Under the pieces are notes generated by a model. It had not been told where the DNA came from. It did not search any database and was given only the letters and a program-made list of their open reading frames with translations. The translations under genes and the position numbers were made by a program. Below, piece by piece: positions 1 through 64,000 of a stretch of 64,000 nucleotides of DNA (the stretch's first letter is position 1; every line of letters starts with the position of its first letter). Source of the stretch: Mogibacterium diversum (lineage in GTDB: Bacteria > Bacillota > Clostridia > Peptostreptococcales > Anaerovoracaceae); assembly GCF_938028775.1 (NCBI RefSeq), contig NZ_CALIZG010000024.1, positions 129,672 to 193,671 of the forward strand, read 5' to 3'.

Positions 1-673
1 TACATTTTTCATATCGCTCTTCTTAGTTCTATTTTTTGTGATCGGACTATACCGTAATAGAGACGTACTCGCCCCACCAAAGCTTGATCGCGGAGTAATT
101 TTCATCGATCCTGGTCATGGTGGACATGACCCAGGTTCTCAAACCAAGTCTCGAAAAGAAAAAGACGATACGCTTCGTATAGCACTACAAATAAAAAAAG
201 AACTTAACAAGAAAAATTTTAAGGTCTACCTAACTCGTGAGAATGATAGCTTTACCGAGAGGATTAAAATTGGAAAAATGGCTAACAGAAAAAAAGCCAA
301 GCTTATGGTCTCAATTCATAGAAACAAAGCCGGAGATCCTAGAGCTCAAGGTGTAGAGGTCTTTCTTCCAAAGGATGATAATCCCAAAAGCCGATATCTC
401 GGCAAACAGATTATGAAGCAGCTGCACGATGAAGGCTTTGCGAAAAGACGCGTGCGTTCAGGAACACTCGTTAGCGAAAACAACGAGTACGACGAACTCA
501 GTATCAATAAAATGCCTTCTTGCCTAGTTGAGATTGGTTTTATCAGCAATAAGCACGATAACAAGTTATTTGACAAGAACTTGAAAGGGAATGCAAAAGC
601 CGTAGCAGATGCGATTGAAAAGACTTATTCTCATTACTACGAGAAAGATAAGAAGTCTAAGAAAGACAAATAG
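1..673 (+). CDS. N-acetylmuramoyl-L-alanine amidase, CwlD-like (5' end outside the window)
   Basis: The reading frame is open from position 2 through a hydrophobic stretch (FFISLFLVLFF). The Amidase_3 motif IFIDPGHGGHDPG is present, and the C-terminal tail is Lys-rich. The listed ORF begins at an internal GTG at 38. Confidence 0.75.
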   Translation, partial: TFFISLFLVLFFVIGLYRNRDVLAPPKLDRGVIFIDPGHGGHDPGSQTKSRKEKDDTLRIALQIKKELNKKNFKVYLTRENDSFTERIKIGKMANRKKAKLMVSIHRNKAGDPRAQGVEVFLPKDDNPKSRYLGKQIMKQLHDEGFAKRRVRSGTLVSENNEYDELSINKMPSCLVEIGFISNKHDNKLFDKNLKGNAKAVADAIEKTYSHYYEKDKKSKKDK

Positions 674-678
674 AAAGC

Positions 679-715
679 AAAGAACTCGATTCTGCTGAAT
701 CGAGTTCTTTTTTAT
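679..715. terminator. Bidirectional intrinsic terminator shared by the convergent amidase and proC genes
   Basis: A perfect 14-bp inverted repeat AAAGAACTCGATTC / GAATCGAGTTCTTT with a 4-nt loop, followed by a T6 run on the plus strand and an A/T-rich flank on the minus strand. Confidence 0.7.
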
Positions 716-781
716 GCAACGATATTCTACGCATCTATATGTCAATGTTAGTACCAGCTAGATATTTTTGTGAATCGAGCT

Positions 782-1585
782 CTAACCTCTCATAGCCGCT
801 GATTTCTCTGTAGCTGCATTGGCACCTTCGATTACTGCGCTTCTGAAGTTGTTTGCTTCGAGTGTACGAACAGCCGCGATAGTAGTTCCTGCTGGTGAGC
901 ACACCATATCCTTAAGTTCACCCGGATGCTTGCCAGTTTCCATAACCATCTTAGCCGCACCATATACTGTCTGTGCAGCGAATTCATAGGCCTGTCTTCT
1001 AGGCATGCCTCCAACCACTGCCGCATCAGCAAGAGCCTCTATGAATAGGAATACGTAAGCTGGTCCACTGCCACTAATTCCAGTGACTACGTCAAATAGA
1101 TTTTCTGGTATAATTTCAGCCTTTCCAAAGGCAGACAGGATACTAAGAGTAGTCTTAGTTTCTTCTTCACTTACGAACTCATTTGGGCAAGCTGCCGACA
1201 TGCCTTCACCAACCTGAGCTGGTGTATTTGGCATTACGCGAACGAGTTTTACGTTTTTGTCACCGAAAGCTTTACCAAGATAGTCTAGTGTCACACCTGC
1301 TCCAATCGAGATGAACACGTGATTTTCCTTTACATGATCCTTTATTCCCTCGATTACCGGTGCATAATACTGCGGTTTTACAGTTAAGAATACGTAGTCA
1401 CATTTTTCAAGTACATCTAGATTATTGTCTGTAACCTCTACTCCATTCTGTTCCTTAGTTTTAGTTCTTCCAAACTCAGTTGGATCTGCACCGATGATAT
1501 CTTCAGGTTTGCAGACTCCAGCGCTGATGATACCTCCCATCATCGCATTCGCCATAACCCCTGTGCCTATAAAGCCTATTTTCAT
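782..1585 (-). CDS. proC: Pyrroline-5-carboxylate reductase
   Basis: 267 aa with an N-terminal Rossmann motif (MKIGFIGTGVMA); length and architecture match P5C reductase. It lies immediately downstream of the glycyl radical enzyme. Confidence 0.85.
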   Translation of the reverse strand: MKIGFIGTGVMANAMMGGIISAGVCKPEDIIGADPTEFGRTKTKEQNGVEVTDNNLDVLEKCDYVFLTVKPQYYAPVIEGIKDHVKENHVFISIGAGVTLDYLGKAFGDKNVKLVRVMPNTPAQVGEGMSAACPNEFVSEEETKTTLSILSAFGKAEIIPENLFDVVTGISGSGPAYVFLFIEALADAAVVGGMPRRQAYEFAAQTVYGAAKMVMETGKHPGELKDMVCSPAGTTIAAVRTLEANNFRSAVIEGANAATEKSAAMRG

Positions 1586-1631
1586 TTCTGCCTCCTAACG
1601 CACGCAAATACTATAAGTAAAGTGATATTAG

Positions 1632-1661
1632 CTGGATTGGCGCAGTCTCACGCCAATCCAG
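1632..1661. terminator. Stem-loop between hypD and proC, candidate attenuator or weak terminator
   Basis: A perfect 11-bp inverted repeat CTGGATTGGCG / CGCCAATCCAG with an 8-nt loop. Both flanks are only moderately U-rich. Confidence 0.3.
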
Positions 1662-1751
1662 TTAAGGTGTAATTATTTAGAATACACTGCGCATAGTCGC
1701 TTCATGTATTTATTATACATCGAAATTGCTTCTATACACGGTTTATCCCTC

Positions 1752-4127
1752 TTAGCTGAAGGATTGCTCAGTTCTATTGATAATCTCATCCTGAAGCGGC
1801 TTATCGAGGTTACGGAAGAAGTCGCTGTATCCAGCTACTCTTACGATTAGATCCTTGTATTCCTCAGGATTCTTCTGCGCCTCGATTAAAGTTGCTCTAT
1901 CTATAATATTGAACTGAATGTGGTGTCCATCCATAGCGAAGTATGAACGAACAAGGTCAGCCATGTGAGCTAGTCCCTCTTCACCAGCCACTACATCAGG
2001 TGTAAACTTCTGGTTTAGAAGAGTACCACTTGTTGCGAGGTGATCCATCTTAGCGCAGGACTTGATTACAGCTGTAGGACCGTTTACATCGGCAGCCTTC
2101 TCTGGTGAAATTCCCTCAGATACTGGTTTATGTGCCTTACGTCCATTTGGAGTTGCAAGGATAACATCACCGAAGTATACGTGGCAGGTCGTAGGCAGCA
2201 TGTCGATTCCGTACTTTCCGCCCTTCATATTTGGTCTGCCAACGATTGTATCGTGATATAGGTCAAAGATCTGCTTCATAACATCATCAGCATAGTCATC
2301 ATCATTTCCGTACTTAGGAGTCTTCTCAGTTACGAGGCTATAGATATAGTCGTATCCTTCAAAGTTGTGCTCCATAGCTTCGATGAGCTCGTCCATAGTG
2401 AAGTTCTTCTCATCAAATACATTATACTTAACAGATGTTAGGCAGTCTGTAACTGTTCCGATTCCCACACCCTGGATGTAGTTTGTGTTGTAGCGAGCAC
2501 CACCAGCATTGTAGTCCTTAGCATTTGAGATACAATCGTTAGTTACTACAGAAAGTAGAGGTGCTGGCATGAACTCAGCATAGATTCTCTCAATGATGTT
2601 GTTACCGTATATCTTGATGTTTACGAAGTACTCTAGCTGCTTCTTAAATGCATCCCATAACTCCTCGTAGTTCTTAAAATCCTTAGCATAACCTAGCTTT
2701 AGACCTAGCTGCTTGCCAGACACCTGATCATATCCGTTGAACAGTGTCATCTGGAATATCTTAGGAATGTTCATATAACCTGTAAGGATATATGCTTCAC
2801 TTCCCCATGCTCCAGTCTCAACACATCCAGAAGAACCGCCGCGACGAGCATCTTCGAGTGTCTTCCCTGCATTTATCAGCTCCATAATCTGAGCTTCTGT
2901 ATTATAGAATGCTGGCTGTCCCCAACCCTTTCTTGAAATCTCACAAGCTCTCCTTAGGAATCTCTGAGGAGTCTTCTTACTGATTGTTACGTTTGAGTTA
3001 GGCTGTACAAGCTTCATATCATCCATGCAGTCAAGGATTAGATAGCTAACTGCGTTAACACCGTTCTCTCCAGTTGGCGTAACTCCACCAGTGTTGATGT
3101 TAGCGAAGTCTGTGTATGTTGCGCTCTCCTTGAGTGTAATTCCTACCTTTACTGGAGCTGGCTGATTATAGAACTTAACCCATAGGCACTCTAGAAGCTC
3201 AAGAGCTTTCTCATCATCGAGTATGCCCGCTTCAGTATCTGCTTCATAGTACTTGATGAGGTGCTGGTCCATTCTGCCAGGGCTGAATGCATCCCATGGA
3301 TTGAGCTCAGTTGTAACTGCCAGGTGTGTAAACCAGTATAGCTGGATTGCCTGCCAGTAAGTCTGTGGTGCGTGTGCAGGAACGACTTCGAGGTTCTTAG
3401 CAATCTGCAAAATCTCAGCCTTTCTAACTTGATTTGTCTCTGCTTCAGCCTTCTCGAGCGCTAGCTTGTGGTATCTCTCACCGAGGATGATTACTGCGTC
3501 GCAGCAGATATCCATAGCCTTTAGTTCTTCGTTCTTATCATAAGCTTCAGGATCGTTCATCCAATCTAGCTTATCCATCGTTTCCTTAATTTTAGCCTTA
3601 TAATCCATGTATCCAGTAGTGAATACCTGCTCTCCACCGCAAGTGTGTCCAGGACCTCTCTGCTCCATAAACTCTGTGAATACACCTGCTTCGTAGCACT
3701 CATGCCACTCTGGCGTCATCGATGCTAGGATTTTCTCTCGGATAGTTCTGCCTTCCCAGAATGGGATGATTTCCTTCTTCTGAAGCTCTCTATCTTCTAC
3801 TGTAGTGTGGAATGAAACGAGCTTTCTGTCGCTCATTACAATCATATCTTCTTCACTGTGGCAGCATAGTTCAGGAAATGTAGGTGACGCCTGAGGGTCC
3901 TTACCTTTCTCACCAACGATAAGCTCTCCATCTCCAAAGTAAAGCGTCTTCTTGGAGAAATACTCTTTGAGAACCATAGCTCTCATTACAGGGATTGAAT
4001 ACTTTCCATCGTTCTCTCTGTAGAAGTCTGTCTCAATCTTAGCTCTTTCGAGATCGATGTGTACCGGTGTATTTACACTTATATCTCTTAACTTCTGAAT
4101 CCTCTCATTCATACCATGTGTTGCCAT
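1752..4127 (-). CDS. hypD: Glycyl radical enzyme, trans-4-hydroxy-L-proline dehydratase-like
   Basis: 791 aa in the PFL-like fold. The C-terminus carries the glycyl radical motif (IVRVAGYSDFF) and there is a GCVETG active-site loop. It is flanked by a dedicated activase and proC, which is the genomic signature of HypD. Confidence 0.65.
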   Translation of the reverse strand: MATHGMNERIQKLRDISVNTPVHIDLERAKIETDFYRENDGKYSIPVMRAMVLKEYFSKKTLYFGDGELIVGEKGKDPQASPTFPELCCHSEEDMIVMSDRKLVSFHTTVEDRELQKKEIIPFWEGRTIREKILASMTPEWHECYEAGVFTEFMEQRGPGHTCGGEQVFTTGYMDYKAKIKETMDKLDWMNDPEAYDKNEELKAMDICCDAVIILGERYHKLALEKAEAETNQVRKAEILQIAKNLEVVPAHAPQTYWQAIQLYWFTHLAVTTELNPWDAFSPGRMDQHLIKYYEADTEAGILDDEKALELLECLWVKFYNQPAPVKVGITLKESATYTDFANINTGGVTPTGENGVNAVSYLILDCMDDMKLVQPNSNVTISKKTPQRFLRRACEISRKGWGQPAFYNTEAQIMELINAGKTLEDARRGGSSGCVETGAWGSEAYILTGYMNIPKIFQMTLFNGYDQVSGKQLGLKLGYAKDFKNYEELWDAFKKQLEYFVNIKIYGNNIIERIYAEFMPAPLLSVVTNDCISNAKDYNAGGARYNTNYIQGVGIGTVTDCLTSVKYNVFDEKNFTMDELIEAMEHNFEGYDYIYSLVTEKTPKYGNDDDYADDVMKQIFDLYHDTIVGRPNMKGGKYGIDMLPTTCHVYFGDVILATPNGRKAHKPVSEGISPEKAADVNGPTAVIKSCAKMDHLATSGTLLNQKFTPDVVAGEEGLAHMADLVRSYFAMDGHHIQFNIIDRATLIEAQKNPEEYKDLIVRVAGYSDFFRNLDKPLQDEIINRTEQSFS

Positions 4128-4129
4128 TG

Positions 4130-5038
4130 CTATCCTCCTATCTTGGTGTTAATAAAACCAGCTTTTATAAATAGTTCAGCGAACTTTTCCATCTCTTCCT
4201 TGAAAGGTGCATGCAGTTCACGACCCTCATACACCATTCCAATCTTCGAATACTTCGGAACACCTGCGTCGTGATAAGGTAAAAGGTTGATTTTAGCAGG
4301 ATGTATTCCGTTATCTTGCAGGAATTTTATAGTATCCTGCATGTTTTTCTCATTACCATTAACTTCTTTGATAACCGGGATTCTTACGTAGATCCTTGCT
4401 CCGTCCTTAGAAAGTCTTGCGAGATTGCCTAGTATCTTCTCGTTGCTAACTCCAGTGTATTTCTTATGGAGTTCATCATCCATGCACTTGAGATCGTATA
4501 AGAACGTATCTGTGTATGGAAGGATTTTGCTTAGTCTCTCATATGGAACATATCCGCATGTATCGATAAAAAGCGAAATCCCATTGCGTTTTAGTTCCTT
4601 AGCTATAGCGAGCAGATATTCTATATCCATCATCATCACTTCGCCGCCTGAGAGTGTTACGCCACCTCCCGACTCTTCGTAGAACATGAGATCTTTCATC
4701 AGCTCTTTTACAAGTGCCTTTGGTTCGTAATCTTTGCCCATTACCCTTCTAGCAGAGCTTGGACACATCTTGCCGCACTTGTCGCAGCGATTGCATTTGT
4801 TAGAATCCGTAAATGCCTTTCCGTTTACGATACTGATTGCTTCAGCGTGACAAGCTCCTATGCAGGAACCGCACCCTACGCACTTCTCGCTGTCGAACTC
4901 AACCTCTGGATTGTAGCACTGTGTCTCCGGATTATGACACCAAGTGCAGTGAAGCGGACAGCCTTTAAAGAATACGGTAGTTCTGATGCCGTCTCCGTCA
5001 TGTATTGAAAACTTCTGGATGTTAGTAATTGCTTTCAT
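4130..5038 (-). CDS. Glycyl-radical enzyme activating enzyme (radical SAM)
   Basis: 302 aa with a CPLHCTWCHNPE (CxxxCxxC) motif and two ferredoxin-like Cys clusters. It sits directly upstream of the glycyl radical enzyme on the same strand. Confidence 0.85.
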   Translation of the reverse strand: MKAITNIQKFSIHDGDGIRTTVFFKGCPLHCTWCHNPETQCYNPEVEFDSEKCVGCGSCIGACHAEAISIVNGKAFTDSNKCNRCDKCGKMCPSSARRVMGKDYEPKALVKELMKDLMFYEESGGGVTLSGGEVMMMDIEYLLAIAKELKRNGISLFIDTCGYVPYERLSKILPYTDTFLYDLKCMDDELHKKYTGVSNEKILGNLARLSKDGARIYVRIPVIKEVNGNEKNMQDTIKFLQDNGIHPAKINLLPYHDAGVPKYSKIGMVYEGRELHAPFKEEMEKFAELFIKAGFINTKIGG

Positions 5039-5261
5039 GTCTCAATCACCCTTTAATATTTTTTAGACTGCGTTCTAAATTTAATATAACCATATCATTG
5101 TGATAAAACCTTGTCAATCTGTTTTGTTAATTATTTTTCGGAATTTTGCAAAAAAAGATGGATACATTCCACTTGATAAAATCATGTTTGAATATATCCC
5201 TTGTTTATTTATACCACCTTTATAAAAATAAGTGGCATACTATCCTTATTAATCTATAATT

Positions 5262-5393
5262 CTAGTTGATTTCTATACTGTCCAGTGCTTCATGTAGGCT
5301 CTTCAACTCTAGATAGTTTCGCACTACAAATACTAGACATACTATATTAACAAGTAAAAGTACACATAAAACAATTTTTCGCTTGGTGCTCAT
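5262..5393 (-). CDS. Small single-pass membrane protein, cassette A 'z' (43 aa)
   Basis: Not in the ORF track because it is shorter than 60 aa. An ATG is preceded by a strong AAGGGAGG Shine-Dalgarno. The product MSTKRKIVLCVLLLVNIVCLVFVVRNYLELKSLHEALDSIEIN is a paralog of the product of 7847..7978. Confidence 0.5.
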   Translation of the reverse strand: MSTKRKIVLCVLLLVNIVCLVFVVRNYLELKSLHEALDSIEIN

Positions 5394-5441
5394 TTTCTTA
5401 AACCTCCCTTTTATCAAAATTCAATCTGCACACAATATTAG

Positions 5442-5861
5442 TTAGTACTCCCACTGATATCCTGCCTCTGTCATATCCTTACAAATTTTATCTCTAATAT
5501 CCGAGGGGCTATGTTGCTCTTTAATTTTGTTTTTAGCACGATAATCCTTTTGAAATTCAATCAGATCCTTCGCTTTATTACCTGTCTCCTTAATTGATAT
5601 ATCATACCCTTCACTATTAAGGTATTCTACAATTGCATTTGTGTTATGACCCTTTTTGATACTATAAGTGGCGTCGTCATCGATTATATCAAAATCTACT
5701 AGTTTACAATCAACAACTCTCAAGTTCATACTTATTTTCATTTGAATTAACCACTTTAAATTAGCTATCCCAATGTTTATTTTATACGTAGAATAACATG
5801 AAAAGAGAGATACCAATATAGAAACTAATACAATTATATTGAACCTATTTTTTTTATCCAT
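5442..5861 (-). CDS. N-terminally anchored small protein, family Y (copy 1)
   Basis: 139 aa with an N-terminal TM/signal-anchor and the motifs GHNTNAIVEYLNSEGY and C-terminal EAGYQWEY. It is paralogous to the products of 8029..8451, 6194..6619 and 6763..7194. Confidence 0.6.
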   Translation of the reverse strand: MDKKNRFNIIVLVSILVSLFSCYSTYKINIGIANLKWLIQMKISMNLRVVDCKLVDFDIIDDDATYSIKKGHNTNAIVEYLNSEGYDISIKETGNKAKDLIEFQKDYRAKNKIKEQHSPSDIRDKICKDMTEAGYQWEY

Positions 5862-6216
5862 TTATATCCCCCATTATTAATTGATTCTTAATTTCATCTC
5901 TAACTTCCACAGTTGAATATAGTCCTACATGCTCACCACATTCTCTTAAAGTTTCAATATTATCTTTCATTGAGCCTTTTAATGGATAGTCTTTATTATC
6001 CACATATATCATAATCGCTTCTGTATTTGGTTCAAGTCTTATGACGCACTTATCATTAACCTGAGTGACGTATGAATCTGTTGTTGCTAATTCAACTTTA
6101 ATCATAAAGTTATACATAGAGAGCTGAAGTGATGACATATTTTTCTTCTCGGTATCTGCAAACAGCCCAATCGCTTCCACAGAGATTACTTTTTTAGTAT
6201 CCGTAGTCCCAACCAT
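5854..6216 (-). CDS. Small cytoplasmic protein, family X (copy 1)
   Basis: 120 aa sharing the block TTDSYVTQVNDKCVI with the product of 8439..8744. Its stop overlaps the Shine-Dalgarno and start of the downstream Y gene. Confidence 0.55.
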   Translation of the reverse strand: MVGTTDTKKVISVEAIGLFADTEKKNMSSLQLSMYNFMIKVELATTDSYVTQVNDKCVIRLEPNTEAIMIYVDNKDYPLKGSMKDNIETLRECGEHVGLYSTVEVRDEIKNQLIMGDING

Positions 6217-6619
6217 ACCCTTTCTTTTTCATATCATCTATTATTGTCAGGTGACACTCATAAGCATTATGAACTTTTAAATTCATTTTGTCGCAATAAT
6301 CGTCAATCATCTTTATAATTTTCTTTCTGTTCCTTTGAGCTTCTGTATTATCTACACAATCTTCAAATTTAACTTTTGTTTTCTCAATTTCCTCATATGT
6401 GACCAAATACCCTTCATCATTAAGATATCTTATGATTACATCTGTATTTCTTCCTTTTTGCCAAGTAAGTATATTATTTTTTTTAGTAGTATCTAAATCA
6501 AAAACACGGCTAATTTTAAAATTTTCATTTTTCCATTCTTCCTTTAATTTTTCGCTTTGTTTTTTGTGTGCCCCATACTCTTTTACAATTATTACTGAAG
6601 AAGCACATACACTTATCAA
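6194..6619 (-). CDS. Family Y paralog (copy 2), probable 5' frameshift or alternative start
   Basis: Carries the GRNTDVIIRYLNDEGY motif and a C-terminal GYGWDYGY. An ATG at 6653 followed by an A5 run is out of frame by 1 nt. Removing one A yields a canonical signal peptide MKTKIIFIILILISVCASS. Confidence 0.55.
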   Translation of the reverse strand: MISVCASSVIIVKEYGAHKKQSEKLKEEWKNENFKISRVFDLDTTKKNNILTWQKGRNTDVIIRYLNDEGYLVTYEEIEKTKVKFEDCVDNTEAQRNRKKIIKMIDDYCDKMNLKVHNAYECHLTIIDDMKKKGYGWDYGY

Positions 6620-6762
6620 AATTAGTATTATAAAAATAATCTTAGTTTTTCATCAGAATCCACACTTTCCTCAACAAGTATTAATTTATTATTTTGATTA
6701 CCCATATTTTCACCTATATTTTCGTATAGGTTTATAAATAATAAATTAACCTTGTATAAAAT

Positions 6763-7194
6763 TTATTTTGTCTGCCAATCTAACTGAGAAACCAGATAGT
6801 CTTGTAAAGCACCATTCCCAATATCTCCTAAACTCTCGACTTCTTTATACTTTTTTATAGCTTCAAAAATCTTTTTTCTACTTTCTAACGCCTTATTGTT
6901 TCCTTTTATATCGCTATAGAAAACTTTTGCACTTTGTATTTCTTGAAATGTTATTATGCAACCTTTTTTGTTAAATTCCTCTATAACAGTATCTGTGTTT
7001 CTACCTTTGCTCCAATTGTCATTCTCATCAACTTCCAGATCAAAAACGAGTTTCATCTCGGCATTTTTTCTTATTACGTTTAGCTCTTCCTTTTTATATT
7101 GGTCATGATAGTGTTTTGCTGCAAATGTAAAAAAAATTGAACTTACTACTACTAAAACTATAATATTATTTTTCTTTTTCTTTAATGCATCCAT
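6763..7194 (-). CDS. Family Y paralog (copy 3)
   Basis: 143 aa with an N-terminal TM (IIVLVVVSSIFFTFAA) and the GRNTDTVIEEFNKKGC motif. Confidence 0.55.
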   Translation of the reverse strand: MDALKKKKNNIIVLVVVSSIFFTFAAKHYHDQYKKEELNVIRKNAEMKLVFDLEVDENDNWSKGRNTDTVIEEFNKKGCIITFQEIQSAKVFYSDIKGNNKALESRKKIFEAIKKYKEVESLGDIGNGALQDYLVSQLDWQTK

Positions 7195-7268
7195 GGCTTA
7201 GCATCCCTTCATGCAATTTTTTCTTTAATATAATATTGTAGTGCACCCATACCGATATCTCCCGTCTT

Positions 7269-7532
7269 TTATATTTTTTTATACTTATCTATTACTTCAC
7301 TGACTTTATCCTGGGAATAAACTATATCATTCACTGTTATATTGCTGCCTGTAGAATTATTAATATGTTCTATTATCATTTGTGTATTCTTACATTTTAC
7401 AAATTTTGTATTGAATTCAGCAACATTAGAGGATTCAATCATATGCAAATCAAAAATAACACTATTTTCAATTTCCCTGCATCTATCATAGGCGCGTTCT
7501 GTTGTAATGTTATCATTACATTTATCAATCAA
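7269..7532 (-). CDS. Small hypothetical protein (87 aa, no signal peptide)
   Basis: An ORF within the AT-rich island on the same strand as the neighbouring island genes; no recognisable domain. Confidence 0.4.
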   Translation of the reverse strand: MIDKCNDNITTERAYDRCREIENSVIFDLHMIESSNVAEFNTKFVKCKNTQMIIEHINNSTGSNITVNDIVYSQDKVSEVIDKYKKI

Positions 7533-7846
7533 TGTTTCATCATACTTGGAAATATTAGTACCTTTGAAGCCCCACCTTCTGCGTGCTAAAGGCTTTTCTC
7601 TAAAATTTTCATATATATACTATATTTGGCTTCTCCTACAAGCTTCTTTTTATTATATTTGAGATATCATATATTTCTTTTATAGTATCATTATCGACTT
7701 TTATTTTATCCTCTACTTGAATTAATGCAGTACTAAAAAACGACGGATATATCCTCATTCATAAATAATGTTTGAATATATCCCTTACTAATTTTTTGCC
7801 ATCATTCTAAAAAGGAATATTGTACTATCCTTATTAAGCTTAGATC

Positions 7847-7978
7847 CTATTTGATTTTTAAACTGTCTAATACTCTCTCAGCAGTCTGCAATTCTAGATA
7901 CTGATGCACCATAACTGTTATACATATTACATTTACTAGCAAAAACAGACATAACAATATCTTTTGTTTCCTATCCAT
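7847..7978 (-). CDS. Small single-pass membrane protein, cassette B 'z' (43 aa from the internal ATG; the ORF-track start is at 8041)
   Basis: MDRKQKILLCLFLLVNVICITVMVHQYLELQTAERVLDSLKIK is a paralog of the product of 5262..5393. A GGGAG Shine-Dalgarno lies upstream of the internal ATG. Confidence 0.5.
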   Translation of the reverse strand: MDRKQKILLCLFLLVNVICITVMVHQYLELQTAERVLDSLKIK

Positions 7979-8028
7979 TCTTCTAATGCTCCCATCCAGA
8001 AATAACAAGTGACTATCCATATTGCCAC

Positions 8029-8451
8029 TCAATAAATCCACTGATATCCTGCTTCTGTCATATCCTCACGTATCTTATCTCTAATATATAACCATTTATC
8101 CATTCCCTTTATATTTTTTTTAGAACGATAATATTTTTGAAAGTCAATCAGCTGTTTTGCTTTATTATTTTTTTCTTTAATTGATATGTGATAACCTTCA
8201 CTGTTTAGATATTTTATAATCTCATTAGTGTTACGTCCCGTTTTTACACTGTAGATGATCTCTCCATTGATTATTTCAAACTCTGAAACTTGACAGTCAA
8301 GGCTCAATAAATACATATTCATGTCTAATTTGATTAAGAGTTTTATATTAAATATAGCATTACTCATTCTAAGTATGGAGTAGCACGAATAAATGGATAC
8401 AAATATCGAAACTAATACAATTAAAGTAAATCTTTTATTTAATCTATCCAC
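8029..8451 (-). CDS. Family Y paralog (copy 4, cassette B)
   Basis: 140 aa with a GTG start preceded by AAGGAGG. Carries the GRNTNEIIKYLNSEGY motif and a C-terminal EAGYQWIY. Close paralog of the product of 5442..5861. Confidence 0.6.
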   Translation of the reverse strand: MDRLNKRFTLIVLVSIFVSIYSCYSILRMSNAIFNIKLLIKLDMNMYLLSLDCQVSEFEIINGEIIYSVKTGRNTNEIIKYLNSEGYHISIKEKNNKAKQLIDFQKYYRSKKNIKGMDKWLYIRDKIREDMTEAGYQWIY

Positions 8452-8744
8452 TTGTAGCCTCCTTCGCTAAGCTCTTTTATAATACATTCGTCATTAACCT
8501 GCGTAATATATGAATCAGTTGTTTTTGTCACTTCAATTCTTGTTAAATTTGTTGCAAGAGTTCTATTTTTATAACTATTATTCATATCCTCAGCAAAATC
8601 CATAACGACAGATAGACCTGGTATAGGAATAAAATCTTGAGCAACATCAATTCCTATCCTTGCCATTGATCGTTTTAATATAAAGTTATTCTCATTTATA
8701 TAATTTTTCGATGCCCTTGTATGATATTGTACTACCCCCATCAA
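8439..8744 (-). CDS. Family X paralog (copy 2, cassette B)
   Basis: 101 aa with the shared block TTDSYITQVNDECII and a C-terminal GGYKWID. TTG/ATG start. Confidence 0.5.
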   Translation of the reverse strand: MMGVVQYHTRASKNYINENNFILKRSMARIGIDVAQDFIPIPGLSVVMDFAEDMNNSYKNRTLATNLTRIEVTKTTDSYITQVNDECIIKELSEGGYKWID

Positions 8745-8947
8745 TACCTTTTCCGAAAGTATGCACTATAATGTCTTTTGTAAAGTTTACTGCTCTAGTC
8801 GAACTATGAGCAACACCATTTTCATATTCCCAAGCTCCATATTCATATCTATAGGTATGAATATGGATTGAATATCCATTATGGTATTTAGCTTGTCCGA
8901 TTCAGATTTTTTTCATAACTATCGTCTATACTTATATTCTTACTCAT
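8745..8947 (-). pseudogene. Gene remnant: short ORF with a strong ribosome-binding site, followed by a start-less open frame
   Basis: AAAGGAGAGAGT-ATG gives MSKNISIDDSYEKNLNRTS and then a stop just after an A7 run. In the +1 frame there is a 66-codon open stretch (IGQAKYHNGYSIHIHTYRYEYGAWEYENGVAHSSTRAVNFTKDIIVHTFGKGIDGG…) with no start codon. Confidence 0.35.
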
Positions 8948-8997
8948 ACTCTCTCCTTTACGATACCACGTCTTATATCAAATAAATGCAAGTCTAG

Positions 8998-9095
8998 TAA
9001 TTGTAATATAGTGTTTAAGTAACACCGTTCATTTAAACTCTTAATGCATAATTACAATTACTTTATCATAATATGCAATCTAATTGTATTAATTA
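8998..9095. promoter_or_regulatory. Candidate operator/promoter region of the island operon: three copies of a TAATTGTA(A/T)T motif, including a 10-bp inverted repeat
   Basis: TAATTGTAAT at 8998-9007 is inverted to ATTACAATTA at 9051-9060, and TAATTGTATTAATTA occurs at 9081-9095. These lie in a 300-bp AT-rich non-coding stretch between the TetR terminator and the first island gene. Confidence 0.3.
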
Positions 9096-9183
9096 TATAT
9101 TTTTAAATAACAGAGCATATAAAATCCTATATAAAATTTAACTATTCGATTTTTGATTCCATTACATCAAACCATATATTACA

Positions 9184-9210
9184 TAAAAATGACGCCTAAA
9201 AAGGCGTCTT
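9184..9210 (-). terminator. Intrinsic terminator of the TetR gene
   Basis: GACGCC-TAAAAA-GGCGTC hairpin followed on the minus strand by ATTTTTAT. Confidence 0.6.
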
Positions 9211-9264
9211 CAAAACATCTATTGTTTACTAACTTTAATAAGTTTACTATTTAAAAACTAGATA

Positions 9265-9861
9265 TTATTTCACCCTAAACTCCCCAAAGAATAGTGGCAT
9301 ATACTTCTTGCTATATTCAGCTAGCGAAAATGCACCATTCTTCATGCACCAGTCAGAAACGAGTGCACGCTCAAGTATTACGTAATTATTAACAAGTTCA
9401 GGAACACTGAATTCTATAGTTATCTCCCCGTTTTCCTGTCCTCGCTTGAGCAATTCACCGAGGAGCTTAAAATAATATCTGTCCTTGTCGAGCAGCTTAC
9501 TAGCAGCAGTATTGGTTAGCTGACTTGCATACATATTGCCTAGAAGCTCATGATCGATATGCTTCTCAATAAACGTATGAGTTTCAAAATTGAGGATCAT
9601 CAGCGTATCAAACACACTAGTGTCCGCTGGGATTCCCTTCATAATTTCTCTATACTTGTTATCGAAAACAGTAGCGAGCGTATCAAGCAAACTCTCTTTC
9701 CCTTTAAAGTAATAGTAAAAAGAGCCTCTCGCCACCTGCGCTTTCTCGATGATGTCGTTCATCGTTGTTGCTTCGTAGCCCTTTTCTTCGAATAGTTCCC
9801 ACGACACTTCTATAATTCGTTCTTTGAGACTTTGTTTCTTTCCCATATTCCTTCCTTTCAT
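9265..9861 (-). CDS. TetR/AcrR family transcriptional regulator
   Basis: 198 aa with an N-terminal TetR helix-turn-helix (TTMNDIIEKAQVARGSFYYYFKGKESLL). Confidence 0.85.
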   Translation of the reverse strand: MKGRNMGKKQSLKERIIEVSWELFEEKGYEATTMNDIIEKAQVARGSFYYYFKGKESLLDTLATVFDNKYREIMKGIPADTSVFDTLMILNFETHTFIEKHIDHELLGNMYASQLTNTAASKLLDKDRYYFKLLGELLKRGQENGEITIEFSVPELVNNYVILERALVSDWCMKNGAFSLAEYSKKYMPLFFGEFRVK

Positions 9862-9992
9862 TTTAACCCGCGTATATTCTACTCGATTTTACACAATCGG
9901 TAAAGGGGATTTGCCACGAATTTCATATAATACAAAAGGTATTTCTTATATGAAAAGGCTCGGATACATCCGAGCCTTTGTAGTTTCTAGTA

Positions 9993-11192
9993 TTAATTTG
10001 TATAGTTATCAAAATAGCCCTGAATGTGTACTACAGGAGTTCCCTTATCACCAGAACCACTTGTTAGGTCGCAAAGAGAACCGATGAGGTCAGTCAGTCT
10101 ACGAGGTGTAGTTCCCTCTGTCTCCATCTTGCCAACAAGGTTGTCATCCTTCTCCTTGATTCTAGCAGAAATAGCCTCCCTTAGTGCCTCTCCGCTTAAG
10201 TCTTTAAAATCATTATCCGCTAAGTACTTGAGCTTAAGTTCATTAGGTGTACCCTCGAGTCCAGGTGTGTATGCTGGTGATACTACAGGGTCTGCGAGCT
10301 CCCAAATCTTACCAACCGGATCCTTAAATGCTCCGTCACCATATACTAGGACCTCTACACACTTACCTGTTTTATCGAGTATTGACCTCTGGATACCTAG
10401 TACAACATCTTCGCAGCTCTCAGGGAAAAGTTTCACGCTGTCTTCTGTACTCTTGTTGGAGCCAAGAAGTCCGTACTTGCTGTTGAAGCCACTGCCATCA
10501 ACTGGAGCATTTAGAATCTCATCCATACCAAGCACTGTTGCACCAGCGTCCTTTAGTATGCGGCGAGTTCTCTTCCTAGTGTGAATGTCACAGTTAATAA
10601 CTTTGTCGGTGTAGTTCAAAATCTCTGTCGCATGATTAGCAAGAACAATCTCCACTTCAGCGCCAGCTGCTTCTATAACCTCTCCGTAGTACGCGAGGTA
10701 ATCTACTCCTGTAAATGGATGCTTATTTTCTCCGAAAAGTTCACGGTACTCCTCAAGAGACATAACCTTTGAATAAGGATCAATTCCTGCCTCATCAAGC
10801 TGATCCTCTGTTAAAAGCTGATTACCCACTTCATCTCTTGGGAATGAAAGCATCAAAACTATTTTCTTAGCAGCCATCGATATACCGCGTAGACAAATCG
10901 CAAATCTATTTCTCGATAGAATTGGGAAAATTACTCCAATCGTATCACTTCCAAGCTTAGCCTTAACGTCCTTTGCAATTGCCCCAACGCTAGCGTAGTT
11001 GCCTTGACTTCTAGCAACTACCGATTCTGTTACAGCAACAATGTCTCTGTCCCTGATTTCATACCCTTCAGCCTCTGCAGCTTCAAGTACAGAGTTAACC
11101 ACAACACTTGAGATATCATCGCCTTCACGAATAATAGGACATCTAATTCCTCTTGATATCGTGCCTACTTTTCTTTCCATTGTCATCTCCAT
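9993..11192 (-). CDS. CofE-like (F420-0:gamma-glutamyl ligase family fold) protein, function uncertain
   Basis: 399 aa. The N-terminus (ISRGIRCPIIREGDDI…DRDIVAVTESVVARSQGNY) resembles PF01996. A C-terminal extension of about 150 aa has no assignment. Confidence 0.4.
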   Translation of the reverse strand: MEMTMERKVGTISRGIRCPIIREGDDISSVVVNSVLEAAEAEGYEIRDRDIVAVTESVVARSQGNYASVGAIAKDVKAKLGSDTIGVIFPILSRNRFAICLRGISMAAKKIVLMLSFPRDEVGNQLLTEDQLDEAGIDPYSKVMSLEEYRELFGENKHPFTGVDYLAYYGEVIEAAGAEVEIVLANHATEILNYTDKVINCDIHTRKRTRRILKDAGATVLGMDEILNAPVDGSGFNSKYGLLGSNKSTEDSVKLFPESCEDVVLGIQRSILDKTGKCVEVLVYGDGAFKDPVGKIWELADPVVSPAYTPGLEGTPNELKLKYLADNDFKDLSGEALREAISARIKEKDDNLVGKMETEGTTPRRLTDLIGSLCDLTSGSGDKGTPVVHIQGYFDNYTN

Positions 11193-11420
11193 CTATCTAG
11201 GTATTCTAGATTTCATTATTTCTCATATATAGCTTATCTGTTAAACACTTAAATTTCAATAATTAATAAAAGATTTGGAAAAATTATCATTAATGTTGGC
11301 TTTCTTAATCATTTATAAGCCAAATTTACGAACTTTTTTACCAAATAAGCGTGATAAAATACGGGAACTGTAATGAATTCTAATATAATTTATACACACT
11401 CATCGCTAGATATTTTCATA

Positions 11421-11462
11421 AAAATACCCGCCAACAGGTAAGGTCGTTAGCGGGTTTTCTGA
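11421..11462. terminator. Bidirectional intrinsic terminator downstream of the GltD-like gene
   Basis: Arms ACCCGCCAAC / GTTAGCGGGT pair 9 of 10 with a 10-nt loop. An A5 run lies on the left and TTTTCT on the right. Confidence 0.55.
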
Positions 11463-11549
11463 ACAATCTTATACATCAGCATGTACTCAATTATCCATAA
11501 GTATGAGGTAATGTATCTATATGTAGGTTCTTTCGAACCTGGACATAGC

Positions 11550-12953
11550 TTATTTATTAGCCTTAAGCTTCTCATCTATCGCTGCTGCTGCAGTCTTTCC
11601 AGCACCCATAGCTAGGATTACAGTAGCCGCACCAGTTACAGCGTCTCCTCCTGCATATACGTATTCTTTGCTCGACTCCATAGTAGCCTCATCAACTATG
11701 ATTCCGCCCCAGCTCTGTGTATCAAGCCCTGGAGTCGTCGCTCTAAGCAGAGGATTTGGACTTGTTCCTACAGAGATAATAACCGAATCAACATCGATGA
11801 CATAGTTTGAACCCTCGATAGGAACTGGCCTACGTCTTCCAGATGCATCTGGCTCTCCTAGCTCCTGCTCAACAACTTCAATACCTGTTACATGTCCATT
11901 CTCATCTCCGAGTATCTTAGACGGATTATTGAGGAACTTGAAGATAATTCCTTCTTCCTTAGCGTGATGAACCTCCTCAAGTCTAGCTGGGCACTCTGCT
12001 TCGCTTCTTCTGTATACGATATACACCTCGTCAGCGCCTAGTCTCTTCGCAGTCCTTGCAGCATCCATAGCTACATTTCCTGCTCCTACTACAGCTACCT
12101 TCTTACCAACCTTAACAGGTGTAGGAACCTCTGGGAACTTAAAGGACTTCATAAGATTAACTCTTGTGAGGAACTCATTAGCCGAATAAACACCGAGAAG
12201 ATTCTCTCCAGGGATGTTAAGGAACTTAGGTAATCCTGCTCCACTTCCAATAAATACAGCCTTATATCCATCAGCCATTAGTTCATCAACGGTAATCGAC
12301 TTACCTACAATGACATTTGTATCAATTTTTACACCGAGTTTCTCAACATTTTCAATTTCCTTTGCCACTAATGACTTAGGAAGTCTAAATTCAGGAATAC
12401 CGTATACTAGCACCCCGCCTGGCTTATGAAGCGCTTCGAATACAGTTACTTCATAACCTCTTCTAGCAAGCTCTCCTGCACAAGTTATTCCGGAAGGGCC
12501 ACAGCCGATAACTGCAACCTTAATTCCATTCTTTTCACCAACTGGTTCAGATGCATCACCTTTAGCCATATGGTAGTCTGCAACGAATCTTTCCATACGG
12601 CCGATTCCAACTGGTTCTCCCTTGATACCACGAACGCACCTACCCTCGCACTGATCCTCCTGTGGACATACTCGTCCGCAAATTGCTGGAAGTGCATTCT
12701 CTCTTGTGATAACTTCATATGCTGCATCGAAGTCACCTTCTGCAACCTTCTCTATAAACTCTGGAATTGGAACATTTACAGGACATCCACCTACACAAGG
12801 CTTGTGCTTGCAATGTAGACATCTCTGAGCTTCTTCTATAGCCATCTCTGGAGTATATCCAAGTGCAACTTCATCAAAGTTTCTATTTCTTACGTTAGGA
12901 TCCTGTTCAGGCATCTTGACCTTCTCAAGACTCATATTTCTATTAATAGCCAT
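11550..12953 (-). CDS. GltD-family NADPH-dependent oxidoreductase (NfnB/SudA-like large subunit)
   Basis: 467 aa with N-terminal Cys clusters (CLHCKHKPCVGGCP, CGRVCP) and two dinucleotide-binding GxGxxG motifs (IGCGPSG, VVGAGNVAMD). Confidence 0.8.
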   Translation of the reverse strand: MAINRNMSLEKVKMPEQDPNVRNRNFDEVALGYTPEMAIEEAQRCLHCKHKPCVGGCPVNVPIPEFIEKVAEGDFDAAYEVITRENALPAICGRVCPQEDQCEGRCVRGIKGEPVGIGRMERFVADYHMAKGDASEPVGEKNGIKVAVIGCGPSGITCAGELARRGYEVTVFEALHKPGGVLVYGIPEFRLPKSLVAKEIENVEKLGVKIDTNVIVGKSITVDELMADGYKAVFIGSGAGLPKFLNIPGENLLGVYSANEFLTRVNLMKSFKFPEVPTPVKVGKKVAVVGAGNVAMDAARTAKRLGADEVYIVYRRSEAECPARLEEVHHAKEEGIIFKFLNNPSKILGDENGHVTGIEVVEQELGEPDASGRRRPVPIEGSNYVIDVDSVIISVGTSPNPLLRATTPGLDTQSWGGIIVDEATMESSKEYVYAGGDAVTGAATVILAMGAGKTAAAAIDEKLKANK

Positions 12954-12954
12954 C

Positions 12955-13791
12955 TTAACCCCTTCCTATCTTACATGCGTGGTCGTTCATCTCCTTCTCC
13001 TTATCCTTGAAGAAGTTCTGACGCTCCATGCATTCCTTGAAATCTACTTTAAATCCATCAAAGTCTGGTCCGTCAACACATGCGAACTTCATCTCACCGT
13101 CAACTGTTACACGACAGCATCCGCACATACCTGTACCATCAATCATAAGAGGGTTAAGCGAAACCATTGTATGAAGACCTGCTGGCTTGGTCACATTAAC
13201 TACACCATTCATCATGCCTAGCGACCCTATAGCAATGCATTCTTCGTATTCTTCGCCTTTATCTAGAAGCTCCTGAAGCACAACTGTAACAAAGCCTTTT
13301 TCTCCGTATGAACCATCATCTGTACAGACATAAATGTTGTCACAGAATTCTCTAAACTGCTCCTCAAGAATTACAAATTCCTTAGATCTTCCGCCCAGAA
13401 TAACATCCACCTTAACGCCCATCTCCGCTAATTTCTTAAGCTGAGGATAAATTGGTGCAGCACCGAGCCCTCCAGCAACGCCGATGATCTTTTTGTCGGT
13501 ATATTTAAGAGGTGATGGGACACCTAGCGGTCCAACAAAGTCCTCAATATAATCCCCTTCTTCTTTGGTTGCTAACAGATTTGAGGAATATCCAACCTTC
13601 TGATATATGATTGTAACAGTTTCCTTATCTCTGTCGAAATCGGCAATCGTGAGAGGAATCCTCTCTCCATCCTCATCAACTCTGAGAATGATGAACTGAC
13701 CTGCCTCACACTTTCTAGCGACAAATGGGGCATGAATCTCCATAAGTCCAAGTGCCGGGTTCAAGATTTTTTTACTAACTATCTTGTACAT
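12955..13791 (-). CDS. Ferredoxin-NADP+ reductase-like small subunit (NfnA/SudB/PyrK-like)
   Basis: 278 aa in the FAD/NAD-binding PyrK fold with a C-terminal Cys cluster (CGCCRV…CVDGP). It abuts the GltD-like gene at a 2-nt spacing. Confidence 0.75.
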   Translation of the reverse strand: MYKIVSKKILNPALGLMEIHAPFVARKCEAGQFIILRVDEDGERIPLTIADFDRDKETVTIIYQKVGYSSNLLATKEEGDYIEDFVGPLGVPSPLKYTDKKIIGVAGGLGAAPIYPQLKKLAEMGVKVDVILGGRSKEFVILEEQFREFCDNIYVCTDDGSYGEKGFVTVVLQELLDKGEEYEECIAIGSLGMMNGVVNVTKPAGLHTMVSLNPLMIDGTGMCGCCRVTVDGEMKFACVDGPDFDGFKVDFKECMERQNFFKDKEKEMNDHACKIGRG

Positions 13792-14042
13792 TTTTCCTCC
13801 ATATTAAAAAAGTTAATACGACTATAGTTATATAAAATAGTTTATATGTGTCTTAAGTCATTCGCACGAAAAAAATAAATAATATTAAAAGCCCTACTAA
13901 TAAAGCCTTACATATATTTATACTACTCACATCTAATAGTGTCAACATAAATAAAAATTGGTTGAATATATTTTATCATAGCTTCACGCTAGTTTTCAAC
14001 CAATTTTCACTAATTTTAATTCAATTCTTTATACAAGTTAAT

Positions 14043-15080
14043 TTATAGATTGTAACGCAGGATCGATTCGTTGAGGTGATTTTTCATCGCCTTCGCGGCT
14101 TCATCAGGGTCATGTGACATGATCGCCTCATAAAGGTTTTTATGCTCCACGAGAACTGCAGATATCTGCTTCGGCTCAACCATACCTGTACCACTTACTC
14201 TCTGCAAGAAGTTTCTGATTGTTCTGAGCATAGATATAATTATTGGATTGTCCGAACATTCTGCAATGCAAGTATGGAAATCGATGTCTTCATCCAGCGT
14301 TTCCTTGAGAGCAACTTGTACATTATCCGTGGTATCATAACTAGCAAATGTATGCTCCATCTTATTATAGATATCGGTTAATCTGTTTAGCTTGACCTGA
14401 TTTTCGCATTGTGCGGCAAGTTCAGCTGATTTAATTTCAAGAATAGTTCTTACCGTTAAGATACTATCAACTTGATCCCCATCAAGAAATAGGGACCAAG
14501 ATAATGGGATAGAGAAGAAGTTAGTTTCACGACTAGAAATATAAGTTCCTTGCCCTAGTCTGATATCAATCATTCCAAGCACGTCAAGCACCTTTAGGGA
14601 TTCTCTAACTGCTGATCTCCCTACACCTAACTTCCTAGCTAGCTCTCTATCAGATTCAATCTGATCTCCACGCTTAAGCCTACCTTCGAGCATTTCATCA
14701 GCAAAATACATAGTAAGCCTATTCACTAGCTTGCTAATACTGCCCTTCTTTTCTATACCTCGCACCAATTCTTCGTTATCCTTATGCTCAGCAAGATATT
14801 TTTCTATCTCCTTGATAAATTCATCCGTGCTCAGCGAGAATAACATCGTATCGATTTGGAGCTTTGTACATACTGAGCTAACAACCTCATTGACACGCTC
14901 TCCTCCCCTTGATTCTAGGTTGGAGAGTGTGGCAATGCTCATCGATGGTTTATTGTCGCTATTTGATAAAAAGTAATCTATAAATTCCTTTTGTGTCATC
15001 TTTAGCGCACGTCTCAGTTGTCTAATGTTTTTCCTTTTGAAGGCAGAATTATATCTACCATCCACCATAGCTTTCACCAT
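14043..15080 (-). CDS. Transcriptional regulator with two HTH domains (XRE-type plus GntR/FadR with an FCD domain)
   Basis: Residues 20-75 resemble an XRE helix-turn-helix (LRRALKMTQKEFIDYF). A GntR HTH follows (ESDRELARKLGVGRSAVRESLKVLDVLGMIDIRLGQGTYI), then an all-helical FCD-like C-terminus. Confidence 0.7.
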   Translation of the reverse strand: MVKAMVDGRYNSAFKRKNIRQLRRALKMTQKEFIDYFLSNSDNKPSMSIATLSNLESRGGERVNEVVSSVCTKLQIDTMLFSLSTDEFIKEIEKYLAEHKDNEELVRGIEKKGSISKLVNRLTMYFADEMLEGRLKRGDQIESDRELARKLGVGRSAVRESLKVLDVLGMIDIRLGQGTYISSRETNFFSIPLSWSLFLDGDQVDSILTVRTILEIKSAELAAQCENQVKLNRLTDIYNKMEHTFASYDTTDNVQVALKETLDEDIDFHTCIAECSDNPIIISMLRTIRNFLQRVSGTGMVEPKQISAVLVEHKNLYEAIMSHDPDEAAKAMKNHLNESILRYNL

Positions 15081-15092
15081 CCATTATTAATA

Positions 15093-16334
15093 TTACTTGT
15101 TCAATAAATCTGCAATTAGGTCCGTCATCAGTACCGAAGCTTTAGCAAGGTCGCTATATCTGCTGAATTCAACTGGTGTGTGACTTCTTCCATCCCTACT
15201 AGGCACAAACACCATTACAGTAGGTAGCTGCTGACCAATTTCAAGGGAATCATGACCTGCTCCACTTGGCATTCTCATATACGAGAAACCATGTGTTTTA
15301 CACGAGGTCTCAAGCTTATCAAGCATGCTCTTGCTCAATTCAACTGGTGTGATAACAAGCTTTGTATCAATCTTAAATGATCCGCCCATTATCTTGCACT
15401 CACGTGTTAATGCTGCTTTAATCCTATTTGCAATATCATTTATATTGTCATTGTTCATCGAACGAATGTCAACAGTAAATTCAACCTCTTCAGCTACGAT
15501 ATTCATTCCACCATTGGGAACCTTAATCAGTCCAACAGTTGCAACAGTTCCGTCCGCTTTTTCTCTAGCCCAATCAGCAATCTTGGATATTACCTTTGCT
15601 GCTGCATCTGCTGCATCAAGCCTCATATCCATCGGTGTTGTGCCAGCATGGTCAGCTCTTCCATACACTTTAACCATGTATCTCTGAATACCAACAATTC
15701 CAGTAACTAATCCGATTTCAATATTTTTTTGATCCAGTACTGGTCCCTGCTCAATATGTGCCTCTACGAAGTTTCCAATTGATCCTTCTGGCCATGCAGC
15801 ATCCTCAACCTTATCAGGATCAAGTCCATATTCTCTCATTGCCTCAGCTATAGTGACACCGTTTATATCGGAGAACTGTCTAGTGTATTCTGCATTTCTA
15901 TGTCCTAGAATAGCTCCTGAACCAAAGTAGCCGGTACCAAACCTCATTCCTTCTTCATCCATGAAACCGATTACAACAAGATCTCTCTTGTGTTCAAGTC
16001 CCATCTCAACAATCTGTCTTGCAACCTCCAAAGAGCACACAACTCCACCGATACCATCATAGTTTCCACCATGAAGCACTGAATCAATATGTGATCCTGT
16101 CATTACACAAGGAAGCGCTTGGTCTGTTCCTCTAAGAATTCCGTATATATTACCAGCAGCATCTTCCTTTACCTCTAGACCTATTTCTTCCATTTCTTTT
16201 CTGAGATAATCAACTGCTTCTCGAGTCTCTTTTGTAAACGGAAGTCTAGTGCATCCTGCGTCAGGTGTGGAAGTATATCTTTTTAGATGCTCTAGATTCT
16301 GAGCAATTCTTCCTGTGACCATTTCAATTTCCAT
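15093..16334 (-). CDS. allC: M20-family amidase, allantoate amidohydrolase / N-carbamoyl-amino-acid hydrolase type
   Basis: 413 aa with the family motif MTGSHIDSVLHGGNYDGIGG. It sits within an allantoin-pathway cluster. Confidence 0.75.
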   Translation of the reverse strand: MEIEMVTGRIAQNLEHLKRYTSTPDAGCTRLPFTKETREAVDYLRKEMEEIGLEVKEDAAGNIYGILRGTDQALPCVMTGSHIDSVLHGGNYDGIGGVVCSLEVARQIVEMGLEHKRDLVVIGFMDEEGMRFGTGYFGSGAILGHRNAEYTRQFSDINGVTIAEAMREYGLDPDKVEDAAWPEGSIGNFVEAHIEQGPVLDQKNIEIGLVTGIVGIQRYMVKVYGRADHAGTTPMDMRLDAADAAAKVISKIADWAREKADGTVATVGLIKVPNGGMNIVAEEVEFTVDIRSMNNDNINDIANRIKAALTRECKIMGGSFKIDTKLVITPVELSKSMLDKLETSCKTHGFSYMRMPSGAGHDSLEIGQQLPTVMVFVPSRDGRSHTPVEFSRYSDLAKASVLMTDLIADLLNK

Positions 16335-16336
16335 CT

Positions 16337-16567
16337 TTAATCCTCCTTTTTACTCCGCTTATCGAGTATAAAAACTTTTATAGGCGAGATTAAGACTGCA
16401 ACGATTACTACAATCAGCCCGAAATTCTCGACCGTCTCAGAATTCATCTTAATTCCAAATAGTATTATTATAAAGCTTAACATTGCAAGTATAAAACCTA
16501 TAGTCAATGCACCCGCCTTTGTCTTCCAGAAATTTGTTTTATCCATATCACACCTCCTATATTCCAA
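16337..16567 (-). CDS. Small membrane protein with 2 TM segments (76 aa)
   Basis: Two hydrophobic segments. Its start overlaps the end of the upstream permease by 11 nt. Confidence 0.4.
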   Translation of the reverse strand: MEYRRCDMDKTNFWKTKAGALTIGFILAMLSFIIILFGIKMNSETVENFGLIVVIVAVLISPIKVFILDKRSKKED

Positions 16568-18167
16568 ATACTGCGAACAAGAAAGCGCCGATTAATATCG
16601 TTGCTGGAATTGTTATAGCGAGTAGAATCTTTAGCACTTCACCCTCTTTGCCGAGAATGTTAGCTGTAGTCGTGCCTAAAATAATTTTACTTGGACTAAC
16701 TGCAGCACCAATAGCACCACCCGCAGTCTGAGCACCGAGTACGCCGGAAGTAGAAACATGCAGTAGATTAGCAGTAGTAACTTGGAATCCGCCAAATAAT
16801 ATATTTGAGCTCATGTTGCTAGCCGTCATAAATGTTCCGAGAAGACCAACAAACGGAGCAAGTAGTAGGTACTTGCTTCCGAGTACATTTGCAATTCCCT
16901 GCGATAGAACTATTGTCTGACCAGTGCCACCCATAATCTTCGACATTATTACAAGTCCGATTACAGCCATACCTGAAGGCATTGTCATTGAGATAGAGTT
17001 TGCAAAGGCAGTCTTTATGCCCCCCTCCTTTATCCAACCCTTCTTCTTATAGTAAATGAGCGCTATTATGGCTGCGAGGAAAAGAAACATGCTAGCCTGT
17101 GTAAATATCGCAATTGGCGAATAATTGTCACTGCTCATGTTTACAATTCCGTACCCCGTACGTGTTTCGGGAACTGTGATACCTATTTTAAAATGTCCAA
17201 GAGCTTCATTAACAGGCTTTATAGCTAGAACTGCAATCGTCATAGCTGATAAAAGCAAATATGGAAGAAATGCCTGAAATAGTGTCATGTCAGGAATTTC
17301 ACCTTCAGCTTTGTCGCTTCTTTCTGTTCTGTCCATGATTGAAGACTCTTCGATTTTCCAATCAGTATTATAGAGCTTCATCCTACCGAGAAGCATAACT
17401 ATAACAAGAGCTAAAACCGCAGGAATAAAGTTACTCAGCGTCGTATTAATCTGACTCAAAACTAGCTGTCCGCCTCCTCCAACAAGTGTCAGAATAAGAA
17501 CAGCGGGAAATGCCTTGCGAACAGCTCTTCCTTTACCATAGAACCAGCAAATAATAACACCTGTAACAAGATTCCACGCTAATAGAAATACCGCTGCCCA
17601 AAAAGCTGCCTTAAAATACTCATCACTTCCAGCTTTAATTCCAGCAGAATCAGCAAGTGCATCCCACGCTGCTCCCAATGTACCAAAGGTATTTCCCCAT
17701 GCTTGACCTAGAAGCGAGATTGCAACAGCATATATCGGTCTTACACCTATTCCTATTAATAGCGGTGCTCCAACTGCAACCGGAACCCCAAATCCAGTAA
17801 TTCCTTGTAAGAAACTTACAAACACCCAACCGAGAGCTAATATCAGCAGTAGCTCATTTGGGATGAGTTTGCTAAGCTCATTTTTTATTACTAGAAAAGC
17901 GTTCGCTTCTTGACCTGCTTGATATAGTAATATCGCGGTCCAGATGATTAAGAGTATTACCAAAGAACTCCATACACCTTTTGCACTCTCAACGGCAATA
18001 AGATTGGCTGGCGCTTTGTAAAACGTCATTGCAGATACAATTGTTACAATCAATCCAACTGGAGCAGCTTCAGTAGCACCCCAGCGGAATTTGATCATTA
18101 ATACGATTAATACGATGATTGGCAAGATAGCCATGCCCCACATCGCAAAATTAACAGGTATGTTCAT
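16557..18167 (-). CDS. LctP-family permease (lactate/glycolate permease family)
   Basis: 536 aa and polytopic. The block GWVFVSFLQGITGFGVPVAVGAPLLIGIGVRPIYAVAISLL matches the conserved LldP/GlcA core. Confidence 0.7.
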   Translation of the reverse strand: MNIPVNFAMWGMAILPIIVLIVLMIKFRWGATEAAPVGLIVTIVSAMTFYKAPANLIAVESAKGVWSSLVILLIIWTAILLYQAGQEANAFLVIKNELSKLIPNELLLILALGWVFVSFLQGITGFGVPVAVGAPLLIGIGVRPIYAVAISLLGQAWGNTFGTLGAAWDALADSAGIKAGSDEYFKAAFWAAVFLLAWNLVTGVIICWFYGKGRAVRKAFPAVLILTLVGGGGQLVLSQINTTLSNFIPAVLALVIVMLLGRMKLYNTDWKIEESSIMDRTERSDKAEGEIPDMTLFQAFLPYLLLSAMTIAVLAIKPVNEALGHFKIGITVPETRTGYGIVNMSSDNYSPIAIFTQASMFLFLAAIIALIYYKKKGWIKEGGIKTAFANSISMTMPSGMAVIGLVIMSKIMGGTGQTIVLSQGIANVLGSKYLLLAPFVGLLGTFMTASNMSSNILFGGFQVTTANLLHVSTSGVLGAQTAGGAIGAAVSPSKIILGTTTANILGKEGEVLKILLAITIPATILIGAFLFAVFGI

Positions 18168-18219
18168 TTTCTTAATAACTCCTATGAATTATACGGACAA
18201 TTATTTTATGCGGGATGAA

Positions 18220-19152
18220 TTATTTGTGAATAACCGTTCCCGTCTCTCCGTTTATACCTTCTTTAGCTTTCTCTAGCAGTGTGATAAGCGCATTTCTGCC
18301 TTCTCCAGATTCTGCAAAGCGGATAGCCGCTTCAACCTTAGGTAGCATTGAACCTTTTGCAAACTGCTCCTCAGCAATGTACTGATTAGCCTTATCAATT
18401 GAAAGATCCGATAACCACTCCTGGTTCTCCTTGCCGAAGTTGATGGCAACCTTTTCTACAGCTGTAAGGATTACGAGATAATCAGCCCCAATCTCTCTTG
18501 CAAGAAGACTCGAAGCGTTATCTTTATCTATTACAGCCTCTGCTCCAACAAGTTTACCACCTTCATCAAATACTGGAATTCCGCCACCTCCACAAGTGAT
18601 TACAACATGACCTGCTTCAGCAAGTGTTTTGATAGTTCCTAGCTCGCAGATTCTTAATGGCATTGGTGATGCAACCACCTTGCGGTAACCTCTGCCAGAG
18701 TCTTCAACTACTGAGACACCCTGTGCAACAATCTTGTCTGCTTCTTCCTTAGTCATAAAGCTTCCAATCGGTTTAGTTGGATTCTTAAATGCTTCATCAG
18801 CAGGATCAACGAGTGTCTGTGAGATAATCGATGATACCTTCTTATCCATTCCTCTCTTCTTTAGCTCGTATTTTATTGCGTTCTGAAGGTCGATTGCAAT
18901 GTATCCCTGTGACATAGCAACACTTGTAGGTAGCGGAACCGCACCATATCCATGGTGTGTAGCTGCAAGAGCATCCATTGCATTCTGAATCATTCCAACC
19001 TGAGGTCCATTCCCGTGTGTGACTATCAGGTCATGACCTTCAGCAATCAAATCAACGATTACTTTCGCAGTATGAGCAACAGCTTCACGCTGCTCATCAA
19101 CTGTGTTACCGAGTGCGTTTCCGCCTAGTGCGATGACAATCTTCTTTGCCAT
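18220..19152 (-). CDS. arcC: Carbamate kinase
   Basis: 310 aa with N-terminal MAKKIVIALGGNALG in the amino-acid kinase fold. Length and motifs are typical of ArcC/YbcF. Confidence 0.85.
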   Translation of the reverse strand: MAKKIVIALGGNALGNTVDEQREAVAHTAKVIVDLIAEGHDLIVTHGNGPQVGMIQNAMDALAATHHGYGAVPLPTSVAMSQGYIAIDLQNAIKYELKKRGMDKKVSSIISQTLVDPADEAFKNPTKPIGSFMTKEEADKIVAQGVSVVEDSGRGYRKVVASPMPLRICELGTIKTLAEAGHVVITCGGGGIPVFDEGGKLVGAEAVIDKDNASSLLAREIGADYLVILTAVEKVAINFGKENQEWLSDLSIDKANQYIAEEQFAKGSMLPKVEAAIRFAESGEGRNALITLLEKAKEGINGETGTVIHK

Positions 19153-19243
19153 ATTTATATCCCCCTTGATATCGTCTAATAATAGTAACGACCTGATTTC
19201 TCAGGCCGCTACGTTGTTTTGTCTTATAAGATTTCTATACGTT

Positions 19244-22200
19244 CTAGAAACCAAGCTTCTTTGCATACGCAAGAACTGCTTTTTCAAATGCCTCAATTGG
19301 TGGGTGCACTGTTCCGGCACCGATCTGACCAAATCCAGCAATCTTGTGAGCAATACCTGTATTGATTACAGGAGTGATTCCCTTCTCAACAACAAGTCTT
19401 GCGTCTATTCCTAGGCAAGTACCAGTGAAATTCCAATTTGGAATTATGTAATTAGGGTTTCTATCGATTGTGATCTCCGTCATCTCATTTGATGTATTTA
19501 GAGCATCCTCGTATCCACCAGCACCAACAAATCTTGTTACAGCTGGTGCAGCAATCATAGCCATACCACCAACTCCAACAGTTTCTGTAATAGCACTATC
19601 ACCGATATCTGGGCAAGCATCTTCACCGTCATATCCTGTAAAGTAGAGTCCTTGAGGTGTATTAACTGGTCCAGTGAACCACTCATCTCCCATACCTGCG
19701 ATACGGATTCCGAAATTTACACCATTTCTGCACATTGCAGTTACTACAGTTCCTTCTGTAAGTCTTCTAGCTCCATCCATGATTGACTTTCCTGTAGCCA
19801 TCATTATATTGAGGAAGAACTGATCTGTATCAGACAGGAACTTGATTACCTGAGACTTTTCATCCTCTGGCATATCCATATCAGTTATTATCGGTGCCAT
19901 TTCCTTTAGGAAGCATAGAGAAGCAGCGATATTTCTCTGGTGGAATTCATCACCCATAGCAATCGCTTTAGCAATTAATGGATTAACATTCAGTCCACCT
20001 TCGATGCTTCTTATAGCTCTTCCGAGTGTTGGACCTAGAACATCTCTCATCCATCTTAGTCTGTTTACAACCTCTTCTGAGTATGCACCGAATCTAAGAA
20101 CCTTTCCTATTCCTTCATTCATCTGGCAGTATGCATAATTACCGTCAGTTTCATTCTGAACTACGAATACTGGCATATGCTGAGTAGTAATTCCTCCCAT
20201 AGGACCTACTGCATTACAGTGGTGACAAGGGATGAACTTAATTTCTCCAGACTCAAGGAGCTTACGAGCATCAGCTTCGTTGTCTGCCCACTCTTCGAAC
20301 AATACTGCACCTACACAAGATCCCTGTACTGTAGCAGGCATATCCTTATACTCAATAGGAGGACCGGCGTGAAGAATAACTCTTCCATTGTTCTCGTTGA
20401 GCTCAGGGATAACCGTCATAGCTGGAACATTATCCTTCAGAACTGGCTGTGCAGCTACAACCTTAGCGATAACCTTGCGGTTTGCTTCGTCGATATCAAA
20501 CCCTTCGTAGTTTCTGAGGAAGTTAAGAGCTTTAATGAGCTCAATATTTCCTCCTGCTGGTGGCATCCAGTCATACTGAACTACATCGCATCCGAACTTA
20601 GCTGTAACTTCTGCAAAGCTCTTAAGACCGATGTTAATTACCTTTGGCTTGTGTGAAAGCATCGATAAAAGCTTTTCTGAAGGCTCAGCCGGAGTAAATT
20701 CCTTTACTTCCTTAGGTCTTGTTTCCTTTGGCTCCTCAGTGAATTTATATCCTACAGCTTCGATAGCCGTCTCAACAGCTAGCTTATTAGTCTCTGCAAC
20801 AATTACACCTGCATCCTGAAGCTTCTTAACAGATTCGTCATAACCCTGATAATCATTTCTTGTTCCGCAAACCTCAGCGACGAAGAATATCTCTCTATTC
20901 TGAGCTTTAGCCTTATTCTTTAGCGTCTCGACAGCTGGAATAAGGGCGCCAGCCATATCGTCATGAGAACCATATCCTAAAACAACGTCAAATAGGATTA
21001 CACCTGTGCTAGGATCGTCCATAGCCTCTTCCATGCATTCCACTCTCTTTGTAGGATCAATCATAGGATGTGGCTTACCCTGAGTATACATGTCATCACC
21101 TAGGTCGATTACAACGTGACCGTCGTGATTTAGCTTAAATCCATCTGCATGCGTATTATCAGTAATCTTAAGGGCATCCTTAATCATCATAGCGGCCTCA
21201 CCTGCCAATGTACCGCCGGAGTAATACGCTTTGATTGTCTTCTTATCTTCAGGGTTGAAGAACTTAGACCTGTCGCAATCAACAGTCCCTTCGGCCACTT
21301 TCTGACCTCTTACTAGGCTGACTGCAAGACGAGCACACTCATCAAGTGTATAAGTCTGATACAGACCTTCTTCATAATACTCTGGCTTCTCACCTAGGAA
21401 TAGGCAAACTACAGGTTTGCTGTAAACGCTAAGTCTTGCGGCAATCTTATCTCTTACTGACTTTGCAGGTGGTTTTGAGATAACTACGAGCACCTTAACT
21501 GTCTGATCCTTTTCCATAGCGTCGATGACATCCATCATAGTGGTACCACCAACTTCTTCAGAGAGGTCACGTCCACCGGTACCGATAGCATTTGTTACAC
21601 CTTCACCCAGTCTATCGATAATAGTTGTGAGCTCCTGAATACCCGTTCCTGAAGCACCAATGATGCCGATTGAACCAGGATTTACAGTGTTTGTGAATGC
21701 AATTGGCACACTCTGAATGATTCCAGTTCCACAGTCTGGACCCATTACCACGAGCCCTTTTTCGTGAGCCTTATCCTTGATTTTCTTCTCATCCTCAATC
21801 GTTACATTGTCAGAGAACATGAATACATTCATACCCTCGTCGAGAGCTCTATCTGCCTCAAGTGCAGCGTAAGCTCCTGGAATGGAGATTACTGCTAGGT
21901 TAGCATCTGGCATCTGCTTAAGCGCCTGATCCCAGCTCTTTGCTGATTTATTTCCTTCGCTTTTTTTATCAGCATTTGCTTCCTTTGCGAAGTACTCGTC
22001 AACCTTATCCATAAGCGCATCGAGCACGCTCTCTTCTGTTACATCAGCAACAACTACCATATCGTTGGCAGTTGCATTCATTAGCTCTTCAGTCTCAAGT
22101 CCACTCTGCTTAAAAATGTCCTTGTTAGCTGGAGTTGCCATCATGATGGATGCCTTGTTTACACCATCAACCGTTGAAACCGCATTGGTAAGTAGCATCA

Positions 22201-22249
22201 GGGTAACAGAATCATGATAACTTCCTGCTTTTACAATTGTCTTTAGCAT
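19244..22249 (-). CDS. FdrA–YlbE (DUF1116) fusion protein; oxamate carbamoyltransferase subunits AllF+AllG fused
   Basis: 1001 aa. The N-terminal half resembles FdrA/succinyl-CoA synthetase alpha (MMATPANK, CoA-binding and ligase-CoA folds). The C-terminal roughly 420 aa are DUF1116-like. E. coli FdrA (555 aa) plus YlbE (419 aa) total about 974 aa. Confidence 0.65.
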   Translation of the reverse strand: MLKTIVKAGSYHDSVTLMLLTNAVSTVDGVNKASIMMATPANKDIFKQSGLETEELMNATANDMVVVADVTEESVLDALMDKVDEYFAKEANADKKSEGNKSAKSWDQALKQMPDANLAVISIPGAYAALEADRALDEGMNVFMFSDNVTIEDEKKIKDKAHEKGLVVMGPDCGTGIIQSVPIAFTNTVNPGSIGIIGASGTGIQELTTIIDRLGEGVTNAIGTGGRDLSEEVGGTTMMDVIDAMEKDQTVKVLVVISKPPAKSVRDKIAARLSVYSKPVVCLFLGEKPEYYEEGLYQTYTLDECARLAVSLVRGQKVAEGTVDCDRSKFFNPEDKKTIKAYYSGGTLAGEAAMMIKDALKITDNTHADGFKLNHDGHVVIDLGDDMYTQGKPHPMIDPTKRVECMEEAMDDPSTGVILFDVVLGYGSHDDMAGALIPAVETLKNKAKAQNREIFFVAEVCGTRNDYQGYDESVKKLQDAGVIVAETNKLAVETAIEAVGYKFTEEPKETRPKEVKEFTPAEPSEKLLSMLSHKPKVINIGLKSFAEVTAKFGCDVVQYDWMPPAGGNIELIKALNFLRNYEGFDIDEANRKVIAKVVAAQPVLKDNVPAMTVIPELNENNGRVILHAGPPIEYKDMPATVQGSCVGAVLFEEWADNEADARKLLESGEIKFIPCHHCNAVGPMGGITTQHMPVFVVQNETDGNYAYCQMNEGIGKVLRFGAYSEEVVNRLRWMRDVLGPTLGRAIRSIEGGLNVNPLIAKAIAMGDEFHQRNIAASLCFLKEMAPIITDMDMPEDEKSQVIKFLSDTDQFFLNIMMATGKSIMDGARRLTEGTVVTAMCRNGVNFGIRIAGMGDEWFTGPVNTPQGLYFTGYDGEDACPDIGDSAITETVGVGGMAMIAAPAVTRFVGAGGYEDALNTSNEMTEITIDRNPNYIIPNWNFTGTCLGIDARLVVEKGITPVINTGIAHKIAGFGQIGAGTVHPPIEAFEKAVLAYAKKLGF

Positions 22250-22268
22250 TTATTCTCTCCCTTTTATA

Positions 22269-23321
22269 TTAGTCAGCAAATCTATTCTTGTGATCATATC
22301 TATTGAAGTGAACCGGTTCACCCTTTAGATACTCGACTAGTTCATCTGCAACATCTAAACCACCTGTTGCATAAGCCTTTTCCATTCTATTCTTAGCTCT
22401 CTCACCAGGGAAGTTTACCTTATCAAATCCTGGAGCAGGCTTCATTGTATCAAGTTCGTCTAAGCACTGACTCATAGCCTTCTTGAAGGCCTCTGCACCA
22501 ACAAATCTCTCTGGGTCAATTACGATATGCATCTGTCCAAGTCTTCTGCCCTCTGAAAGATCATGATACATGGAGCTAACATGACCACCGAATGGTACAC
22601 CAAGAAGAATTCCAGAGAAGACATCTACGAGCATCATGAGTCCATACCCCTTAGCTCCAGCAATAGGGTTAAGAGCATTAACCTTATGTGGGTCTGTTAC
22701 AGGAGCACCATTCTCATCTACCGCCCAATCTGCAGGAATTTCCTCATGCTTAGATCTCTTATCTAAAATCTTTCCCCAAGCCTGAACTGTAGTAGCCATA
22801 TCGAATACTACCTTTCTATCATCGGCGGTTGGAGCTGCAAATGACATAGGGTTTGTTCCGTAATATGGTTCAGCACCACCGTAAGGAACTGCCATAGGAT
22901 CTGACTGGCAGAACGAAATTGCTAGTAGCCCTTCATCCGCAGCCATCTCGGTGTAGTAACCAATGGATCCTGAGTGTGACAGGTTTGCCATTCCCACAAC
23001 AGCGATTCCATTCTTCTTAGCCATTTCAATAGCTTTTTCCATGCCTACCTTAGCAACAGTAAAACCTATTCCATTATCTCCATCAAGAATTCCAGAGCAT
23101 GGTCCAGTTTCCTTCCAAGTCATGTTTGGCTCAACCGTGATTCCACCTTTAGCAATTCTCTCACTATAATACTCAACTCTTACGGCACCGTGAGAATAGT
23201 AACCTCTTTCATGAGCCCAAGTAAGGATTTCTGCTGCAGTCTCAGCGTCATCAGCATGTAGTCCCGCCTGCATGAGCTTATCTTTCATCAGGCCCTTTAG
23301 TTCTTCTCTAGATAATTTCAC
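22269..23321 (-). CDS. allD: Ureidoglycolate dehydrogenase (Ldh_2 family)
   Basis: The core blocks GYYSHGAVRVEYY, GTNPMSFAAP and DMATTVQAWGKILD match AllD closely. The likely start is a GTG at 23321 preceded by GGAGG; the ORF-track start is at 23351. Confidence 0.8.
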   Translation of the reverse strand: MKLSREELKGLMKDKLMQAGLHADDAETAAEILTWAHERGYYSHGAVRVEYYSERIAKGGITVEPNMTWKETGPCSGILDGDNGIGFTVAKVGMEKAIEMAKKNGIAVVGMANLSHSGSIGYYTEMAADEGLLAISFCQSDPMAVPYGGAEPYYGTNPMSFAAPTADDRKVVFDMATTVQAWGKILDKRSKHEEIPADWAVDENGAPVTDPHKVNALNPIAGAKGYGLMMLVDVFSGILLGVPFGGHVSSMYHDLSEGRRLGQMHIVIDPERFVGAEAFKKAMSQCLDELDTMKPAPGFDKVNFPGERAKNRMEKAYATGGLDVADELVEYLKGEPVHFNRYDHKNRFAD

Positions 23322-23359
23322 TTTTTTTCCTCCATGAACCTGTATATACAAATTCTATC

Positions 23360-23397
23360 TATAAAAACAGGTCCGCATCTATGACGCGAACCTGTTA
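23360..23397 (-). terminator. Candidate internal attenuator/terminator between allE and allD
   Basis: An imperfect hairpin ACAGGTTCGCG…GCGGACCTGT on the minus strand followed by TTTTTAT. Confidence 0.35.
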
Positions 23398-23423
23398 CCA
23401 ACAATTCTTAATATTGCTTAAAC

Positions 23424-24209
23424 TTACAGCTCAACGTCTCTGTTGCAATCCTTTGAGTAGATGTAGATAAAGTCTTCAGTACCTACACCGTAGCAAGCCT
23501 GTGGTACGTATGAATCCATGAATACATAGTCACCCTTCTGTAGAGGAACCCACTCATCATCTAGTACGTACATTCCCTTGCCCTGTAGGAAGTATGCGCC
23601 ATGCTCCTGAATGTGAGTTTCGATATATCCATGGCATGCACCTGGAGCAAATTTCAGCACGTGCATGTTCATATCAAATCCTAGATCCTCTGCAGCTGGA
23701 AGGAAGTCTTTGCTCTGACAGTTCGTCATGCCCTCGTAATCCTTCCAAGGTGTATCGTTAATATTTGCAACAACTGTGTAAGCTTCTTTTCCAGGAAGTG
23801 GATTGTATCTTCTTCTGTAGATATAAACGAAAGCGTCCTTGTCGCTATTGTTTACGAAACTGAATGGCTTATCTGCTGGCGAATAAATGTAACCACCTTC
23901 TGTTAAATCAGCTTCTTTATCAGCATTCTTTACTGTAAGCTCTCCACTAATTACATATAGAAAAGATTCGATTCCGTCTCCACCAATCTTGTCGTTCTTT
24001 CCGCCTGGGTGAACTGTTGAAATATAATCAGCAAATGATGCGCCCATAGCGGGTGAACCTAGAATAGTTGTATCGCAGTTCTCGTAGCCCGGAATAACGT
24101 TCTTAACGATGCCGTCTGGCTCAAGAATAGTGTACTTACCCTTCTTATAAACAGATCTTGTCGAAAGCAGTGTCTCTCTGTAACCGGTATTATTGTTTAA
24201 ATAACTCAT
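23424..24209 (-). CDS. allE: (S)-ureidoglycine aminohydrolase (bicupin)
   Basis: 261 aa, near-colinear with E. coli AllE/YlbA (LGFDMNMH, APGA-HGYIETH-QEHGAY, SKDCNRDVE). Confidence 0.85.
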   Translation of the reverse strand: MSYLNNNTGYRETLLSTRSVYKKGKYTILEPDGIVKNVIPGYENCDTTILGSPAMGASFADYISTVHPGGKNDKIGGDGIESFLYVISGELTVKNADKEADLTEGGYIYSPADKPFSFVNNSDKDAFVYIYRRRYNPLPGKEAYTVVANINDTPWKDYEGMTNCQSKDFLPAAEDLGFDMNMHVLKFAPGACHGYIETHIQEHGAYFLQGKGMYVLDDEWVPLQKGDYVFMDSYVPQACYGVGTEDFIYIYSKDCNRDVEL

Positions 24210-24562
24210 GAAGTTTACCTCTCTTCCTCATGTTTAATAATAATAGACTTTTAACTTGGCGAAACTTATCAACCAATTTTCTATAACAATTTAATCATCT
24301 TTCAACCTTTTTTTCAAGTGTTAGTTTGAAATTTTATGTTCTAAATATCGACCTTATTGCTTTTTTGAATTTTATCTGATAGTGTTATATCATTCTATAC
24401 GATTTCATTGTATTTATCATGTATTTTCAAGCTTTTTAAGATATATTTATTTTGCATATTTTATAATTCAATGATATTTAAATATACAATATCTATTTAT
24501 ATTCATTAATTTATAATTCATTGGTTAGATAATTTTTATTTTTAACATAAAAATTTTTTTGG

Positions 24563-25441
24563 ATGGCAAGCGAAGGAGTTATTAAAATTATGTTAAATGT
24601 TAAGAATATTACGGTTTCAAAAGAAAACAGTATTAACTCGTCAAGAAGATTCACTCTTTATTCCCCTAGCGATTCTACTCTACGCGCTTTAATCGTATAC
24701 ATACACGGCGGCGGACTGCTATGCGGTAATGCGAAGGATTTACCAGAATTACATAAAGAGAGATTGACAGACGAGGGTTACGCAATTTTAGCTATTGATT
24801 ATCCTCTTGCCCCGCAGGTGAAGATTGATGCTATTCTAGAAGACATAATTGATTCTATAAATAATTGTTTTAAGCTAACTGAACTTAGAAGCAATCTCCC
24901 ATTATTTGTCTGGGGGCGATCTGCAGGCGCTTACCTCGCATTGCTCGCATCTGCTAGCGATAAGCTCCACCTTAAATTGAACGGAATAATTTCGTACTAC
25001 GGTTATGGATTTCTATGTGACAGCTGGTATGACACGCCAAGCCCATACTATATGAACCTTCCTATTGTCGAAGAAGCCTCTACAAAGATTCACGATAAAG
25101 AAATCGTATATCGAGGGGATATAGCTAACTATTTCAGCACATATATATACGCAAGGCAGACTGGAAAATGGAAAGACTTGATCTACGAGGGCCGCGATAA
25201 ATATTTCTTTTTGTTATACACGTTAAGAGCCGTAGATAGTCTTCCAGCGCCTTTATTTGCTGCACATAGTGCAGGTGACACAGATGTTCCATATAGCGAA
25301 TTCATCGCCTTATGTAATAAATATCATCCGGATAAATTCATTGCCTCTATACCTGAACATGACTTCGACAGGAATACGAATGAACCTGAGACAGTTGAAC
25401 TTCTTAATAAGACTATTTCATTTGTATCAAATAATATTTAA
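24563..25441 (+). CDS. Alpha/beta-hydrolase fold esterase (HSL-like HGGG family)
   Basis: 292 aa with an oxyanion-hole motif (YIHGGGLLCGN) and a nucleophile elbow (GRSAGAY). The gene and its flanks are markedly AT-rich. Confidence 0.7.
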   Translation: MASEGVIKIMLNVKNITVSKENSINSSRRFTLYSPSDSTLRALIVYIHGGGLLCGNAKDLPELHKERLTDEGYAILAIDYPLAPQVKIDAILEDIIDSINNCFKLTELRSNLPLFVWGRSAGAYLALLASASDKLHLKLNGIISYYGYGFLCDSWYDTPSPYYMNLPIVEEASTKIHDKEIVYRGDIANYFSTYIYARQTGKWKDLIYEGRDKYFFLLYTLRAVDSLPAPLFAAHSAGDTDVPYSEFIALCNKYHPDKFIASIPEHDFDRNTNEPETVELLNKTISFVSNNI

Positions 25442-25478
25442 ATATAATTAGATACTATGAGGGATTCCGTATGAAATT

Positions 25479-25943
25479 TCATCGGAATCTTCTCATAATA
25501 TATTTTAACTTTGGTTTCTCAATTATTTTCTCTATTATAAACCCTTGTTTTTCATATAGGTTCTTAGCAACTTTATTAGAATCAAAAACTGATAAGGTAA
25601 TGCTATTAACGTCTTTATTACCGAAAATGTATTTTAGAAATTCTTTTAATGCCATTGAACCTAAGCCCATACCTGTTTTTTCAGGATTTATTACAAACCT
25701 ACCGATGTGGATACTATCTATACTTGACCTTATTTCTTGTATTATCCCGACAAACTCATCATCATTGAAAATTGAAAAAACATTTTCAAGTTTTCTTATT
25801 TTGTCACAATCAAGCGGATAAGATACCTTGTTCCCCATCCATTGTTCTTGAAAATCCTTTCCCTTATCATTAGACCATTCACATAAAGACAATGCATTAG
25901 TATCATTTATGCCTTTTTCAATTAAGATATTCATACAACTCAA
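25479..25943 (-). CDS. GNAT family N-acetyltransferase
   Basis: 154 aa with an acetyl-CoA binding motif (RFVINPEKTGMGLGSMALKEF). It lies 19 nt downstream of the SIR2 gene on the same strand. Confidence 0.7.
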   Translation of the reverse strand: MSCMNILIEKGINDTNALSLCEWSNDKGKDFQEQWMGNKVSYPLDCDKIRKLENVFSIFNDDEFVGIIQEIRSSIDSIHIGRFVINPEKTGMGLGSMALKEFLKYIFGNKDVNSITLSVFDSNKVAKNLYEKQGFIIEKIIEKPKLKYIMRRFR

Positions 25944-25961
25944 ATTCTCCTAAGCTATTGA

Positions 25962-26957
25962 TTAGAACTGCAGTATTGTTTCAAGCACATCACCGATATC
26001 ACTGCTTATACAAATGCTTCTCTCTTCAAGTTCTGATGGGCAGAAAGCCTCACCGTAATTGACACACGCATAAGTTGAGTTATTATTCGTAATCGCCATC
26101 TGCCAGAATGGGAACTTTATTATCACCGGTGTGTTTGCACCGACACCTAGCTCGAGAAATAGCACATTCATGTTCTCGTGTCTGCGCAGGAAATCCGAAT
26201 ATCTTGCCGAAGCATCTCGCCAGCCACCATCTTCGACGAAAGTCCCATCAGCTCTAAGGTTATTTGTTACTGGTCCTCCTGTGGTTGGCATAACAGGAAT
26301 TAGTTCAGAAGGTATCTGCATCTTGATTGACTTATCACTAGGAACATCGAATTCGCCAGAATCATCGCGTATAAATCCCTGTGCCTCCATAGCTCTATTG
26401 ACCCAGACTTCGTTGTCAAAGGTAATGCCATCCTTACCATCCTCACTTTGGAACAGCCCGAAGTCCCCCTGTGTATAGAATAGTCTCTTTTTATCAAAAC
26501 CTGCCCGCTGGAACTGATGATCAACATTCGTAGTTACTACAAAATAATCTTTTCCATTAACAACCTTAAGTAAATTTTCATAGACAGGCTTAGGAGCCTT
26601 TATATATCTATTATAATAAATTGCCCTTGCCCACCATGCCCAGCGAGTTTCATCGTTAGGAAATGGAAAAAAGCCGCCTGAATATATATCGGTTATTCCA
26701 TACTCCTCTGCAAAATCAAAAAAATATCTTTCAAATCGTTCGCCGCTATACGTAAAACCCGCCGATGTTGAAAGTCCTGCCCCTGCTCCGATGATTACAG
26801 CATCGGCTGCATCCATAGCCACCACCAGCTTTTCCGTTCTTTCTTGAATAGAGCCTTCACCATAAACCATCTGGCCATTGAGGTAGCTCATAACCGCCTG
26901 CCCTCTCTTTATGCTCTCTATATATCCATTAGGTCTATCTCTAAATAAGTCTCTCAT
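25962..26957 (-). CDS. SIR2/sirtuin-fold protein, class-M (SirTM)-like
   Basis: 331 aa with a Rossmann NAD motif (VIIGAGAGLSTSAGFTYSG) and a TTNVDHQFQRAG block matching the sirtuin TQNIDxLHxxAG. There is no Zn-ribbon Cys4. It overlaps the upstream macrodomain gene by 17 nt. Confidence 0.65.
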   Translation of the reverse strand: MRDLFRDRPNGYIESIKRGQAVMSYLNGQMVYGEGSIQERTEKLVVAMDAADAVIIGAGAGLSTSAGFTYSGERFERYFFDFAEEYGITDIYSGGFFPFPNDETRWAWWARAIYYNRYIKAPKPVYENLLKVVNGKDYFVVTTNVDHQFQRAGFDKKRLFYTQGDFGLFQSEDGKDGITFDNEVWVNRAMEAQGFIRDDSGEFDVPSDKSIKMQIPSELIPVMPTTGGPVTNNLRADGTFVEDGGWRDASARYSDFLRRHENMNVLFLELGVGANTPVIIKFPFWQMAITNNNSTYACVNYGEAFCPSELEERSICISSDIGDVLETILQF

Positions 26958-27744
26958 AATACCCTCTATCTTCGTCCTTAAATACGTTAAATATCACTCT
27001 GTCCATAACCCCTGGGTGTTCCGAGAGCCAGCTTCTTACAGTACTAACTGCAATTTCTGCAGCGCGCTCATTAGGAAAATGGAATACCCCTGTCGAGATA
27101 CAGCAAAACGCTACTGTCTTTAAACTGTTTTCCATGCACATATTTAGTGTGTTGATATAGCAATTTGCAAGGTCTTGCTCAAGTTCATGAGTAAGGCTGA
27201 ACTGGACGATAGGTCCAACAACATGAATAACTTTCTTCGCCGGCAAGTTATATCCGTCTGTAAGCATGGGGATTCCCGTTGGCTGCTCATAGTCAGGTCC
27301 AAACTTGGCTCTTAGCCGGTTCATATGCCTATTACATTCCTCTCTAAGCTGTACTCCTGCGTATGTATGAATGCAGTTATCTATACAAGTATGCATAGGG
27401 ATAAAACAGCCTAGCATCTGTGAGTTGGCAGCATTTACTATTGCATCTACAGACAGCCTAGTAATGTCCCCTTGCCAGATTGAGAGACATTCGCTTCTAA
27501 TAGGAATATCATTTACTTCAATAATTCCATGCTCATCTGCCAAACCTTTTAAATATTCATCTTGAACTCTCAAAATTAAACCGTCGATGTGACGAGGGCT
27601 GCGGATGTTCATAAGCGAACGAAGAAGTCGCCTTTTTCCAACAACGTCCCCTGGCGTTTGCAAATCCTTATAATCTATAGAATCTGCTTTAAATTGCTCA
27701 ACTAGAAAATCTAACCTCTCAGCTTGTGTCATCTTTTCATTCAT
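26941..27744 (-). CDS. Macrodomain protein (ADP-ribose binding/hydrolase) with a 95-aa N-terminal extension
   Basis: The macro signature GDITRLSVDAIVNAANSQMLG is present, within a 267-aa protein. Confidence 0.75.
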   Translation of the reverse strand: MNEKMTQAERLDFLVEQFKADSIDYKDLQTPGDVVGKRRLLRSLMNIRSPRHIDGLILRVQDEYLKGLADEHGIIEVNDIPIRSECLSIWQGDITRLSVDAIVNAANSQMLGCFIPMHTCIDNCIHTYAGVQLREECNRHMNRLRAKFGPDYEQPTGIPMLTDGYNLPAKKVIHVVGPIVQFSLTHELEQDLANCYINTLNMCMENSLKTVAFCCISTGVFHFPNERAAEIAVSTVRSWLSEHPGVMDRVIFNVFKDEDRGYYERLI

Positions 27745-27774
27745 ATCTTTTCCCCGCTTTCACAACTTAAAGAT

Positions 27775-27780
27775 ATTATA
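27775..27780 (-). promoter_or_regulatory. Extended -10 box (TGGTATAAT) for the macro–SIR2–GNAT operon
   Basis: The minus strand reads TTGTTTTGGTATAATATC immediately after the upstream terminator, about 30 nt before the macro ATG. Confidence 0.4.
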
Positions 27781-27789
27781 CCAAAACAA

Positions 27790-27824
27790 AAGCCCATTCA
27801 CTAAATATTTGAGTGAATGGGCTT
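27790..27824 (-). terminator. Intrinsic terminator of the NCS1 permease gene
   Basis: A perfect 13-bp stem AAGCCCATTCACT / AGTGAATGGGCTT followed on the minus strand by TTTGTTTTGG. Confidence 0.7.
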
Positions 27825-27887
27825 GATGCATTTTAGTCTATCTTAGGAAAAGTTATTCGCAAATCCCGTAATATGATCGCTACTCGT

Positions 27888-29258
27888 TTATTTCTCGAGT
27901 GTAGTTCCTTTTCTGAAGTTCTCACAAGACTTCATATTCTTCATTAGCAGGTAATAGATAATCCCTGTAGGAATCGTAGCTGTGAAGAACGAAAGGTCAA
28001 CCTTGTAGAGTCCGATTGCCGCACCTACTACAGTTGCAATGATAGCCGCCATGTTTACACCAGCTTTTGACCCATTTGGATCATATAGATCGTCTAGCTG
28101 TTCCTTAGTGAAGTTTCTCTTGTGGAGAATGAAGTAGTCAACAATAAGGATAGCGAAGATTGGAGCGAAGAACGCCGAATAAATCTTAACGAATAGCGAT
28201 AGACCTGCTGCAGAGCTATCATTAGTTAGGATCCATGGGCAAGTTGCTACTGCAAGGATTCCGATTAGGATTACAGCAGTTCTGTGCTTCATCTTAAATG
28301 TATCCATGAATACGTATGCTGGTGGAATTACGTTGCTTGCAAGGTTTGTCGAAAGCTGTGCAAATATGATAAATGCCAGCGTAACAACTAGTACAATCTT
28401 ATTATCTACCATCTCCGCAAATGCGTTGATTGGATTTGCAATTCCAGTAGCTGTCGAGGCCATAGCACCGATAATTCCAAGCATAACTGTCGCTGGAACC
28501 ATAGCCATGAAATACGAGAAGCCTCTTACAGGTGCGCTGTATCCTTGCTTCATCTCACGAGAATAGTCCGATGCATTGAGCATTACTGTAGTTGAGTTTC
28601 CAAAGAAAGCAATTACAGAAGCAACAAATGGAAGTCCCCATGTACCGCTCTTATGCATTAGGTTAGCAGAAATAGCATCCCACTGAGTTGTGAGGCATAT
28701 GTAAAGCAGATAGAACATTGCAATTACAATTACTGTTCCGCCGATATTTCCGACCCACTTTGCACCCTTGAATCCCTTGATTGAGAGCAGAATCTGCACA
28801 ATCTGGAAGAGGATGAAGAATAGCCAGATATTATCATAGTGGAATAATAGTTTCGAAATATTGTTGATAGCAGCTCCACCTAGCCACGTCTGGTAGCCAT
28901 ACCATACGATAGCCGGAAGACCTCTTATCATAGATGGAAGTACATTCCCCTTAGTACCATATGCACTCTTGAGATGAATGGAATATGGTGCTCCAGTCTT
29001 ATAACCGAACTGGTCATTCATAGCTATTCCAACTACTAGGATCGTTGAGCCAAGCAGCACTGCTAGGAACAGCTGTATTAAATTGAGACCTGTCTCCATC
29101 TGAGCGGATCCCATTGCCAGAGTTCCTATTGAGATACAGCCACCGAGCCAAAGCATAGTGTTCGAGCCCCAGCTCATGGTACGTTTCTCCCACGGAATCG
29201 GTTTGATGCTCTCACCCTCATTATTAGGGGTATTTACGTTCTTGTTTTCTGTACTCAT
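27888..29258 (-). CDS. NCS1-family permease (allantoin/hydantoin/pyrimidine type), copy 1
   Basis: 456 aa with 12 TM segments in the nucleobase-cation-symporter-1 topology. Paired with a cyclic amidohydrolase. Confidence 0.7.
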   Translation of the reverse strand: MSTENKNVNTPNNEGESIKPIPWEKRTMSWGSNTMLWLGGCISIGTLAMGSAQMETGLNLIQLFLAVLLGSTILVVGIAMNDQFGYKTGAPYSIHLKSAYGTKGNVLPSMIRGLPAIVWYGYQTWLGGAAINNISKLLFHYDNIWLFFILFQIVQILLSIKGFKGAKWVGNIGGTVIVIAMFYLLYICLTTQWDAISANLMHKSGTWGLPFVASVIAFFGNSTTVMLNASDYSREMKQGYSAPVRGFSYFMAMVPATVMLGIIGAMASTATGIANPINAFAEMVDNKIVLVVTLAFIIFAQLSTNLASNVIPPAYVFMDTFKMKHRTAVILIGILAVATCPWILTNDSSAAGLSLFVKIYSAFFAPIFAILIVDYFILHKRNFTKEQLDDLYDPNGSKAGVNMAAIIATVVGAAIGLYKVDLSFFTATIPTGIIYYLLMKNMKSCENFRKGTTLEK

Positions 29259-29286
29259 ATTGTTCTCCCTTAATTATTTAGCACCT

Positions 29287-30690
29287 TTATCTAACTGGTG
29301 TTACATACTTTCCAAAGCCCTTAGCTTCTTCTACATACATACCATCCTTAGCGACAACGCGGCCACGGATAACTGTGCAGGTTGGTGCACCCTTTCCTTC
29401 CAACCCGTCGAAGCAAGTTACATGTCCCTTTGTGAAGAGCTTTTCCTGCTCAACCTTCCAAGGCTTTTCTGGATCAAGAATTACCGCATCAGCATCAAAC
29501 CCAATTTCAAATGCACCCTTCTGTCCATAGAAACCGAATACCTTTGCCGGATTATAGTCCATAACCTTAGCTATTAGGCTTGGGCACAGCTTCTTCTGAT
29601 GCACTACCATATCGAACATCATAGGAAGGAAGAATTGGATAGCATTGAGTCCGCCCCATGCCTGCCAAATGTCTCTCGACTCATTATCCTTTTCCTCGTC
29701 CGCTGCTGGTGAGTGGTCACTACCAACGCATGATAAAGTTCCATCGAGTACATAATCCCAAAGCTTTTCTACGTCTTCCTTAGTCCTTAGAGGTGGTGTG
29801 CACTTAGCTGGTCCGCCTTTTTCAAACACGAAATCTTCTGAGAAGCCTAGGTAGTGAGGGCACGTCTCAGCTGTTATTGGCAGCCCTTCGTACTGAGCCT
29901 CCTTAACGACCTGTGCAACCATAGGATGACTTACGTGACAGATATGCACTCTACCGCCAGTCGCTCTAGCCATGTCTATTACATTCTTAGTAGCTACATA
30001 TTCTGTCCATACATCGTGAGAATCGAGGAAAGCTCTAATTTTCTCTTGTCTTGAAAGACCAGTCATAGCCTTGGCCTTCTTTTCTCTCTCGAGAACCTGT
30101 CCGTATTCTTCGCAGTGGAATCCACACAGTGCCTTGTATGGCTTTAGAATCTCAAGAGCTTCACGAACATTACCCATATTCACGGTTGGAAAAAGTGGTC
30201 CGTTAGGGCATGTGAATCCCTTAAATGCAGCTACACCAGCCTTCTCAAGATCCTCAAGATCAGCAAGATTGTTGTGAACTGAATATGGATCATCATCGAA
30301 GTCTCCTACAATTCCACCCCATAGACCGAAATCGATGTATGAATGTTTAGTAACCTTACTCATCTTGAGATCAAAGACTTCCTTGTTCATGAGCGATGGG
30401 TCATTGTTAAGAGGCATGTCGATAAGAGTTGTACAGCCTGCAACGGCAGCAGCTCTCGAACCAGTCTCGAAATCTTCTCTATAATCGAATCCAGGCTCGT
30501 TTAGATGAGCATGGCAATCTATGATTCCCGGATATACTAGGTTTCCCTCTGCATCGATAACTTCTGTAGCTTCAGCTTCTGTTCCTGGAGCTAGGAATGC
30601 AGCGTACTTGCCGTCTTTTACAGCAATATCTGCTTCATAGACACGGTCTGGTGTAACCAGTTTACCGTTCTTGATAATTAGATCATACAT
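29287..30690 (-). CDS. Cyclic amidohydrolase (allantoinase/hydantoinase/dihydropyrimidinase family), copy 1
   Basis: 467 aa with a metal-binding motif (IDCHAHLNEPG) in the TIM-barrel amidohydrolase family. Confidence 0.75.
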   Translation of the reverse strand: MYDLIIKNGKLVTPDRVYEADIAVKDGKYAAFLAPGTEAEATEVIDAEGNLVYPGIIDCHAHLNEPGFDYREDFETGSRAAAVAGCTTLIDMPLNNDPSLMNKEVFDLKMSKVTKHSYIDFGLWGGIVGDFDDDPYSVHNNLADLEDLEKAGVAAFKGFTCPNGPLFPTVNMGNVREALEILKPYKALCGFHCEEYGQVLEREKKAKAMTGLSRQEKIRAFLDSHDVWTEYVATKNVIDMARATGGRVHICHVSHPMVAQVVKEAQYEGLPITAETCPHYLGFSEDFVFEKGGPAKCTPPLRTKEDVEKLWDYVLDGTLSCVGSDHSPAADEEKDNESRDIWQAWGGLNAIQFFLPMMFDMVVHQKKLCPSLIAKVMDYNPAKVFGFYGQKGAFEIGFDADAVILDPEKPWKVEQEKLFTKGHVTCFDGLEGKGAPTCTVIRGRVVAKDGMYVEEAKGFGKYVTPVR

Positions 30691-30789
30691 GTCTAATCCT
30701 CCTTATTATGAGCGGAGAGAGATGCTTATCACACCTCTCCGCTTCTTTATAGAATGAATGATTAAATAAAATTCTAACTGAATTTGTTA

Positions 30790-32151
30790 TTAGTCTTCAA
30801 AGATTGTTCCAGTTCTGAAATTCTTAGAAGATGGCATGTGCTTCATCAGTAGATAGTAAACAACACCTGTTGGGATGAGGCTGACATACCACGATAGGTC
30901 TACAACGAATACTGATACGAGGGCTCCAACAGCGATTGAAATTATAGCTGCCCAGTTGATTCCCTTGAAAGGTCCCTGCTTGTCGTAAAGAGTATTGATA
31001 TCAAGTGTGCTCTTACGAAGGAAGTAGTAATCTATAACCATTACAGCAAAGATAGGTCCTAGGAATGCGGAGTATACCTTTGTGAAAAGAGATAGTCCTG
31101 CAGCTGAGTCAGCAGTAACGAGCTTCCAAGGCATAACGCATACTGATAGTATACCAACGAGCACTGTCGCATGTGACCACTTCATTTTGAAGGACTCCAT
31201 CAAAACATATGCTGGTGGAACTATATTGTTGAGCACGTTAGTTGTAACCTGTGCAAATGCGATAAACAGCAGCGTAATAACTGTAAGGAACTTGCTTCCC
31301 ATAGTTGTTGAGAATACGACTACAGGATCTGAATTCCCTGTTGCTGCAGTAACGAGAAGTCCGATGAGTCCCATGAACAGTGTTACTGGCAGGATAGCGA
31401 TTGTATAAATCGAACCAGTCTTAACTGGCCTTATATCCTCCTTTAGGTTTCTCGAATAATCTGATGCATTGATGATCATTGTCGAGTAGATTCCGAGGAA
31501 TGAAGTTGTCGCAGCCCAGAAAGGCATACCCCATGTACCCTTAACATTTGCAAACGATGCGCTGATATCTACAGCGAACTTAGTCTTTACAACGTATAGC
31601 ATGTATGCGAGGATTGCCACGATGAATACGCAAGAGAAGTTCTCAAGCCATTTGATACCGTGGAATCCTTTGATAGCGAGACCAACCTGCAGCAGTGTGA
31701 AGAGACCAAATACAACCGGGAGGTTATCGAATCCCCACAGAATCTTGAAGCAGCTGTTGATAGCACCAGCTCCAACCCATGACTGGAATCCAAACCACAC
31801 GATAGCCGGAAGACCTCTAAGAACTCCTGGAATCTTTACACCAGTTGTACCGAAGCTTGATCTTAGCTGAACAACATATGGCATACCGTACTTATGTCCT
31901 GCATTACCGATAAGCACTAGCGCTATTGCAATTACAAGGCATCCGATTGTCATAGCTAGAATAGCCTGCGCTATTGTAAGTGTGCCTATGAGTGCTGATC
32001 CCATCGAGAATGTACCGATGGATACACAACCACCTAGAAATGATGCTGTGTAAGATAGCGATCCCATGATTCGACTCTTTGTCGGCTGTAGGTCCTCATT
32101 GACTCCGACAACAAGATTCGGATCAAGTGTTTTGTTATCTACAATACTCAT
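30790..32151 (-). CDS. NCS1-family permease, copy 2
   Basis: 453 aa, paralogous to the product of 27888..29258. Confidence 0.7.
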   Translation of the reverse strand: MSIVDNKTLDPNLVVGVNEDLQPTKSRIMGSLSYTASFLGGCVSIGTFSMGSALIGTLTIAQAILAMTIGCLVIAIALVLIGNAGHKYGMPYVVQLRSSFGTTGVKIPGVLRGLPAIVWFGFQSWVGAGAINSCFKILWGFDNLPVVFGLFTLLQVGLAIKGFHGIKWLENFSCVFIVAILAYMLYVVKTKFAVDISASFANVKGTWGMPFWAATTSFLGIYSTMIINASDYSRNLKEDIRPVKTGSIYTIAILPVTLFMGLIGLLVTAATGNSDPVVVFSTTMGSKFLTVITLLFIAFAQVTTNVLNNIVPPAYVLMESFKMKWSHATVLVGILSVCVMPWKLVTADSAAGLSLFTKVYSAFLGPIFAVMVIDYYFLRKSTLDINTLYDKQGPFKGINWAAIISIAVGALVSVFVVDLSWYVSLIPTGVVYYLLMKHMPSSKNFRTGTIFED

Positions 32152-32187
32152 TAAAATATTCTCCTTTAATTTTTCAAATAATTTCGT

Positions 32188-33561
32188 TTAAAATAGTCGC
32201 TTAACCAGTTCGCCTGTACCCTTCTGTCCAACAAGCTTACCGTCTTCTGCCATTAGCTCCCCTCTTACGAAAGTAGCTACAGGTAGACCCTTACCTTTCA
32301 TTCCTGCAAATGCAGAAATCTTATTTACATAGTATAGAGAATCTGCTGTAATCTCCCATTCTCTCTCAGGGTCAATTATTACAATATCAGCGTCAAAGCC
32401 AACTTTAATATCACCCTTCTTTCCATAAATGTGGAATGCTTCAGCAGGCAGCTTAGCCCATGAGTTAGCAAGGACACGTGGGTCAACTCCGCGCTTAACA
32501 ACTCCTTCAGAGTAAATCGCTTGAACGCAACTCTGAATGCCACTTATTCCACCCCATACGTCAAATACATTCTCTATCTTCTGTCCTAGGATTTCATTGA
32601 ACTTCTCATCATATGTACAAGGCGAATGATCTGATGCTAGCCCGGCGAAAACACCTGCTTCTACACACATCCACATGCCTTCAACATCTGCCTTCGTCCT
32701 GAGCGGAGGAGCGCACTTGAAAAGTGGTCCATTCTCTAACACATCGTCTTCTGTAAATGACAGGTAATGTCCACATGTCTCTGCAGAAACCTGATATCCT
32801 TCACACTGCGCCTCATACACCTTCTCAGCAGCTGCTGGATGGCTTACGTGACAGATGTGTGCACGGCATTCAAGCTCCTTAGCAATTTCTACTACAGTTT
32901 CTGTTGCTACGATTTCAGATGCTGGAGTTCTTGAGTCGAGGAAACCTCTCCATGTGAGATTACCAGCTTCCTTTTGTGCCTTTTCCCCTTCTTTAATCAT
33001 CGCAAAATCTTCGCAGTGGAATCCAGCCATGCCGCCAAATTCCTTGATAATTTTCATAGCCTGATACGCCTGCCCATATGTTAGCGGTGAATAGTCAGGT
33101 GATACTGGTCCTAGGAATGATTTAAAAGCGATTACTCCTCGCTCATCGAGGCCCTTTAGCTGATCAAGGTTACCAGGTACAAGTCCTCCCCAGAATGCAA
33201 AATCTGAATACGCATTAGGCTGAACCTTTGCTAGTTTAGCATCAAAAATCTCAGGTGTGGTGAGTGCTGGTTCATTCTGAAGTGGCATATCGATAATAGT
33301 CGTATATCCACCAACTACAGCTGCTGCAGTTCCGTGTTCATAGTCTTCTCTCCACTCGTATCCTGGATCATTAAGATGTGCGTGAGTATCAATAGCTCCA
33401 GGAAAAACCTGCTTGCCAGCTGCATCAATTACTTTAACCGCTTCAGGTTCATCACCCTTTGCTAGGATGGCTGCAATCTTGCCATCTTTGACAGCAATAT
33501 TTGCATCCTGAACTAAATCAGGTGTAACTACCTGTCCGTTCTTAATTAATAAATCATACAT
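32188..33561 (-). CDS. Cyclic amidohydrolase (allantoinase/hydantoinase family), copy 2
   Basis: 457 aa with IDTHAHLNDPG; paralogous to the product of 29287..30690. Confidence 0.75.
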   Translation of the reverse strand: MYDLLIKNGQVVTPDLVQDANIAVKDGKIAAILAKGDEPEAVKVIDAAGKQVFPGAIDTHAHLNDPGYEWREDYEHGTAAAVVGGYTTIIDMPLQNEPALTTPEIFDAKLAKVQPNAYSDFAFWGGLVPGNLDQLKGLDERGVIAFKSFLGPVSPDYSPLTYGQAYQAMKIIKEFGGMAGFHCEDFAMIKEGEKAQKEAGNLTWRGFLDSRTPASEIVATETVVEIAKELECRAHICHVSHPAAAEKVYEAQCEGYQVSAETCGHYLSFTEDDVLENGPLFKCAPPLRTKADVEGMWMCVEAGVFAGLASDHSPCTYDEKFNEILGQKIENVFDVWGGISGIQSCVQAIYSEGVVKRGVDPRVLANSWAKLPAEAFHIYGKKGDIKVGFDADIVIIDPEREWEITADSLYYVNKISAFAGMKGKGLPVATFVRGELMAEDGKLVGQKGTGELVKRLF

Positions 33562-33849
33562 ATAATCCCCTCCCTATAGCCTTTTAGACCATAAATGTGA
33601 AGTCGTTAATTAAATTGATTAGGTACACTCACTTATTAAAAAATGTGGTCAACCAATTTCAATGTTTCTATGGATATATACTACATTAGTAGCTAAAAAT
33701 CTTCAATATCATTATATATTTAAATACGGATTGATTGTTTTTTTTTAATTAAAATTTTTTATTGTTTTTTAAAGTTGTATGTTCAAACTAAAATATTTTT
33801 TAGTTTTTGATATAATAGTGTTAATAATTCCAAATCGAGGGTAGTAAAG

Positions 33850-34788
33850 ATGGACATATTGCAAACATCTATTTACACAATAAAAACTTTCAATAGACTG
33901 AAATCAGCTAAACTTAGACCGAACATAGACCTGTACGTTCATTCAATATATGAACGCACTATAAATCTAATGCTCGATGGTCAGCTTATAGCACTGCAGA
34001 TTGCCGATTCCCCAGTTTCTCCTATAAGCATCATTTTGCCATTGGACGAAACGGGTTTAGGCAGACTAAAAATAAAATCTAATAGTCCCATATCAATAGA
34101 TGGTACAAATTTATTAATAGGGAAAAATATCATTTCACTAGATCATGCATATGATGTTTATGATGATACACTCTACGAGCATAACTTTTCAACGTCATTA
34201 AAGGATGTGGTGTGGCAGCTTATCGTAGCCTCTGATAGGGACGGCTTTTCAACCCTCATAAAATCACAAAACACTCCAGATGATATTGCGCTTTCATATG
34301 CCAAAAAAAAACTAATTGATGCCGAATCGATATGTAGCATCATGACGTATGGAAATTTAGCCGAGGAACCCACTAAATCGAATCAGCTTAATAAATTGTG
34401 TAATTCACTATCCGGTCTTATAGGCGTTGGCACTGGCCTTACACCTGGCGGTGACGACTTTATGACGGGGGTACTTTCAACATTTAAAGCACTTCCGCAA
34501 TGCTTTAACCATAAACTGATCTCCTCTCTATCTAACTCAATATGCAGTAGACGGAACAATACGAACGAGATAAGTAGCGCTTTTATAGACTGTGCATTAC
34601 GAGGTCAATTTAGTAAAGCAATCATAGATCTATATGATTCAATATGCTTAGATAATGTACAGTTATCGGATATTGGACAAGAAACTTTAGATAATTTGTT
34701 AGACAGTTTTCTAGATATAGGTCATACATCTGGCATAGATACGTTAACCGGAATATATTGGAGCATGACACATCTTTCTAAAATTTAA
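33850..34788 (+). CDS. DUF2877 / YlbF-family protein (AllH-like oxamate carbamoyltransferase subunit)
   Basis: 312 aa with a GVGTGLTPGGDDFMTG motif. It is divergent from the allantoinase genes. Confidence 0.6.
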   Translation: MDILQTSIYTIKTFNRLKSAKLRPNIDLYVHSIYERTINLMLDGQLIALQIADSPVSPISIILPLDETGLGRLKIKSNSPISIDGTNLLIGKNIISLDHAYDVYDDTLYEHNFSTSLKDVVWQLIVASDRDGFSTLIKSQNTPDDIALSYAKKKLIDAESICSIMTYGNLAEEPTKSNQLNKLCNSLSGLIGVGTGLTPGGDDFMTGVLSTFKALPQCFNHKLISSLSNSICSRRNNTNEISSAFIDCALRGQFSKAIIDLYDSICLDNVQLSDIGQETLDNLLDSFLDIGHTSGIDTLTGIYWSMTHLSKI

Positions 34789-34901
34789 TATTCCATCAGC
34801 TGTTGAAACGAAGGTATTTTTTTAAATATTTAATTATGTTTCAACCACTTTTTAATTTTATGGTATAATGTGCATATCTGAGACGAAAGGAAGTATTTGA
34901 A

Positions 34902-35429
34902 ATGAGTCTACTAACAACAATGCAGAAGAGACGCAGTGTTCGTAAGTATAACACCGAACCTGTTACAGAGAAGGAATTAAACGATATTATTTCAGCAGCC
35001 CTGCTCGCTCCAAATGGTAAAGGACTTAGACCTTGGGAATTTGTAGTTGTCAGAGAAAAGGATACTCTTAGAGAATTGATGAACTGCCGTAAGGGAGGCG
35101 CAAAGATGCTCGAGACGGCTAATGTTGCCATTGCGGTTTATTCTGATTCAGATAAGACAGATACATATACAGAGGATAGCTCAATTGCCATGACTCACAT
35201 GCTGCTCGAAGCAGCCGATCTTGGCTTGGGCGCAGTTTGGCTTCAGATTAGGCTACGTCCTTCAAACGAGGAGGGTGTTACAGCTGAAGAATTTGTAAAT
35301 GCAAGACTAAACCCACCTAAGAACATGCAGGTGGAAGCTTTACTAGTACTAGGTCATATTAATGAACAGCCTAAGGCTCATGAACTACCAAATTTTCCTT
35401 CAGATAAGGTTCATAACGAAAAATGGTAA
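34902..35429 (+). CDS. Nitroreductase family protein
   Basis: 175 aa with N-terminal RRSVRKY…LLAPNGKGLRPWEF, typical of the NfsB/FRase fold. Confidence 0.8.
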   Translation: MSLLTTMQKRRSVRKYNTEPVTEKELNDIISAALLAPNGKGLRPWEFVVVREKDTLRELMNCRKGGAKMLETANVAIAVYSDSDKTDTYTEDSSIAMTHMLLEAADLGLGAVWLQIRLRPSNEEGVTAEEFVNARLNPPKNMQVEALLVLGHINEQPKAHELPNFPSDKVHNEKW

Positions 35430-35466
35430 ATTACATAGCCTAACAAAAAATACAAACCATAGATTT

Positions 35467-35507
35467 AAAAGAGCAACACTTTCAACAATTGAATGCGTTG
35501 CTCTTTT
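35467..35507. terminator. Bidirectional terminator between the convergent nitroreductase and lipoprotein genes
   Basis: AAAAGAGCAAC…GTTGCTCTTTT hairpin, with A/T runs on both sides. Confidence 0.6.
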
Positions 35508-35521
35508 ATATATTCATCGGA

Positions 35522-36313
35522 TTAATGCATCTCGAAGGAGAAAGGTAATTCAAGTTCATTACCTTCATTATCAGCGCCTTCTAATGTAAATTTGAATGGA
35601 AGATTTGAATCTATCCTCTTGAATATGATCACTCCAGATATGCTCGATCCAGCCTTGATATTTTTTTGCATATGAACATCGTCATAAAGATAATTTTCTA
35701 AGTAAGACTCATAATCATTGCCGTCTTGACTAAGTATGCTTTGGTCTGGATATATTTCGATATTTTTCTTAGTACCATTCTTAACCTTAATGTAAACTCT
35801 CGTCTCATCGCTTGTTAAGTCAACCTTTTGAACGGTAGCTGAAACGCCCTTAACCTTAACATCATATCCAATATCCAGAGTCTCCTCTGCTGGAATAGCA
35901 TCAGTTGATTTTATCTTTTGAATCTTTTTTGCTTCGAGTTTAACAGCCGTCATTTCTGTCGATTCCTCATCAACGACCTGCGCTTTGCCAAGGACTTTAC
36001 CCTTTACTTTTATATATTCGCCATCTTCGTACTTGACCTTATTGTCGGATACAACTACAACTGTTGGGTGCTCATGCTTGGCGAAGTCCTCATATCCCTG
36101 CAGATGAATCTCACCGTGGACTTTATCTACGGCAACAATCTGCATTGTTAATTCTTTTATCGTCTTGCCCTTAAACTCGTCAGGGTGTGCATAAAGTTCT
36201 TTAAGCTTTGCTTTGCTAAAAGAAGACGAGCAAGCTGACATAGAAAGACTAATCCCTAATGCTAGCATTAGGGTAAAAAATATCTTAATTGAATGTCTTT
36301 TTGACATAGACAT
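35522..36313 (-). CDS. Putative lipoprotein (beta-rich extracellular domain)
   Basis: A signal peptide with a lipobox-like sequence (LSMSAC), 263 aa. Confidence 0.55.
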   Translation of the reverse strand: MSMSKRHSIKIFFTLMLALGISLSMSACSSSFSKAKLKELYAHPDEFKGKTIKELTMQIVAVDKVHGEIHLQGYEDFAKHEHPTVVVVSDNKVKYEDGEYIKVKGKVLGKAQVVDEESTEMTAVKLEAKKIQKIKSTDAIPAEETLDIGYDVKVKGVSATVQKVDLTSDETRVYIKVKNGTKKNIEIYPDQSILSQDGNDYESYLENYLYDDVHMQKNIKAGSSISGVIIFKRIDSNLPFKFTLEGADNEGNELELPFSFEMH

Positions 36314-36365
36314 ATATTCCTCCTGCGGAGCATGGAGCTCCGGCTAAAAAGTTTATTTTGCTTTA

Positions 36366-37316
36366 TTACAGCATTTTTCTAATCTGTTTTCCATCCATCC
36401 ATGATGTTATGTTCTCAAATACCATCTCTGCACGTCTATCGATGGATTCCCTCGTATCAAAGCCCACATGAGGTGTACAAACTAGGTTAGGCGCACCAAT
36501 AAGCGGATGATCTTTAGGGAGCGGAGGATCCTTCTCGAATACATCTATTCCAGCTTTAATCCTGCCCTCTCTAAGCGCCTTCGCTAATGCTTCTGTCTCA
36601 ATAACAGGGCCTCTTGCTGTGTTCACGAGTATTGCTCCTTGTTTCATAGCAGCAATTTCTTTTTCCCCAATTAAGCCTTTAGTTTCCGGTGTCAAAGGAG
36701 TGTGAATCGAAATAATATCTGCGTTCGCCATGACATCGATGAGTGGCATATACTCGAGTCCAAGAGCCTTAGCTGCAGTTTTCTCACTTCTATTAAAACC
36801 AATAAGTTTACAGCCAAATGCCTTAAAAATAGCAGCAGTTCTAATGCCGATTGCACCTGTACCTATTATTCCGACAACCTTACCTGCAAGCTCTCTGCCT
36901 GCGAGGCTGCCTTTACCAAGTCCATTTTGAACGGCTTCGTTGCATATGGTAATATTTCTCAAACAGTCCAAAGTCAACCCTATTGCTAGCTCCGCCACCG
37001 CGTCATCACAGTATCCGCCTGTATTGGATATAAGTACTCCTTTTTCTCTGCAAGCTTCAATGTCCACATGATCTATCCCTACAAATGCAACTGAGACGAG
37101 TTTAAGATTCTCGTCTGCTCTAATGACCTCTCCAGGAAGTGGATGATTTGCTATTATAAGAACCTCTGCATCTTCAGCGCGTTTTATTAGCTCGCTTGTA
37201 TCAGTAGTCACAGTATCGTATGACTTAAACGTATGACCTTGTTCTGTCAGTGTACTCGATAGTCTCTTCAAGGTGTCCTCGGAAATACCTAGTGGCTCCA
37301 TAAGAATAATCTTCAT
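36366..37316 (-). CDS. D-isomer-specific 2-hydroxyacid dehydrogenase (glyoxylate/hydroxypyruvate reductase type)
   Basis: 316 aa with an NAD motif (GIIGTGAIGIRTA) and the catalytic domain order typical of the family. Confidence 0.8.
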   Translation of the reverse strand: MKIILMEPLGISEDTLKRLSSTLTEQGHTFKSYDTVTTDTSELIKRAEDAEVLIIANHPLPGEVIRADENLKLVSVAFVGIDHVDIEACREKGVLISNTGGYCDDAVAELAIGLTLDCLRNITICNEAVQNGLGKGSLAGRELAGKVVGIIGTGAIGIRTAAIFKAFGCKLIGFNRSEKTAAKALGLEYMPLIDVMANADIISIHTPLTPETKGLIGEKEIAAMKQGAILVNTARGPVIETEALAKALREGRIKAGIDVFEKDPPLPKDHPLIGAPNLVCTPHVGFDTRESIDRRAEMVFENITSWMDGKQIRKML

Positions 37317-37460
37317 TTTATTAGTCCCCCTTGTAAATTATCTAATGTTGACTTTTATTATAGCACAATGACAGCCAATCACATTATGAAAAAATATGAT
37401 TGGCTGTCAGGTAGGTAGTATTAAGTTACGTAAAATCTTATTCCATTTTCTTAAGTGTAT

Positions 37461-38519
37461 TTAAATATTTGATAAACTCTTTGAAAGTCTTTCTAATCTA
37501 AAATCATTTTGTTTTTCAACAATATCAATCCATTCTTCAGAAAATATAGTAGCTCCATGCAAAGCACCAATAATAGCACCTACAATTGTTGATATAGCGC
37601 ATGTCTCATCACCGATATTTACAGCATCAAAGATAGCCTGAATCGGGTTATTTTTTCGTGCAATCACCAAACCAATTGCAGTAGGTACTGTTTCTGCAAT
37701 CTCTGGACCACAACCAATAATATCACGCAATTCGTCTACTGCTACATCTGAGTTGTAATTTTTCAAGGCAATCTGCTGTGCAATTTTTATTCTTTTATAA
37801 ATAGATGGACCTGGATAATCATTTACCATATCATCGTCTAAAGCTAACTGATATCCCTTTTGTGCACCATATAAGGATTTCTGTACTACACTGAACACTG
37901 TTGATTGCTCTTGGAATGCTTCTGCTATTGCTGTTGCTACTGCACAAGCCCCAGAAATACTTAGCCTGTCATCATGCGAAGTCATCGTAATTGTTTTTGT
38001 GTTTAATATTACATCATTAATCTGCTCGTTATTAATTATCCCAGTTGCAATTGCCTTGCACGCAGCACCATTAGACGATAGTGCATAGAAATGCCCTTTG
38101 AATAATTTATTCCCTAAATGACCTGATGTAGACCAGAAGTCAGTGCTATCTCTCATATTTAATAGATTTACTACTTTTCTTGTAGTCATGCCTGCAAACT
38201 GTTCAAAATATTCACTTTTGCCCCATTTTATTAATGCATTAACAGCTACATCGTTATCGATTACACCTTCATTCTCTATAATTTCCTCTAATAAATAATA
38301 TGGTATGCTAAAGGCATCTGTAACCTGACCTAAAGCTCTCCCTCGAGCTGCAGTGTCATCATCCGGTTTTATAAAATTATGAACTAAACCACCATATATT
38401 TTCATTATTTCAGAGCGACTTTTTCCATCTGTAGAGGAAGCAAGAGCATCGCCTATTGAAGCACCGCAAAGAGTGGAATATATTTTATATTCTCTATTAC
38501 TAAAAGCTTTCTCATCCAT
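37461..38519 (-). CDS. ADP-ribosylglycohydrolase (ARH/DraG) family protein, copy 2
   Basis: 352 aa with an N-terminal GASIGDALAS motif (PF03747 signature GxxxGDAxG). Confidence 0.7.
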   Translation of the reverse strand: MDEKAFSNREYKIYSTLCGASIGDALASSTDGKSRSEIMKIYGGLVHNFIKPDDDTAARGRALGQVTDAFSIPYYLLEEIIENEGVIDNDVAVNALIKWGKSEYFEQFAGMTTRKVVNLLNMRDSTDFWSTSGHLGNKLFKGHFYALSSNGAACKAIATGIINNEQINDVILNTKTITMTSHDDRLSISGACAVATAIAEAFQEQSTVFSVVQKSLYGAQKGYQLALDDDMVNDYPGPSIYKRIKIAQQIALKNYNSDVAVDELRDIIGCGPEIAETVPTAIGLVIARKNNPIQAIFDAVNIGDETCAISTIVGAIIGALHGATIFSEEWIDIVEKQNDFRLERLSKSLSNI

Positions 38520-38522
38520 TTG

Positions 38523-39542
38523 TTAGTGCTCCTTTCTCAACTGAAGACTATATATATCATTGGCCAAGCCTTTTATGTCGAGTTTGTTAACATTTTCCAT
38601 CGTAGAAATAAAATGATTTGGAAAACTAGAATCACCATTAAGTGCTCCAACTATTCCACCTACAATAGTAGCTATAGTATCGGTATCGTACCCTATGCTC
38701 GCCGCTTCACTAATCGATCTCATCGAATCGCCTGAACAAGCAGCGATTATTCCAAAAGCTGTAGGAACAGTCTCTGATACGTGTAGACCTGTTCCAATGA
38801 TATCAGCTATGTTACAAATACGCTCATCTATACTACCAGTTCCAAATCCAATATCCACCGCCATCTTTATGCGATTTACAACTGATGGTCCAGCAACGTT
38901 ATTACTATGTGCTTTACCTATCTTTTCACCTTCTTTAGCTCCATAGATCCCGGCATCTATAACATCGTATAAATTCGAATCCTCTCTAACCGCCTCGCTA
39001 ACTGCAGCTGCCACTGCACACGCACCTGAAATAGCTAAATTATTATTATGCGTTACAGATGCTACTATAACAGCATCCTTAATTGCATTATCCGTATTAG
39101 CAGCGTTGATTAACCCTATTGGTGATATTCGCATTGCGGCGCCATTTGTAGCTTGTCTTGCTTTATTTTTTATCCCTTCTGAAAGCTGTACTTCTTCACC
39201 TGCAAATCTTTTAATTGCAAGTCTTGTTGTCGGTCCTGCAAAACGGTCAAAAAAAACAGCATGTTTCGACCATTCGACAAGCGCATTTTGAACTATTTCT
39301 TCATTTACTACTCCTGCATTATCAACAATTTCTTTTGCAACAAAATACGCAGAACTAAAATCGTCTGTAAATCCACCAGCTTGATTTCCTGCACCAAAAG
39401 TATCATTAGGTGGCTTAATAAACTCGGTTACTTTACCTCCAAATGTATCAATTATTTGATTTGATGACCTTGCTTCAGTTGCTGCTCCCATTGCATCACC
39501 AGTAGCAGCTCCAATAAGGCATCCTAATATTTTATTGTACAT
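38523..39542 (-). CDS. ADP-ribosylglycohydrolase family protein, copy 1
   Basis: 339 aa with LIGAATGDAMGAATE. It lies 3 nt upstream of its tandem paralog. Confidence 0.7.
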   Translation of the reverse strand: MYNKILGCLIGAATGDAMGAATEARSSNQIIDTFGGKVTEFIKPPNDTFGAGNQAGGFTDDFSSAYFVAKEIVDNAGVVNEEIVQNALVEWSKHAVFFDRFAGPTTRLAIKRFAGEEVQLSEGIKNKARQATNGAAMRISPIGLINAANTDNAIKDAVIVASVTHNNNLAISGACAVAAAVSEAVREDSNLYDVIDAGIYGAKEGEKIGKAHSNNVAGPSVVNRIKMAVDIGFGTGSIDERICNIADIIGTGLHVSETVPTAFGIIAACSGDSMRSISEAASIGYDTDTIATIVGGIVGALNGDSSFPNHFISTMENVNKLDIKGLANDIYSLQLRKEH

Positions 39543-39603
39543 GCACTTATCTCCTTTTACTTAAAAGGGAAATACTGTTACAGTATTTCCCTAGGTGATT
39601 TTT

Positions 39604-40656
39604 TTATTTCCAGTCTTCCATCTTTGAAATATTATCTTTTGAAACTAATATTATTGGAATGCTACTATCAAGTGTTGATACATCTTGTCCTTGTGATGCT
39701 TTAAGCATTGCAAGGACTGTTCTTCTTCCTCCAAGATAAGGAGACATTGCTACAGATGCATCTAATTCACCTTTTTTTATAGAAGCTTTAGCTTGAGATG
39801 TAAAGTCATTTCCAACTACAACAACTTTCTTTTTCAGCTTGAGTTCTTTTAGTGCTTTAATAACACCCATTGCCATATCATCATTTCCACACGTAATTCC
39901 AACAATATCAGGATGCGCTTGCATAATCGATTTTGTTGCATCATATGCTTTCTGCTGATCAAAGTCGCATTGTTGTACTGCAACTACTTCCATTCCCTTT
40001 GATTCGAATACCTCTTTTGCACCATCTCGTCTGCCGTCTGACTGCGTAGCGCCTTCTGTACCAGCAATTATTGCTACTTTTCCCTTATTTTTCTTTTTCT
40101 TAGCTACAAACTTACCAGCCTGAACACCTTGCTCGTGGAAGTCCATCTTTAGCTGACAATCGATATGTGCTCCTGCAAGCTTTAGAGCATCCTTGTTCAA
40201 AGTTGTTCCACTTAGAATAACTTTTACACCGCTCTTATTCGCAGCAACTACACCATTAATTAGATTGTTTTCAGATAGTGGAGATACTGCAATAGCATCA
40301 TAATCTTTCGAGATCATCGTATTCATTATGTTCAGCTGACCAGCAAAATCTGTGTCATTATCTGTCGCCTGAATGTCGATTTTTACGCCATACTCTTTAG
40401 CAGTAGCTTCCGCACCCTTCTTATTTGTCTGCCAAAACTCGTTTGATAGGGAACTAAGAATTACACCTAGTTTTTCACCATTTTTCTTCTTAGGTAGTGG
40501 CGCCATACTCTTATCAAGTTCTGCTTGCGCCTTCGTAAACTCTGTGTCCTTTTTGCTGCTAGATTCATCACTTTTCTTTTCGTTACAACCTGATAAAAGT
40601 GTCGTACCGAAAGCAATTACTACTATCAGTGATAATGAGATAAATTTTTTTCGCAT
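39604..40656 (-). CDS. ABC transporter substrate-binding lipoprotein (PBP1 ribose/sugar type)
   Basis: 350 aa with a lipobox (LLSGC) and the type-1 periplasmic-binding fold. Confidence 0.7.
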   Translation of the reverse strand: MRKKFISLSLIVVIAFGTTLLSGCNEKKSDESSSKKDTEFTKAQAELDKSMAPLPKKKNGEKLGVILSSLSNEFWQTNKKGAEATAKEYGVKIDIQATDNDTDFAGQLNIMNTMISKDYDAIAVSPLSENNLINGVVAANKSGVKVILSGTTLNKDALKLAGAHIDCQLKMDFHEQGVQAGKFVAKKKKNKGKVAIIAGTEGATQSDGRRDGAKEVFESKGMEVVAVQQCDFDQQKAYDATKSIMQAHPDIVGITCGNDDMAMGVIKALKELKLKKKVVVVGNDFTSQAKASIKKGELDASVAMSPYLGGRRTVLAMLKASQGQDVSTLDSSIPIILVSKDNISKMEDWK

Positions 40657-40693
40657 TTCATAACCTCCTAAAGTGTCAATAAGTATTTTATGC

Positions 40694-41644
40694 TTAAAGG
40701 GTTTGATTTAAAGAACCCTCAATAGCCATAACTTCATCATACGATGCTATACTGCGCGGTCCATATTTCGTGCATTTTATTGCAGCAGATGCACTTGCAA
40801 ATTTTAGTGAATCGGAGATAGAATTACCTTTGTCATATAATGAATACAATAACCCACCTATAAAACAATCTCCTGCCCCCGTTGTATCTACAACATTGAC
40901 ATCGTACGAATCAACCTTAATAAAGCTTTGACCATCAAACCAAATCGCCCCTTCTGAACCAAGTGTACATACCACACCATCATCAGGTTTATATATTTCA
41001 TATACAGTCTTAACTGCATCGATCGGATCAAACTCACAACTTCTGGCAATCTCAAGAATTGCATCCTTACCACCAATTATCATCGATGATAATGACAGAA
41101 CTTCATGAATCATTTCTTCACTTGCACCACATAATGGCATAAATGACGGTACAGCTTGCATATTCATAACAATCTTACAATTTCTCTTATGTGCCTCTCT
41201 TGCCAAAAATAGTGAAACTTTGGGCGAGAACATATCTGTAAAATAAATATCTATTCTGTCAAGAATATTATCAGGAAGCTCGCTTGGTTCAAAACTAGGA
41301 AGACAATCTCCCATATTTGCAAATATTGTATGCCTTCCATCTGGCGTCGTAACAATATATGTATGAGTTGTTATTCCACCTTCTTTTGTATAAATATACT
41401 TTTTGTTTACTCCATCTTCTACAAGACTACTTTTAAATAAATCTCCTATTTCATCTGTTCCAACCTTTCCAACTTGATATGTATCCATACCAAACCCAGC
41501 AGCTGAAACACAAACATTTGCCGAACTCCCACCTGGAAATATCTCCTCTTTATTAATAAGAGCGAACCCATCATTTATTGGCAAATCACTACTATTTAGA
41601 ACTACATCCATGGCAATGCTTCCAGAAGATAAAATCGTTGTCAT
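40694..41644 (-). CDS. PfkB-family carbohydrate/nucleoside kinase (ribokinase or pseudouridine-kinase like)
   Basis: 316 aa with N-terminal GGSSANV and the C-terminal anion hole DTTGAGDCFIGG. Confidence 0.8.
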   Translation of the reverse strand: MTTILSSGSIAMDVVLNSSDLPINDGFALINKEEIFPGGSSANVCVSAAGFGMDTYQVGKVGTDEIGDLFKSSLVEDGVNKKYIYTKEGGITTHTYIVTTPDGRHTIFANMGDCLPSFEPSELPDNILDRIDIYFTDMFSPKVSLFLAREAHKRNCKIVMNMQAVPSFMPLCGASEEMIHEVLSLSSMIIGGKDAILEIARSCEFDPIDAVKTVYEIYKPDDGVVCTLGSEGAIWFDGQSFIKVDSYDVNVVDTTGAGDCFIGGLLYSLYDKGNSISDSLKFASASAAIKCTKYGPRSIASYDEVMAIEGSLNQTL

Positions 41645-42601
41645 CTATACTTCCCTCCGTTTAATTTTGTCTCTACTTGATATCAAAACTGAAACAACAA
41701 TTATCACTCCAGTTATAATTTCCTGATAATGAGTTGAAATTGATAGCAAGGTTAAACCATCACTAATTATATTTAGAATTAAACAAGCAATAAAAGGACC
41801 AATTATGTTACCTTTACCACCCTCTAAAACTGTTCCACCAAGAATCACCGCGGCAATTGCATCCATTTCATACCCTGTGCCGGCAAGTGGTTCTGCTGAA
41901 TCTAATCTCCCCATAACTACTACACCTGCTACAGCAGCTAAAAGACCTGAAAATGCAAAAACCCAAAGTTTATATTTCTTTGAATTCACACCCATACGAC
42001 TAAGTGCTACTTCATTTGCACCTAAAAACAAGCAATAATTTCCATATTTAGTTTCTGCAAGAATGAATCCTGAAATAACAACTGTAATTAATGCTAGCAA
42101 AATTGGGAAATTAATTGGTCCAATATCACCAGCACCTATAAATCCATATAGTTTACCAAATCCATATAGAGTCTTTGAGTTCATTACAAGCAGAATTATC
42201 CCTCTTAAAACAGTCATGGAGCACAGCGTAACAATAAACGAATTAATTTTTACATATGCGACAAGCCACCCATTTATTAATCCTATTAATAAACCTGTGA
42301 TCAGCCCCGCAAATATGCACAACCAATCTGGTATTCCTACATAATATAAGTTAGACATAACCATACCAGTAAAACCTATTGTAGCGCCCACCGAAAGGTC
42401 TATATTTCCAGATATGATAATAAATGTCATACCAATCACTAAGAATATGAAAAGCGACGATTGATTTAAAACATTTTTAAAATTTGTCATAGTCAAGAAA
42501 TAAGGCGAAAGACATGACATCACCAATATAAGGAATATCGTTATCAATATTAGTAAAGCATCGTATGACATTAAAATTTTATAACAGTCTAATTTTTTCA
42601 T
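41645..42601 (-). CDS. ABC transporter permease (RbsC-like)
   Basis: 318 aa, polytopic. It overlaps the ATPase gene by 4 nt. Confidence 0.75.
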   Translation of the reverse strand: MKKLDCYKILMSYDALLILITIFLILVMSCLSPYFLTMTNFKNVLNQSSLFIFLVIGMTFIIISGNIDLSVGATIGFTGMVMSNLYYVGIPDWLCIFAGLITGLLIGLINGWLVAYVKINSFIVTLCSMTVLRGIILLVMNSKTLYGFGKLYGFIGAGDIGPINFPILLALITVVISGFILAETKYGNYCLFLGANEVALSRMGVNSKKYKLWVFAFSGLLAAVAGVVVMGRLDSAEPLAGTGYEMDAIAAVILGGTVLEGGKGNIIGPFIACLILNIISDGLTLLSISTHYQEIITGVIIVVSVLISSRDKIKRREV

Positions 42602-43440
42602 ATTTCGTTTCTCTTATTCGCATTATTATAAATATCAGCCGAGGTTAGCACCTCTACAACCTCTTTCATTGAGATATCTTCAACTTTTTCTTCGAGCAGA
42701 GCACATCCATGACGTAGTACAACTATTCGATCTGCAACCTGGAAGACCTGCATAAGATTATGAGATATCATTATTACTGTAAAACCTTCATCTGCTAAAT
42801 GTCTAATTAATTCAAGAGTCCTATTTGATTCATTGATTCCCATCGCCGCTGTTGGCTCGTCAAAAATTAGGATATTCCCACCTCTATTAACAAGCCTAGC
42901 AACTGCAACACCTTGCCTTTGTCCTCCACTGAGGTTCCCAACATTAACCTTCGTATCCGGTATATTTATCTTAAGACGTTTGAGAAGCTCATTAGTCTGC
43001 CTGTGCATTGCTTTTTTATCAAGTAAACCATGTTTTGTTATTTCACTGCCTAAGAAAATATTGGAAGCAACATCCATCGAATCACCTAAAGCTAAGTCCT
43101 GATAAACAGTAGATATTCCAAGTTCAAATGCTTCTCTTACATTTAAGTGAGAGTACTTTTTTCCATCAATTTCTATTATTCCACTATCGGGTCTAAGAAC
43201 CCCAGATAATATCTTTATCAAGGTGGACTTTCCTGCACCATTATCTCCAACTAGGGCAAGGACTTCTCCATTGAATGCTTCCAGCGAAACATTATCTAGA
43301 GCAATAATATGATTAAAATGTTTGGAAATATTACTTAATTTAATATTCGACTTCATATAAAAAACCAAAATTCCCCATTCTCTACATACATAAAACACAG
43401 GTCTGAAATAACTAGTTTTCTGAAAATAAACTTTCTGCAA
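42598..43440 (-). CDS. ABC transporter ATP-binding protein (single ABC domain)
   Basis: Walker A (GDNGAGKST), signature (LSGGQRQ) and Walker B (ILIFDEPT). Confidence 0.8.
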   Translation of the reverse strand: MQKVYFQKTSYFRPVFYVCREWGILVFYMKSNIKLSNISKHFNHIIALDNVSLEAFNGEVLALVGDNGAGKSTLIKILSGVLRPDSGIIEIDGKKYSHLNVREAFELGISTVYQDLALGDSMDVASNIFLGSEITKHGLLDKKAMHRQTNELLKRLKINIPDTKVNVGNLSGGQRQGVAVARLVNRGGNILIFDEPTAAMGINESNRTLELIRHLADEGFTVIMISHNLMQVFQVADRIVVLRHGCALLEEKVEDISMKEVVEVLTSADIYNNANKRNEI

Positions 43441-44194
43441 TAATTACGTTTTTTAAAATAGACTCTAACTGCAGCTTTGAAGATGCTCCATTTGTTGATC
43501 TATCTATAAATTCATTAACTGCTGGATGGAAACTTTTTCCCATTCGAGCTTCTTGCTTACCAAACTCTATTGCTTCCTCAAGAATGTGATTATCTATGAT
43601 TCTCTTCTCTGGTGGAATCTGGACTAATAAAAGATTGGATTTATTGTAGACAAACGAGTGTTCATTGAACTCACCATCTAAAGGATAATGGTTACTATTA
43701 AAAATATAACCATTACATTCTTTTGATTTATAGCCCAAAACTTCTATGTCGTGCTGATAAAGCCAAGTAAAGCTACCATCATAGTCCATCATATCCTTGA
43801 TAGCTGTTGCGATAAGCATGGTTTTTTTCTCCGCAATAACATCAAAATCGGAACTTCTACGTCTAATAGGAGCGTCTCCAATACCACCAATACCACAGCT
43901 TACGGCAGCTGGAATACCATGCAAAATGCAAATTCTCATCGTAGCTGCAGCAGTCAGTGCCGCATCTTCTTCCCCACACAAATATTGACTTAGATTTTTA
44001 TCATCAGCTCTATTAAAAACCAATTTAGAACGAAACTTTATAAATTCATCTATACCACCTATTTTGAGCGTGCCTTTTTCTATCCAGGCAAAGTTCGCAT
44101 TTGTTTTTTTGAAAGCTACTGCAATTTCATCATCCGATATCGATGAAAGTCCATGACATAATAAACATGTTTCAACTAGAAAATTTATTTTCAT
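43412..44194 (-). CDS. Divergent PsuG-like protein (pseudouridine-5'-phosphate glycosidase / IndA family)
   Basis: 260 aa. The blocks LVETCLLCHGLS, GIPAAVSCGIGGIG and TNGASSKLQLESILKNVIIAESL align with conserved PsuG blocks (ESTIISHGMP, ATGGIGGVHRG, TGGDSLKSNIQLVFNNAILASEIA). It is about 50 aa shorter than canonical PsuG. Confidence 0.5.
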   Translation of the reverse strand: MKINFLVETCLLCHGLSSISDDEIAVAFKKTNANFAWIEKGTLKIGGIDEFIKFRSKLVFNRADDKNLSQYLCGEEDAALTAAATMRICILHGIPAAVSCGIGGIGDAPIRRRSSDFDVIAEKKTMLIATAIKDMMDYDGSFTWLYQHDIEVLGYKSKECNGYIFNSNHYPLDGEFNEHSFVYNKSNLLLVQIPPEKRIIDNHILEEAIEFGKQEARMGKSFHPAVNEFIDRSTNGASSKLQLESILKNVIIAESLFSEN

Positions 44195-44512
44195 ATCTTT
44201 AAATTAAATAATTCATATTTTAGCTAAAAACGTCCCTTATCCCCTTATATATTTCATTATAGCTAGTGACAAATTTATAGTTAAATTGCAAAACACTATA
44301 CATCTTGTGAAATTATAGGCAATTTTTATATGCTTTTGCAGTTAGTTCACTTTACAACTTATTAAGGAGAATGCATTATAATGCTATAATCAACAGCTAA
44401 ATTTTTCTACATAATATAGTCTATTGTGCACAATTGATTTTCGTGTTAAAATCCCGTATATCATACTAATTCATCACATTAATTAACTTAAATATAGAAT
44501 TTGGAGTAATTC

Positions 44513-44698
44513 ATGAAGGACAAACTGATTTGTGGATGTGTCAGAGTGTATCGCTCGGACATTGAAAAAGCCATCTTAAATGGAGCACATACATATACAG
44601 AGATTCAAGAGGAAACAGGAGCGGGCACTAGCTGTGGAAACTGTAGACCTCTTGTAGAAAAAATTATTCGCGAAACCATTTCTGGACTTGATGAGTAG
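44513..44698 (+). CDS. BFD-like [2Fe-2S]-binding domain protein
   Basis: 61 aa with two Cys pairs (CGC…CGNC) in the Fer2_BFD arrangement. Confidence 0.7.
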   Translation: MKDKLICGCVRVYRSDIEKAILNGAHTYTEIQEETGAGTSCGNCRPLVEKIIRETISGLDE

Positions 44699-44831
44699 TT
44701 ATGATCTTAACCTAAGTGCCATTTATAAATGAAATATATTTAAGCACACATGTAAATGTTGGGCATGGCATGGAATTAAACGGTTAATGCAGCTCATATT
44801 TCGTATAACACCACATTATATAAAATTTAAG

Positions 44832-44877
44832 AAAGCACAACCACCTAACACCTGTTAAGTGGTTGTGCTTTCTTTTT
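44832..44877. terminator. Bidirectional terminator between the convergent BFD-like and surface-protein genes
   Basis: A 13-bp stem AAAGCACAACCAC / GTGGTTGTGCTTT followed by CTTTTT. Confidence 0.7.
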
Positions 44878-44885
44878 AGACGATT

Positions 44886-45773
44886 TTACTTACTAAGTTT
44901 AAACTTCTTTTTCATTAGAATTAGCATGACACTAGCTACCGAGAGACCAAGCAGTCCCGAGTAAAATTCAATACCTGTATTGTCGGATGTCTTTGGTGCG
45001 ATTCTACTACTAGCTTTTTTCGCCTTAGAAATCCCAGGTCTAGATGGAACACGTGACTTTGAGACCTTAGGTTTTGGCGTTTCCTGAACCTGAGGTGTAG
45101 TTGGAGCTGGCTCTGCATACTTAGTGTAGACGTACGTACGAATGTCGGAAGTATCCGGGAGTGTATTTTTAAAGACATAAGCGATCTTGCCACCTGCATC
45201 GTATATATACTGATCTGCATCGAGGAATCCAAAGGTCCCTGCCTCTTTTACGGTGTTGCCATCTTCATCGATGTATCTGGTCACTTTTGCCATTGGCTGT
45301 TCAGTCAATATAGTAACATTAGGAACAGCTCCAGTAACCGTTAGACCAAGAAATATAACGCGTCTTTTTACGGGTTTAAATACCTCTACTCCATTTTCTA
45401 CAGTTCGATACCTAATTGTCTGTGTAGCAACCCTGTATTCTCCATATTTACCACCTGCCCAAGGTATAACTGTAGCTGCTGCCTGTTCTGAGTCTGGATT
45501 ATTAGCATCTGGATTGACAATATCCGAGTGGTTAGATTTCCAGGAATTAATATAGTCGGTCATATCCTGTCCTGTCAGGGTATATGAACCTGTATACGTT
45601 ATGTTCTCATCGACAGCCGTTGCTCCTGAAGCAATATTCCCCTCCGCAAAAGTCTCGTCGATATCGAAAATTAATACAAGCTGCACGGTAATAAGCAGAA
45701 TTAAAAGAACCAAAAAAACACGCCTATATTTTGATGACTTTGTAATTTCATATTTCACAATCTTGCCTTTCAT
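44886..45773 (-). CDS. Cell-surface protein with an N-terminal signal-anchor, a Pro/Thr/Lys-rich linker and a C-terminal hydrophobic segment plus basic tail (sortase-substrate-like, non-canonical motif)
   Basis: The C-terminus reads IAPKTSDNTGIEFYSGLLGLSVASVMLILMKKKFKLSK. An upstream linker reads AEPAPTTPQVQETPKPKVSKSRVPSRPG. Confidence 0.55.
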   Translation of the reverse strand: MKGKIVKYEITKSSKYRRVFLVLLILLITVQLVLIFDIDETFAEGNIASGATAVDENITYTGSYTLTGQDMTDYINSWKSNHSDIVNPDANNPDSEQAAATVIPWAGGKYGEYRVATQTIRYRTVENGVEVFKPVKRRVIFLGLTVTGAVPNVTILTEQPMAKVTRYIDEDGNTVKEAGTFGFLDADQYIYDAGGKIAYVFKNTLPDTSDIRTYVYTKYAEPAPTTPQVQETPKPKVSKSRVPSRPGISKAKKASSRIAPKTSDNTGIEFYSGLLGLSVASVMLILMKKKFKLSK

Positions 45774-45881
45774 AATACATTCCTTCTCTTATTCTTTTTT
45801 TCAGTAAACAATCAGATTATTCGTATTGTATCAGATTTAATTTTGTAAAACAACCCGTCTAACCCCTATATAAATTTACAC

Positions 45882-45916
45882 AAAAAACCCTCCTCGCAGG
45901 TTATCCGGCAAAGAGG
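45882..45916 (-). terminator. Probable terminator of the pyr operon
   Basis: The minus strand reads CCCTCTTTGCCGGATAACCTGCGAGGAGGG followed by TTTTTT. The stem is imperfect. Confidence 0.4.
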
Positions 45917-45971
45917 GCAAATACATTGTCTGTAGATTTTCCTAAATAAATAAAATACAATTTGAATCCCA

Positions 45972-46403
45972 TTAAAGCTTGATACTGCCACGATGAACAG
46001 TATCACAATATTCGCATCTATATATGTGATTTTCAGCGTCATCAAGGCGGAATCTATGTTCAATTCCTCTCTCAGTAGAGGTAATGCAACGAGGATTCTT
46101 ACACTGAATAACATTTGTAAGTCGCTCTGGCAGCTTCATATGCTTCTTACTATGGAGTTTACTATCCTTGATTATATTGACTGTAATATTAGGATCTACA
46201 AAGCCTATTAAATCAAAATCCAAATCGATAATTTGATCAATCTTGATTATATCCTTCTTTCCATATTTACCACTTTTAGCATTCTGGATAATAGCTATAC
46301 TACAATCTAGTTTATCAAGTCTCAGCAGATTATATATGGCCAGAGATTTTCCTGCATCAATATGATCAAGAACTATTCCGGTTGTTACTCCATCAATATT
46401 CAT
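45972..46403 (-). CDS. pyrI: Aspartate carbamoyltransferase regulatory subunit
   Basis: 143 aa with a C-terminal Zn domain (CKNPRC…CEYC). Confidence 0.85.
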   Translation of the reverse strand: MNIDGVTTGIVLDHIDAGKSLAIYNLLRLDKLDCSIAIIQNAKSGKYGKKDIIKIDQIIDLDFDLIGFVDPNITVNIIKDSKLHSKKHMKLPERLTNVIQCKNPRCITSTERGIEHRFRLDDAENHIYRCEYCDTVHRGSIKL

Positions 46404-47332
46404 TAATTCAGACCTCCTTCGATACCCAAAAGCATGAGAATTAACGCCATTCTCGCGTATCTTCCGTTCTTAACCTGATCAAAGTATTTAGCTCTAGGAT
46501 CCTTATCTACCTCTACGGAAATTTCATTAACCCTTGGCAGTGGGTGCATGATTACTAAATCATCCTTAGCATATTCTAGCTTTTGTTCATCTAATATGTA
46601 AGTATCCTTGAGTCTAACGTAATCCTCTTCATTAAAGAATCTCTCCTTCTGCACTCTAGTCATATAGAGTACGTCTAGTTCAGGGAGCGCCTCTTCTAGG
46701 GATGTCGTCTCAACCCACTTAATGCCGGCATCATCCATGGCATCTTTATTATACGAAGGGAGCTTTAGTTCGTCAGGAGATATGAGCACAATCTCAATCC
46801 CCTTATATCGCAAAAGCGCCAAGATGAGCGAGTGCACTGTTCTACCGAATTTAAGGTCACCACAAAATCCCACCTTTAAATCTGCTAAACGCCCTTTGTT
46901 ACGAAGTATCGTGAGTAGATCAGTTAGTGTCTGAGATGGATGTAAATGACCACCATCACCTGCGTTGATAACTGGTACGTCGCATGAGTTAGCAGCTACA
47001 AGTGCTGCTCCTTCCTTAGGATGCCTCATAGCGATTATATCGGCAAAGCATTCCATAACTCTCGTCGTATCGCTTACCGTCTCCCCTTTAGAGGCTGACG
47101 ATGAGTTAGCATCAGAGAACCCAACCACATTACCTCCAAGTCCATACATTGCAGATTCGAAGCTGAGCCTCGTACGTGTACTTGGTTCATAGAACAATGT
47201 CGCCAGGGTCTTATGAGCGCACTTATCCTGGTATTTTTCAGGTGATTCAATTATATCGCTTGCAAGCGCTAACAGACGGTCTAGCTCATCTAGGTCGAGA
47301 TCTGTAATGTTAATTAAATCTCTCTTAGCCAT
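46403..47332 (-). CDS. pyrB: Aspartate carbamoyltransferase catalytic subunit
   Basis: 309 aa with the STRTR motif ([12 protein letters not shown]) and the HPLP motif. Confidence 0.9.
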
Positions 47333-47940
47333 TCAATTATTCCCTTTCCTTCTTCACTTGTTACGTAATTTTCAGCAACAGCAGTATCTATGAGTTCACT
47401 TATTGTGCATAGACTTAATTTTTCGACATTTGCATCTTGGAAATTCTTATCAGCCTTCGCAGTTTCATATGTAAAGATACTAATAACCGCGAGCACTTCT
47501 GCCCCCGCCTCACGAAGCGCTTCAACTACCTCGATCGATGATCCACCCGTAGAGATGAGATCTTCTACAACTACTACCTTATCTCCTTTTTCAAGCTTTC
47601 CCTCAATTCTATTGTTTCTGCCATGTGATTTGGAGCTTCCCCTTACATACCCCATAGGCTTCCCTAGTATGTGGGCGGAAATGGCTGCATGAGCAATTCC
47701 GGCTGTGCTCGTACCCATTACTACATCACACTCAGGAAATTTCTCATCGATTACTCTAGCCATCTCGTGCTCGATAACATCTCTCACCTTAGGTGCAGTG
47801 AGTGTAAGTCTATTATCACAGTAAATAGGGCTCTTGATACCGCTTGCCCATGTAAAAGGATCATTTGGGCTTAGGAATACCGCTTTTATGCCGAGTAATC
47901 CCTCTGCAATCTGCTTTGATTTGCTCGCTAAATTAATCAT
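47314..47940 (-). CDS. pyrE: Orotate phosphoribosyltransferase
   Basis: PRPP-binding motif [13 protein letters not shown]. The likely start is MINLASK; the ORF-track start is at 47985. Confidence 0.85.
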
Positions 47941-48640
47941 TGTTAATCTCCTCCATACAAGTTTTATATGCTTTAACAGGATCATCTGCTTTCGTTATGC
48001 TCCTGCCAATTACAAGATAATTTGATCCCATTTCCTTTGCTCGCCCAGGGGTTGCAACCCTACTCTGATCACCCTTCGCGTCTCCAAGGAGTCTGATTCC
48101 AGGCGTTACTGTAAGAAATTCCTTCGAAGTCCCCTCATGTATTTCTTCCGACTCCCAAGCCGAGCATACTACTCCGTCTAGCCCTGCCGCTTGTGCATTC
48201 CTCGCATATGCCAGCACTATATCCTTGAGGTTGCCATCAATCCTGAGTTCTCTATTCATAGTCTCCTGATCTGTAGATGTAAGCTGAGTAACCGCTATAA
48301 TCTCAGGCCTAATGCCCCCAGATGAGCCTTCTTCGAGGCCCTCTACAGCTGCCTTCATCATCTTGATTCCACCAGCTGCGTGGACGTTAACCATGTCAGC
48401 CCCTACAGAGGCGAGGACTTTCATAGCACTCTTAACTGTATTTGGTATATCGTGCAGTTTAAGATCTAAGAAAACCCTATGTCCTCTAGCTTTAATCTCT
48501 TTTACAATTGAGGGACCTTCGCCATAGAAGAGTTCCATACCAACCTTTACATATAGTTTCTCATTTTCAAATTTATCGAGAAATGAAAGTGCTTTCTCTC
48601 CACTTGGAAAATCTAATGCTATTATTATCTCTGGTTTCAT
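47933..48640 (-). CDS. pyrF: Orotidine-5'-phosphate decarboxylase
   Basis: 235 aa with IIIALDF…DLKLHDIPNT. Confidence 0.85.
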   Translation of the reverse strand: MKPEIIIALDFPSGEKALSFLDKFENEKLYVKVGMELFYGEGPSIVKEIKARGHRVFLDLKLHDIPNTVKSAMKVLASVGADMVNVHAAGGIKMMKAAVEGLEEGSSGGIRPEIIAVTQLTSTDQETMNRELRIDGNLKDIVLAYARNAQAAGLDGVVCSAWESEEIHEGTSKEFLTVTPGIRLLGDAKGDQSRVATPGRAKEMGSNYLVIGRSITKADDPVKAYKTCMEEINND

Positions 48641-49555
48641 CTATATTACTCCTCTAATTTCATCCAAATTCTTGATTCCGAGCTCTTCCATCCTAGGCTG
48701 TAGCTCACTGATTATGCGTGGCATTGTCCATGGATCGATAAGGTTTGCAGAACCAATCTCTATCGCTGTTGCTCCAGCCATTATCATCTCTAGCACGTCA
48801 TCAACACTCTGAATACCGCCAATGCCAATGATTGGAAGCTTTACTGCATGAAATACCTCATTTACCATGCGTTGGGCAATCGGTCTAATAGCTGGTCCAG
48901 ATAGACCCGCATATTTCATCGCGGTAACAGTTGTTCTCGTTCTGAGGTCGATTCGCATAGCTTTGAAATTGTTGATCAAGCTGATTCCATCTGCACCTCC
49001 TGCTTCAGAGGCCTTTGCAATCTCTGAAATATCGGTTACATTTGGAGTAAGCTTCATAAATATCGGCAGTTTCGTAACATCTCTGACGGCTCTAGTTATT
49101 CTCTCAGCCATACTTGGAGCAGCTCCAAATGCCGATCCGCCATGCTCCACATTAGGGCAGCTAATATTCACCTCAAGTATATCGGCATAACCCGACGCAT
49201 CAAGCTTTGACGCTACCTCAGCAAACTCAGAAATGCTAAATCCGCTGATATTTACAATCAGTGGACCTTGATAGATCTCTTTTAACGCAGGTAAATCCTC
49301 ATCGATTACACGATCTATTCCAGGGTTCTGTAACCCTATAGAGTTAAGCATGCCACTCGTACATTCAGCGATTCTAGGAAGATTATTTCCATACCTCAGT
49401 TCAGCAGTTGCACTCTTCGTCACAACAGCACCTAAGACATTTAAATCGAATAACTCTCTATACTCCTGCCCGTAGCCAAATGTCCCACTTGCTGGCATAA
49501 CCGGATTCTTGAGTTCAATTCCCGCCAGATTAACCTTGGTTAAAGGCTTTCCCAT
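48641..49555 (-). CDS. pyrD: Dihydroorotate dehydrogenase 1B catalytic subunit
   Basis: 304 aa with N-terminal PVMPASGTFGYG in an FMN TIM barrel. Confidence 0.85.
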   Translation of the reverse strand: MGKPLTKVNLAGIELKNPVMPASGTFGYGQEYRELFDLNVLGAVVTKSATAELRYGNNLPRIAECTSGMLNSIGLQNPGIDRVIDEDLPALKEIYQGPLIVNISGFSISEFAEVASKLDASGYADILEVNISCPNVEHGGSAFGAAPSMAERITRAVRDVTKLPIFMKLTPNVTDISEIAKASEAGGADGISLINNFKAMRIDLRTRTTVTAMKYAGLSGPAIRPIAQRMVNEVFHAVKLPIIGIGGIQSVDDVLEMIMAGATAIEIGSANLIDPWTMPRIISELQPRMEELGIKNLDEIRGVI

Positions 49556-50271
49556 CTTAGCACCTCCTTATCAAAAACCGGTCCTTCCTTACAGACTCTC
49601 TGACTTCCATCTACCGTTCTTATGGAGCATCCCATACATGCTCCAAATCCGCATCCCATGCGAGCTTCGAGGCTGAACTGCCCGCGCTCCACCTTATGAT
49701 CTAGAGCACGAAGCATCGGCAGAGGACCGCAAGCACATGCATATTCACACTTGTCAAAAGCATCTGTCACAAATCCCTTCTGTCCATATGAGCCATCAGC
49801 AGTCATAACCGTTATATCATCTGAAAAATGTTCAAAGTCTTCGAGCATAAACATCTCATCTGCAGAATTATAGCCTAGCACCATCTTACAGGATTTTCCC
49901 GCCATAACCATCGCTTTAAGTAATCCAAGCATCGGCGGAATTCCGATTCCACCACCGATTAAATATGCACCATCTGGGATTTTATCGAGATCGTAACCAT
50001 TTCCTAGACCTGTAATTCCCTTTACATAGTCTCCAGGCTCCATCCTGCTCATGATATCTGTCCCTTCACCAACGACTTTGTAGATTAGAGTGTATCTGCT
50101 GCTATCGTAGCTGCTAACCGAAATTGGTCTCCTCAGAAATTTGTCTGGAACTTCAACCATCGCAAACTGACCTGGTCTTGTAAATTCAGACTTCGGTGTC
50201 TCGAGAGTCATCCGGTAAATGCCTTCAGCGAGTTTTTTATTCTCAAGTATTTCGCTTCTTAGGTCCCTCAT
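49540..50271 (-). CDS. pyrK: Dihydroorotate dehydrogenase electron-transfer subunit
   Basis: 243 aa in the FAD/NAD fold with a C-terminal 2Fe-2S Cys cluster (CGFGACMGC). Confidence 0.8.
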   Translation of the reverse strand: MRDLRSEILENKKLAEGIYRMTLETPKSEFTRPGQFAMVEVPDKFLRRPISVSSYDSSRYTLIYKVVGEGTDIMSRMEPGDYVKGITGLGNGYDLDKIPDGAYLIGGGIGIPPMLGLLKAMVMAGKSCKMVLGYNSADEMFMLEDFEHFSDDITVMTADGSYGQKGFVTDAFDKCEYACACGPLPMLRALDHKVERGQFSLEARMGCGFGACMGCSIRTVDGSQRVCKEGPVFDKEVLRWESL

Positions 50272-50272
50272 A

Positions 50273-51511
50273 TTATTTCTCCAAATTCTCGTAAACTATC
50301 TTACCATTCATAACTGTGAGCTCCACTAGTCCGTTAAGCATGTGCCCATCAAAAGGAGTGCACTTTCCTAATGAGAGGAATTTTGATGCATCTAGCTTGT
50401 AATCTTTATCTAAATTAACCACAGTAAATCCATTTTGCTCAAGACCAAATCTCTCCCTTGGTGTTACTGACATCAGTTTAACTAAGTGCTCAAGTGATAT
50501 GATACCGGTCTTAACCAGATACGTGTAAAGAGCCGAAAAAGCACACTCAAGCCCAGTGATTCCGTTTGGACTCTTCAGAAAGCCCCTACTCTTCTCCTCA
50601 GCACTATGAGGTGCGTGGTCTGTTGCTATCATATCTACAGTGCCATCTAGAATTCCCTCTATAAGAGCATTCTTATCAGCTATATCCTTAATCGGAGGAT
50701 TCATCTTGAACCTGCCACCAAGCTCTGGCCATCTGTTAATAAATGCATTTAAATAATCCGTATCAAACACGAGGTAATGAGGTGCCGTTTCACATGTGAC
50801 GTCTACACCGCTCTTCTTGGCATCTCTAATCACTTCAACGCTCTCTTTGCAGGAGATGTGGCATACATGGTATCCAGCACCAGTCTCATCTGCGAGTTTT
50901 AGATCTCTCTCTATCTGTTTCCATTCACTCTCTCTGACCTTGCCTTCCCTTAGCAGTGATTCATCTTCGCAATGAGCTACGATGAGTTTGCCAAGTTCTT
51001 TAGCCTGATACATTGCGTCGCGCATCAGCCCGTCTGCCTGCACACCTCGTCCATCATCAGAAAATGCACACACATGTGGCGCAAGAGCCTTCATATCTGA
51101 GAGCTCTCCTCTACCATTCTGTGACATAGTGATAGTTCCATAAGGAATCACCTCTATATCAGCATCCTTTTTGATCAAATCAAGCTGCACATTAAGTGCA
51201 TCAAGTGTAGATGGTGCTGGCTTCAAATTAGGCATAGTGCAAACAGTCGTATATCCTCCGTGTGCTGCAGCTTTACTTCCAGCACTAATTGTCTCTTTAT
51301 ATGACTGACCTGGTTCGCGAAAATGAACATGCACATCACAGAATGACGGCAAAATAAAAGAGTTATCAGCATCGATAACTCTTTCAAAATCAAAATCACT
51401 ACCGGTTTCGGATTCTAGACCGGCCTTCTCACGAGCATCAACTACAAACAATTCATTAGGTAAAAACTCTCCAGATTTGTAAATCTTTCCGCCTTTGATT
51501 GCAGTAGTCAT
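50273..51511 (-). CDS. pyrC: Dihydroorotase
   Basis: 412 aa with DVHVHFREPG in the amidohydrolase fold. It is the first gene of the pyr operon. Confidence 0.85.
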   Translation of the reverse strand: MTTAIKGGKIYKSGEFLPNELFVVDAREKAGLESETGSDFDFERVIDADNSFILPSFCDVHVHFREPGQSYKETISAGSKAAAHGGYTTVCTMPNLKPAPSTLDALNVQLDLIKKDADIEVIPYGTITMSQNGRGELSDMKALAPHVCAFSDDGRGVQADGLMRDAMYQAKELGKLIVAHCEDESLLREGKVRESEWKQIERDLKLADETGAGYHVCHISCKESVEVIRDAKKSGVDVTCETAPHYLVFDTDYLNAFINRWPELGGRFKMNPPIKDIADKNALIEGILDGTVDMIATDHAPHSAEEKSRGFLKSPNGITGLECAFSALYTYLVKTGIISLEHLVKLMSVTPRERFGLEQNGFTVVNLDKDYKLDASKFLSLGKCTPFDGHMLNGLVELTVMNGKIVYENLEK

Positions 51512-51658
51512 AGTCCCTCCAATTATATTAAACTCCCTAATAACTCTCGTTAATTACTATATGAAAGTATAACATTTTTGAAACGCACTATGTGAGAGGA
51601 ATGTTAAAATCCGCCGCAAAATTTTGTTATTAATATTGATAATTTTCTTATAGAAGAA

Positions 51659-52078
51659 TTACTCTTCTTCCGATGGTTCAAAGTCCTTAATCTCCGGTGG
51701 AAGCTCAAGTCCATTTTTCTCATAATAATCTACAAGTGCAGCCTTGATAGCCTCTTCAGCTAGTACTGAACAGTGTATCTTCCTTGATGGTAGACCATCA
51801 AGAGCTTCAACCACTGCCTTGTTAGATAGTTCAAGAGCTTCTTTGATGCTCTTGCCCTTGATAAGCTCAGTAGCCATTGAGCTAGATGCGATCGCTGACC
51901 CACATCCAAAGGTCTTGAATTTTACGTCTGTAATGATATCATTATCAATCTTTAGGTAAATTCTCATGATATCGCCACATGTTGGGTTTCCTACTTCACC
52001 AACTCCATCGGCATTTTCAATCTCGCCTACATTTCTTGGATGCTCAAAATGATCCATTACTTTTTCACTATATAACAT
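51659..52078 (-). CDS. nifU: Fe-S cluster assembly scaffold (IscU/NifU N-terminal type)
   Basis: 139 aa with three conserved Cys (CGD…FGCGSAIA…) and an N-terminal hydrophobic segment. Confidence 0.85.
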   Translation of the reverse strand: MLYSEKVMDHFEHPRNVGEIENADGVGEVGNPTCGDIMRIYLKIDNDIITDVKFKTFGCGSAIASSSMATELIKGKSIKEALELSNKAVVEALDGLPSRKIHCSVLAEEAIKAALVDYYEKNGLELPPEIKDFEPSEEE

Positions 52079-53258
52079 GTTCTCTCTCCCCCTTCTCTAG
52101 TTCATCCCAGAATGGTGATATTTTTCTATAGTGTTCAACAACTTGATGAACCTTTTCTATGATGTAGTCTACTTGCTCCTCTGTATTTTCCTCATTGAGA
52201 CTGAATCTAAGTGATCCGTGTGCTGCCTCAATAGGAACACCCATACCTATTAGAACGTGGCTTGGGTCGAGGGATTCACTTGTGCAAGCTGATCCAGATG
52301 AGCATTCGATGCCATACATATCAAGAGCCAATAGCAGCGACTCGCCCTCAACTCCTTCGAACGAGTAATTTACGTTACCAGGGAGTCGCTTTACAGGGTC
52401 TCCATTGAGCTGCGAATAAGGAATATCCGACAACCCTTTGATAAGTCTATCTCTAAGGGCAATTGTCTTTGCATTATTCTCTTCCATGTGCTCAATTCCA
52501 TCTTCAAGGGCAGCAGCAAGGGCAGCAATGCCTGGAACGTTAATCGTACCAGCTCTCTTACCTCTCTCCTGAGCTCCACCTTCAATTACGTTTATTAATC
52601 TGATACCATTTCTAGCATATAGAACTCCAACGCCCTTAGGTCCGTGGAATTTATGAGCTGATAATGATAGCATATCTATGTTCATCGCCTGAACATCTAT
52701 AGGTAGGTGTGCTGCAGCCTGAACGGCATCTGTGTGGAAGAGCACGCCCTTTTCGTGACACAGCTTTCCAATCTCAGCAATTGGCTGGACAGCTCCCATC
52801 TCGTTGTTAGCAAACATAATCGATACGAGTGCCGTATCCTCTCTGATTGCGTCCTCAACATCCTTAACGTCTACAATTCCATTTGGCTGTGGTTTTAGCA
52901 GCGTAACCTCGAAGCCCTCTTTTTCTAGCTTGCGAAGTGTATGAAGAATTGCATGATGCTCTATATTAAGAGAAATCAGATGCTTCTTACCCTTCTTAAC
53001 TAGCCCTCTAGCTGCAGAAATTAAAGCCTGGTTATCTGCTTCACTTCCACCTGAAGTAAAGTAAATCTCATTAGGCTTTGCAGCATTAAGCGCCTTAGCT
53101 ACTTTCTCTCTGGACTCATCCAGCTTCTCTTTAGCAATCTGTCCATCCGTATGAAGACTGTTAGGGTTGCCGTTATAATTCTTAAGGCAATCTAGCAGCG
53201 TATTGAGTGCGACATCGCTCAAATAAGTTGTTGCCGCATTATCTGCATATACTCTCAT
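52068..53258 (-). CDS. nifS: Cysteine desulfurase
   Basis: 396 aa, PLP class V (SAHKFHGPKGVG; active-site SSGSACTS). Confidence 0.85.
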   Translation of the reverse strand: MRVYADNAATTYLSDVALNTLLDCLKNYNGNPNSLHTDGQIAKEKLDESREKVAKALNAAKPNEIYFTSGGSEADNQALISAARGLVKKGKKHLISLNIEHHAILHTLRKLEKEGFEVTLLKPQPNGIVDVKDVEDAIREDTALVSIMFANNEMGAVQPIAEIGKLCHEKGVLFHTDAVQAAAHLPIDVQAMNIDMLSLSAHKFHGPKGVGVLYARNGIRLINVIEGGAQERGKRAGTINVPGIAALAAALEDGIEHMEENNAKTIALRDRLIKGLSDIPYSQLNGDPVKRLPGNVNYSFEGVEGESLLLALDMYGIECSSGSACTSESLDPSHVLIGMGVPIEAAHGSLRFSLNEENTEEQVDYIIEKVHQVVEHYRKISPFWDELEKGEREHVI

Positions 53259-53363
53259 GTATACCTCCCTACCAATAATTTAGTCATCTTAGTGCAGTTG
53301 TATTATAGTCCTTTAATCCCTACCTGGTCAATAGGAATTACTCTTGGATATAACTTAAAACAA

Positions 53364-53807
53364 TTATCTTGATGTGTCTTGATCTTGTATGAGCTTATCG
53401 ACATTACCAGTCATTAGATCTTGTAGCGTTATGTTATCAAGATACTCATCGATAACCTTGTCAAGGCCAATCCACAGTGGAAGTGTCACGCATGAATGCG
53501 CTCTACCGCAGCTAACCTCACCAGACTTTATACAATCTACTGGGGCAAGACTACCTTCCGTAATTCGAAGGATTTCACCGATATTGTAATCTTCAGGTGA
53601 TTTAATCAATCTGTAGCCACCGTTCTTACCTCGAAGGCTCCTCAGCATACCACCTTTGTTAAGCATCGATACGACATTCTCGAGATACTTCATCGATAGT
53701 TTCTGCCTATCTGATATATCTGCTAGAGATACGTAACCTCCATCATCGTGGTTAGCAAGATCAATCATGACCATCAGAGCGTAACGACCTTTTGTTGAAA
53801 CAATCAT
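53364..53807 (-). CDS. Rrf2-family transcriptional regulator (IscR/CymR-like)
   Basis: 147 aa with N-terminal STKGRYALMVMIDLA and three Cys in the C-terminal half. Confidence 0.8.
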   Translation of the reverse strand: MIVSTKGRYALMVMIDLANHDDGGYVSLADISDRQKLSMKYLENVVSMLNKGGMLRSLRGKNGGYRLIKSPEDYNIGEILRITEGSLAPVDCIKSGEVSCGRAHSCVTLPLWIGLDKVIDEYLDNITLQDLMTGNVDKLIQDQDTSR

Positions 53808-54025
53808 GGCTCTTCCTTTCTTTGATATCTTGCGTGTTCATTTCTTACAATTGAAGAATAACACATTGCGTACAACCAATCAAGCATTTTCCTATTATTC
53901 ATATAGGAATTTGGTGTATTAAAAAATGAGCAAAATATTTCGCTGGATTTTTTCAACTTTGATTAATTCAACTCGCAATTTTGCTCATTATATTTTACTG
54001 TTTGCATTTATGTCTCAACATCCGT

Positions 54026-55786
54026 TTATAACTGGTACATGCGATACATATTTGCATATATACCGTCCTTCGCCATGAGCTCGTCGTGTGTTCCTTCTTC
54101 CGCAATTCCATCCTGATTTAACACGATGATTCGGTCTGCACTCTTAATTGTAGTTAATCTGTGCGCAATTGTGATAGTTGTTCTTCCTTTCGACAAATCT
54201 GCTAGCGACCGCTGCACCAGCTTCTCGCTTTCATTGTCCAGAGCTGATGTAGCTTCATCGAGAATGAGGATTGGTGGGTTCTTGAGGAATACCCTTGCAA
54301 TGCTAATACGCTGCTTCTGACCACCTGACAGCTTCATACCTCGCTCACCGACACTCGTATTATATCCGTCAGACATCTCTCTTATGAATTCGTCAGCTCC
54401 GGCGAGTTTTGCGGCCTGTTCAATCTCTTCCATTGTCGCTCCCGGTTTTCCATAAGCTATATTACCTGCAATAGTATCAGAGAATAGATATACATCCTGC
54501 TGAACCATTCCTATATGCGATCTGAGTGACTTACATGTCAGCTGCCTAATATCGTAACCATCTACTTTGATGCTTCCCTCCGAAACCTCATAAAATCTTG
54601 GAATAAGGTTGCAAAATGTCGTCTTTCCTGCTCCTGATGGCCCTACCAAAGCGAGGTTTTCTCCAGGTTTAATACTCAGGTTGATCTTATTGAGTATTTC
54701 CTCGCTGTCACTATATCTAAATGTAACATCGTTGAATTCAATTGCACCTTTGATATCCTCTAAATCGATGGCATCAGGGGCATCATCGATTTCTATAGGC
54801 TCATCCATAACTTCGATAAATCTCTCAATCCCTGTCATTCCACGCTGAAACTGCTCAGTGAACTCTACAATTCTTCGAACTGCTTCTAGTAGCACCCCTA
54901 TATACATCATAAATGCTACGAAGTCACCTGTGGTAATCCTTCCGTTCTTAAGTTCAAATGATCCAACAAGGATTACGACTATATACATTAAGCCATCGAA
55001 GGTACGTGTAACACTGCGGAACCCTGCCATCGCCTTATACCCTATGGCCTTTACACCCAGGAATCTCGAATTATCTACATCGAATCTAGCCTGCTCAAAT
55101 TCTTCATTTGCAAATGATTTTGAAACCTTTATCCCGAGAAGGCTATCTTCCACATGTGAATTGATTTCTCCGAGACCACTTCGCTGCATCTTGAAAGCAC
55201 GTCTCATCTTTTTCCTAAAAGTATATGTTGCAGCAATCATGATAGGAATAATTGCGAACATAAGCACAGTTAGCAGAACATCTATTCTCACCAAGAGTAC
55301 AAAACCCAGAATGATCTTTATCGATGCTATCCAGTATTCCTCTGGACAGTGGTGCGCAAACTCTGTTATATCAAATAAATCACTCGTAATTCTAGATATC
55401 AGCTGACCTGTTTTATTTTCACTATAATATGAATAAGATAGGTTCTGACACTTCTCATATAGGTCACGCCTCATGTCAGTTTCTATCTTTGCACCCATCA
55501 CGTGCCCGGTATTTTGCATATAGTAATTTGCCACCACGTCAACCGCTCTTAGGCATAGATAGATTCCTACAATCTTTACTATCAAATCTGCTGTAAAAGC
55601 AGCGATATCAGTAGCTACAACATTGCTTATATATCTGATTAACAGAGGCAGAACTATATCGCTTACCGTAGTAAACGAAGCACAGATTAGATCAAAGATC
55701 AGTATCCCTTTATACGGCTTAAAGTATGGTGCAAACCTGCGAATGAGGTAGCTAGATGACATAACTTTATCCTTAGACTCTCCCAT
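54026..55786 (-). CDS. ABC exporter, fused permease-ATPase (MsbA/multidrug type)
   Basis: 586 aa with six N-terminal TM segments and a C-terminal ABC domain (Walker A GPSGAGKTT, signature LSGGQKQR). Confidence 0.85.
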   Translation of the reverse strand: MGESKDKVMSSSYLIRRFAPYFKPYKGILIFDLICASFTTVSDIVLPLLIRYISNVVATDIAAFTADLIVKIVGIYLCLRAVDVVANYYMQNTGHVMGAKIETDMRRDLYEKCQNLSYSYYSENKTGQLISRITSDLFDITEFAHHCPEEYWIASIKIILGFVLLVRIDVLLTVLMFAIIPIMIAATYTFRKKMRRAFKMQRSGLGEINSHVEDSLLGIKVSKSFANEEFEQARFDVDNSRFLGVKAIGYKAMAGFRSVTRTFDGLMYIVVILVGSFELKNGRITTGDFVAFMMYIGVLLEAVRRIVEFTEQFQRGMTGIERFIEVMDEPIEIDDAPDAIDLEDIKGAIEFNDVTFRYSDSEEILNKINLSIKPGENLALVGPSGAGKTTFCNLIPRFYEVSEGSIKVDGYDIRQLTCKSLRSHIGMVQQDVYLFSDTIAGNIAYGKPGATMEEIEQAAKLAGADEFIREMSDGYNTSVGERGMKLSGGQKQRISIARVFLKNPPILILDEATSALDNESEKLVQRSLADLSKGRTTITIAHRLTTIKSADRIIVLNQDGIAEEGTHDELMAKDGIYANMYRMYQL

Positions 55787-56032
55787 TTTTAAATTCCTTT
55801 CTTAAATAATCTCTATAAATCCCAACGCAAAAACGCAGACAGAAACTACCTGCGTATCTCTTTTATATAAATGTAAATTTATTATATCATATTTTCCCCG
55901 CATTTCTTGCAGTTGATTGCACGCAATTGGCGGTTGAATTTATATAATAATTAATAGTATTATAATCGTTAATACAATGTCATATGATAATTTTAATTGT
56001 ATTTAATAACTATCACTTGCAGGAGGTCCACT

Positions 56033-56932
56033 TTGAACCTATATAATAATCTATCACCACGCAAACAATATCTCGTCCATTATCTTGGCTGGATGCTCGC
56101 TGGAAATGTAATATTTGCATTTGGTGTGAATGTTATCATCACTCCGATGAATCTTTACAATGGTGGATTCACAGGGATGGCACAGCTCCTTAGACTTCTT
56201 TTTGTAAATGTTTTTCATATGCCCGAGATACCAGGTGTTGATATAGTTGGTATTCTCTACTTCTTGCTTAACCTGCCACTTCTTATAATCTCATACAAGG
56301 TGGTTAATAAAGAGTTTTGCATAACATCAGTTATATCAATTACTCTATGTTCTGTCGCACTCGGTGTGATACCAGTTCCTAAAACCCCGATATTTAACGA
56401 CTATCTAACTGCTTGTTTAATAGGCGGAGTCGTTGCCGGTACAGGCGCCGGAATGGTGCTCAGGGCAGGTAGCTCGCAGGGCGGTCAGGATATCATCGGA
56501 GTTATCGTATCGGTACTAAATCCGAATTACAGTGTTGGCAAGATAAGCATCATGATCAACATTGGAATTTATATAATCTGCCTATTCCTATTCAACATAG
56601 AAATTGTTGCTTACTCCTTGATATACACGACTATCCTCGCTATGTCACTAGACAGAGTTCACATTCAGAATATCAATATGCAGGTTATGATATTCACTAA
56701 GAAGCCTGGTGTTGAAGACGTTATAATGAGCGAACTAAGGAGAGGAGTTACAAACTGGAATGGAACCGGCGCATATACAAAGGAAGACTCTAATGTAATA
56801 GTTACTATTATTGCTAAATACGAGATAACAAAACTGCTCATGATTGTTAAGCAAGCTGATCCAGATGCGTTCGTCATTGTAAATGAAGGCGCCCAAATAT
56901 ACGGAAATTTCGAAAAGCGCCTGACTAAATAG
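56033..56932 (+). CDS. YitT-family membrane protein (DUF161 + DUF2179)
   Basis: A TTG start at 56033 preceded by AGGAGG at a 6-nt spacing; the ORF track begins earlier at 55997. Five TM segments plus a C-terminal DUF2179-like soluble domain. Confidence 0.75.
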   Translation: MNLYNNLSPRKQYLVHYLGWMLAGNVIFAFGVNVIITPMNLYNGGFTGMAQLLRLLFVNVFHMPEIPGVDIVGILYFLLNLPLLIISYKVVNKEFCITSVISITLCSVALGVIPVPKTPIFNDYLTACLIGGVVAGTGAGMVLRAGSSQGGQDIIGVIVSVLNPNYSVGKISIMINIGIYIICLFLFNIEIVAYSLIYTTILAMSLDRVHIQNINMQVMIFTKKPGVEDVIMSELRRGVTNWNGTGAYTKEDSNVIVTIIAKYEITKLLMIVKQADPDAFVIVNEGAQIYGNFEKRLTK

Positions 56933-56986
56933 CATTTATGCACTGTTACTAAGCAAGTTTTAAATAGTCACGGTAATATAGAAAAC

Positions 56987-57241
56987 CTAAAATCGGAGTG
57001 TGAATAATTCACACTCCGATACAGCCATTAACACTGTGAGAGATAGTGCATAGAACATGATATTGTAGTCTATATTAAGCGTAGTCTGTATAAGTCTAGC
57101 AATTCCTGAAATTCCGCCATAGGTTAACCCATTCGGAATCATTACTGCGACAATTCCGAAAGCTCCGATAGCACATGAAGAAATCACTATAACAATATCG
57201 AGCATCACCCTATTAATATTGGTTTTCTGAGCCTTTTTCAC
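56987..57241 (-). pseudogene. Truncated N-terminal remnant of a second YitT-family gene
   Basis: 84 aa matching only the first two TM helices of YitT proteins (LTYGGISGIARLIQ). It ends 54 nt before the convergent intact yitT, and its start overlaps the methyltransferase stop (ATGA). Confidence 0.5.
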
Positions 57242-58560
57242 TTTACCAAGTACTCCTTACCAAAAATATCAACAACAATATATGCCACATTACCACGAGA
57301 AATAAATTTTATATCATCATAATTGTCGGTTACGCTTATCTCAGCAGAGAACTCCCCATTATAATCAGGATCTATCATAATATAGTCTATAAGTGATTCG
57401 GGTGAACTCTTGCAAGCATTTTGTAGCAACTCCCTGTCCTTGTGCTGGACATATCCTATCTCTAGCTCCGGTCTGAAAGCCATGAGCTTCGCATGACAAA
57501 GCTTCTTACCATTCTCAAGCTCATCAGCTCTCTCTATTTTGATTATCGCATCTGCTCTGTAAGGGCGCTCTACTCCATTTCCATAGAAAAGATAGTTTGA
57601 CTCACATGCATCGAGCCTCTTCTTAGCAGTTCCAAGCGCTAGAGTTTCTACATCGCATCCAACCCAACATCTATCCATGCCATTGGCCGCTTTTAGAAAT
57701 GAACCAGAACCGCAGAAAAAATCTCCAACTAAATCGCCTTTTTCTGTACATGAGCTGAGAATTCGTTTCATCAGTTCTAAAGGCTTTTGAGTTGCGTAAC
57801 CATTTCTTTCGCTGGAGGTCCTGCCCACCATGTCAATACTCCAAACATCTTTCATATTAACGAGTGTATACCACCCATATTCGTCTTGATATTCTTTAAC
57901 CCCTTTAAATCGGTAAGGCTTGAAATCTCGATTATATGACTTCTCCTTAGGCACATTTAGTGAATACTTTTTCGACTTACTGTACATGAGAATCGTATCG
58001 TGTTTTCTTGAAAAATGTGTCTTTGCACTGCCTCCAGATTTATATTTCCATATAATTTCATTCCGCATGTTCTCGTAACCGAAAATTTCATCCATCGCGA
58101 GCTTAACGTAATGTGCTGAATGCCAGTCAAGATGAACCCAGATTAAGCCATCGTTCGCAAGAAGTCTCTTCATGATTACTAGTCTAGTAGTCATGTTTTC
58201 AACATATTGCTCTATGCTTCTGTCGAATGTATCATCATATGCGAGGTGTTTAACTTTATGTATCTTTCCATCACTGTCACATATTTCTACGGTTGCATCG
58301 TATTTCGATTTTGTAAAGAACGGAGGGTCAATATATATACACTTAAATTTACCCTCATATCCATTCTCTAGAAGCCATGACATAAACTCCATGTTATCGC
58401 CAAGCGCTAGAATATTATTGTCTAAATCAGAGTTAGCTTCATTAGCACGAAAACTGTCATACATATGTTTTTCCAAGACACTGAATGGCTTAGATAGCGT
58501 AACTTCTCCATGCTCTAATCCTTTAATTATGCTCTCTGCAATCCCTAAAACTTTGCTCAT
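57238..58560 (-). CDS. Site-specific DNA methyltransferase, beta-class N6-adenine/N4-cytosine (N6_N4_Mtase)
   Basis: Motif IV (IYIDPPFF) precedes motif I (DFFCGSGSF). The probable start is an ATG at 58560 preceded by AGAGGA. A C-terminal domain of about 120 aa has no assignment. No restriction or Res partner is adjacent. Confidence 0.75.
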   Translation of the reverse strand: MSKVLGIAESIIKGLEHGEVTLSKPFSVLEKHMYDSFRANEANSDLDNNILALGDNMEFMSWLLENGYEGKFKCIYIDPPFFTKSKYDATVEICDSDGKIHKVKHLAYDDTFDRSIEQYVENMTTRLVIMKRLLANDGLIWVHLDWHSAHYVKLAMDEIFGYENMRNEIIWKYKSGGSAKTHFSRKHDTILMYSKSKKYSLNVPKEKSYNRDFKPYRFKGVKEYQDEYGWYTLVNMKDVWSIDMVGRTSSERNGYATQKPLELMKRILSSCTEKGDLVGDFFCGSGSFLKAANGMDRCWVGCDVETLALGTAKKRLDACESNYLFYGNGVERPYRADAIIKIERADELENGKKLCHAKLMAFRPELEIGYVQHKDRELLQNACKSSPESLIDYIMIDPDYNGEFSAEISVTDNYDDIKFISRGNVAYIVVDIFGKEYLVK

Positions 58561-58671
58561 CTTAACCGTCCTCTTTAGCGACCATGTCATCAACTGATGA
58601 TTGGATATATCTGTTAATTATAAAACATTGATATTAATATGTCTATTTGAAGAGTTCAAAATAAACAATGC

Positions 58672-58710
58672 CCCGTGGTATGAGAATAGCGCCTGCATTC
58701 TCATACCACG
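58672..58710 (-). terminator. Intrinsic terminator of the dlt operon
   Basis: A perfect 15-bp stem CCGTGGTATGAGAAT / ATTCTCATACCACGG with a 9-nt loop, followed on the minus strand by a U-rich tract (TTGTTTATTTTG). Confidence 0.75.
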
Positions 58711-58868
58711 GAGCATTTAATAAATAGCAACATATTAAAAATTTTTAGAACTCAGCATATGTAAATGCCGGACTGCTGAGCATGCTCCCAAACAGTGAGA
58801 ACACATACAGCACAGCCATGAATATAAACATATAAAGAGTATATTTTAAAGATATCTTATTCTTAATT

Positions 58869-60029
58869 TTACTTATGAGCGAATTCTGCGACTTTTTCAT
58901 TAATCCTTACCCAACCTTCATTCCATGGATGAACCGCATCCGAAACAATATATTTGTTATAGCTATATTCTGTCATATTGGTGTAATCTGCACCGTATTC
59001 ATTAGCGAGCTTTTGAATCTTTTGACCAACAACTACACGCTTATCAGCAGTCATACCTGTATAGTCGTACCATCTACCATTTACAGGAAGTAGAATAAGT
59101 TTAACCTTAATATCATTAGCCTTAGCGATCTCGAGGAATGCTTTAAGATCGTTGTACTCTGGTGAAGTATTGTAGTTTTGATTCAAACGAACATCCTTCA
59201 TCTTAGGATATACCTGTCTAAACTTATTTCTCCACACACGATTGCTCATATAGAACGGATTATCCGCCTTGTATTCACTATCCCTATATGCCTCTTTCAA
59301 GAAACCATTCCAATTGAAATTATCTGGCGTGTACCTCTCAAAGTTCTGAGGTGTTTTTTTGTTCTTCATCATAAATCTCATTGCTGCCCCAACAGTGATT
59401 TTATCCTTGTCGAAAGCATGGCGTCTCTCGAATCCATATAGGAGATTTGATTCGTCATTAAGATTTACTTTATCAATCATGCGCGCCTTCATCTGTAGGC
59501 TCTTATTCTTAGATAGCAGATGCTCTGTTCTTCTTGCAACGTATTTTTTTGTCTTGAGCGGAACATTCTTGTTCTCCATAAATGCAAAGTATTCCGTCTC
59601 CGAAAACCTCAGAGCATAGTCATCTTTCTTAACACCTGAGTGTTTAAACCAGGTTGGTGAAACAAGCAATATAACTTTTTTACTCTTTAGATGTGGTTGA
59701 AGTGACCCAAGTGCAACAGTGTGGAACAGCGTCTGGTTAAACGGTCCTCCGACTGTAACGAGTTTAACATCTGTATCCTTGAAGAAGTTCGTTGGATGGT
59801 ACTGCGTCTTACGTCCATGTCTGAACTCAGATGAGCCGAGCATGAGCACCGAATCTTTTTCAAGATTTCGCGACAATGCATTATACGACAGATCTTTATA
59901 TGTGTTATACCAAGTTCCAAACTGCCCTGTGTTGTCTTTAAGATCATTATTAGCACATATGAAATGTACAACCACTGTGAACATCGCCAGCAGCACGAGA
60001 GCCGCTACAAACGAGTTTATCTTCTTCAT
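58869..60029 (-). CDS. dltD: D-alanyl-lipoteichoic acid biosynthesis protein DltD
   Basis: 386 aa with an N-terminal TM anchor and an SGNH-like body. It is the last gene after dltC. Confidence 0.8.
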   Translation of the reverse strand: MKKINSFVAALVLLAMFTVVVHFICANNDLKDNTGQFGTWYNTYKDLSYNALSRNLEKDSVLMLGSSEFRHGRKTQYHPTNFFKDTDVKLVTVGGPFNQTLFHTVALGSLQPHLKSKKVILLVSPTWFKHSGVKKDDYALRFSETEYFAFMENKNVPLKTKKYVARRTEHLLSKNKSLQMKARMIDKVNLNDESNLLYGFERRHAFDKDKITVGAAMRFMMKNKKTPQNFERYTPDNFNWNGFLKEAYRDSEYKADNPFYMSNRVWRNKFRQVYPKMKDVRLNQNYNTSPEYNDLKAFLEIAKANDIKVKLILLPVNGRWYDYTGMTADKRVVVGQKIQKLANEYGADYTNMTEYSYNKYIVSDAVHPWNEGWVRINEKVAEFAHK

Positions 60030-60047
60030 ATTATCTTCGTTCCTGTC

Positions 60048-60287
60048 TTATTCCCCTAGAATTCTTGCTGAAACTGTCTCTATAATCTTGTTTGGTGTAT
60101 CCATCTGTTCCCTTGTAAATTCAGATGGTGATAAAACAACTCCATACTCATCCTGAATATCTAACAAGAGGCTAACGTAATCGAGCGAATCAATTAAATC
60201 TTCCTCTAGCAAATTGATATCTGGGTTTTCCTTTACAATTTCATCTCCGCAAATGTTCTCAATGATGTCTAGTAGCTTATCTCTCAT
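60048..60287 (-). CDS. dltC: D-alanyl carrier protein
   Basis: 79 aa with a phosphopantetheine attachment motif (LIDSLDYVSL). Confidence 0.85.
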   Translation of the reverse strand: MRDKLLDIIENICGDEIVKENPDINLLEEDLIDSLDYVSLLLDIQDEYGVVLSPSEFTREQMDTPNKIIETVSARILGE

Positions 60288-60410
60288 GATAATTTCCTCC
60301 TAATTTTAGCTATGTTTTAAATATTTTTTTATTTTAATTATTATTGCGTATTCAGTGTTTCTGTTTTTTCTAATTCTTTAATTATGCGATCAAAATTTAT
60401 TTACACATAC

Positions 60411-61580
60411 CTAGCCTTGATTCGAAAGTAAGATCCCTAGTCTTCCGGAGAAGATGAAGAATCCGAACATAACGAGGTGAAGCGTAATTAACCAAGATAC
60501 TCCTATAAACCACTTATCTTTTTTATGCGCCTTATAGAATTTCGATTTCTTTTGGAATATCTCACATGCGGATAATAACACTCCATGATACAGACCGTAA
60601 ACGATGTAGTTAAGCTCAAGCCCATGCCATACACCCATGACGAACATGTTAATCATGAATGCGATTGAGGCAATCACAAGCTTGTTCTTAATCTTGCGAG
60701 TTCTAACTAGTGCCATTGTGATTCTAGAGAAAAGAAAATCTCTAAACCAGAACGACAGTGTCATATGCCAACGATTCCAAAATTCCTTGATGTCCTTACT
60801 CACAAACGGAGCGTTGAAGTTTTCAGGTGTTCTAACTCCAAATATATAGCTGGCTCCTATAGCCATATTGCTGTATCCGGCAAAATCAAAGAACAGGTAT
60901 ACCCCGTATATATAGAAGTAAATCGCTATCGAGTACCATGTCCCTCCAGTTCCAAAGTAATTCATAACCGTGTAGAAACATGCTGCAATTACCATCTTGT
61001 AAACCATGCCCTTGAGTATCTTGTATATGCCTTCTCCTAAAAGCTCTAGATACTCTTCTCTAGGAATGATTTTATCTATATCCTCGTCAAATCTTCTGCT
61101 TCTATCAATAGGACCAGATGTGATAGCGGGGAAAAACAGCAGTAGGTATATGAAGTTTGAGGTCTTAAAGTCTTTTATAACTCCATCATATATCTCGATT
61201 ACCATCTGAGTAGACTTGAACGTCATGTATGACAAGCCTAAAAATGCAAAGATATGGTGCTTATTACCAGTCAGACCCAGGATTTTATAAATTGTGAGCG
61301 GAGCTAAACTCGCTAACAAAAATATCCTATACTGCCATGTTACTCTACCCTTCTTAGTTCTTAGCTCAAGATATATACGTACAACTGCATATTCTATAAC
61401 CGTGTACAGCCCTAGATTGAAGAGAGCATTTAGATTGCTACCCATCGACAGCCATACGAACACAAATGTTACGAACATACCGTACCACTTAAGTGACTTC
61501 TCCCTGCAACCTAGATATATTGCAGGAATCGACAGACCCGCTAACCATATAAAGAAGCTATTGTCTGTAAAAAGCTGCAT
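60411..61580 (-). CDS. dltB: D-alanyl transfer protein DltB (MBOAT family)
   Basis: 389 aa, polytopic, with a conserved His in the C-terminal region (WNRWHMTLSFWFRDF). Confidence 0.85.
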   Translation of the reverse strand: MQLFTDNSFFIWLAGLSIPAIYLGCREKSLKWYGMFVTFVFVWLSMGSNLNALFNLGLYTVIEYAVVRIYLELRTKKGRVTWQYRIFLLASLAPLTIYKILGLTGNKHHIFAFLGLSYMTFKSTQMVIEIYDGVIKDFKTSNFIYLLLFFPAITSGPIDRSRRFDEDIDKIIPREEYLELLGEGIYKILKGMVYKMVIAACFYTVMNYFGTGGTWYSIAIYFYIYGVYLFFDFAGYSNMAIGASYIFGVRTPENFNAPFVSKDIKEFWNRWHMTLSFWFRDFLFSRITMALVRTRKIKNKLVIASIAFMINMFVMGVWHGLELNYIVYGLYHGVLLSACEIFQKKSKFYKAHKKDKWFIGVSWLITLHLVMFGFFIFSGRLGILLSNQG

Positions 61581-63098
61581 CTATACCAACTCCTCCAATT
61601 TCTTTCTATCTGCCTTACCGTTGTTAGTAAGTGGCATCTTGTCCATAAACTTTACACGCTTTGGGACCATGTAGCTAGGCAAAAATGATTTTAATGTTTC
61701 ACGCACATATTTTCTGCCACTATAGTCATCAGCGATGATATCCCCTTCTCTTACAACAAATGCTGTTAAGCTTTCAACCTTTCCCTCATGTCTCTTTGGA
61801 ATAACCGCCGCAGCTGCTACTCCTTCTATATTCGTAAGGTTAGACTCAATATCCCCAAGCTCTATTCTATATCCATGTAGCTTAACCTGATGGTCGATTC
61901 TGCCATCGCAGAATAGCATGCCTGACTCATCGTAGTGCCCTGTATCGCCTGTTCTATAAGCCCTAACCATTTCCTTAGGATTTTCACTTAGCGACCCGGC
62001 CTCAGCCATGAAGAAGACCTTATCAGTTCTCTCCTTGTCCTTATAGTATCCTGAGCTTACTGAATCTCCGACGATTATCATTTCGCTGTTCTCTGGATCG
62101 ATTCTAATCTCGGTTCCAGGCTTAGGAAGCCCGATAGGAAGTGCGCCTTCTCTAGCGATAACCTCATCTGTGATATCAACCTCTGTCACACATACGGTAG
62201 ATTCAGTAGGTCCATATGTATTAATTACCTTAGCATGTGGAAATCTCGCCCTTAGCTGCTTTGCCGTATCTTTTGTAAGAACCTCTCCGCAGAATAGGAA
62301 TGTCTTGATGCTTCCAAAATTCTCCTCGCTAAAATCAGCTTCTCCTAGGCACATATCCGAAAATGAAGGAGTAGATACCCAGTATTCGATATCTGATGAT
62401 GCAATATACTTTAGCATCTCCGGCATATCCTGCTGCAATCCCTTATCTAGCGCAACGATTGTCGATCCAGTTGCGAGACCAGTGTACAAATCCATTACAG
62501 ATAGGTCAAAAGAAAAAGGAGCTTGATTTAAAAATCTAGTAGCCTCCGGAATGCCTCCTGAAAGTGTAACTGACCATTTCAAGTAGTTATTAAGCGCATC
62601 AGCAGGAATTTTAACACCCTTAGGCTTTCCTGTGCTTCCAGATGTAAATATTATGTAATACGTCTCATCACCTGATACAGGCTCTTTATCATCATACGAG
62701 GTGTCGCTTTCAAGAATAGCATCGAGTTTTTCTCTGCCAACAACCTCGTACTTATCGTCTATATCGATCATCTCTTCGTGCTGGACGACTATTACAATCT
62801 CATTATCTATAGCTGATGCAATATCGCTCACCCTCTCTCTAGGGTTTCCTATATCCACTGGACAATACGCATGACCTGACCTCACGCATGCGAGAAAAGC
62901 AGCGAGCATATCCGGATGCTTATGTCCATAGACCATAATAGGTTCGCGATTTCCCTCTAGTCTATTCGATATGTAGCTAGCAAGTGCTGATGACTTTTTC
63001 CAAAGTTCGCCATATGTCATCTTGCCATCTCTCGAGCTAAACACCAAGCGATCAGGTGTTTCTATAGCAGTGCTCTTAATCTTTGCTATGATATCCAT
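61581..63098 (-). CDS. dltA: D-alanine--D-alanyl carrier protein ligase
   Basis: 505 aa adenylation domain (YIIFTSGSTGKPKGV, YRTGD). Confidence 0.85.
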   Translation of the reverse strand: MDIIAKIKSTAIETPDRLVFSSRDGKMTYGELWKKSSALASYISNRLEGNREPIMVYGHKHPDMLAAFLACVRSGHAYCPVDIGNPRERVSDIASAIDNEIVIVVQHEEMIDIDDKYEVVGREKLDAILESDTSYDDKEPVSGDETYYIIFTSGSTGKPKGVKIPADALNNYLKWSVTLSGGIPEATRFLNQAPFSFDLSVMDLYTGLATGSTIVALDKGLQQDMPEMLKYIASSDIEYWVSTPSFSDMCLGEADFSEENFGSIKTFLFCGEVLTKDTAKQLRARFPHAKVINTYGPTESTVCVTEVDITDEVIAREGALPIGLPKPGTEIRIDPENSEMIIVGDSVSSGYYKDKERTDKVFFMAEAGSLSENPKEMVRAYRTGDTGHYDESGMLFCDGRIDHQVKLHGYRIELGDIESNLTNIEGVAAAAVIPKRHEGKVESLTAFVVREGDIIADDYSGRKYVRETLKSFLPSYMVPKRVKFMDKMPLTNNGKADRKKLEELV

Positions 63099-63299
63099 AT
63101 CGTACCTCCATTACTCCTTTGTTATTATAAATTTTATATAAATCGCATTAAATGAGTGGGAAGAAATTATTAAATAAAAATTAAGATTGGAATTTCTTGG
63201 TTTTTATACTTATGCAATGCTTATTCTCATTAAAAAATGAGATGCAATACAGCATCCCATTTTTGATCAGCAATGTTTTAACGCTTTGCCAGCATCATT

Positions 63300-63911
63300 C
63301 TATTTCTTAACGATTTTAGCGTATAGAAGTTTCGATTCGAGATCTATTTCTTTGACGTGTTCACCAAGTGACTCCCCAGTTAACTTCTTGTACTCTGTCT
63401 CCGAATTAACGCCCTTCTCCTTGAGAATTCCCTTCTCAGCTTTTTCTATCTCGGTCTTACTTACTGATACCCGTTTTTTCTCTGCGATGGCATGGAGCAC
63501 TAGCTTAGCTTTCACATTCGCTTTTGCCATCTCTTCAACCTGTTTATCAAACTGGGGCTGTGTCAAATCCGCTTCTTTGAGATATTCAGTCATGGTCATA
63601 TCATATTCTTTGATGCGCTTCTTATACTGATTCTTAATGTTATTAATTTCTCTTGATAATTGAACCTTCGGGTATTTGATCACCCTTGTATTCTTAACAA
63701 GCGCTTGCCATTCTTGCTCCGTGAGCGTCTTCTCCTTTGGCATCCTGAATTCTACATACTTCTCTGAGTTAATGAGATCGTATCCTGTGTATCTGGTAAC
63801 AGTGAACATAAATAATGCGACATCTATGATGATAAAGATAAGTAATCCGATAAGAAGCTTCTGCTTACGAGTGTATCTCTTATGCGGGCTATTACCTTTA
63901 GATGACGACAT
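63300..63911 (-). CDS. Membrane-anchored protein with a SurA-N/trigger-factor-C-like helical domain (putative chaperone or foldase)
   Basis: An N-terminal TM (LLIGLLIFIIIDVALFMF) followed by a Lys/Glu-rich helical region. The ATG at 63911 has a GGAGG at a 9-nt spacing; the ORF-track start is at 63917. Confidence 0.4.
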   Translation of the reverse strand: MSSSKGNSPHKRYTRKQKLLIGLLIFIIIDVALFMFTVTRYTGYDLINSEKYVEFRMPKEKTLTEQEWQALVKNTRVIKYPKVQLSREINNIKNQYKKRIKEYDMTMTEYLKEADLTQPQFDKQVEEMAKANVKAKLVLHAIAEKKRVSVSKTEIEKAEKGILKEKGVNSETEYKKLTGESLGEHVKEIDLESKLLYAKIVKK

Positions 63912-64000
63912 CGTCACTTACCTCCTCATTGATCTTTTTAAACTTATCGCTATTTAATAGAGACTGTCCGCCGAGCTTGTAATCAGCCTCTACAGAGCCA
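63898..64000 (-). CDS. 3' end of an upstream gene (partial, product unknown)
   Basis: The frame is open from the window edge (…DYKLGGQSLLNSDKFKKINEEVSDDVVI) to a stop at 63898-63900. It overlaps the next gene's start. Confidence 0.35.
   Translation of the reverse strand, partial: GSVEADYKLGGQSLLNSDKFKKINEEVSDDVVI

Follow-up and report, generated by a model that had tools for sequence, protein, structure and literature searches.

The window considered here, a 64,000-nucleotide stretch of a Mogibacterium genome, raises the question of what a block of short minus-strand genes beside a TetR gene encodes, and whether it still works. The host is an oral Mogibacterium. An earlier note, made from the sequence alone, had described an AT-rich island, and the base composition agrees: GC is 0.291 in 5268-9260, compared with 0.435 in 1000-5000 and 0.419 in 9265-13500 (0.29 against 0.42-0.44 in the flanks). 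All of the minus-strand ORFs it listed are present (z1, Y1, X1, Y2, Y3, a singleton, a 40-aa ORF, z2, Y4, and X2). The island holds seven minus-strand stop-to-stop frames of at least 100 aa, whereas 500 shuffles gave a mean of 0.016 and a maximum of 1. The island probably represents a decayed LXG-type polymorphic toxin locus, of the kind that Bacillota export by type VII secretion, which would now, if functional, be an orphan immunity island. The orphan immunity array of a polymorphic-toxin system envisaged earlier is thus supported and can be specified as LXG-type, while the envelope-stress module offered beside it is without support. From right to left, the features are as follows.

8948-9190, minus strand: AT-rich leader, the 5' region of the island
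8888-8947, minus strand: stub of a Lap1-like gene, remnant of a TIGR04197/DUF3130 targeting-factor gene
8439-8901, minus strand: CTa relic, including ORF X2 (8439-8744)
8029-8451, minus strand: Y4 ORF, type Ya, 140 aa, intact
7847-7978, minus strand: z2 ORF, 43-aa single-pass membrane protein, intact
7185-7758, minus strand: CTb relic in three frames, including the singleton ORF (7269-7532)
7636-7758, minus strand: 40-aa ORF, a piece of the CTb relic
6763-7194, minus strand: Y3 ORF, type Yb, 143 aa, intact
6194-6653, minus strand: Y2, type Yc, longest ORF 6194-6619, anchor out of frame
5854-6216, minus strand: X1 ORF, toxin relic (tblastn, alignments)
5442-5861, minus strand: Y1 ORF, type Ya, 139 aa, intact, putative immunity protein
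5262-5393, minus strand: z1 ORF, 43-aa single-pass membrane protein, intact
5160-5261, minus strand: cassette tail downstream of z1, repeated after z2 at 7763-7846

The leader lies downstream of the TetR gene terminator (9208-9191); a promoter-like site within it spans 9092-9065, and the Shine-Dalgarno sequence AAGGAG spans 8958-8953. Positions 8901-9099 are 72% identical to 7518-7714 of L017, a complete locus, where they lie upstream of, and run into, the Lap1-like gene. A module of about 900 nt (X-Y-z-tail) is duplicated at an offset of about 2587 nt, 5179-6085 aligning with 7763-8523 at about 75% identity. Together with the motif TDSY[VI]TQVND common to X1 and X2, and with Y identities of 56% (Y1 with Y4) and 23-29% (Y2 or Y3 with Y1 or Y4), this duplication bears out the proposed paralogy. 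Direct reading also confirms that Shine-Dalgarno sequences lie within the 3' ends of upstream genes and that starts overlap stops: GGAGG (8462-8458) precedes the GTG start of Y4 at 8451, which overlaps the end of X2; GGGGGA precedes the ATG of Y1 at 5861; AGGGAGG lies upstream of z1; and the ATG of Y3 at 7194 lies within the end of the CTb reading frame.

Intact counterparts of the locus occur on other Mogibacterium contigs, in the order Lap1-like gene, Lap2-like gene, a toxin of 552-577 aa, Y with or without z, and then arrays of truncated toxin ends and Y genes. L011 encodes proteins of 91, 101, and 552 aa, followed by Ya, z, the series CTb fragment-Yb-Yc-CTa fragment-Ya-z, and further cassettes. 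L010 resembles it with a large protein of 514 aa, and in both loci Y/z directly follow the large protein with a TIGR04197 gene ahead, which is the position downstream of LXG/WXG100-type toxins that the earlier note had proposed to look for. The 91-aa protein of L011 passes TIGR04197 (29.0 bits, cut-off 26 bits, E 1e-6) and contains FKDLD, an instance of the FxxxD motif; the TIGR04197/DUF3130 family corresponds to Lap1, in which FxxxD is needed for LXG export (PMC9600955). For the Lap2-like protein, no DUF3958 model gave a match. The toxin N-terminus has no direct match to Pfam LXG, even at E values up to 5, and reads S-E-G at the expected LXG position. In an exhaustive search its residues 1-183 match P0074 (E 1.4e-4), which itself passes Pfam LXG (29.9, cut-off 26.5); through this intermediate homolog the N-terminus appears linked to LXG, a connection that is transitive and weak. 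One N-terminus with the junction motif KKVISVEAIGLFADTEKKNMSPLQLS[ML]Y occurs with either CTa (552 aa) or CTb (P0065, 577 aa), and the more distant P0069 has a third C-terminus. The toxin is polymorphic, with alternative C-termini behind a fixed N-terminus and junction. Neither a toxin fold nor a catalytic motif was found in it. Type VII machinery genes were found neither in the window nor in any fetched flank, and the literature reports none for Mogibacterium.

Set against these loci, several ORFs of the island prove to be toxin remnants. X2 is CTa with a frameshift and an internal deletion: the CTa relic carries two stretches of the 552-aa toxin, residues ~349-404 and 399-490, in different frames (82% and 51% identical by tblastn), with about 50 aa of the Y-like domain deleted in frame; its full-length relatives are P0047-P0052. 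In X1 the junction motif KKVISVEAIGLFADTEKKNMSSLQLSMYN, which spans residues 232-263 in the 552-aa toxin, runs straight into the final ~80 residues of CTa; about 200 aa are missing internally, and the end reads GDING in place of GGYKWI. The CTb relic aligns in three pieces (7636-7758, 7535-7666, and 7185-7538; 89-91% identity by tblastn), with intact counterparts in a 193-aa orphan form in L011 and in the full-length toxin P0065. The Lap1-like stub, MSKNISIDDSYEKNLNRTS followed by a stop (19 codons), aligns with the beginning of the 91-aa protein in L011, MSKNIKLDSSYDDFLKK...; a deletion that removed the toxin has fused codon ~15 of the Lap1-like gene, out of frame, to mid-toxin sequence. Every toxin piece in the island is broken by frameshifts or deletions. 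X1 and X2 are thus toxin gene fragments rather than an independent paralog family, and the singleton is a CTb fragment carrying the same core domain as Y; that the island contains no toxin gene holds for intact genes but not for fragments. The earlier note had missed these remnants, as it had the homology described next.

The last 85-120 residues of the toxin are homologous to the downstream Y protein, class by class (hhalign probability 95.4%, E 1.8e-8; BLASTP E 3e-14 and 4e-7). Y3 and the CTb C-terminus, for example, share GDIG.GALQDY...W (BLASTP E 3e-14). This similarity, which is class-specific, is an unexpected feature. Homology between toxin and immunity protein is not known to us from any characterised LXG pair, and it may mean that Y has another role. 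In a locus still derived from a toxin, Y could be a membrane-tethered, non-immunity paralogue of the effector tail, which might hold the secreted protein at the producer surface as a docking or assembly partner, serve as a receptor or in adhesion, or chaperone the toxin tail, and the arrays would then diversify surface recognition rather than form toxin-antidote pairs. The lack of a detected toxin fold or catalytic motif also favors such a role. It is nevertheless unlikely: gene order, start/stop overlap, pairs matched by class, orphan cassettes, and the recurring loss of the large gene but not of Y make up the standard toxin-immunity signature, and a servant of the large protein should decay alongside it, whereas Y is kept without the large gene in the window, L005, and L016.

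The small membrane proteins most likely give immunity, with Y4 as the putative immunity protein for CTa and Y3 as that for CTb. Y4 consists of an N-terminal membrane anchor and a domain of about 100 aa and has 46 homologs of 137-142 aa; a close homolog of Y1 is P0040. Charges flanking the anchor point decisively to neither membrane orientation. The z genes always come after a Ya gene, and z2 would encode 64 aa if read from GTG 8041, the start called in other contigs. The described N-terminal anchor is present in three of the four Y copies (Y1, Y3, and Y4) but not in Y2, which is frameshifted: a change in an A-run, read directly, has placed ATG 6653 out of frame with the anchor-coding sequence, and the longest ORF (from TTG 6619) keeps an intact soluble domain without a full anchor (maximum hydropathy 0.92, compared with 1.9-3.4 in the other Y proteins). 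Its relative in L011 is intact (153/161 aa), the tblastn match covering only residues 16-153. Y2 is probably a pseudogene or a phase-variable gene.

Across the island, five of the six immunity-like genes are intact (Y1, Y3, Y4, z1, and z2, all equal in length to their homologs and with ribosome-binding sites), compared with none of the three toxin relics; the Lap1 stub is not intact either. Compared with M. pumilum and with a MAG, the island shows 97-100% identity and the flanks 84-92%. Synonymous divergence is 0-0.05 for most island genes and about 0.10-0.13 for Y2, compared with 0.15-0.54 in the flanks. The near-identical tract has its left end at ~5268, at the cassette tail, in the alignment to M. 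pumilum, and one end of the apparent exchange lies inside the TetR gene; no integrase or conjugative element was found in or beside the island. Identity so far above that of the flanks, itself as unexpected as the tail homology, points to a recent movement of the island between Mogibacterium lineages by recombination.

Such recency also leaves room for a non-functional relic whose Y and z frames have yet to decay. Differences of 0-3% between genomes allow little time for decay, the Y2 start is already lost, and pN/pS for Y1-Y4 lies between 0.23 and 1.1, with very few substitutions behind it, the island being too similar between genomes for dN/dS. This reading is distinctly unlikely, as all toxin pieces broke over the same short time that left five of six Y/z genes with their lengths, starts, and ribosome-binding sites. 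Toxin deletions that keep Y have also occurred independently at a second site, the hypE site (L005 and L016, the latter with the same Lap1 stub, and the Lap1-Y fusion P0039), the Ya protein P0022 occurs in intact form on contigs from 65 blocks of the collection, and spread between lineages is hard to explain for useless DNA. A housekeeping, envelope-stress, sporulation-type, phage, or anti-phage module unrelated to interbacterial toxins, which small membrane-anchored proteins in an AT-rich island and the absence of a recognisable toxin domain in Pfam might bring to mind, is very improbable given zero matches in Pfam, NCBIfam, PHROGs, and PADLOC, none among 50,697 phage and 72,556 plasmid records, and a family confined to Mogibacterium and close relatives at three chromosomal sites, always with a Lap1-toxin operon or its remnants. 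The earlier note had held that conservation at this position in all relatives, with no toxin association, would refute its reading; the three closest genomes do carry the island at this site, but its toxin link is direct.

As an orphan immunity island, the locus would derive from an operon in which two helical targeting factors (Lap1-like and Lap2-like) precede a toxin with a helical LXG-like N-terminus, followed by a translationally coupled, membrane-anchored Y matched in class to the toxin C-terminus, and sometimes z. Behind it lie orphan cassettes, in which every truncated toxin end is paired with a separate Y. We infer that Y, perhaps together with z, shields the cell from toxins of the CTa and CTb types delivered by neighboring Mogibacterium strains, and that the toxin would act at the cell envelope or membrane. 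As a membrane-tethered paralogue of the toxin tail, Y may neutralise the toxin by pairing or competing with that module. In holin/antiholin pairs, the inhibitor is a homologue of the membrane-active protein and blocks it by hetero-association; the parallel is a mechanistic one only, without sequence relation, and pore formation or oligomers would here be purely analogical.

The closest precedent for the Y/toxin pair is TipC, a single-pass, outward-facing immunity protein for the LXG toxin TelC. The Streptococcus intermedius lapC1-lapC2-telC-tipC cluster is a T7SSb LXG locus in which an orphan toxin domain lies downstream (PMC9600955; review PMC10765036). Both loci combine two small helical genes (one TIGR04197/DUF3130, with FxxxD), a large protein whose N-terminus is helical and whose C-terminus varies, and a small downstream gene for a protein with a single anchor and one domain, and both continue beyond the main pair with orphan toxin ends and additional immunity genes. 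Differences from the telC locus are that the Mogibacterium toxin fails Pfam LXG directly (S-E-G for L-x-G), that no DUF3958 model recognises the second small gene, that neither the C-terminal region nor Y falls into a described family, that Y and the tail of its own toxin are homologous, and that the window has lost the toxin and Lap genes.

Staphylococcus aureus carries tsaI copies beside tspA and multiple DUF600/esaG copies (PMC10765036). These are likewise diverged paralogous immunity genes in tandem, distant from the secretion locus and present also in strains without the matching toxin. TsaI is polytopic, however, and EsaG cytoplasmic (SUKH), neither is related to Y, and in Mogibacterium, toxin fragments lie between the members of the arrays.

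Orphan CT/immunity cassettes of CdiA and Rhs toxins were reportedly described by Poole et al. in 2011. There, too, a conserved junction (VENN or PxxxxDPxGL) marks the point at or beyond which displaced C-termini start, and each toxin end has a cognate immunity gene. Phylum and secretion route differ both from these and from the acquired interbacterial defence (AID) islands of Bacteroidales (T5SS/T6SS rather than the presumed T7SS), and the Mogibacterium island, without an integrase or conjugative element, appears to have been exchanged by recombination ending within the TetR gene. The AID islands, mentioned in PMC10470768, offer a similar picture of immunity-only islands that spread horizontally and protect non-producers.

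The island at 5268-9260 is strongly AT-rich, with a GC content of 0.291 against 0.435 and 0.419 in its flanks, and all islands of this family lie at 0.29-0.31 in host genomes of 0.39-0.46. One flank encodes a pyrroline-5-carboxylate reductase and a glycyl-radical enzyme with its activase; the other encodes a TetR regulator and then an F420-ligase-like protein. The ten short minus-strand ORFs listed in the earlier note are all present on re-reading, and seven stop-to-stop frames of at least 100 aa are observed where shuffles give an expectation of 0.016. Gene starts overlap preceding stops. Ribosome-binding sites of GGAGG type are embedded in the upstream genes, as that note had described for several of the set. 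A module of ~900 nt (X, Y, z and tail) occurs twice, offset by 2587 nt. The small membrane-anchored Y proteins align on an invariant G.NT...G core, which bears out their paralogy. The X1 and X2 ORFs do share a motif in alignment (TDSY[VI]TQVND), but neither they nor the ORF set apart as a singleton are separate genes: tblastn places all of them within a toxin gene as fragments. No island ORF has an above-threshold match in Pfam, PHROGs, NCBIfam or PADLOC. The one candidate, DUF1310, was rejected because it matched Y3 alone (E 0.044), in the anchor region only, and no other Y member. Elsewhere in the window, 18220-24209 holds an apparent ureide/oxamate catabolism cluster that is unrelated to the island (a carbamate-kinase-like protein, a 1001-aa CoA-ligase/AllG fusion, an Ldh_2 dehydrogenase and a cupin), and 57238-58593 encodes a 451-aa N6/N4 DNA methylase (PF01555).

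The origin of the X ORFs emerges when X2 is joined to the out-of-frame sequence upstream of it and used as a query. This search returns proteins of 258-276 aa that cover the whole query; their counterpart on L011, a contig with an intact operon in the order 91 aa, 101 aa, 552 aa, Ya, z, is the C-terminal half of the 552-aa protein. The 91-aa protein belongs to Lap1, one of two small targeting factors, and the 552-aa protein is the toxin, whose alternative C-terminal types are termed CTa and CTb. The corresponding remnants in the window are as follows.

Toxin-operon remnants in the island (all on the minus strand)
8947-8888: Lap1 stub of 19 codons (MSKNISIDDSYEKNLNRTS*), matching the start of the L011 91-aa protein
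8901-8734 and 8750-8475: X2 relic (CTa), toxin residues 349-404 and 399-490 in different frames (tblastn, L011 552-aa protein)
Down to 7185: CTb relic in three out-of-frame pieces (tblastn), made up of a 40-aa ORF, the singleton and a stretch that extends to 7185
6195-6100 and 6105-5869: X1, toxin residues 232-263 joined directly to 467-546 (tblastn, L011 552-aa protein)

In alignment X2 carries an in-frame deletion of ~50 aa, and X1 is an internal-deletion derivative of the toxin with a changed C-terminus. The CTb pieces show 89-91% identity to a 193-aa orphan form on L011 and to the full-length 577-aa homolog P0065. Only the stub is left of the Lap1 gene, the gene at the Lap2 position is missing, and the stub continues out of frame into toxin codon ~347. 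The 200 nt upstream of it are 72% identical to the leader of a complete locus. The window's island therefore started out as a complete operon, from which the stretch between Lap1 codon ~15 and mid-toxin was lost. Every toxin piece in the window is broken, and the Y and z genes are intact except for Y2. In the closest metagenome-assembled genome (MAG; L015), ~210 nt inside the X2/CTa relic are missing (window 8640-8850 against L015 9812-9830); as the two islands are otherwise near-identical, decay of the toxin remnants is evidently still under way. As regards annotation, X1, X2 and the singleton illustrate that 'hypothetical' ORFs of this kind are pieces of genes and not genes themselves.

The complete loci connect the system to LXG toxins. 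The 91-aa protein of L011 scores 29.0 bits against TIGR04197 (cut-off 26), has a weak Pfam DUF3130 match (E 0.085) and carries FKDLD, an FxxxD export motif. TIGR04197 represents DUF3130/Lap1; genes for Lap1 and Lap2 precede those of LXG toxins, and FxxxD is required for export (PMC9600955). The upstream gene of the complete loci is therefore a Lap1 family member. Between Lap1 and toxin, at the Lap2 position, L011 and a second contig with an intact operon (L010) encode a 101-aa protein that matches no Pfam or NCBIfam family, DUF3958 included. Three multi-pass membrane proteins without annotation (230/207, 161 and 182 aa) also lie upstream of the Lap1-toxin operon on L011 (2224-4701), together with a Rce1/CPBP-like intramembrane protease. 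Proteases of the CPBP type often have ties to bacteriocin immunity.

The toxin itself is polymorphic, with alternative C-termini on a constant N-terminus. The constant part ends at a KKVISVEAIGLFADTEKKNMSPLQLS[ML]Y junction motif, and this one N-terminus and junction carries either CTa (552 aa on L011, 514 aa on L010) or CTb (577 aa in P0065; also P0064), which are ~25% identical beyond the junction. Orphan toxin fragments start at or after the motif, and the window has no toxin N-terminal part. Polymorphic toxins whose C-terminal cassettes have been displaced have this anatomy. Pfam LXG (PF04740) does not match the 552-aa or the 577-aa protein even at E up to 5, and a PDB sequence search with the former found nothing. 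An exhaustive phmmer search of 1.84 billion representatives recovered only 10 relatives of the toxin N-terminus. One of them, P0074, aligns over toxin residues 1-183 (E 1.4e-4) and passes PF04740 (29.9 against 26.5); its C-terminus, DUF4474, is unrelated. Another, P0069 (E 3e-22), reaches a sub-threshold 16.8 bits with PF04740 and has yet another C-terminus. Long helices are predicted for the first ~230 toxin residues; the AlphaFold2 (AF2) model of this part has low confidence (pLDDT 38) and was set aside. The system is accordingly filed as a putative divergent LXG-type, with the LXG domain supported only transitively, through P0074. The toxin would then be exported by a type VII system and may act on the envelope or membrane. 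Neither an EssC-type ATPase nor a WXG100 protein turned up in the 64 kb of the window or in the retrieved flanks of homologous loci. The complete loci bring a putative LXG-type toxin-immunity system to Mogibacterium; for this oral anaerobe, neither type VII secretion nor interbacterial toxins were on record in our literature search.

The family is narrowly distributed. Only 46 proteins, none of them annotated, are found with Y4, and a pattern scanned against 185,579 species genomes occurs at four loci, which all belong to Mogibacterium (two MAGs and M. pumilum ATCC 700696); one further protein carries the label [Eubacterium] sulci. Across the hypD-activase/TetR site, M. pumilum (L014) and the MAG L015 align co-linearly with the window; the island's position is thus common to the three closest genomes. 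The comparison across relatives proposed in the earlier note thus gives a divided answer: the position is shared among these genomes, yet homologs are tied to toxin operons elsewhere (L010 and L011). An exact look-up of the TetR protein retrieved only one 1.7-kb contig. Islands of the family occupy two other sites.

Further insertion sites of the family
Second site: between hypE and a DUF2207 gene (L001-L006, L009/L017, L010, L016)
Third site: between rplL and rpoB (L011)

Between genomes the islands are 97-100% identical and their flanks 84-92%. Against M. pumilum, the activase and TetR genes of the window show 87% and 86% identity (pS 0.54 and 0.47), compared with 98-100% for Y4, z2, X1, X2 and Y3 (pS at most 0.03); substitutions in island genes are too few for dN/dS to be interpreted. 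A 200-nt identity profile shows sharp steps; in the alignment, one break coincides with the end of z1 (~5268) and the other falls within the 3' end of the TetR gene (~9320). Lineages that otherwise differ by ~13% have therefore recently exchanged the island. No integrase, transposase or conjugation/transfer gene lies in or beside the window's island, and phage and plasmid collections contain no match to it. M. pumilum has extra Yb/Yc copies in place of the window's CTb relic.

The hypE site has features of its own. In a Mogibacterium MAG (L005 1-7239; GCA_019417565.1, DXVC01000053.1), the hypE-side flank is replaced by part of a conjugative element that encodes a T4SS coupling protein, a Toprim/DUF3991 primase and DUF8208 and ends in an IS30-like integrase (HTH_38 and rve). 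This element directly adjoins a toxin-end/Ya/z module, which marks the hypE site as an integration hot spot. Every hypE-site array closes with genes for a conserved acidic protein of 136 aa (MSYDLMVFEKAQAPNNKTEFIKWYENQ...) and an HTH_3 regulator of 61 aa, at the following positions.

Ends of hypE-site arrays (136-aa acidic protein and 61-aa HTH_3 regulator)
L005: 8696-9427
L010: 12555-13283
L016: 10853-11582

The window has neither gene. The acidic protein matches no family and could be a further immunity-type protein, and the HTH_3 protein could regulate the locus.

Several features point to Y as a putative immunity protein. Y always follows the toxin end directly, with overlapping stop and start codons, and its class matches that of the toxin: Ya (Y1 and Y4 in the window) follows CTa, Yb (Y3) follows CTb and is itself followed by Yc (Y2), and the 43-aa single-pass protein z follows Ya only. 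Y has an N-terminal hydrophobic anchor behind basic residues, with flanking charges compatible with either orientation; those of z read as N-in/C-out. In the window, Y1, Y3, Y4, z1 and z2 are full length. The ATG of Y2 (6653) is out of frame with its anchor through a length change in an A-run right behind it (6640-6653), so that the window reads ATGAAAAAC where L011 has MKKTK; such a homopolymer at the start codon could reflect phase variation instead of plain decay. Immunity-like genes are kept without an intact cognate toxin in the window, L014, L015, L016 and L005. At the hypE site, toxin loss with Y retention has occurred independently.

Y retained after toxin loss at the hypE site
L016: a Lap1 stub immediately upstream of Ya
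L005: Ya and z behind a toxin end of 70 aa
P0039: Lap1-Ya fusion ORF

The fusion in L016 (9824-10402), P0039 and P0038 is a 193-aa ORF made by a deletion that removed the toxin and the Lap2-like gene in one event, independent of the window's deletion. Because Y is kept where toxin is lost, and given its position and class matching, we infer that Y, with or without z, would protect against CTa- and CTb-type toxins from neighbours. The island may thus work like the orphan immunity arrays of polymorphic-toxin systems, the reading first offered in the earlier note and upheld here by broken toxin pieces, intact Y and z genes, and homologs that follow Lap1-toxin operons. A DNA-binding role for Y, suggested by P0045, was set aside. 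This 219-aa ORF (L007 78-737, ERZ773027) joins the first ~80 Ya residues to an HNH_3 homing-endonuclease-like domain; its contig is 974 nt at coverage 1.18, and the Ya match breaks off in the middle of the G.NT motif. This ORF is probably either chimeric through assembly or an immunity gene into which an endonuclease has inserted.

Sequence comparisons show the toxin tail and Y to be homologous. In tblastn against the window, the toxin matches Y1 and Y4 (E 1e-6 and 5e-6) and a CTb orphan matches Y3 (E 3e-11); pairwise BLASTP gives E 3e-14 for CTb with Y3 and E 4e-7 for CTa with Y4. Profile-profile comparison of toxin tail and Y yields 95.4% probability (E 1.8e-8, 82 columns). The joint alignment sets an amphipathic toxin segment opposite the Y anchor, and D, G.NT and W are conserved in both. 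Similarity follows class: CTa-Ya pairs score 23-44 bits against at most 23 for CTa-Yb, and CTb-Yb pairs 48-53 against ~21 for CTb-Ya. Within CTa, the cognate Ya subtype is not more similar than other Ya proteins, so matching is claimed at class level only. AF2 is confident for residues 160-316 only, the Y-like toxin part (pLDDT 80-96), which it folds as helices, a beta-hairpin and three helices; the model has no match among solved or viral structures. Y, z and the toxin C-terminus likewise reach no described family above threshold and no significant fold match in Pfam, NCBIfam, PHROGs, PADLOC and PDB.

What is new is the toxin C-terminal region and the immunity-like family, both defined here without a match in current databases, the host genus, the toxin-immunity paralogy, and a clean record of toxin loss and island spread. 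The islands offer a clear natural case in which the toxin was lost and the immunity gene was kept while spreading between lineages, which bears on how members of oral communities survive each other's weapons. The tail-Y homology is also a testable lead to a neutralisation mechanism of a kind we have not seen described for polymorphic toxins, in which neutralisation would act through the module common to both proteins. From a limited literature search, we know of none among the characterised LXG, Rhs and CDI pairs whose immunity protein is paralogous to the toxin's C-terminal module, and to our knowledge no dominant-negative mechanism of this sort has been described for a T7SS, T6SS or CDI toxin. 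It is conceivable, though on balance we think it rather unlikely, that each Y copies, in membrane-tethered form, the C-terminal module (hydrophobic helix, beta-hairpin and three helices) of the toxin against which it protects, and blocks that toxin by homotypic-like pairing or by occupying the module's membrane target. Were this so, the co-variation of CTa with Ya and of CTb with Yb would be a specificity code, and immunity by paralogy would be dominant-negative, much as an antiholin acts against its holin.

Follow-up and report, generated by a model that had tools for sequence, protein, structure and literature searches.

Within a 64,000-nucleotide window of the genome of an oral Mogibacterium related closely to M. 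neglectum (the window being the whole stretch of DNA analysed), the allantoin-pathway genes are interrupted by four other genes, which raises the question of what these genes are and whether they arrived there as one unit. They encode an α/β-hydrolase, a GNAT N-acetyltransferase, a class-M sirtuin (SirTM) and a macrodomain, and occupy positions 24210-27887, exactly the gap between the allE start codon and the stop codon of an NCS1 permease gene. A sequence-only reading had proposed that all four were inserted into a catabolic island. Our results retain this proposal for the last three genes, which lie at a variable site, and not for the hydrolase, which is present in 24 of 25 informative loci. 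It is probable that a three-gene accessory operon, composed of a SirTM/Zn-Macro lone pair and a GNAT, was inserted in the allantoin locus and acts as a reversible ADP-ribosylation switch.

Host locus and placement of the hydrolase

The genes on either side of the interval had been read as allantoin-pathway genes, and profile matches agreed: AllE, AllD, both AllB copies, allantoate amidohydrolase and carbamate kinase all exceeded NCBIfam cut-offs, while an AllF/AllG fusion and AllH were identified via Pfam. The host locus is the Clostridia anaerobic allantoin/oxalurate cluster (allB, allC, allE, allD, allFGH, carbamate kinase) with its pathway genes complete, differing from it in a tandem duplication of allB-NCS1 and in a conserved α/β-hydrolase of no assigned role paired with allE. 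The four genes, an AT-rich spacer and a hairpin were all located where they had been described:

23424-24209, minus strand: allE, left neighbour of the interval
24210-24562, no strand: divergent promoter/regulatory spacer from allE to the hydrolase; AT-rich, with orthologues in species that lack the cassette
24563-25441, plus strand: family-IV (HSL-type) α/β-hydrolase (Pfam BD-FAE/Abhydrolase_3; HGGG and GRSAG motifs)
25452-25501, no strand: palindrome, bidirectional terminator hairpin at the convergent 3' ends of hydrolase and GNAT; downstream cassette edge
25479-25934, minus strand: GNAT N-acetyltransferase, 151 aa from ATG (Pfam Acetyltransf_1, E 3e-11)
25962-26957, minus strand: class-M sirtuin (SirTM), 331 aa (match to S. 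pyogenes SirTM, PDB 5a3a)
26941-27744, minus strand: Zn-dependent macrodomain (Zn-Macro, protein-ADP-ribose hydrolase), 267 aa (Pfam, NCBIfam and PDB matches)
27745-27783, minus strand: predicted cassette promoter and ribosome-binding site (consensus match only, read from sequence)
27790-27824, minus strand: intrinsic terminator of the NCS1/allantoinase operon (inverted repeat and RNA fold); upstream cassette edge
27888-29258, minus strand: NCS1 permease gene, right neighbour of the interval

The four genes could be regarded as a single 3.7-kb foreign block between allE and NCS1/allB, since they sit between pathway genes with the AT-rich spacer at one end and a strong hairpin at the other. Moreover, the hydrolase (for which most gene callers preferred a start at 24590, giving 283 aa) is the quickest-evolving gene of the locus (63-66% amino acid identity versus 92-94% for its neighbours; dN ~0.27) and falls inside a recently exchanged tract in locus L012. 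However, in a set of 27 species-level genomes collected by way of AllE, this gene is divergent from, and adjoins, allE in 24 of the 25 informative loci. The pairing extends over several families (Baileyella, M. kristiansenii, Dorea, Sellimonas, Sporofaciens and Suipraeoptans) and includes every species in which the cassette site is empty; the same cluster was recovered from two look-ups of hydrolase homologues (L124, L125). The gene had also been called conspicuously AT-rich, a description that applies instead to the GNAT gene: hydrolase GC (0.386, z -0.7) and GC3 (0.348, z -0.2) are ordinary relative to the 49 window genes, as is its codon usage. Its nearest PDB entries, 3h04 and 2qru, are both annotated as 'uncharacterized'.

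The spacer is indeed very AT-rich (GC 0.21 for 24200-24599), although its role as an insertion boundary was not upheld. M. timidum, Baileyella and M. kristiansenii all share its allE-proximal ~150 bp, including TTGACA...TATTAT and CTTGAAAAAAAGGTTGAAAG. Conservation of this part even where the cassette is missing indicates a promoter region rather than the edge of an insertion. A 36-nt direct repeat lies within the spacer (24438-24473 and 24488-24523), and no repeats flanking the four genes were found. A four-gene insertion is contradicted by the hydrolase-allE pairing, and we rejected it as highly improbable. The hydrolase has long belonged to the allantoin cluster, is conserved within it, and lies outside the insertion.

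Gene content of the accessory cassette

The true accessory unit measures ~2.35 kb (about 25442-27789) and consists of the Zn-macrodomain/SirTM lone pair and the GNAT. The strong terminator predicted by the sequence-only reading at its upstream edge was confirmed as an inverted repeat with 16-nt arms (94% complementary), the minus-strand RNA of which folds into a 13-bp stem (ΔG -21.1 kcal/mol, z -4.9 versus shuffles) followed by UUUUGUUUUGG. The downstream hairpin is of similar stability on both strands (ΔG -22.7 kcal/mol on the minus and -21.5 kcal/mol on the plus strand; z -5.8 and -5.6). A predicted extended -10 element (TGGTATAAT, reverse complement of 27775-27783) and a GGGGA Shine-Dalgarno sequence (reverse complement of 27751-27755) precede the macrodomain gene, the latter 6 nt ahead of its ATG. 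The cassette may thus be transcribed as one minus-strand operon from its own promoter, with a terminator on each side. No mobility genes were found for it, and the short direct repeats that had been suggested as a check were looked for at its junctions and are absent.

The macrodomain matched Pfam Macro (E 2.9e-32) and NCBIfam NF003163 'protein-ADP-ribose hydrolase' (297 bits versus a cut-off of 272). Its best PDB match is the M. oralis Zn-Macro from a minimal operon (8rsi, E 6.8e-68), and it also matched SauMacro (5kiv, E 9e-57). It contains a NAAN motif (N104-N107), a Cx4HxC Zn-loop (C113/H118/C120) and an N-terminal extension of ~85 aa. The sirtuin gene overlaps it by 17 nt. The sirtuin protein had no match in Pfam or NCBIfam; phmmer against the PDB retrieved SpySirTM (5a3a, E 3e-44) and a fungal Macro-SirTM fusion (8rsn, E 6.6e-21), and Foldseek of its AF2 model (pLDDT 79.6, residues 69-96 weak) likewise placed 5a3a first (E 9e-24, TM 0.75/0.86). 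Conserved residues include N144, Q163-G164 (QG, not HG), R235 and G271-V-G-A-N-T-P277. The first three of these sites are invariant in 66 of 66 relatives and align with N118, Q137 and R192 of SpySirTM, mutation of which strongly lowers activity (PMC4518038). Hence, the protein is a presumed NAD+-dependent protein mono-ADP-ribosyltransferase. All four small-domain Cys of SpySirTM are replaced (S171/K175/M223/T226), as they are absent from 52 of 66 sampled relatives, and judging from these substitutions the window enzyme could fold or behave differently from SpySirTM.

The GNAT gene starts 27 nt downstream of the SirTM stop (an alternative TTG start at 25943 gives 154 aa, 25479-25943) and has the lowest GC of the 49 window genes (0.295, z -3.4), with values of 0.294-0.296 also in L011, L012 and M. 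pumilum. By comparison, the GC, GC3 and codon usage of SirTM (GC 0.429) and of the macrodomain (GC 0.412) agree with those of the flanks, so that the foreign composition anticipated for the whole segment holds for the GNAT and not for the hydrolase, SirTM or macrodomain. In Peptoanaerobacter, Gemella and Streptococcus, GNAT homologues (57-66% identity) stand on their own in unrelated contexts, and none of 78 SirTM loci outside Mogibacterium has this GNAT beside it. The low GC points to an origin separate from that of the pair; the GNAT is the only compositionally foreign gene of the cassette and a late, separate add-on found only in Mogibacterium, where it would have become co-transcribed with the pair.

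A GNAT and a sirtuin are the classical pair for reversible lysine acetylation, and O-acetyl-ADP-ribose can be deacetylated by MacroD-type macrodomains. The three proteins might therefore form an acetylation cycle, in which the GNAT would place an acetyl group on a protein, the sirtuin would take it off, giving O-acetyl-ADP-ribose, and the macrodomain would clear this product. Secondary NCBIfam matches of the macrodomain to OAADPr deacetylase models are consistent with such a cycle, as are the close packing of the genes in a single orientation and purifying selection on the GNAT (dN/dS 0.18). Nonetheless, it is unlikely given the separate origin and stand-alone habit of the GNAT, and given the QG in place of the catalytic HG: the Q137H change abolishes SpySirTM activity, and the apparent lack of SirTM deacylation was ascribed to the missing His (PMC4518038). 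Under the preferred reading of an ADP-ribosylation switch, SirTM would spend NAD+ to mono-ADP-ribosylate a protein target and the Zn-macrodomain would strip the mark off again, together turning the target ON or OFF.

Distribution, exchange and independence from allantoin catabolism

The Macro-SirTM-GNAT arrangement was seen in oral Mogibacterium only, namely in the window, L011, L012, L026, M. pumilum and M. neglectum. In Baileyella and Lachnospiraceae the site is empty and the NCS1 and hydrolase genes converge directly; in M. kristiansenii it is occupied by a radical-SAM/SPASM gene, and in M. timidum by the macrodomain gene alone. The M. neglectum SirTM is frameshifted within an A7 run, which could be a sequencing error. 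Presence in all relatives with flank-like composition, named earlier as evidence against an insertion, describes the hydrolase and not the trio.

Divergence across the locus is mosaic. Relative to L012, the outer flanks have dS values of 1.05-1.27, against 0.06-0.25 for AllE, the hydrolase, GNAT, SirTM and macrodomain, whereas M. neglectum has the opposite pattern (flanks 95-97% identical in nucleotides; macrodomain 85.7%, SirTM 88.8%). This indicates that the tract was swapped among Mogibacterium lineages by homologous recombination, for which the flanking allantoin genes may have provided the homology. In an unbootstrapped neighbour-joining tree of macrodomains, all Mogibacterium copies group together, with M. 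timidum as their sister; on this tree and parsimony, gain in a lineage ancestral to the oral Mogibacterium species is likely, rather than loss in Baileyella. The cassette would have inserted where the 3' ends of the NCS1 permease gene and the hydrolase gene converge, a permissive site, and was probably lost in part in some lineages.

DraT/DraG regulates nitrogenase, and by analogy the cassette might regulate an enzyme or transporter of allantoin and nitrogen catabolism through ADP-ribosylation. Its position mid-locus in at least six Mogibacterium genomes and its exchange along with AllE and the hydrolase would fit. However, it has its own predicted promoter and terminators, and the pathway is intact without it in Baileyella, Dorea and others. 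Furthermore, in M. pumilum the pathway has decayed (AllH through NCS1a deleted, hydrolase and AllE frameshifted, AllFG and M20 reduced to remnants), yet Macro, SirTM and GNAT are all full-length; and none of the 78 SirTM loci outside Mogibacterium has allantoin genes beside it. The last two observations indicate that the cassette is maintained independently of allantoin catabolism, and a regulatory tie to the pathway has very little probability.

Comparison with known ADP-ribosylation systems

The macrodomain gene adjoins SirTM in 67 of 80 metagenomic loci (the remainder mostly at contig ends). Elsewhere, the pair is repeatedly accompanied by Rrf2 (20 loci), PNPOx+Fer4 (10), SnoaL_2 (9), HxlR (8), PNPOx (6) and NAD_binding_10 (5). 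The proximity of lone pairs to Rrf2/HxlR regulators and flavin/NAD(P)H oxidoreductases suggests, by association, a role in redox stress, although no such neighbours are found within the Mogibacterium cassette.

Like DarT/DarG, the pair combines an ADP-ribosyltransferase with a reversing macrodomain in overlapping genes, and it could be a selfish toxin-antitoxin-like or anti-phage module with the sirtuin as an NAD+-consuming or ADP-ribosylating toxin and the macrodomain as antidote. This would account for the patchy distribution, a trait shared with DarT/DarG, and agrees with the antidote gene being first and with homologues on 27 plasmid and four phage records. In M. timidum, and possibly in M. 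neglectum, the writer has gone or is disrupted but the eraser persists, which is the order of decay expected of toxin-antitoxin pairs. Even so, we consider such a module improbable. None of the four proteins matched PADLOC defence models at the default reporting threshold (the one weak match, with E 1.2e-4 and 19 bits, was between the GNAT and candidate family PDC-S26), the neighbours elsewhere are redox regulators and oxidoreductases rather than defence or mobile genes, and both genes are under strong purifying selection across species-level divergence (dN/dS versus M. pumilum 0.072 for SirTM and 0.065 for the macrodomain). The transferase is also of the sirtuin rather than the DarT/PARP-like fold, and DarT targets DNA whereas characterised SirTM targets protein, with high substrate specificity (PMC4518038).

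Under the switch reading, the pair is comparable to the extended SirTM operon known from Staphylococcus aureus and Streptococcus pyogenes (GcvH-L, Zn-Macro, SirTM plus LplA2, as well as OYE and LLM), which has the same writer and eraser families and, presumably, the same reversible protein mono-ADP-ribosylation; the function of the pair is likely that of these homologous enzymes. Unlike in that operon, no GcvH-L, LplA2, OYE or LLM genes lie within ±10 kb of the cassette, so that a lipoylation-dependent GcvH-L mechanism is not to be assumed. Fungal Mfs1 (PDB 8RSN) is homologous over both domains (E 6.6e-21 for the SirTM portion and E 3e-42 for the macrodomain portion), but is a fusion rather than two separate genes, and retains the small-domain Cys and structural zinc.

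Lone SirTM/Zn-Macro pairs are known from Methanobrevibacter oralis (MorMacro, PDB 8RSI-K), Enterococcus faecalis and Treponema pedis (Ariza et al. 2024, PMC11490716; Rack et al. 2015, PMC4518038), and MorMacro is inactive on GcvH-L, the only known SirTM substrate (PMC11490716). The window pair differs from these in its appended GNAT, the missing small-domain Cys and its position in an allantoin locus, which does not include the cassette as a member of the cluster proper. In other respects it resembles these 'minimal operon' pairs: the genes are adjacent and overlapping, and neither gcvH-L nor lplA2 accompanies them; the macrodomain, whose best solved relative is MorMacro, shows the N-terminal extension, NAAN motif and Zn-loop; and the sirtuin combines QG and the GVGxNTP motif with the catalytic Asn and Arg. 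The SirTM/Zn-Macro core of the cassette is therefore an already known kind of system.

The allantoin locus and its α/β-hydrolase

The interval 24210-27887 exactly fills the gap between the allE start codon (23424-24209, minus strand) and the NCS1 permease stop codon (27888-29258, minus strand), and its flanks form an anaerobic allantoin/oxalurate cluster. One side encodes AllE, AllD, an AllF-AllG fusion, a carbamate kinase, an LctP-family permease, an allantoate amidohydrolase and a GntR/FCD regulator; the other carries two tandem AllB-NCS1 pairs and AllH. The window AllE led to Mogibacterium genomes at 99-100% identity, and the locus, cassette excluded, shares 95-97% nucleotide identity with that of M. 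neglectum CP128647. Exact matches to window proteins came from human oral metagenomes, while an exact-protein look-up for the product of 9993-11192 returned no record.

Genes and expression signals of the interval
24563-25441, plus strand: α/β-hydrolase (Pfam BD-FAE/Abhydrolase_3; HGGG and GRSAG motifs)
25452-25501, both orientations: second strong hairpin, dividing the convergent hydrolase and GNAT genes
25479-25943, minus strand: GNAT acetyltransferase (151 aa from ATG 25934; Pfam Acetyltransf_1)
25962-26957, minus strand: class-M sirtuin (SirTM), 331 aa (no match in Pfam or NCBIfam)
26941-27744, minus strand: macrodomain protein (NCBIfam NF003163, 'protein-ADP-ribose hydrolase', above cut-off)
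27775-27783, minus strand: candidate cassette promoter, extended -10 TGGTATAAT (reverse complement of these positions), directly after the NCS1 terminator
27790-27824, minus strand: terminator hairpin (ΔG -21.1 kcal/mol, z -4.9, U-tract), ending the NCS1/allB operon

The Shine-Dalgarno sequence of the cassette likewise directly follows the NCS1 terminator. Counts from a generic promoter/terminator scan were no better than those from shuffles and both real hairpins were missed; folding confirmed them.

A sequence-only reading had taken the whole interval for a four-gene insertion, with the AT-rich spacer upstream of allE and the terminator as its edges and with a conspicuously AT-rich esterase (the hydrolase). 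The spacer (24210-24562) is indeed AT-rich (GC 0.21) and the terminator is strong, but the hydrolase is ordinary among the 49 window genes in GC (0.386, z -0.7), GC3 and codon usage. The outlier of this set is GNAT (GC 0.295, z -3.4, the lowest of the 49). The SIR2-like and macrodomain genes match the flanks.

Relatives also place the hydrolase outside any such block. All window proteins were mapped onto 27 species-level loci fetched via AllE, and in 24 of the 25 that were informative, the hydrolase gene is divergent from and adjoins allE. Hydrolase-bearing loci include those of Mogibacterium, Baileyella, a Fretibacterium-labelled MAG, Dorea, Sporofaciens, Suipraeoptans, Sellimonas and Drancourtella, and two look-ups starting from hydrolase homologues (48-54% identity) reached the same cluster. 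The allE-proximal 150 bp of the spacer, with a TTGACA/TATTAT promoter, is kept in species that lack the cassette and hence does not mark an insertion edge. Given their conserved position and sequence, respectively, hydrolase and spacer both belong to the locus. A four-gene block is therefore unlikely: the observation was partly confirmed and its interpretation partly supported, in that accessory status holds for the three genes of the Macro-SirTM-GNAT cassette, whose site varies among species, but not for the hydrolase. Base composition alone would have pointed to the wrong gene and the wrong boundaries, and a gene seemingly foreign to a pathway can rank among its most conserved members.

Across Clostridia, the hydrolase is a conserved but unassigned member of the anaerobic allantoin/oxalurate cluster, in every case divergent from allE, and it may be a missing enzyme of the pathway; a literature search covering the hydrolase in such clusters and Mogibacterium in relation to allantoin found nothing useful. 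It is a family IV enzyme whose nearest PDB entries (3h04 and 2qru) are both labelled 'uncharacterized', and it is the fastest-evolving gene of the cluster (dN ~0.27 vs 0.03-0.05 for neighboring enzymes). Conservation of the spacer between species does not extend to its hydrolase-proximal half, which contains a 36-nt direct repeat (24438-24473 and 24488-24523; 78% identity, 50-nt spacing), which may be an operator pair, e.g., for the GntR/FCD regulator (14043-15080). The AllB-NCS1 pair is itself tandemly duplicated (27888-33561; AllBa/NCS1a and AllBb/NCS1b), with both AllB copies exceeding the TIGR03178 cut-off. This duplication is common to the window, Baileyella, M. kristiansenii and several Lachnospiraceae, and one pair is mostly deleted in MAG L026.

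Sirtuin, macrodomain and acetyltransferase

Pfam and NCBIfam being silent, SirTM was identified from PDB sequence and fold searches. By sequence it matches Streptococcus pyogenes SirTM (SpySirTM; 5a3a, E 3e-44) and a fungal Macro-SirTM fusion (Mfs1; 8rsn, E 6.6e-21), and 5a3a was also the best Foldseek match of its AlphaFold model (pLDDT 79.6; E 9e-24, TM 0.75/0.86). SirTMs carry QG in place of the catalytic HG of other sirtuins, together with a catalytic Asn, a class-specific Arg (N118 and R192 in SpySirTM) and a GVGx[NT]TP pyrophosphate motif (Rack et al. 2015, PMC4518038). In the window protein, Q163-G164 aligns with Q137-G of SpySirTM, and N144, R235 and G271-V-G-A-N-T-P277 are also found. 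All 66 relatives compared have the Asn, the QG and the Arg, and a 23-sequence alignment shows the GVGxNTP residues to be conserved. As a class, SirTMs are expected to act as protein mono-ADP-ribosyltransferases and to lack deacylase activity.

The sirtuin fold of the class includes a small domain that coordinates zinc. The Cys pairs in this domain of SpySirTM and Mfs1, whose pattern suggests that they are zinc ligands, correspond to S171, K175, M223 and T226 in the window SirTM, and only 14 of the 66 relatives keep all four. SirTMs without these cysteines form a large subclade, one of three leads to come from this locus. In M. neglectum CP128647 (L126, 7377-8365), one base missing from an A7 run (equivalent to ~26717-26723 in the window) splits SirTM into ORFs of 87 and 197 aa, with macrodomain and GNAT intact; either the writer has truly been lost there, as it has in M. 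timidum, or the homopolymer was misread in sequencing.

The macrodomain gene directly precedes SirTM, the two overlapping by 17 nt. Its best solved relative is the minimal-operon Zn-Macro of Methanobrevibacter oralis (MorMacro; 8rsi, E 6.8e-68), followed by that of S. aureus (5kiv, E 9e-57). Zn-Macros are defined by a Cx(4)HxC Zn-loop instead of a glycine-rich catalytic loop, a NAAN motif and an N-terminal extension (PMC11490716). Both motifs are present (N104-A-A-N107; C113-FIPM-H118-T-C120), and the sequence accommodates the extension, expected to be a three-helix bundle, as the Pfam Macro domain begins at residue 103. The alignment with MorMacro spans residues 5-267, and the NF003163 match is full-length.

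A GNAT beside a sirtuin could suggest a GNAT/sirtuin/macrodomain acetylation cycle, but this is unlikely. The two do not match a reversible lysine-acetylation pair, as the sirtuin has Gln at the catalytic-His position and the GNAT-sirtuin association is not conserved. Among 80 loci of SirTM relatives, the two from Mogibacterium had a GNAT homologue and allantoin genes, and the 78 others had neither. GNAT homologues (57-66% identity) from Peptoanaerobacter stomatis, Gemella and Streptococcus are found on their own, in unrelated genomic settings, and GC is ~0.295 in every Mogibacterium copy. GNAT as a conserved SirTM partner was accordingly rejected, and the gene is a late addition to the pair. 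A three-enzyme circuit in oral Mogibacterium, in which a SirTM lacking the zinc site, Zn-Macro and a recruited GNAT would combine ADP-ribosylation and acetylation on a common target, is highly improbable. If true, the natural gradation of the locus (site empty, macrodomain alone, SirTM frameshifted, trio intact, and trio outliving its decayed host locus) would open a direct route to the substrate of a SirTM from a lone pair, i.e., one without gcvH-L and lplA2.

A variable site in the allantoin locus

The site that varies lies where the NCS1 and hydrolase genes converge with their 3' ends, and the Macro-SirTM-GNAT cassette is patchily distributed at this fixed position, with SirTM and Macro matching the flanks in composition.

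Contents of the site among relatives
Empty (~90-160 bp): Baileyella intestinalis; Dorea, Sporofaciens and Suipraeoptans loci
Radical-SAM/SPASM gene: M. kristiansenii clade
Macrodomain without SirTM or GNAT (74% identity, intact motifs): M. timidum
Macro-SirTM-GNAT: the window, three fetched loci (L011, L012, L026), M. pumilum and M. neglectum

Cargo other than the cassette thus occurs at the hydrolase 3' end in relatives (L017, 7284-8627; L013, 6665-8623; L029, 7363-8830). Some members of the M. kristiansenii clade carry a 179-aa membrane protein in addition to the radical-SAM/SPASM protein, and MAG L029 has two unrelated ORFs at the site and lacks the hydrolase. The orphan Zn-macrodomain of M. 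timidum ATCC 33093 (L036, 7691-8584) retains NAAN and Cx4HxC, with no SirTM or GNAT, and a GGTTATA tandem repeat adjoins the hydrolase stop codon there.

In a macrodomain neighbor-joining tree (no bootstrap), all Mogibacterium copies group together with M. timidum as sister to the others. The simplest reading is that an ancestor of the oral species gained the cassette once and that parts of it were later lost. The insertion cannot be dated by dS, since values for M. timidum and Baileyella are saturated in several genes, including the M. timidum macrodomain.

No integrase, transposase or IS genes were found in the segment, and an Rfam scan of the whole window, including tRNA models, gave no match. 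No significant direct or inverted repeats flank the segment; the direct or inverted repeats sought at the junctions proved to be short chance matches. Junction DNA is not alignable across species, whose terminators also differ, and as a result no target-site duplication is recoverable. Divergence along the locus is mosaic. Between the window and another species-level genome (L012), dS is 1.05-1.27 in the outer flanks (allantoate amidohydrolase, AllD, AllBb) but 0.06 for AllE, 0.25 for the hydrolase, 0.09 for GNAT, 0.15 for SirTM and 0.12 for Macro (nucleotide identity of 94-98% in this central tract vs 85-86% in the flanks). For M. neglectum, the outer flanks are 95-97% identical to the window, whereas Macro and SirTM are 85.7% and 88.8% identical. 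This pattern indicates that cassette alleles are exchanged between lineages by homologous recombination in the conserved flanking genes, with no need of mobility machinery.

Its position inside the cluster raises the possibility that the cassette regulates allantoin enzymes. In the complete genome of M. pumilum, the locus has decayed (AllH through NCS1a deleted, hydrolase and AllE frameshifted, AllFG and amidohydrolase reduced to remnants), while Macro, SirTM and GNAT are full-length, with dN/dS against the window of 0.065, 0.072 and 0.18, respectively. Hence, the cassette is independent of allantoin catabolism, and such regulation is unlikely.

Two other low-GC regions were observed in the window. 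A 7.0-kb block at 37410-44419 (gene GC 0.33-0.39, GC3 0.22-0.27) truly is a strain-variable island, since a conspecific metagenomic contig (L123) has 56 bp in its place. Its products are a PfkB kinase, an Indigoidine_A/PsuG-like protein, two proteins of the ADP-ribosylglycohydrolase family (37461-38519 and 38523-39542) and a sugar-type ABC transporter (Peripla_BP_4, BPD_transp_2, ABC_tran), and the Macro/SirTM pair is ~9.7 kb away. The other region (~5040-9260; 4.2 kb, GC 0.27-0.31) holds at least seven small same-strand ORFs (87-143 aa) without a Pfam match, several of them paralogous via KGRNT..II..LN.EGY and GY.W.Y C-terminal motifs and some with an N-terminal hydrophobic segment; it is flanked by a glycyl-radical enzyme and its activase (1752-5038) and a TetR regulator (9265-9861).

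The pair among known SirTM systems

A macrodomain gene adjoins SirTM in 67 of 80 metagenomic loci (SirTM relatives of 52-97% identity), most of the others being cut by contig ends. Such pairs are widespread: a protein search gave at least 8000 candidates, and among the matches listed 588 of 600 metagenome stretches encode a SirTM relative. SirTM homologues also occur on 27 plasmid and 4 phage records (≤53% identity over most of the protein), as might be expected of a toxin-antitoxin or defense module. This role is unlikely for Macro-SirTM: hydrolase, SirTM and macrodomain had no matches to PADLOC defense models and none exceeded the default threshold, GNAT giving a single weak match to a candidate family (PDC-S26, E 1.2e-4, 19 bits). 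By homology, the pair is likely a reversible protein mono-ADP-ribosylation switch.

In other bacteria, neighbors of lone pairs include Rrf2 regulators (20 loci), PNPOx-ferredoxin fusions (10), SnoaL-like proteins (9), HxlR regulators (8), PNPOx flavoproteins (6) and NAD(P)H-binding proteins (5). These redox-related neighbors fit the oxidative-stress role proposed for extended operons, and the Rrf2/HxlR and flavin/NAD(P)H genes would extend that link to systems without GcvH-L. For the Mogibacterium cassette, a redox role is possible but somewhat doubtful, because Rrf2, HxlR, PNPOx, SnoaL and NAD(P)H-binding partners are all absent from it.

GcvH-L is the only known substrate, from the extended operons of Staphylococcus and Streptococcus, and the lone pair is a published arrangement whose substrate is stated to be an open question (PMC11490716). 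The locus offers three leads on that question; its main value lies in closely related oral Mogibacterium genomes that differ in cassette state and are suited to comparative ADP-ribosylome work. Unlike extended SirTM operons, which contain gcvH-L, lplA2 and often OYE and LLM, the window pair has none of these within ±10 kb (no GCV_H, BPL_LplA_LipB, OYE or luciferase-like families in the Pfam lists of all called genes) and is therefore a lone pair. The accessory unit is a three-gene cassette with a known kind of system at its core and two minor peculiarities: a GNAT gene joined to the pair and a SirTM without the small-domain cysteines.

Follow-up and report, generated by a model that had tools for sequence, protein, structure and literature searches.

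A Zn-Macro/SirTM gene pair followed by a GNAT gene in Mogibacterium diversum

Gene order and transcription signals

The window analysed here, a stretch of 64 kb of Mogibacterium diversum DNA, contains three neighbouring open reading frames on the minus strand that run in the same direction, as taken from the ORF list of the window. The first (26941..27744) encodes a Zn-dependent macrodomain protein of the MacroD type with 267 aa, which is a predicted protein-ADP-ribose hydrolase (Pfam Macro, 2.9e-32). The second (25962..26957) encodes a sirtuin of the SirTM family (331 aa) that is predicted to act as an NAD+-dependent protein mono-ADP-ribosyltransferase and has a phmmer match of 3e-44 to the SirTM of S. 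pyogenes (SpySirTM, PDB 5a3a). The third encodes a small GNAT N-acetyltransferase (Pfam Acetyltransf_1, 3.3e-11) and spans 25479..25934 if read from an ATG (151 aa) or 25479..25943 if read from a TTG (154 aa). The initial annotation had reported the three genes in these positions and in this common orientation, which we confirm. The SirTM start overlaps the macrodomain stop by 17 nt. The GNAT gene, which had been placed 19 nt further downstream, is actually separated from the SirTM gene by 18 nt (TTG start) or by 27 nt (ATG start, the choice of gene callers). It has its own AGGAG ribosome-binding site, and the promoter/terminator scan detected no terminator between SirTM and GNAT.

The macrodomain/SirTM pair is thus flanked by the GNAT gene on one side and by a gene for an NCS1 permease on the other. 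An intrinsic terminator hairpin of the permease gene lies at 27790..27824 (minus strand) with a 13-bp stem, a 9-nt loop and a T-tract reaching to ~27783. The 9-nt-loop hairpin was missed by the promoter/terminator scan and is supported by reading of the sequence together with RNA folding, which gave −20.8 kcal/mol and z = −5.76, with 0 of 200 shuffled sequences being as stable. Abutting the T-tract we read a putative extended −10 element, TGgTATAAT (27775..27783, minus strand), from which a macrodomain-SirTM-GNAT transcript might start. A good −35 hexamer is absent, and the consensus promoter scanner, which needs such a hexamer, did not list the element at 27783-27775. As it comes straight after the terminator T-tract, the previously proposed own extended −10 promoter is plausible and is kept here as putative. 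An Rfam scan of the region from 23 to 30 kb found no RNA family.

An alpha/beta-hydrolase gene of the acetyl-esterase / hormone-sensitive-lipase type (24563..25441, plus strand, 292 aa; Pfam BD-FAE 3.3e-13 and Abhydrolase_3 6.3e-13) is convergent to the GNAT gene and lies outside the operon. It is found at the same place in a sister lineage (locus L090) with 75% amino acid identity. The macrodomain/SirTM pair is embedded in an allantoin-degradation cluster, and its neighbours are metabolic genes. A functional tie of the pair to the allantoin cluster was considered and rejected, since allantoin genes do not recur in the loci of other species.

The macrodomain and the SirTM protein

The macrodomain protein matches the NCBIfam equivalog model NF003163 ("protein-ADP-ribose hydrolase") with 297 bits against a cut-off of 272, the match covering residues 5-266. 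Its best solved match in the PDB is MorMacro (8rsi; 6.8e-68, 232 bits); SauMacro (5kiv and 8rsl, both ~1e-56) and SpyMacro (8rsm, 1e-44) were found as well. A motif scan located the MacroD-type motif NAAN at residue 104 and the Zn-loop Cx(4)HxC as C113-FIPM-H118-T-C120. This loop, standing in place of the catalytic loop, is the hallmark of the Zn-Macros, all of which carry an N-terminal three-helix bundle (PMC11490716). The alignments of the protein with NF003163 (positions 2-259 of 265) and with 8rsi (residues 3-259) both begin at its residue 5 and thereby span the N-terminal extension of ~95 aa. As judged from these alignments, residues ~1-95 are the family's normal three-helix bundle, and the earlier suggestion that the 95-aa extension could be a built-in substrate has to be given up.

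The sirtuin was not matched by any model in a Pfam scan, the SIR2 model included. Its motifs were located by a motif scan and by mapping to the columns of SpySirTM as TTNVD (142-146), Q163-G164, R235, GVGANTP (271-277) and N300. The catalytic HG is replaced by QG, with Q163 aligning to Q137 of SpySirTM, and a Gln occupies this column in all 75 aligned SirTMs, the window protein and SpySirTM included. With Gln in place of the deacylase His the protein should be a transferase and not a deacylase. The pattern T[ST]N[VA]D of the nicotinamide-ribose loop is matched by TTNVD, whose N144 and D146 correspond to N118 and D120 of SpySirTM; the catalytic R235 aligns with R192, which contacts the Gln in SpySirTM, and is invariant in the alignments A2 and A3; GVGANTP matches the pattern GVGx[NT]TP of the beta6-alpha14 loop. 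The segment GAGLSTSAGFTY at residues 59-70 fits the class-M motif save for Thr64, where the motif has Ala; within the close clade this Thr hardly varies. The whole catalytic set N144, D146, Q163, R235 and N300 is shared by 74 of 75 relatives. The Zn-Macro gene directly 5' of the SirTM gene provides the genetic linkage of class M. Compared with SpySirTM the small domain of the protein carries ~25 inserted residues, and its N-terminus is longer by ~35 aa.

An AF2 model of the protein (pLDDT 85, pTM 0.84) was compared with known structures by Foldseek. The top match was 5a3a (E 2.1e-23, TM 0.86) and the second the fungal Mfs1, with canonical sirtuins reaching only ~1e-8; SIR2 proteins of the ThsA/DSR type, against which a comparison had been proposed, are absent from the top 50. 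Best sequence match, best fold match and Gln163 agree with the earlier assignment as a SirTM-type transferase with a cognate macrodomain, as opposed to a CobB-type sirtuin. Neither the canonical catalytic His nor the Zn-binding Cys residues, which would have marked an ordinary sirtuin, are present.

The zinc finger deserves separate consideration. At the four positions of the zinc-finger cysteines the window protein has S171, K175, M223 and T226 (SpySirTM column mapping), and the motif scan found neither CxxxC nor CxxC in the whole protein, the only cysteines being C298, C306 and C316. Among the 75 aligned SirTMs, which come from the closest 80 species, none or one of the four cysteines is present in 68 and all four are present in 7. 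The zinc finger is structural in other sirtuins. With the finger missing, the window SirTM could be inactive or differently active; its small domain is confidently modelled by AF2 despite the missing finger. The initial annotation was thus right that this protein lacks the Zn ribbon. Its use of this loss to define class M does not hold: a zinc-coordinating domain is present in SpySirTM, and the class-M motifs include a zinc finger of the Cx(3)C type (PMC4518038 and supplement). The absence of the cysteines therefore makes the protein a SirTM homologue of a zinc-finger-less subclade that stands outside the strict five-motif definition of class M. Our literature searches for zinc-less SirTMs, or for a SirTM together with Rrf2, found nothing relevant. 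A large subclade of SirTMs from gut, rumen and mouth has kept every catalytic residue while losing the zinc finger and gaining a small-domain insertion.

Comparison of loci across species

We examined the best 80 of at least 594 related loci. The locus search profile was the 8-sequence SirTM alignment A2, the 22-sequence alignment A1 being too diverse. The macrodomain gene lies immediately upstream of the SirTM gene in 28 of the 44 fully flanked relatives, and a SirTM without a Zn-Macro homologue in the surrounding DNA retrieved was found in ten loci having at least 3 kb on both sides. The pair occurs in Bacillota, Actinomycetota, Fusobacteriota, Spirochaetota, Pseudomonadota and Archaea, and this scatter across phyla points to frequent horizontal transfer.

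None of the ORFs in the 64 kb matched GCV_H or BPL_LplA_LipB (Pfam for ~15-57 kb, hmmscan of the remaining ORFs), so that the earlier statement of no gcvH-L or lplA2 gene nearby stands. A tblastn search with E. coli GcvH found nothing in the window or in the 80 loci, which is weak evidence beside the Pfam results that support the statement. When the neighbours at the 80 nearest species loci were clustered, the 25 families recurring most often included none of GcvH or LplA size. What has to be corrected is the notion of GcvH-L and LplA2 as the "usual" partners. The Zn-Macro/SirTM pair is known from independent operons, from extended operons in Lactobacillales and Staphylococcaceae only, and from fusions (Rack 2015; Ariza 2024), and stand-alone operons were described in both papers. 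The operon of MorMacro (8RSI) is minimal and consists of the pair alone (PMC11490716). Missing GcvH-L and LplA2 genes are the published default outside Lactobacillales and Staphylococcaceae and no anomaly.

The recurrent neighbours are of another kind. Within the best 80 of at least 594 loci an Rrf2 regulator occurs at 20 and a PNPOx protein with two [4Fe-4S] motifs at 15; HxlR, FMN_red, NmrA-like, SnoaL, Zn-ADH and GSH peroxidase families recur near SirTM as well. At least one Rrf2- or redox-type neighbour was found within four genes in 25 of the 44 loci having at least 3 kb on both sides. In the sister lineage the order at the same position is permease, Rrf2, macrodomain, SirTM, GNAT, esterase. 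The Rrf2 gene, kept in the sister lineage, is lost in the species of the window, so the expression of the pair may be deregulated here. The window was searched for genes homologous to these partners (Rrf2, PNPOx-Fer4, FMN reductase, HxlR) and none was found, the only hit being a ferredoxin-motif match to a glycyl-radical activase. The window has an Rrf2 gene of the IscR type at 53364-53807, which adjoins iscS/nifU.

The GNAT gene shows a different pattern. A homologue was found by tblastn and a GNAT HMM in one of the 80 species loci, which belongs to the same species (L007); the other 79 have none, even with the HMM at E<1. The link to SirTM is confined to the present species and one sister lineage. 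The GC content of the gene is 29.5% compared with 41-43% for the macrodomain and SirTM genes, and at synonymous sites it has diverged from the sister lineage by 0.32, the neighbouring genes by 0.71-0.79. Homologues with 61-66% identity are solitary genes in Streptococcus and Peptoanaerobacter, or lie beside ICE-type genes (ArdC, YodL, DUF4316). We infer that the GNAT is a lineage-specific, recently acquired passenger and not a conserved partner; the initial annotation had taken it as a hint of cross-talk between acetylation and ADP-ribosylation. It is probably co-transcribed with the pair. Its NCBIfam matches are all under the cut-offs (rimI with 51 bits against 86, PseH, AAC(6')) and in the PDB it comes closest to entries annotated as aminoglycoside N6'-acetyltransferases (5.7e-10). 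A small-molecule or N-terminal acetyltransferase appears the most likely function. A toxin of the TacT/AtaT type was considered and rejected, as an antitoxin-like neighbour is absent and the PADLOC hit is only marginal.

Interpretation and relation to known systems

We consider it probable that the locus is a minimal Zn-Macro/SirTM operon with a target other than an operon-encoded GcvH-L, a role in redox or electrophile stress, and a GNAT passenger. Transcription would start at the extended −10 promoter right behind the permease terminator, and the macrodomain and SirTM genes, presumably co-transcribed, would be translationally coupled via their 17-nt overlap. With NAD+, SirTM would mono-ADP-ribosylate its protein target, and the zinc-dependent macrodomain would strip the mark, probably from Asp or Glu; both activities are expected from those of the characterised homologues. 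By analogy with the clade's neighbours in other species (Rrf2, PNPOx-ferredoxin flavoprotein, FMN reductase, HxlR, peroxidases), none of which lies in the window, the pair would most likely take part in a redox or electrophile stress response. The low-GC GNAT gene would have been acquired horizontally behind SirTM in the Mogibacterium lineage and would be functionally independent.

An alternative is that the three enzymes form a cassette in which GNAT acetylates the target of SirTM or ADP-ribose, or is itself a substrate of SirTM or the macrodomain. The common strand, the gap of 18-27 nt, the ribosome-binding site of GNAT and the undetected terminator are consistent with this, as is the conservation of the trio with the convergent esterase in the sister lineage. 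GNAT is moreover under purifying selection (dN/dS 0.19). Given the tight spacing, this selection and the joint retention of GNAT and the pair in two lineages, a functional link may exist in this lineage. The gene is however absent from the other 79 loci, its homologues stand alone in unrelated contexts including an ICE-like region, and its strongly deviant GC content and separate divergence history set it apart from the pair. Its nearest characterised relatives are small-molecule N-acetyltransferases and not Pat-type protein lysine acetyltransferases, and one would not expect an acetyl cycle involving the sirtuin, as SirTMs are without deacetylase activity (PMC4518038). We therefore regard such a cassette as unlikely. 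Rather improbable, too, is a variant in which the acquired GNAT was recruited as a true third component, with acetylation and ADP-ribosylation converging on one non-lipoyl target or on GNAT itself. Combined with a SirTM devoid of the zinc finger and with the lost Rrf2 repressor, this would amount to a constitutive three-enzyme cassette. If true, it could uncover the class of substrates long sought for lone SirTM/Zn-Macro pairs, whose physiological targets are an acknowledged question of the field (PMC11490716).

It could also be argued that SirTM is a growth-arresting transferase or NAD+ consumer, with the overlapping upstream macrodomain as its enzymatic antitoxin, as in DarT/DarG. Gene order, the 17-nt overlap and the scattered, frequently transferred occurrence of the pair would fit a toxin-antitoxin system. 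The ten fully flanked loci with a SirTM and no Zn-Macro are hard to square with a toxic SirTM, and the pair commonly shares its operon with Rrf2 regulators and redox enzymes rather than lying in mobile or defence islands. PADLOC gave no match, and characterised SirTMs are highly target-specific regulators (PMC4518038). This leaves a toxin-antitoxin function with little probability.

A defence role, which the initial annotation had left standing, found no support. An anti-phage effector would deplete NAD+ on infection through its SIR2 domain (cf. Thoeris ThsA, DSR1/2, SIR2-HerA, SIR2-pAgo), and the NAD+-using SIR2 fold, missed here by the Pfam SIR2 model as are many defence SIR2 domains, could be taken as a hint. 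PADLOC, however, returned nothing at E<=0.01 for the macrodomain or SirTM protein, the GNAT being marginal (1.2e-4). The top fold matches are SirTM and then canonical sirtuins, the transferase residues Q163, R235 and N144 are all conserved, sensor or partner domains are absent and the neighbours are housekeeping metabolic genes. A search of 2.9 million viral contigs found only 4 related loci, of which three lie within ~1 kb of where the contig ends. We thus consider this function very improbable. A CobB-type deacylase acting with GNAT as an acetylation/deacetylation switch has next to no credibility: a sirtuin beside a GNAT superficially resembles Pat/CobB logic and there is a weak match to an NCBIfam NAD-dependent deacetylase (16.8 bits against a cut-off of 305), but Gln163, the absent zinc-binding cysteines and the missing Pfam SIR2 match contradict it, and SirTMs, the nearest relatives of the window protein, were shown to have no deacylase activity, the Q-to-H mutant of SpySirTM being inactive (PMC4518038).

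For the zinc-finger-less subclade the Rrf2 regulator and the PNPOx-ferredoxin flavoprotein are better regulator or target candidates than GNAT, and the two sister lineages offer a natural pair, one with the Rrf2 gene and one without. These leads are modest ones for work on bacterial ADP-ribosylation, and none is surprising enough to shift current thinking.

With the defence SIR2 NADases (ThsA, DSR1/2, SIR2-HerA, SIR2-pAgo) the window SirTM shares the SIR2 Rossmann fold and the substrate NAD+; it differs in its QG and Arg motifs, its SirTM-like closest fold, the absent partner sensor domains and the blank PADLOC result. DarT/DarG likewise pairs an ADP-ribosyltransferase gene with a macrodomain gene that reverses its product, but DarT is a PARP-like DNA ADP-ribosyltransferase and not a sirtuin, and SirTM occurs without the macrodomain in at least 10 fully flanked loci. 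To the fungal Mfs1 (Fusarium oxysporum, 8RSN), the second-best fold match, both window proteins are homologous (SirTM 6.6e-21, macrodomain 3e-42). Mfs1 is a single polypeptide that kept the structural zinc of its SirTM part (PMC11490716), whereas the window has two overlapping genes and no zinc site.

The extended operons of Staphylococcus aureus and Streptococcus pyogenes (GcvH-L, Zn-Macro, SirTM, LplA2, OYE, LLM oxidoreductases) contain the same writer and eraser families, and their SirTMs share the catalytic residues N, D, Q, R and GVGxNTP with the window protein. The oxidoreductase neighbours of the window's clade echo the OYE/LLM link and the oxidative-stress role. In contrast, GcvH-L and LplA2 are absent from the entire 64 kb, the window SirTM differs by its lost zinc finger, small-domain insertion and N-terminal extension, and the window macrodomain falls into the lone-pair clade, the tested member of which is unable to remove the modification from GcvH-L (PMC11490716). 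Relative to the minimal operons of Methanobrevibacter oralis (MorMacro, 8RSI-K), Enterococcus faecalis and Treponema pedis, the window adds the GNAT gene 18-27 nt downstream and is without the Rrf2 gene found beside many lone pairs and in the sister lineage; in this comparison, the absence of a Cx(3)C/CxxC zinc finger is established for the window SirTM only. Common to them and to the window are the order of macrodomain and then SirTM, the absence of GcvH-L/LplA2, and the three-helix bundle and Cx4HxC Zn-loop in the macrodomain. Read from its sequence, the locus is a minimal pair of writer and eraser of the ordinary kind, serving the reversible ADP-ribosylation of proteins in an arrangement known since 2015.

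Layout and setting of the module

As the initial annotation had it, three co-directional open reading frames are present on the minus strand of the window: a 267-aa macrodomain protein (26941-27744), a 331-aa class-M-like sirtuin (SirTM, 25962-26957) and a small GNAT acetyltransferase (25479-25943; Acetyltransf_1, 3.3e-11). The macrodomain and SirTM genes overlap by 17 nt, and the spacer between SirTM and GNAT, with AGGAG inside it, measures 18 or 27 nt; gene callers on identical metagenomic contigs place the GNAT start at the ATG at 25934 (151 aa). Analyzed at the sequence level, the locus reads as a minimal zinc-macrodomain (Zn-Macro)/SirTM module of reversible mono-ADP-ribosylation, a type that has already been described, with three local peculiarities: a SirTM without the zinc finger, an apparent loss of the neighboring Rrf2 gene, and a foreign-looking GNAT appended. 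Going by characterized homologues, the SirTM would ADP-ribosylate a protein other than GcvH-L in an NAD+-dependent manner and the macrodomain would reverse this mark, probably within a redox-stress response.

The missing GcvH-L and LplA2 genes had been regarded as the main anomaly of the locus. All open reading frames of the 64-kb window were compared with Pfam, using precomputed matches on identical contigs and direct scans, and no GcvH or lipoate ligase was found among them, which confirms the observation. The partners are not the usual ones, as the extended type was published for Lactobacillales and Staphylococcaceae (PMC4518038); the lone pair is the published norm, and a SirTM/macrodomain pair without them is not unusual. 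The targets of the remaining SirTM/Zn-Macro systems are stated as unknown (PMC11490716). The SirTM family comprises 3,282 cluster representatives when the limit is E<=1e-3 and 310 when it is E<=1e-30. Species-representative genomes contain at least 594 related loci, spread over Bacillota, Actinomycetota, Fusobacteriota, Spirochaetota, Pseudomonadota and Archaea.

The macrodomain protein matches Pfam Macro in residues 103-232 (2.9e-32). With NCBIfam NF003163 "protein-ADP-ribose hydrolase" it scores 297 bits over residues 5-266, above the curated threshold of 272. It possesses a NAAN motif at residue 104 and a Cx(4)HxC Zn-loop (C113, H118, C120); among solved structures its best match is MorMacro (8RSI, 232 bits), before the S. 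aureus enzyme (196) and the S. pyogenes enzyme (156). By these defining features its sequence is that of the zinc-dependent MacroD subfamily, for which the Zn-loop was described by Ariza et al. 2024 (PMC11490716). The N-terminal extension of approximately 95 aa, earlier proposed as a possible substrate, is a trait of this subfamily, covered by the NF003163 match, and not a candidate substrate.

The NCS1 permease gene upstream of the macrodomain gene ends in a strong terminator hairpin (27824-27790, minus strand; fold -20.8 kcal/mol, z = -5.8), followed by a T-tract that runs directly into TGgTATAAT (27783-27775, minus strand). This putative element can be read from the sequence as a plausible extended -10 promoter of the operon, as had been proposed; lacking a -35 hexamer, it was passed over by the consensus promoter scanner. 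Around the operon lies an allantoin/purine-degradation cluster (22269-33561 and 33850-34788, by Pfam on identical contigs). It comprises a duplicated pair of amidohydrolase and NCS1 permease (two of each), AllH, a 1001-aa AllF/AllG fusion, a cupin, an Ldh_2 dehydrogenase and a carbamate kinase. The SirTM operon breaks this otherwise coherent cluster, and it is inserted at the equivalent place in a sister lineage (L090).

Two further features of the window are on the minus strand. Two ADP-ribosylglycohydrolase-family genes (PF03747; 352 and 339 aa) stand in tandem at 37461-39542, some 10 kb away from the SirTM operon. They are part of what looks like an operon for nucleoside/pseudouridine catabolism, together with genes for a PfkB kinase, an ABC sugar-type transporter and an indigoidine-synthase-A-like protein of the pseudouridine-5'-phosphate glycosidase type; the tandem genes probably encode metabolic hydrolases rather than protein de-ADP-ribosylases. 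A low-GC island (5442-8744; 27-33% vs about 42%) contains seven small open reading frames of 87-143 aa, several with similar N-terminal hydrophobic segments and none with a convincing Pfam match. These may be paralogs of foreign origin that encode small membrane-anchored proteins.

A SirTM without the zinc finger

The SirTM matches no Pfam family. It is similar to the crystal-structure sequence of the ADP-ribosylating SirTM of Streptococcus pyogenes (SpySirTM, 5a3a; 3e-44) and to the fungal macrodomain-SirTM fusion Mfs1 (8rsn; 6.6e-21); an identical protein is found on human-associated metagenome contigs as long as 237 kb. Among species-representative genomes the closest is a MAG of an uncultured Mogibacterium sp. 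(97% identity), a genus placed in the Anaerovoracaceae, Peptostreptococcales. Five class-M signature motifs are listed in the supplement of Rack et al. 2015 (PMC4518038), and the window protein contains three in full and a fourth with a single-residue deviation: TTNVD at 142-146, QG at 163-164 with Arg235 as its partner, GVGANTP at 271-277, and GAGLSTSAGFTY at 59-70, which differs by one Ala-to-Thr exchange. The fifth, the Cx(3)C zinc finger, is absent, and neither CxxxC nor CxxC occurs anywhere in the protein; S171, K175, M223 and T226 align with the four zinc ligands of SpySirTM. Since this published motif is missing, we would file the protein as a variant rather than a textbook class-M member, predicted to work like a SirTM.

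To this we add an alignment of 75 SirTMs: 73 sequences come from the 80 closest species loci, and SpySirTM and the window protein complete the set. None or one of the four zinc-finger cysteines is kept in 68 of them and all four in 7, and the catalytic N, D, Q, R and N are kept in 74; the four-cysteine form is the majority among the remoter 50%-identity cluster representatives. The alignment places the window protein in a subclade that has lost the zinc site, for which we found no describing paper in the literature searched. The initial annotation was thus correct about the protein, which lacks the zinc ribbon, and not about class M as a whole, as SpySirTM (PMC4518038) and Mfs1 (PMC11490716) both bind structural zinc.

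The AlphaFold2 model (pLDDT 85, pTM 0.84) confidently predicts the small domain, including a clade-specific insertion of approximately 25 residues. A Foldseek search of the PDB returned SpySirTM first (E 2.1e-23, TM 0.86) and Mfs1 second, with canonical sirtuins only at about 1e-8. The proposed fold check is thereby answered: the protein is SirTM-like, and neither ThsA/DSR-like nor CobB-like. A CobB-type deacylase was rejected on this ranking, on the QG and on the absent zinc cysteines.

The appended GNAT

Among the best 80 of at least 594 loci, tblastn detected a GNAT homologue beside SirTM only in L007, which is from the same species, and a profile HMM built from more than 100 GNAT homologues found nothing else convincing in these 80. 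Elsewhere the gene directly 3' of SirTM varies (peroxiredoxin, glutathione peroxidase, MarR, Rrf2, D-2-hydroxyacid dehydrogenase, Tpt1-like and others). The GC content of the GNAT gene is 0.295, compared to 0.412 for the macrodomain gene and 0.429 for SirTM. Homologues with 61-66% identity are stand-alone genes in Streptococcus pantholopis, Peptoanaerobacter and elsewhere, also beside ArdC/YodL/DUF4316 genes, which are typical of conjugative elements.

The sole other place with the trio is L090, at an equivalent chromosomal position, with amino acid identities to the window of 83% (macrodomain), 75% (SirTM), 85% (GNAT) and 75% (esterase). All four genes are under purifying selection in this comparison. 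The synonymous differences (pS) are saturated for macrodomain, SirTM and esterase (0.71-0.79) and only 0.32 for GNAT, reflecting either more recent shared ancestry or constraint by extreme AT codon usage.

This comparative evidence argues that the GNAT is not a core partner of the SirTM. Because of the linkage restricted to L007 among the best 80 loci, the deviant GC content, the stand-alone homologues and the separate divergence, the gene was probably acquired horizontally, and it is probably co-transcribed with the pair. A lineage-specific recruitment of the GNAT as a functional partner is improbable, and the GNAT link, on which cross-talk between acetylation and ADP-ribosylation had been suggested, does not survive the comparison.

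The closest characterized relatives of the GNAT are small-molecule N-acetyltransferases (aminoglycoside 6'-N-, PseH and polyamine; 1e-10 to 1e-5), on which ground a Pat-type protein acetyltransferase was rejected; RimI/RimL-type matches were below threshold. The Streptococcus pantholopis homologue (CP014699.1, L087:4001-4456; 61% identity) stands by itself immediately 5' of rplJ-rplL, which encode ribosomal proteins L10 and L7/L12, and the window GNAT weakly matches the L7/L12-serine acetyltransferase model, below its threshold (19 bits, cut-off 184). Together they offer no more than a possible lead to its substrate.

Neighbors of related SirTM genes

A Zn-Macro homologue occurs in 60 of the best 80 loci. 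Of the 44 loci flanked by 3 kb or more on each side, 28 have it immediately upstream of SirTM and 2 have it immediately downstream. In ten loci flanked to this extent (L010, L029, L030, L046, L050, L054, L061, L070, L072, L084) the fetched DNA contains no homologue of Zn-Macro, so SirTMs are not always linked to a macrodomain, which argues against reading the pair as a toxin-antitoxin system. A defense role, raised earlier as a possibility from anti-phage SIR2 proteins, is very unlikely: no PADLOC model matches the macrodomain protein or SirTM, the top 50 Foldseek matches contain no defense-type SIR2, the window neighbors are metabolic genes, and 2.9 million viral contigs yielded only four related loci, of which three lie no more than about 1 kb from where the contig stops.

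Some single loci deserve mention. Upstream of SirTM in another Mogibacterium MAG (L022) only short macrodomain fragments are found, which may be a decayed gene. In a Solobacterium MAG a 178-aa open reading frame 23 nt 3' of SirTM (L063:~9020-9560) resembles, by eye, a Tpt1/KptA-type RNA 2'-phosphotransferase, another NAD+-dependent ADP-ribosyl-transfer enzyme, and a Bcp-type peroxiredoxin-like frame, also assigned by eye, overlaps the SirTM stop in L069 (~9000-9470).

We clustered all open reading frames of the 80 loci and identified the clusters by Pfam. An Rrf2-family regulator is present in 20 loci. In 15 there is a PNPOx-like flavoprotein that carries two fused [4Fe-4S] ferredoxin motifs (PNPOx-Fer4), in 8 there are HxlR regulators and in 7 an FMN reductase; other recurring neighbors are NmrA-like NAD(P)H-binding proteins, SnoaL-like proteins, oxidoreductases of the Zn-ADH type and glutathione peroxidase. 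At least one recurrent regulator or redox neighbor lies within four genes of SirTM in 25 of the 44 fully flanked loci. The typical order on one strand is Rrf2, PNPOx-Fer4, Zn-Macro and SirTM (L008, L011, L019, L033, L037, L038 and others), spanning Lachnospiraceae, Erysipelotrichaceae, Clostridia and others. The literature searched contained no paper on a SirTM-Rrf2 link.

An Rrf2 gene lies between NCS1 permease and macrodomain genes in L090 (446-889). The counterpart in the window (27745-27887) has only 143 nt, with the terminator and promoter and no Rrf2. As Rrf2 linkage is widespread, we infer that the window species lost the gene. The two lineages form a natural pair, without and with the regulator; the remaining redox partners were not found in the window. 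For lone pairs, Rrf2 and PNPOx-Fer4 are candidates for the regulator or the target. The redox/electrophile-stress character of the recurrent neighbors has its parallel in the staphylococcal operon, with its OYE/LLM oxidoreductases and its induction by oxidative stress.
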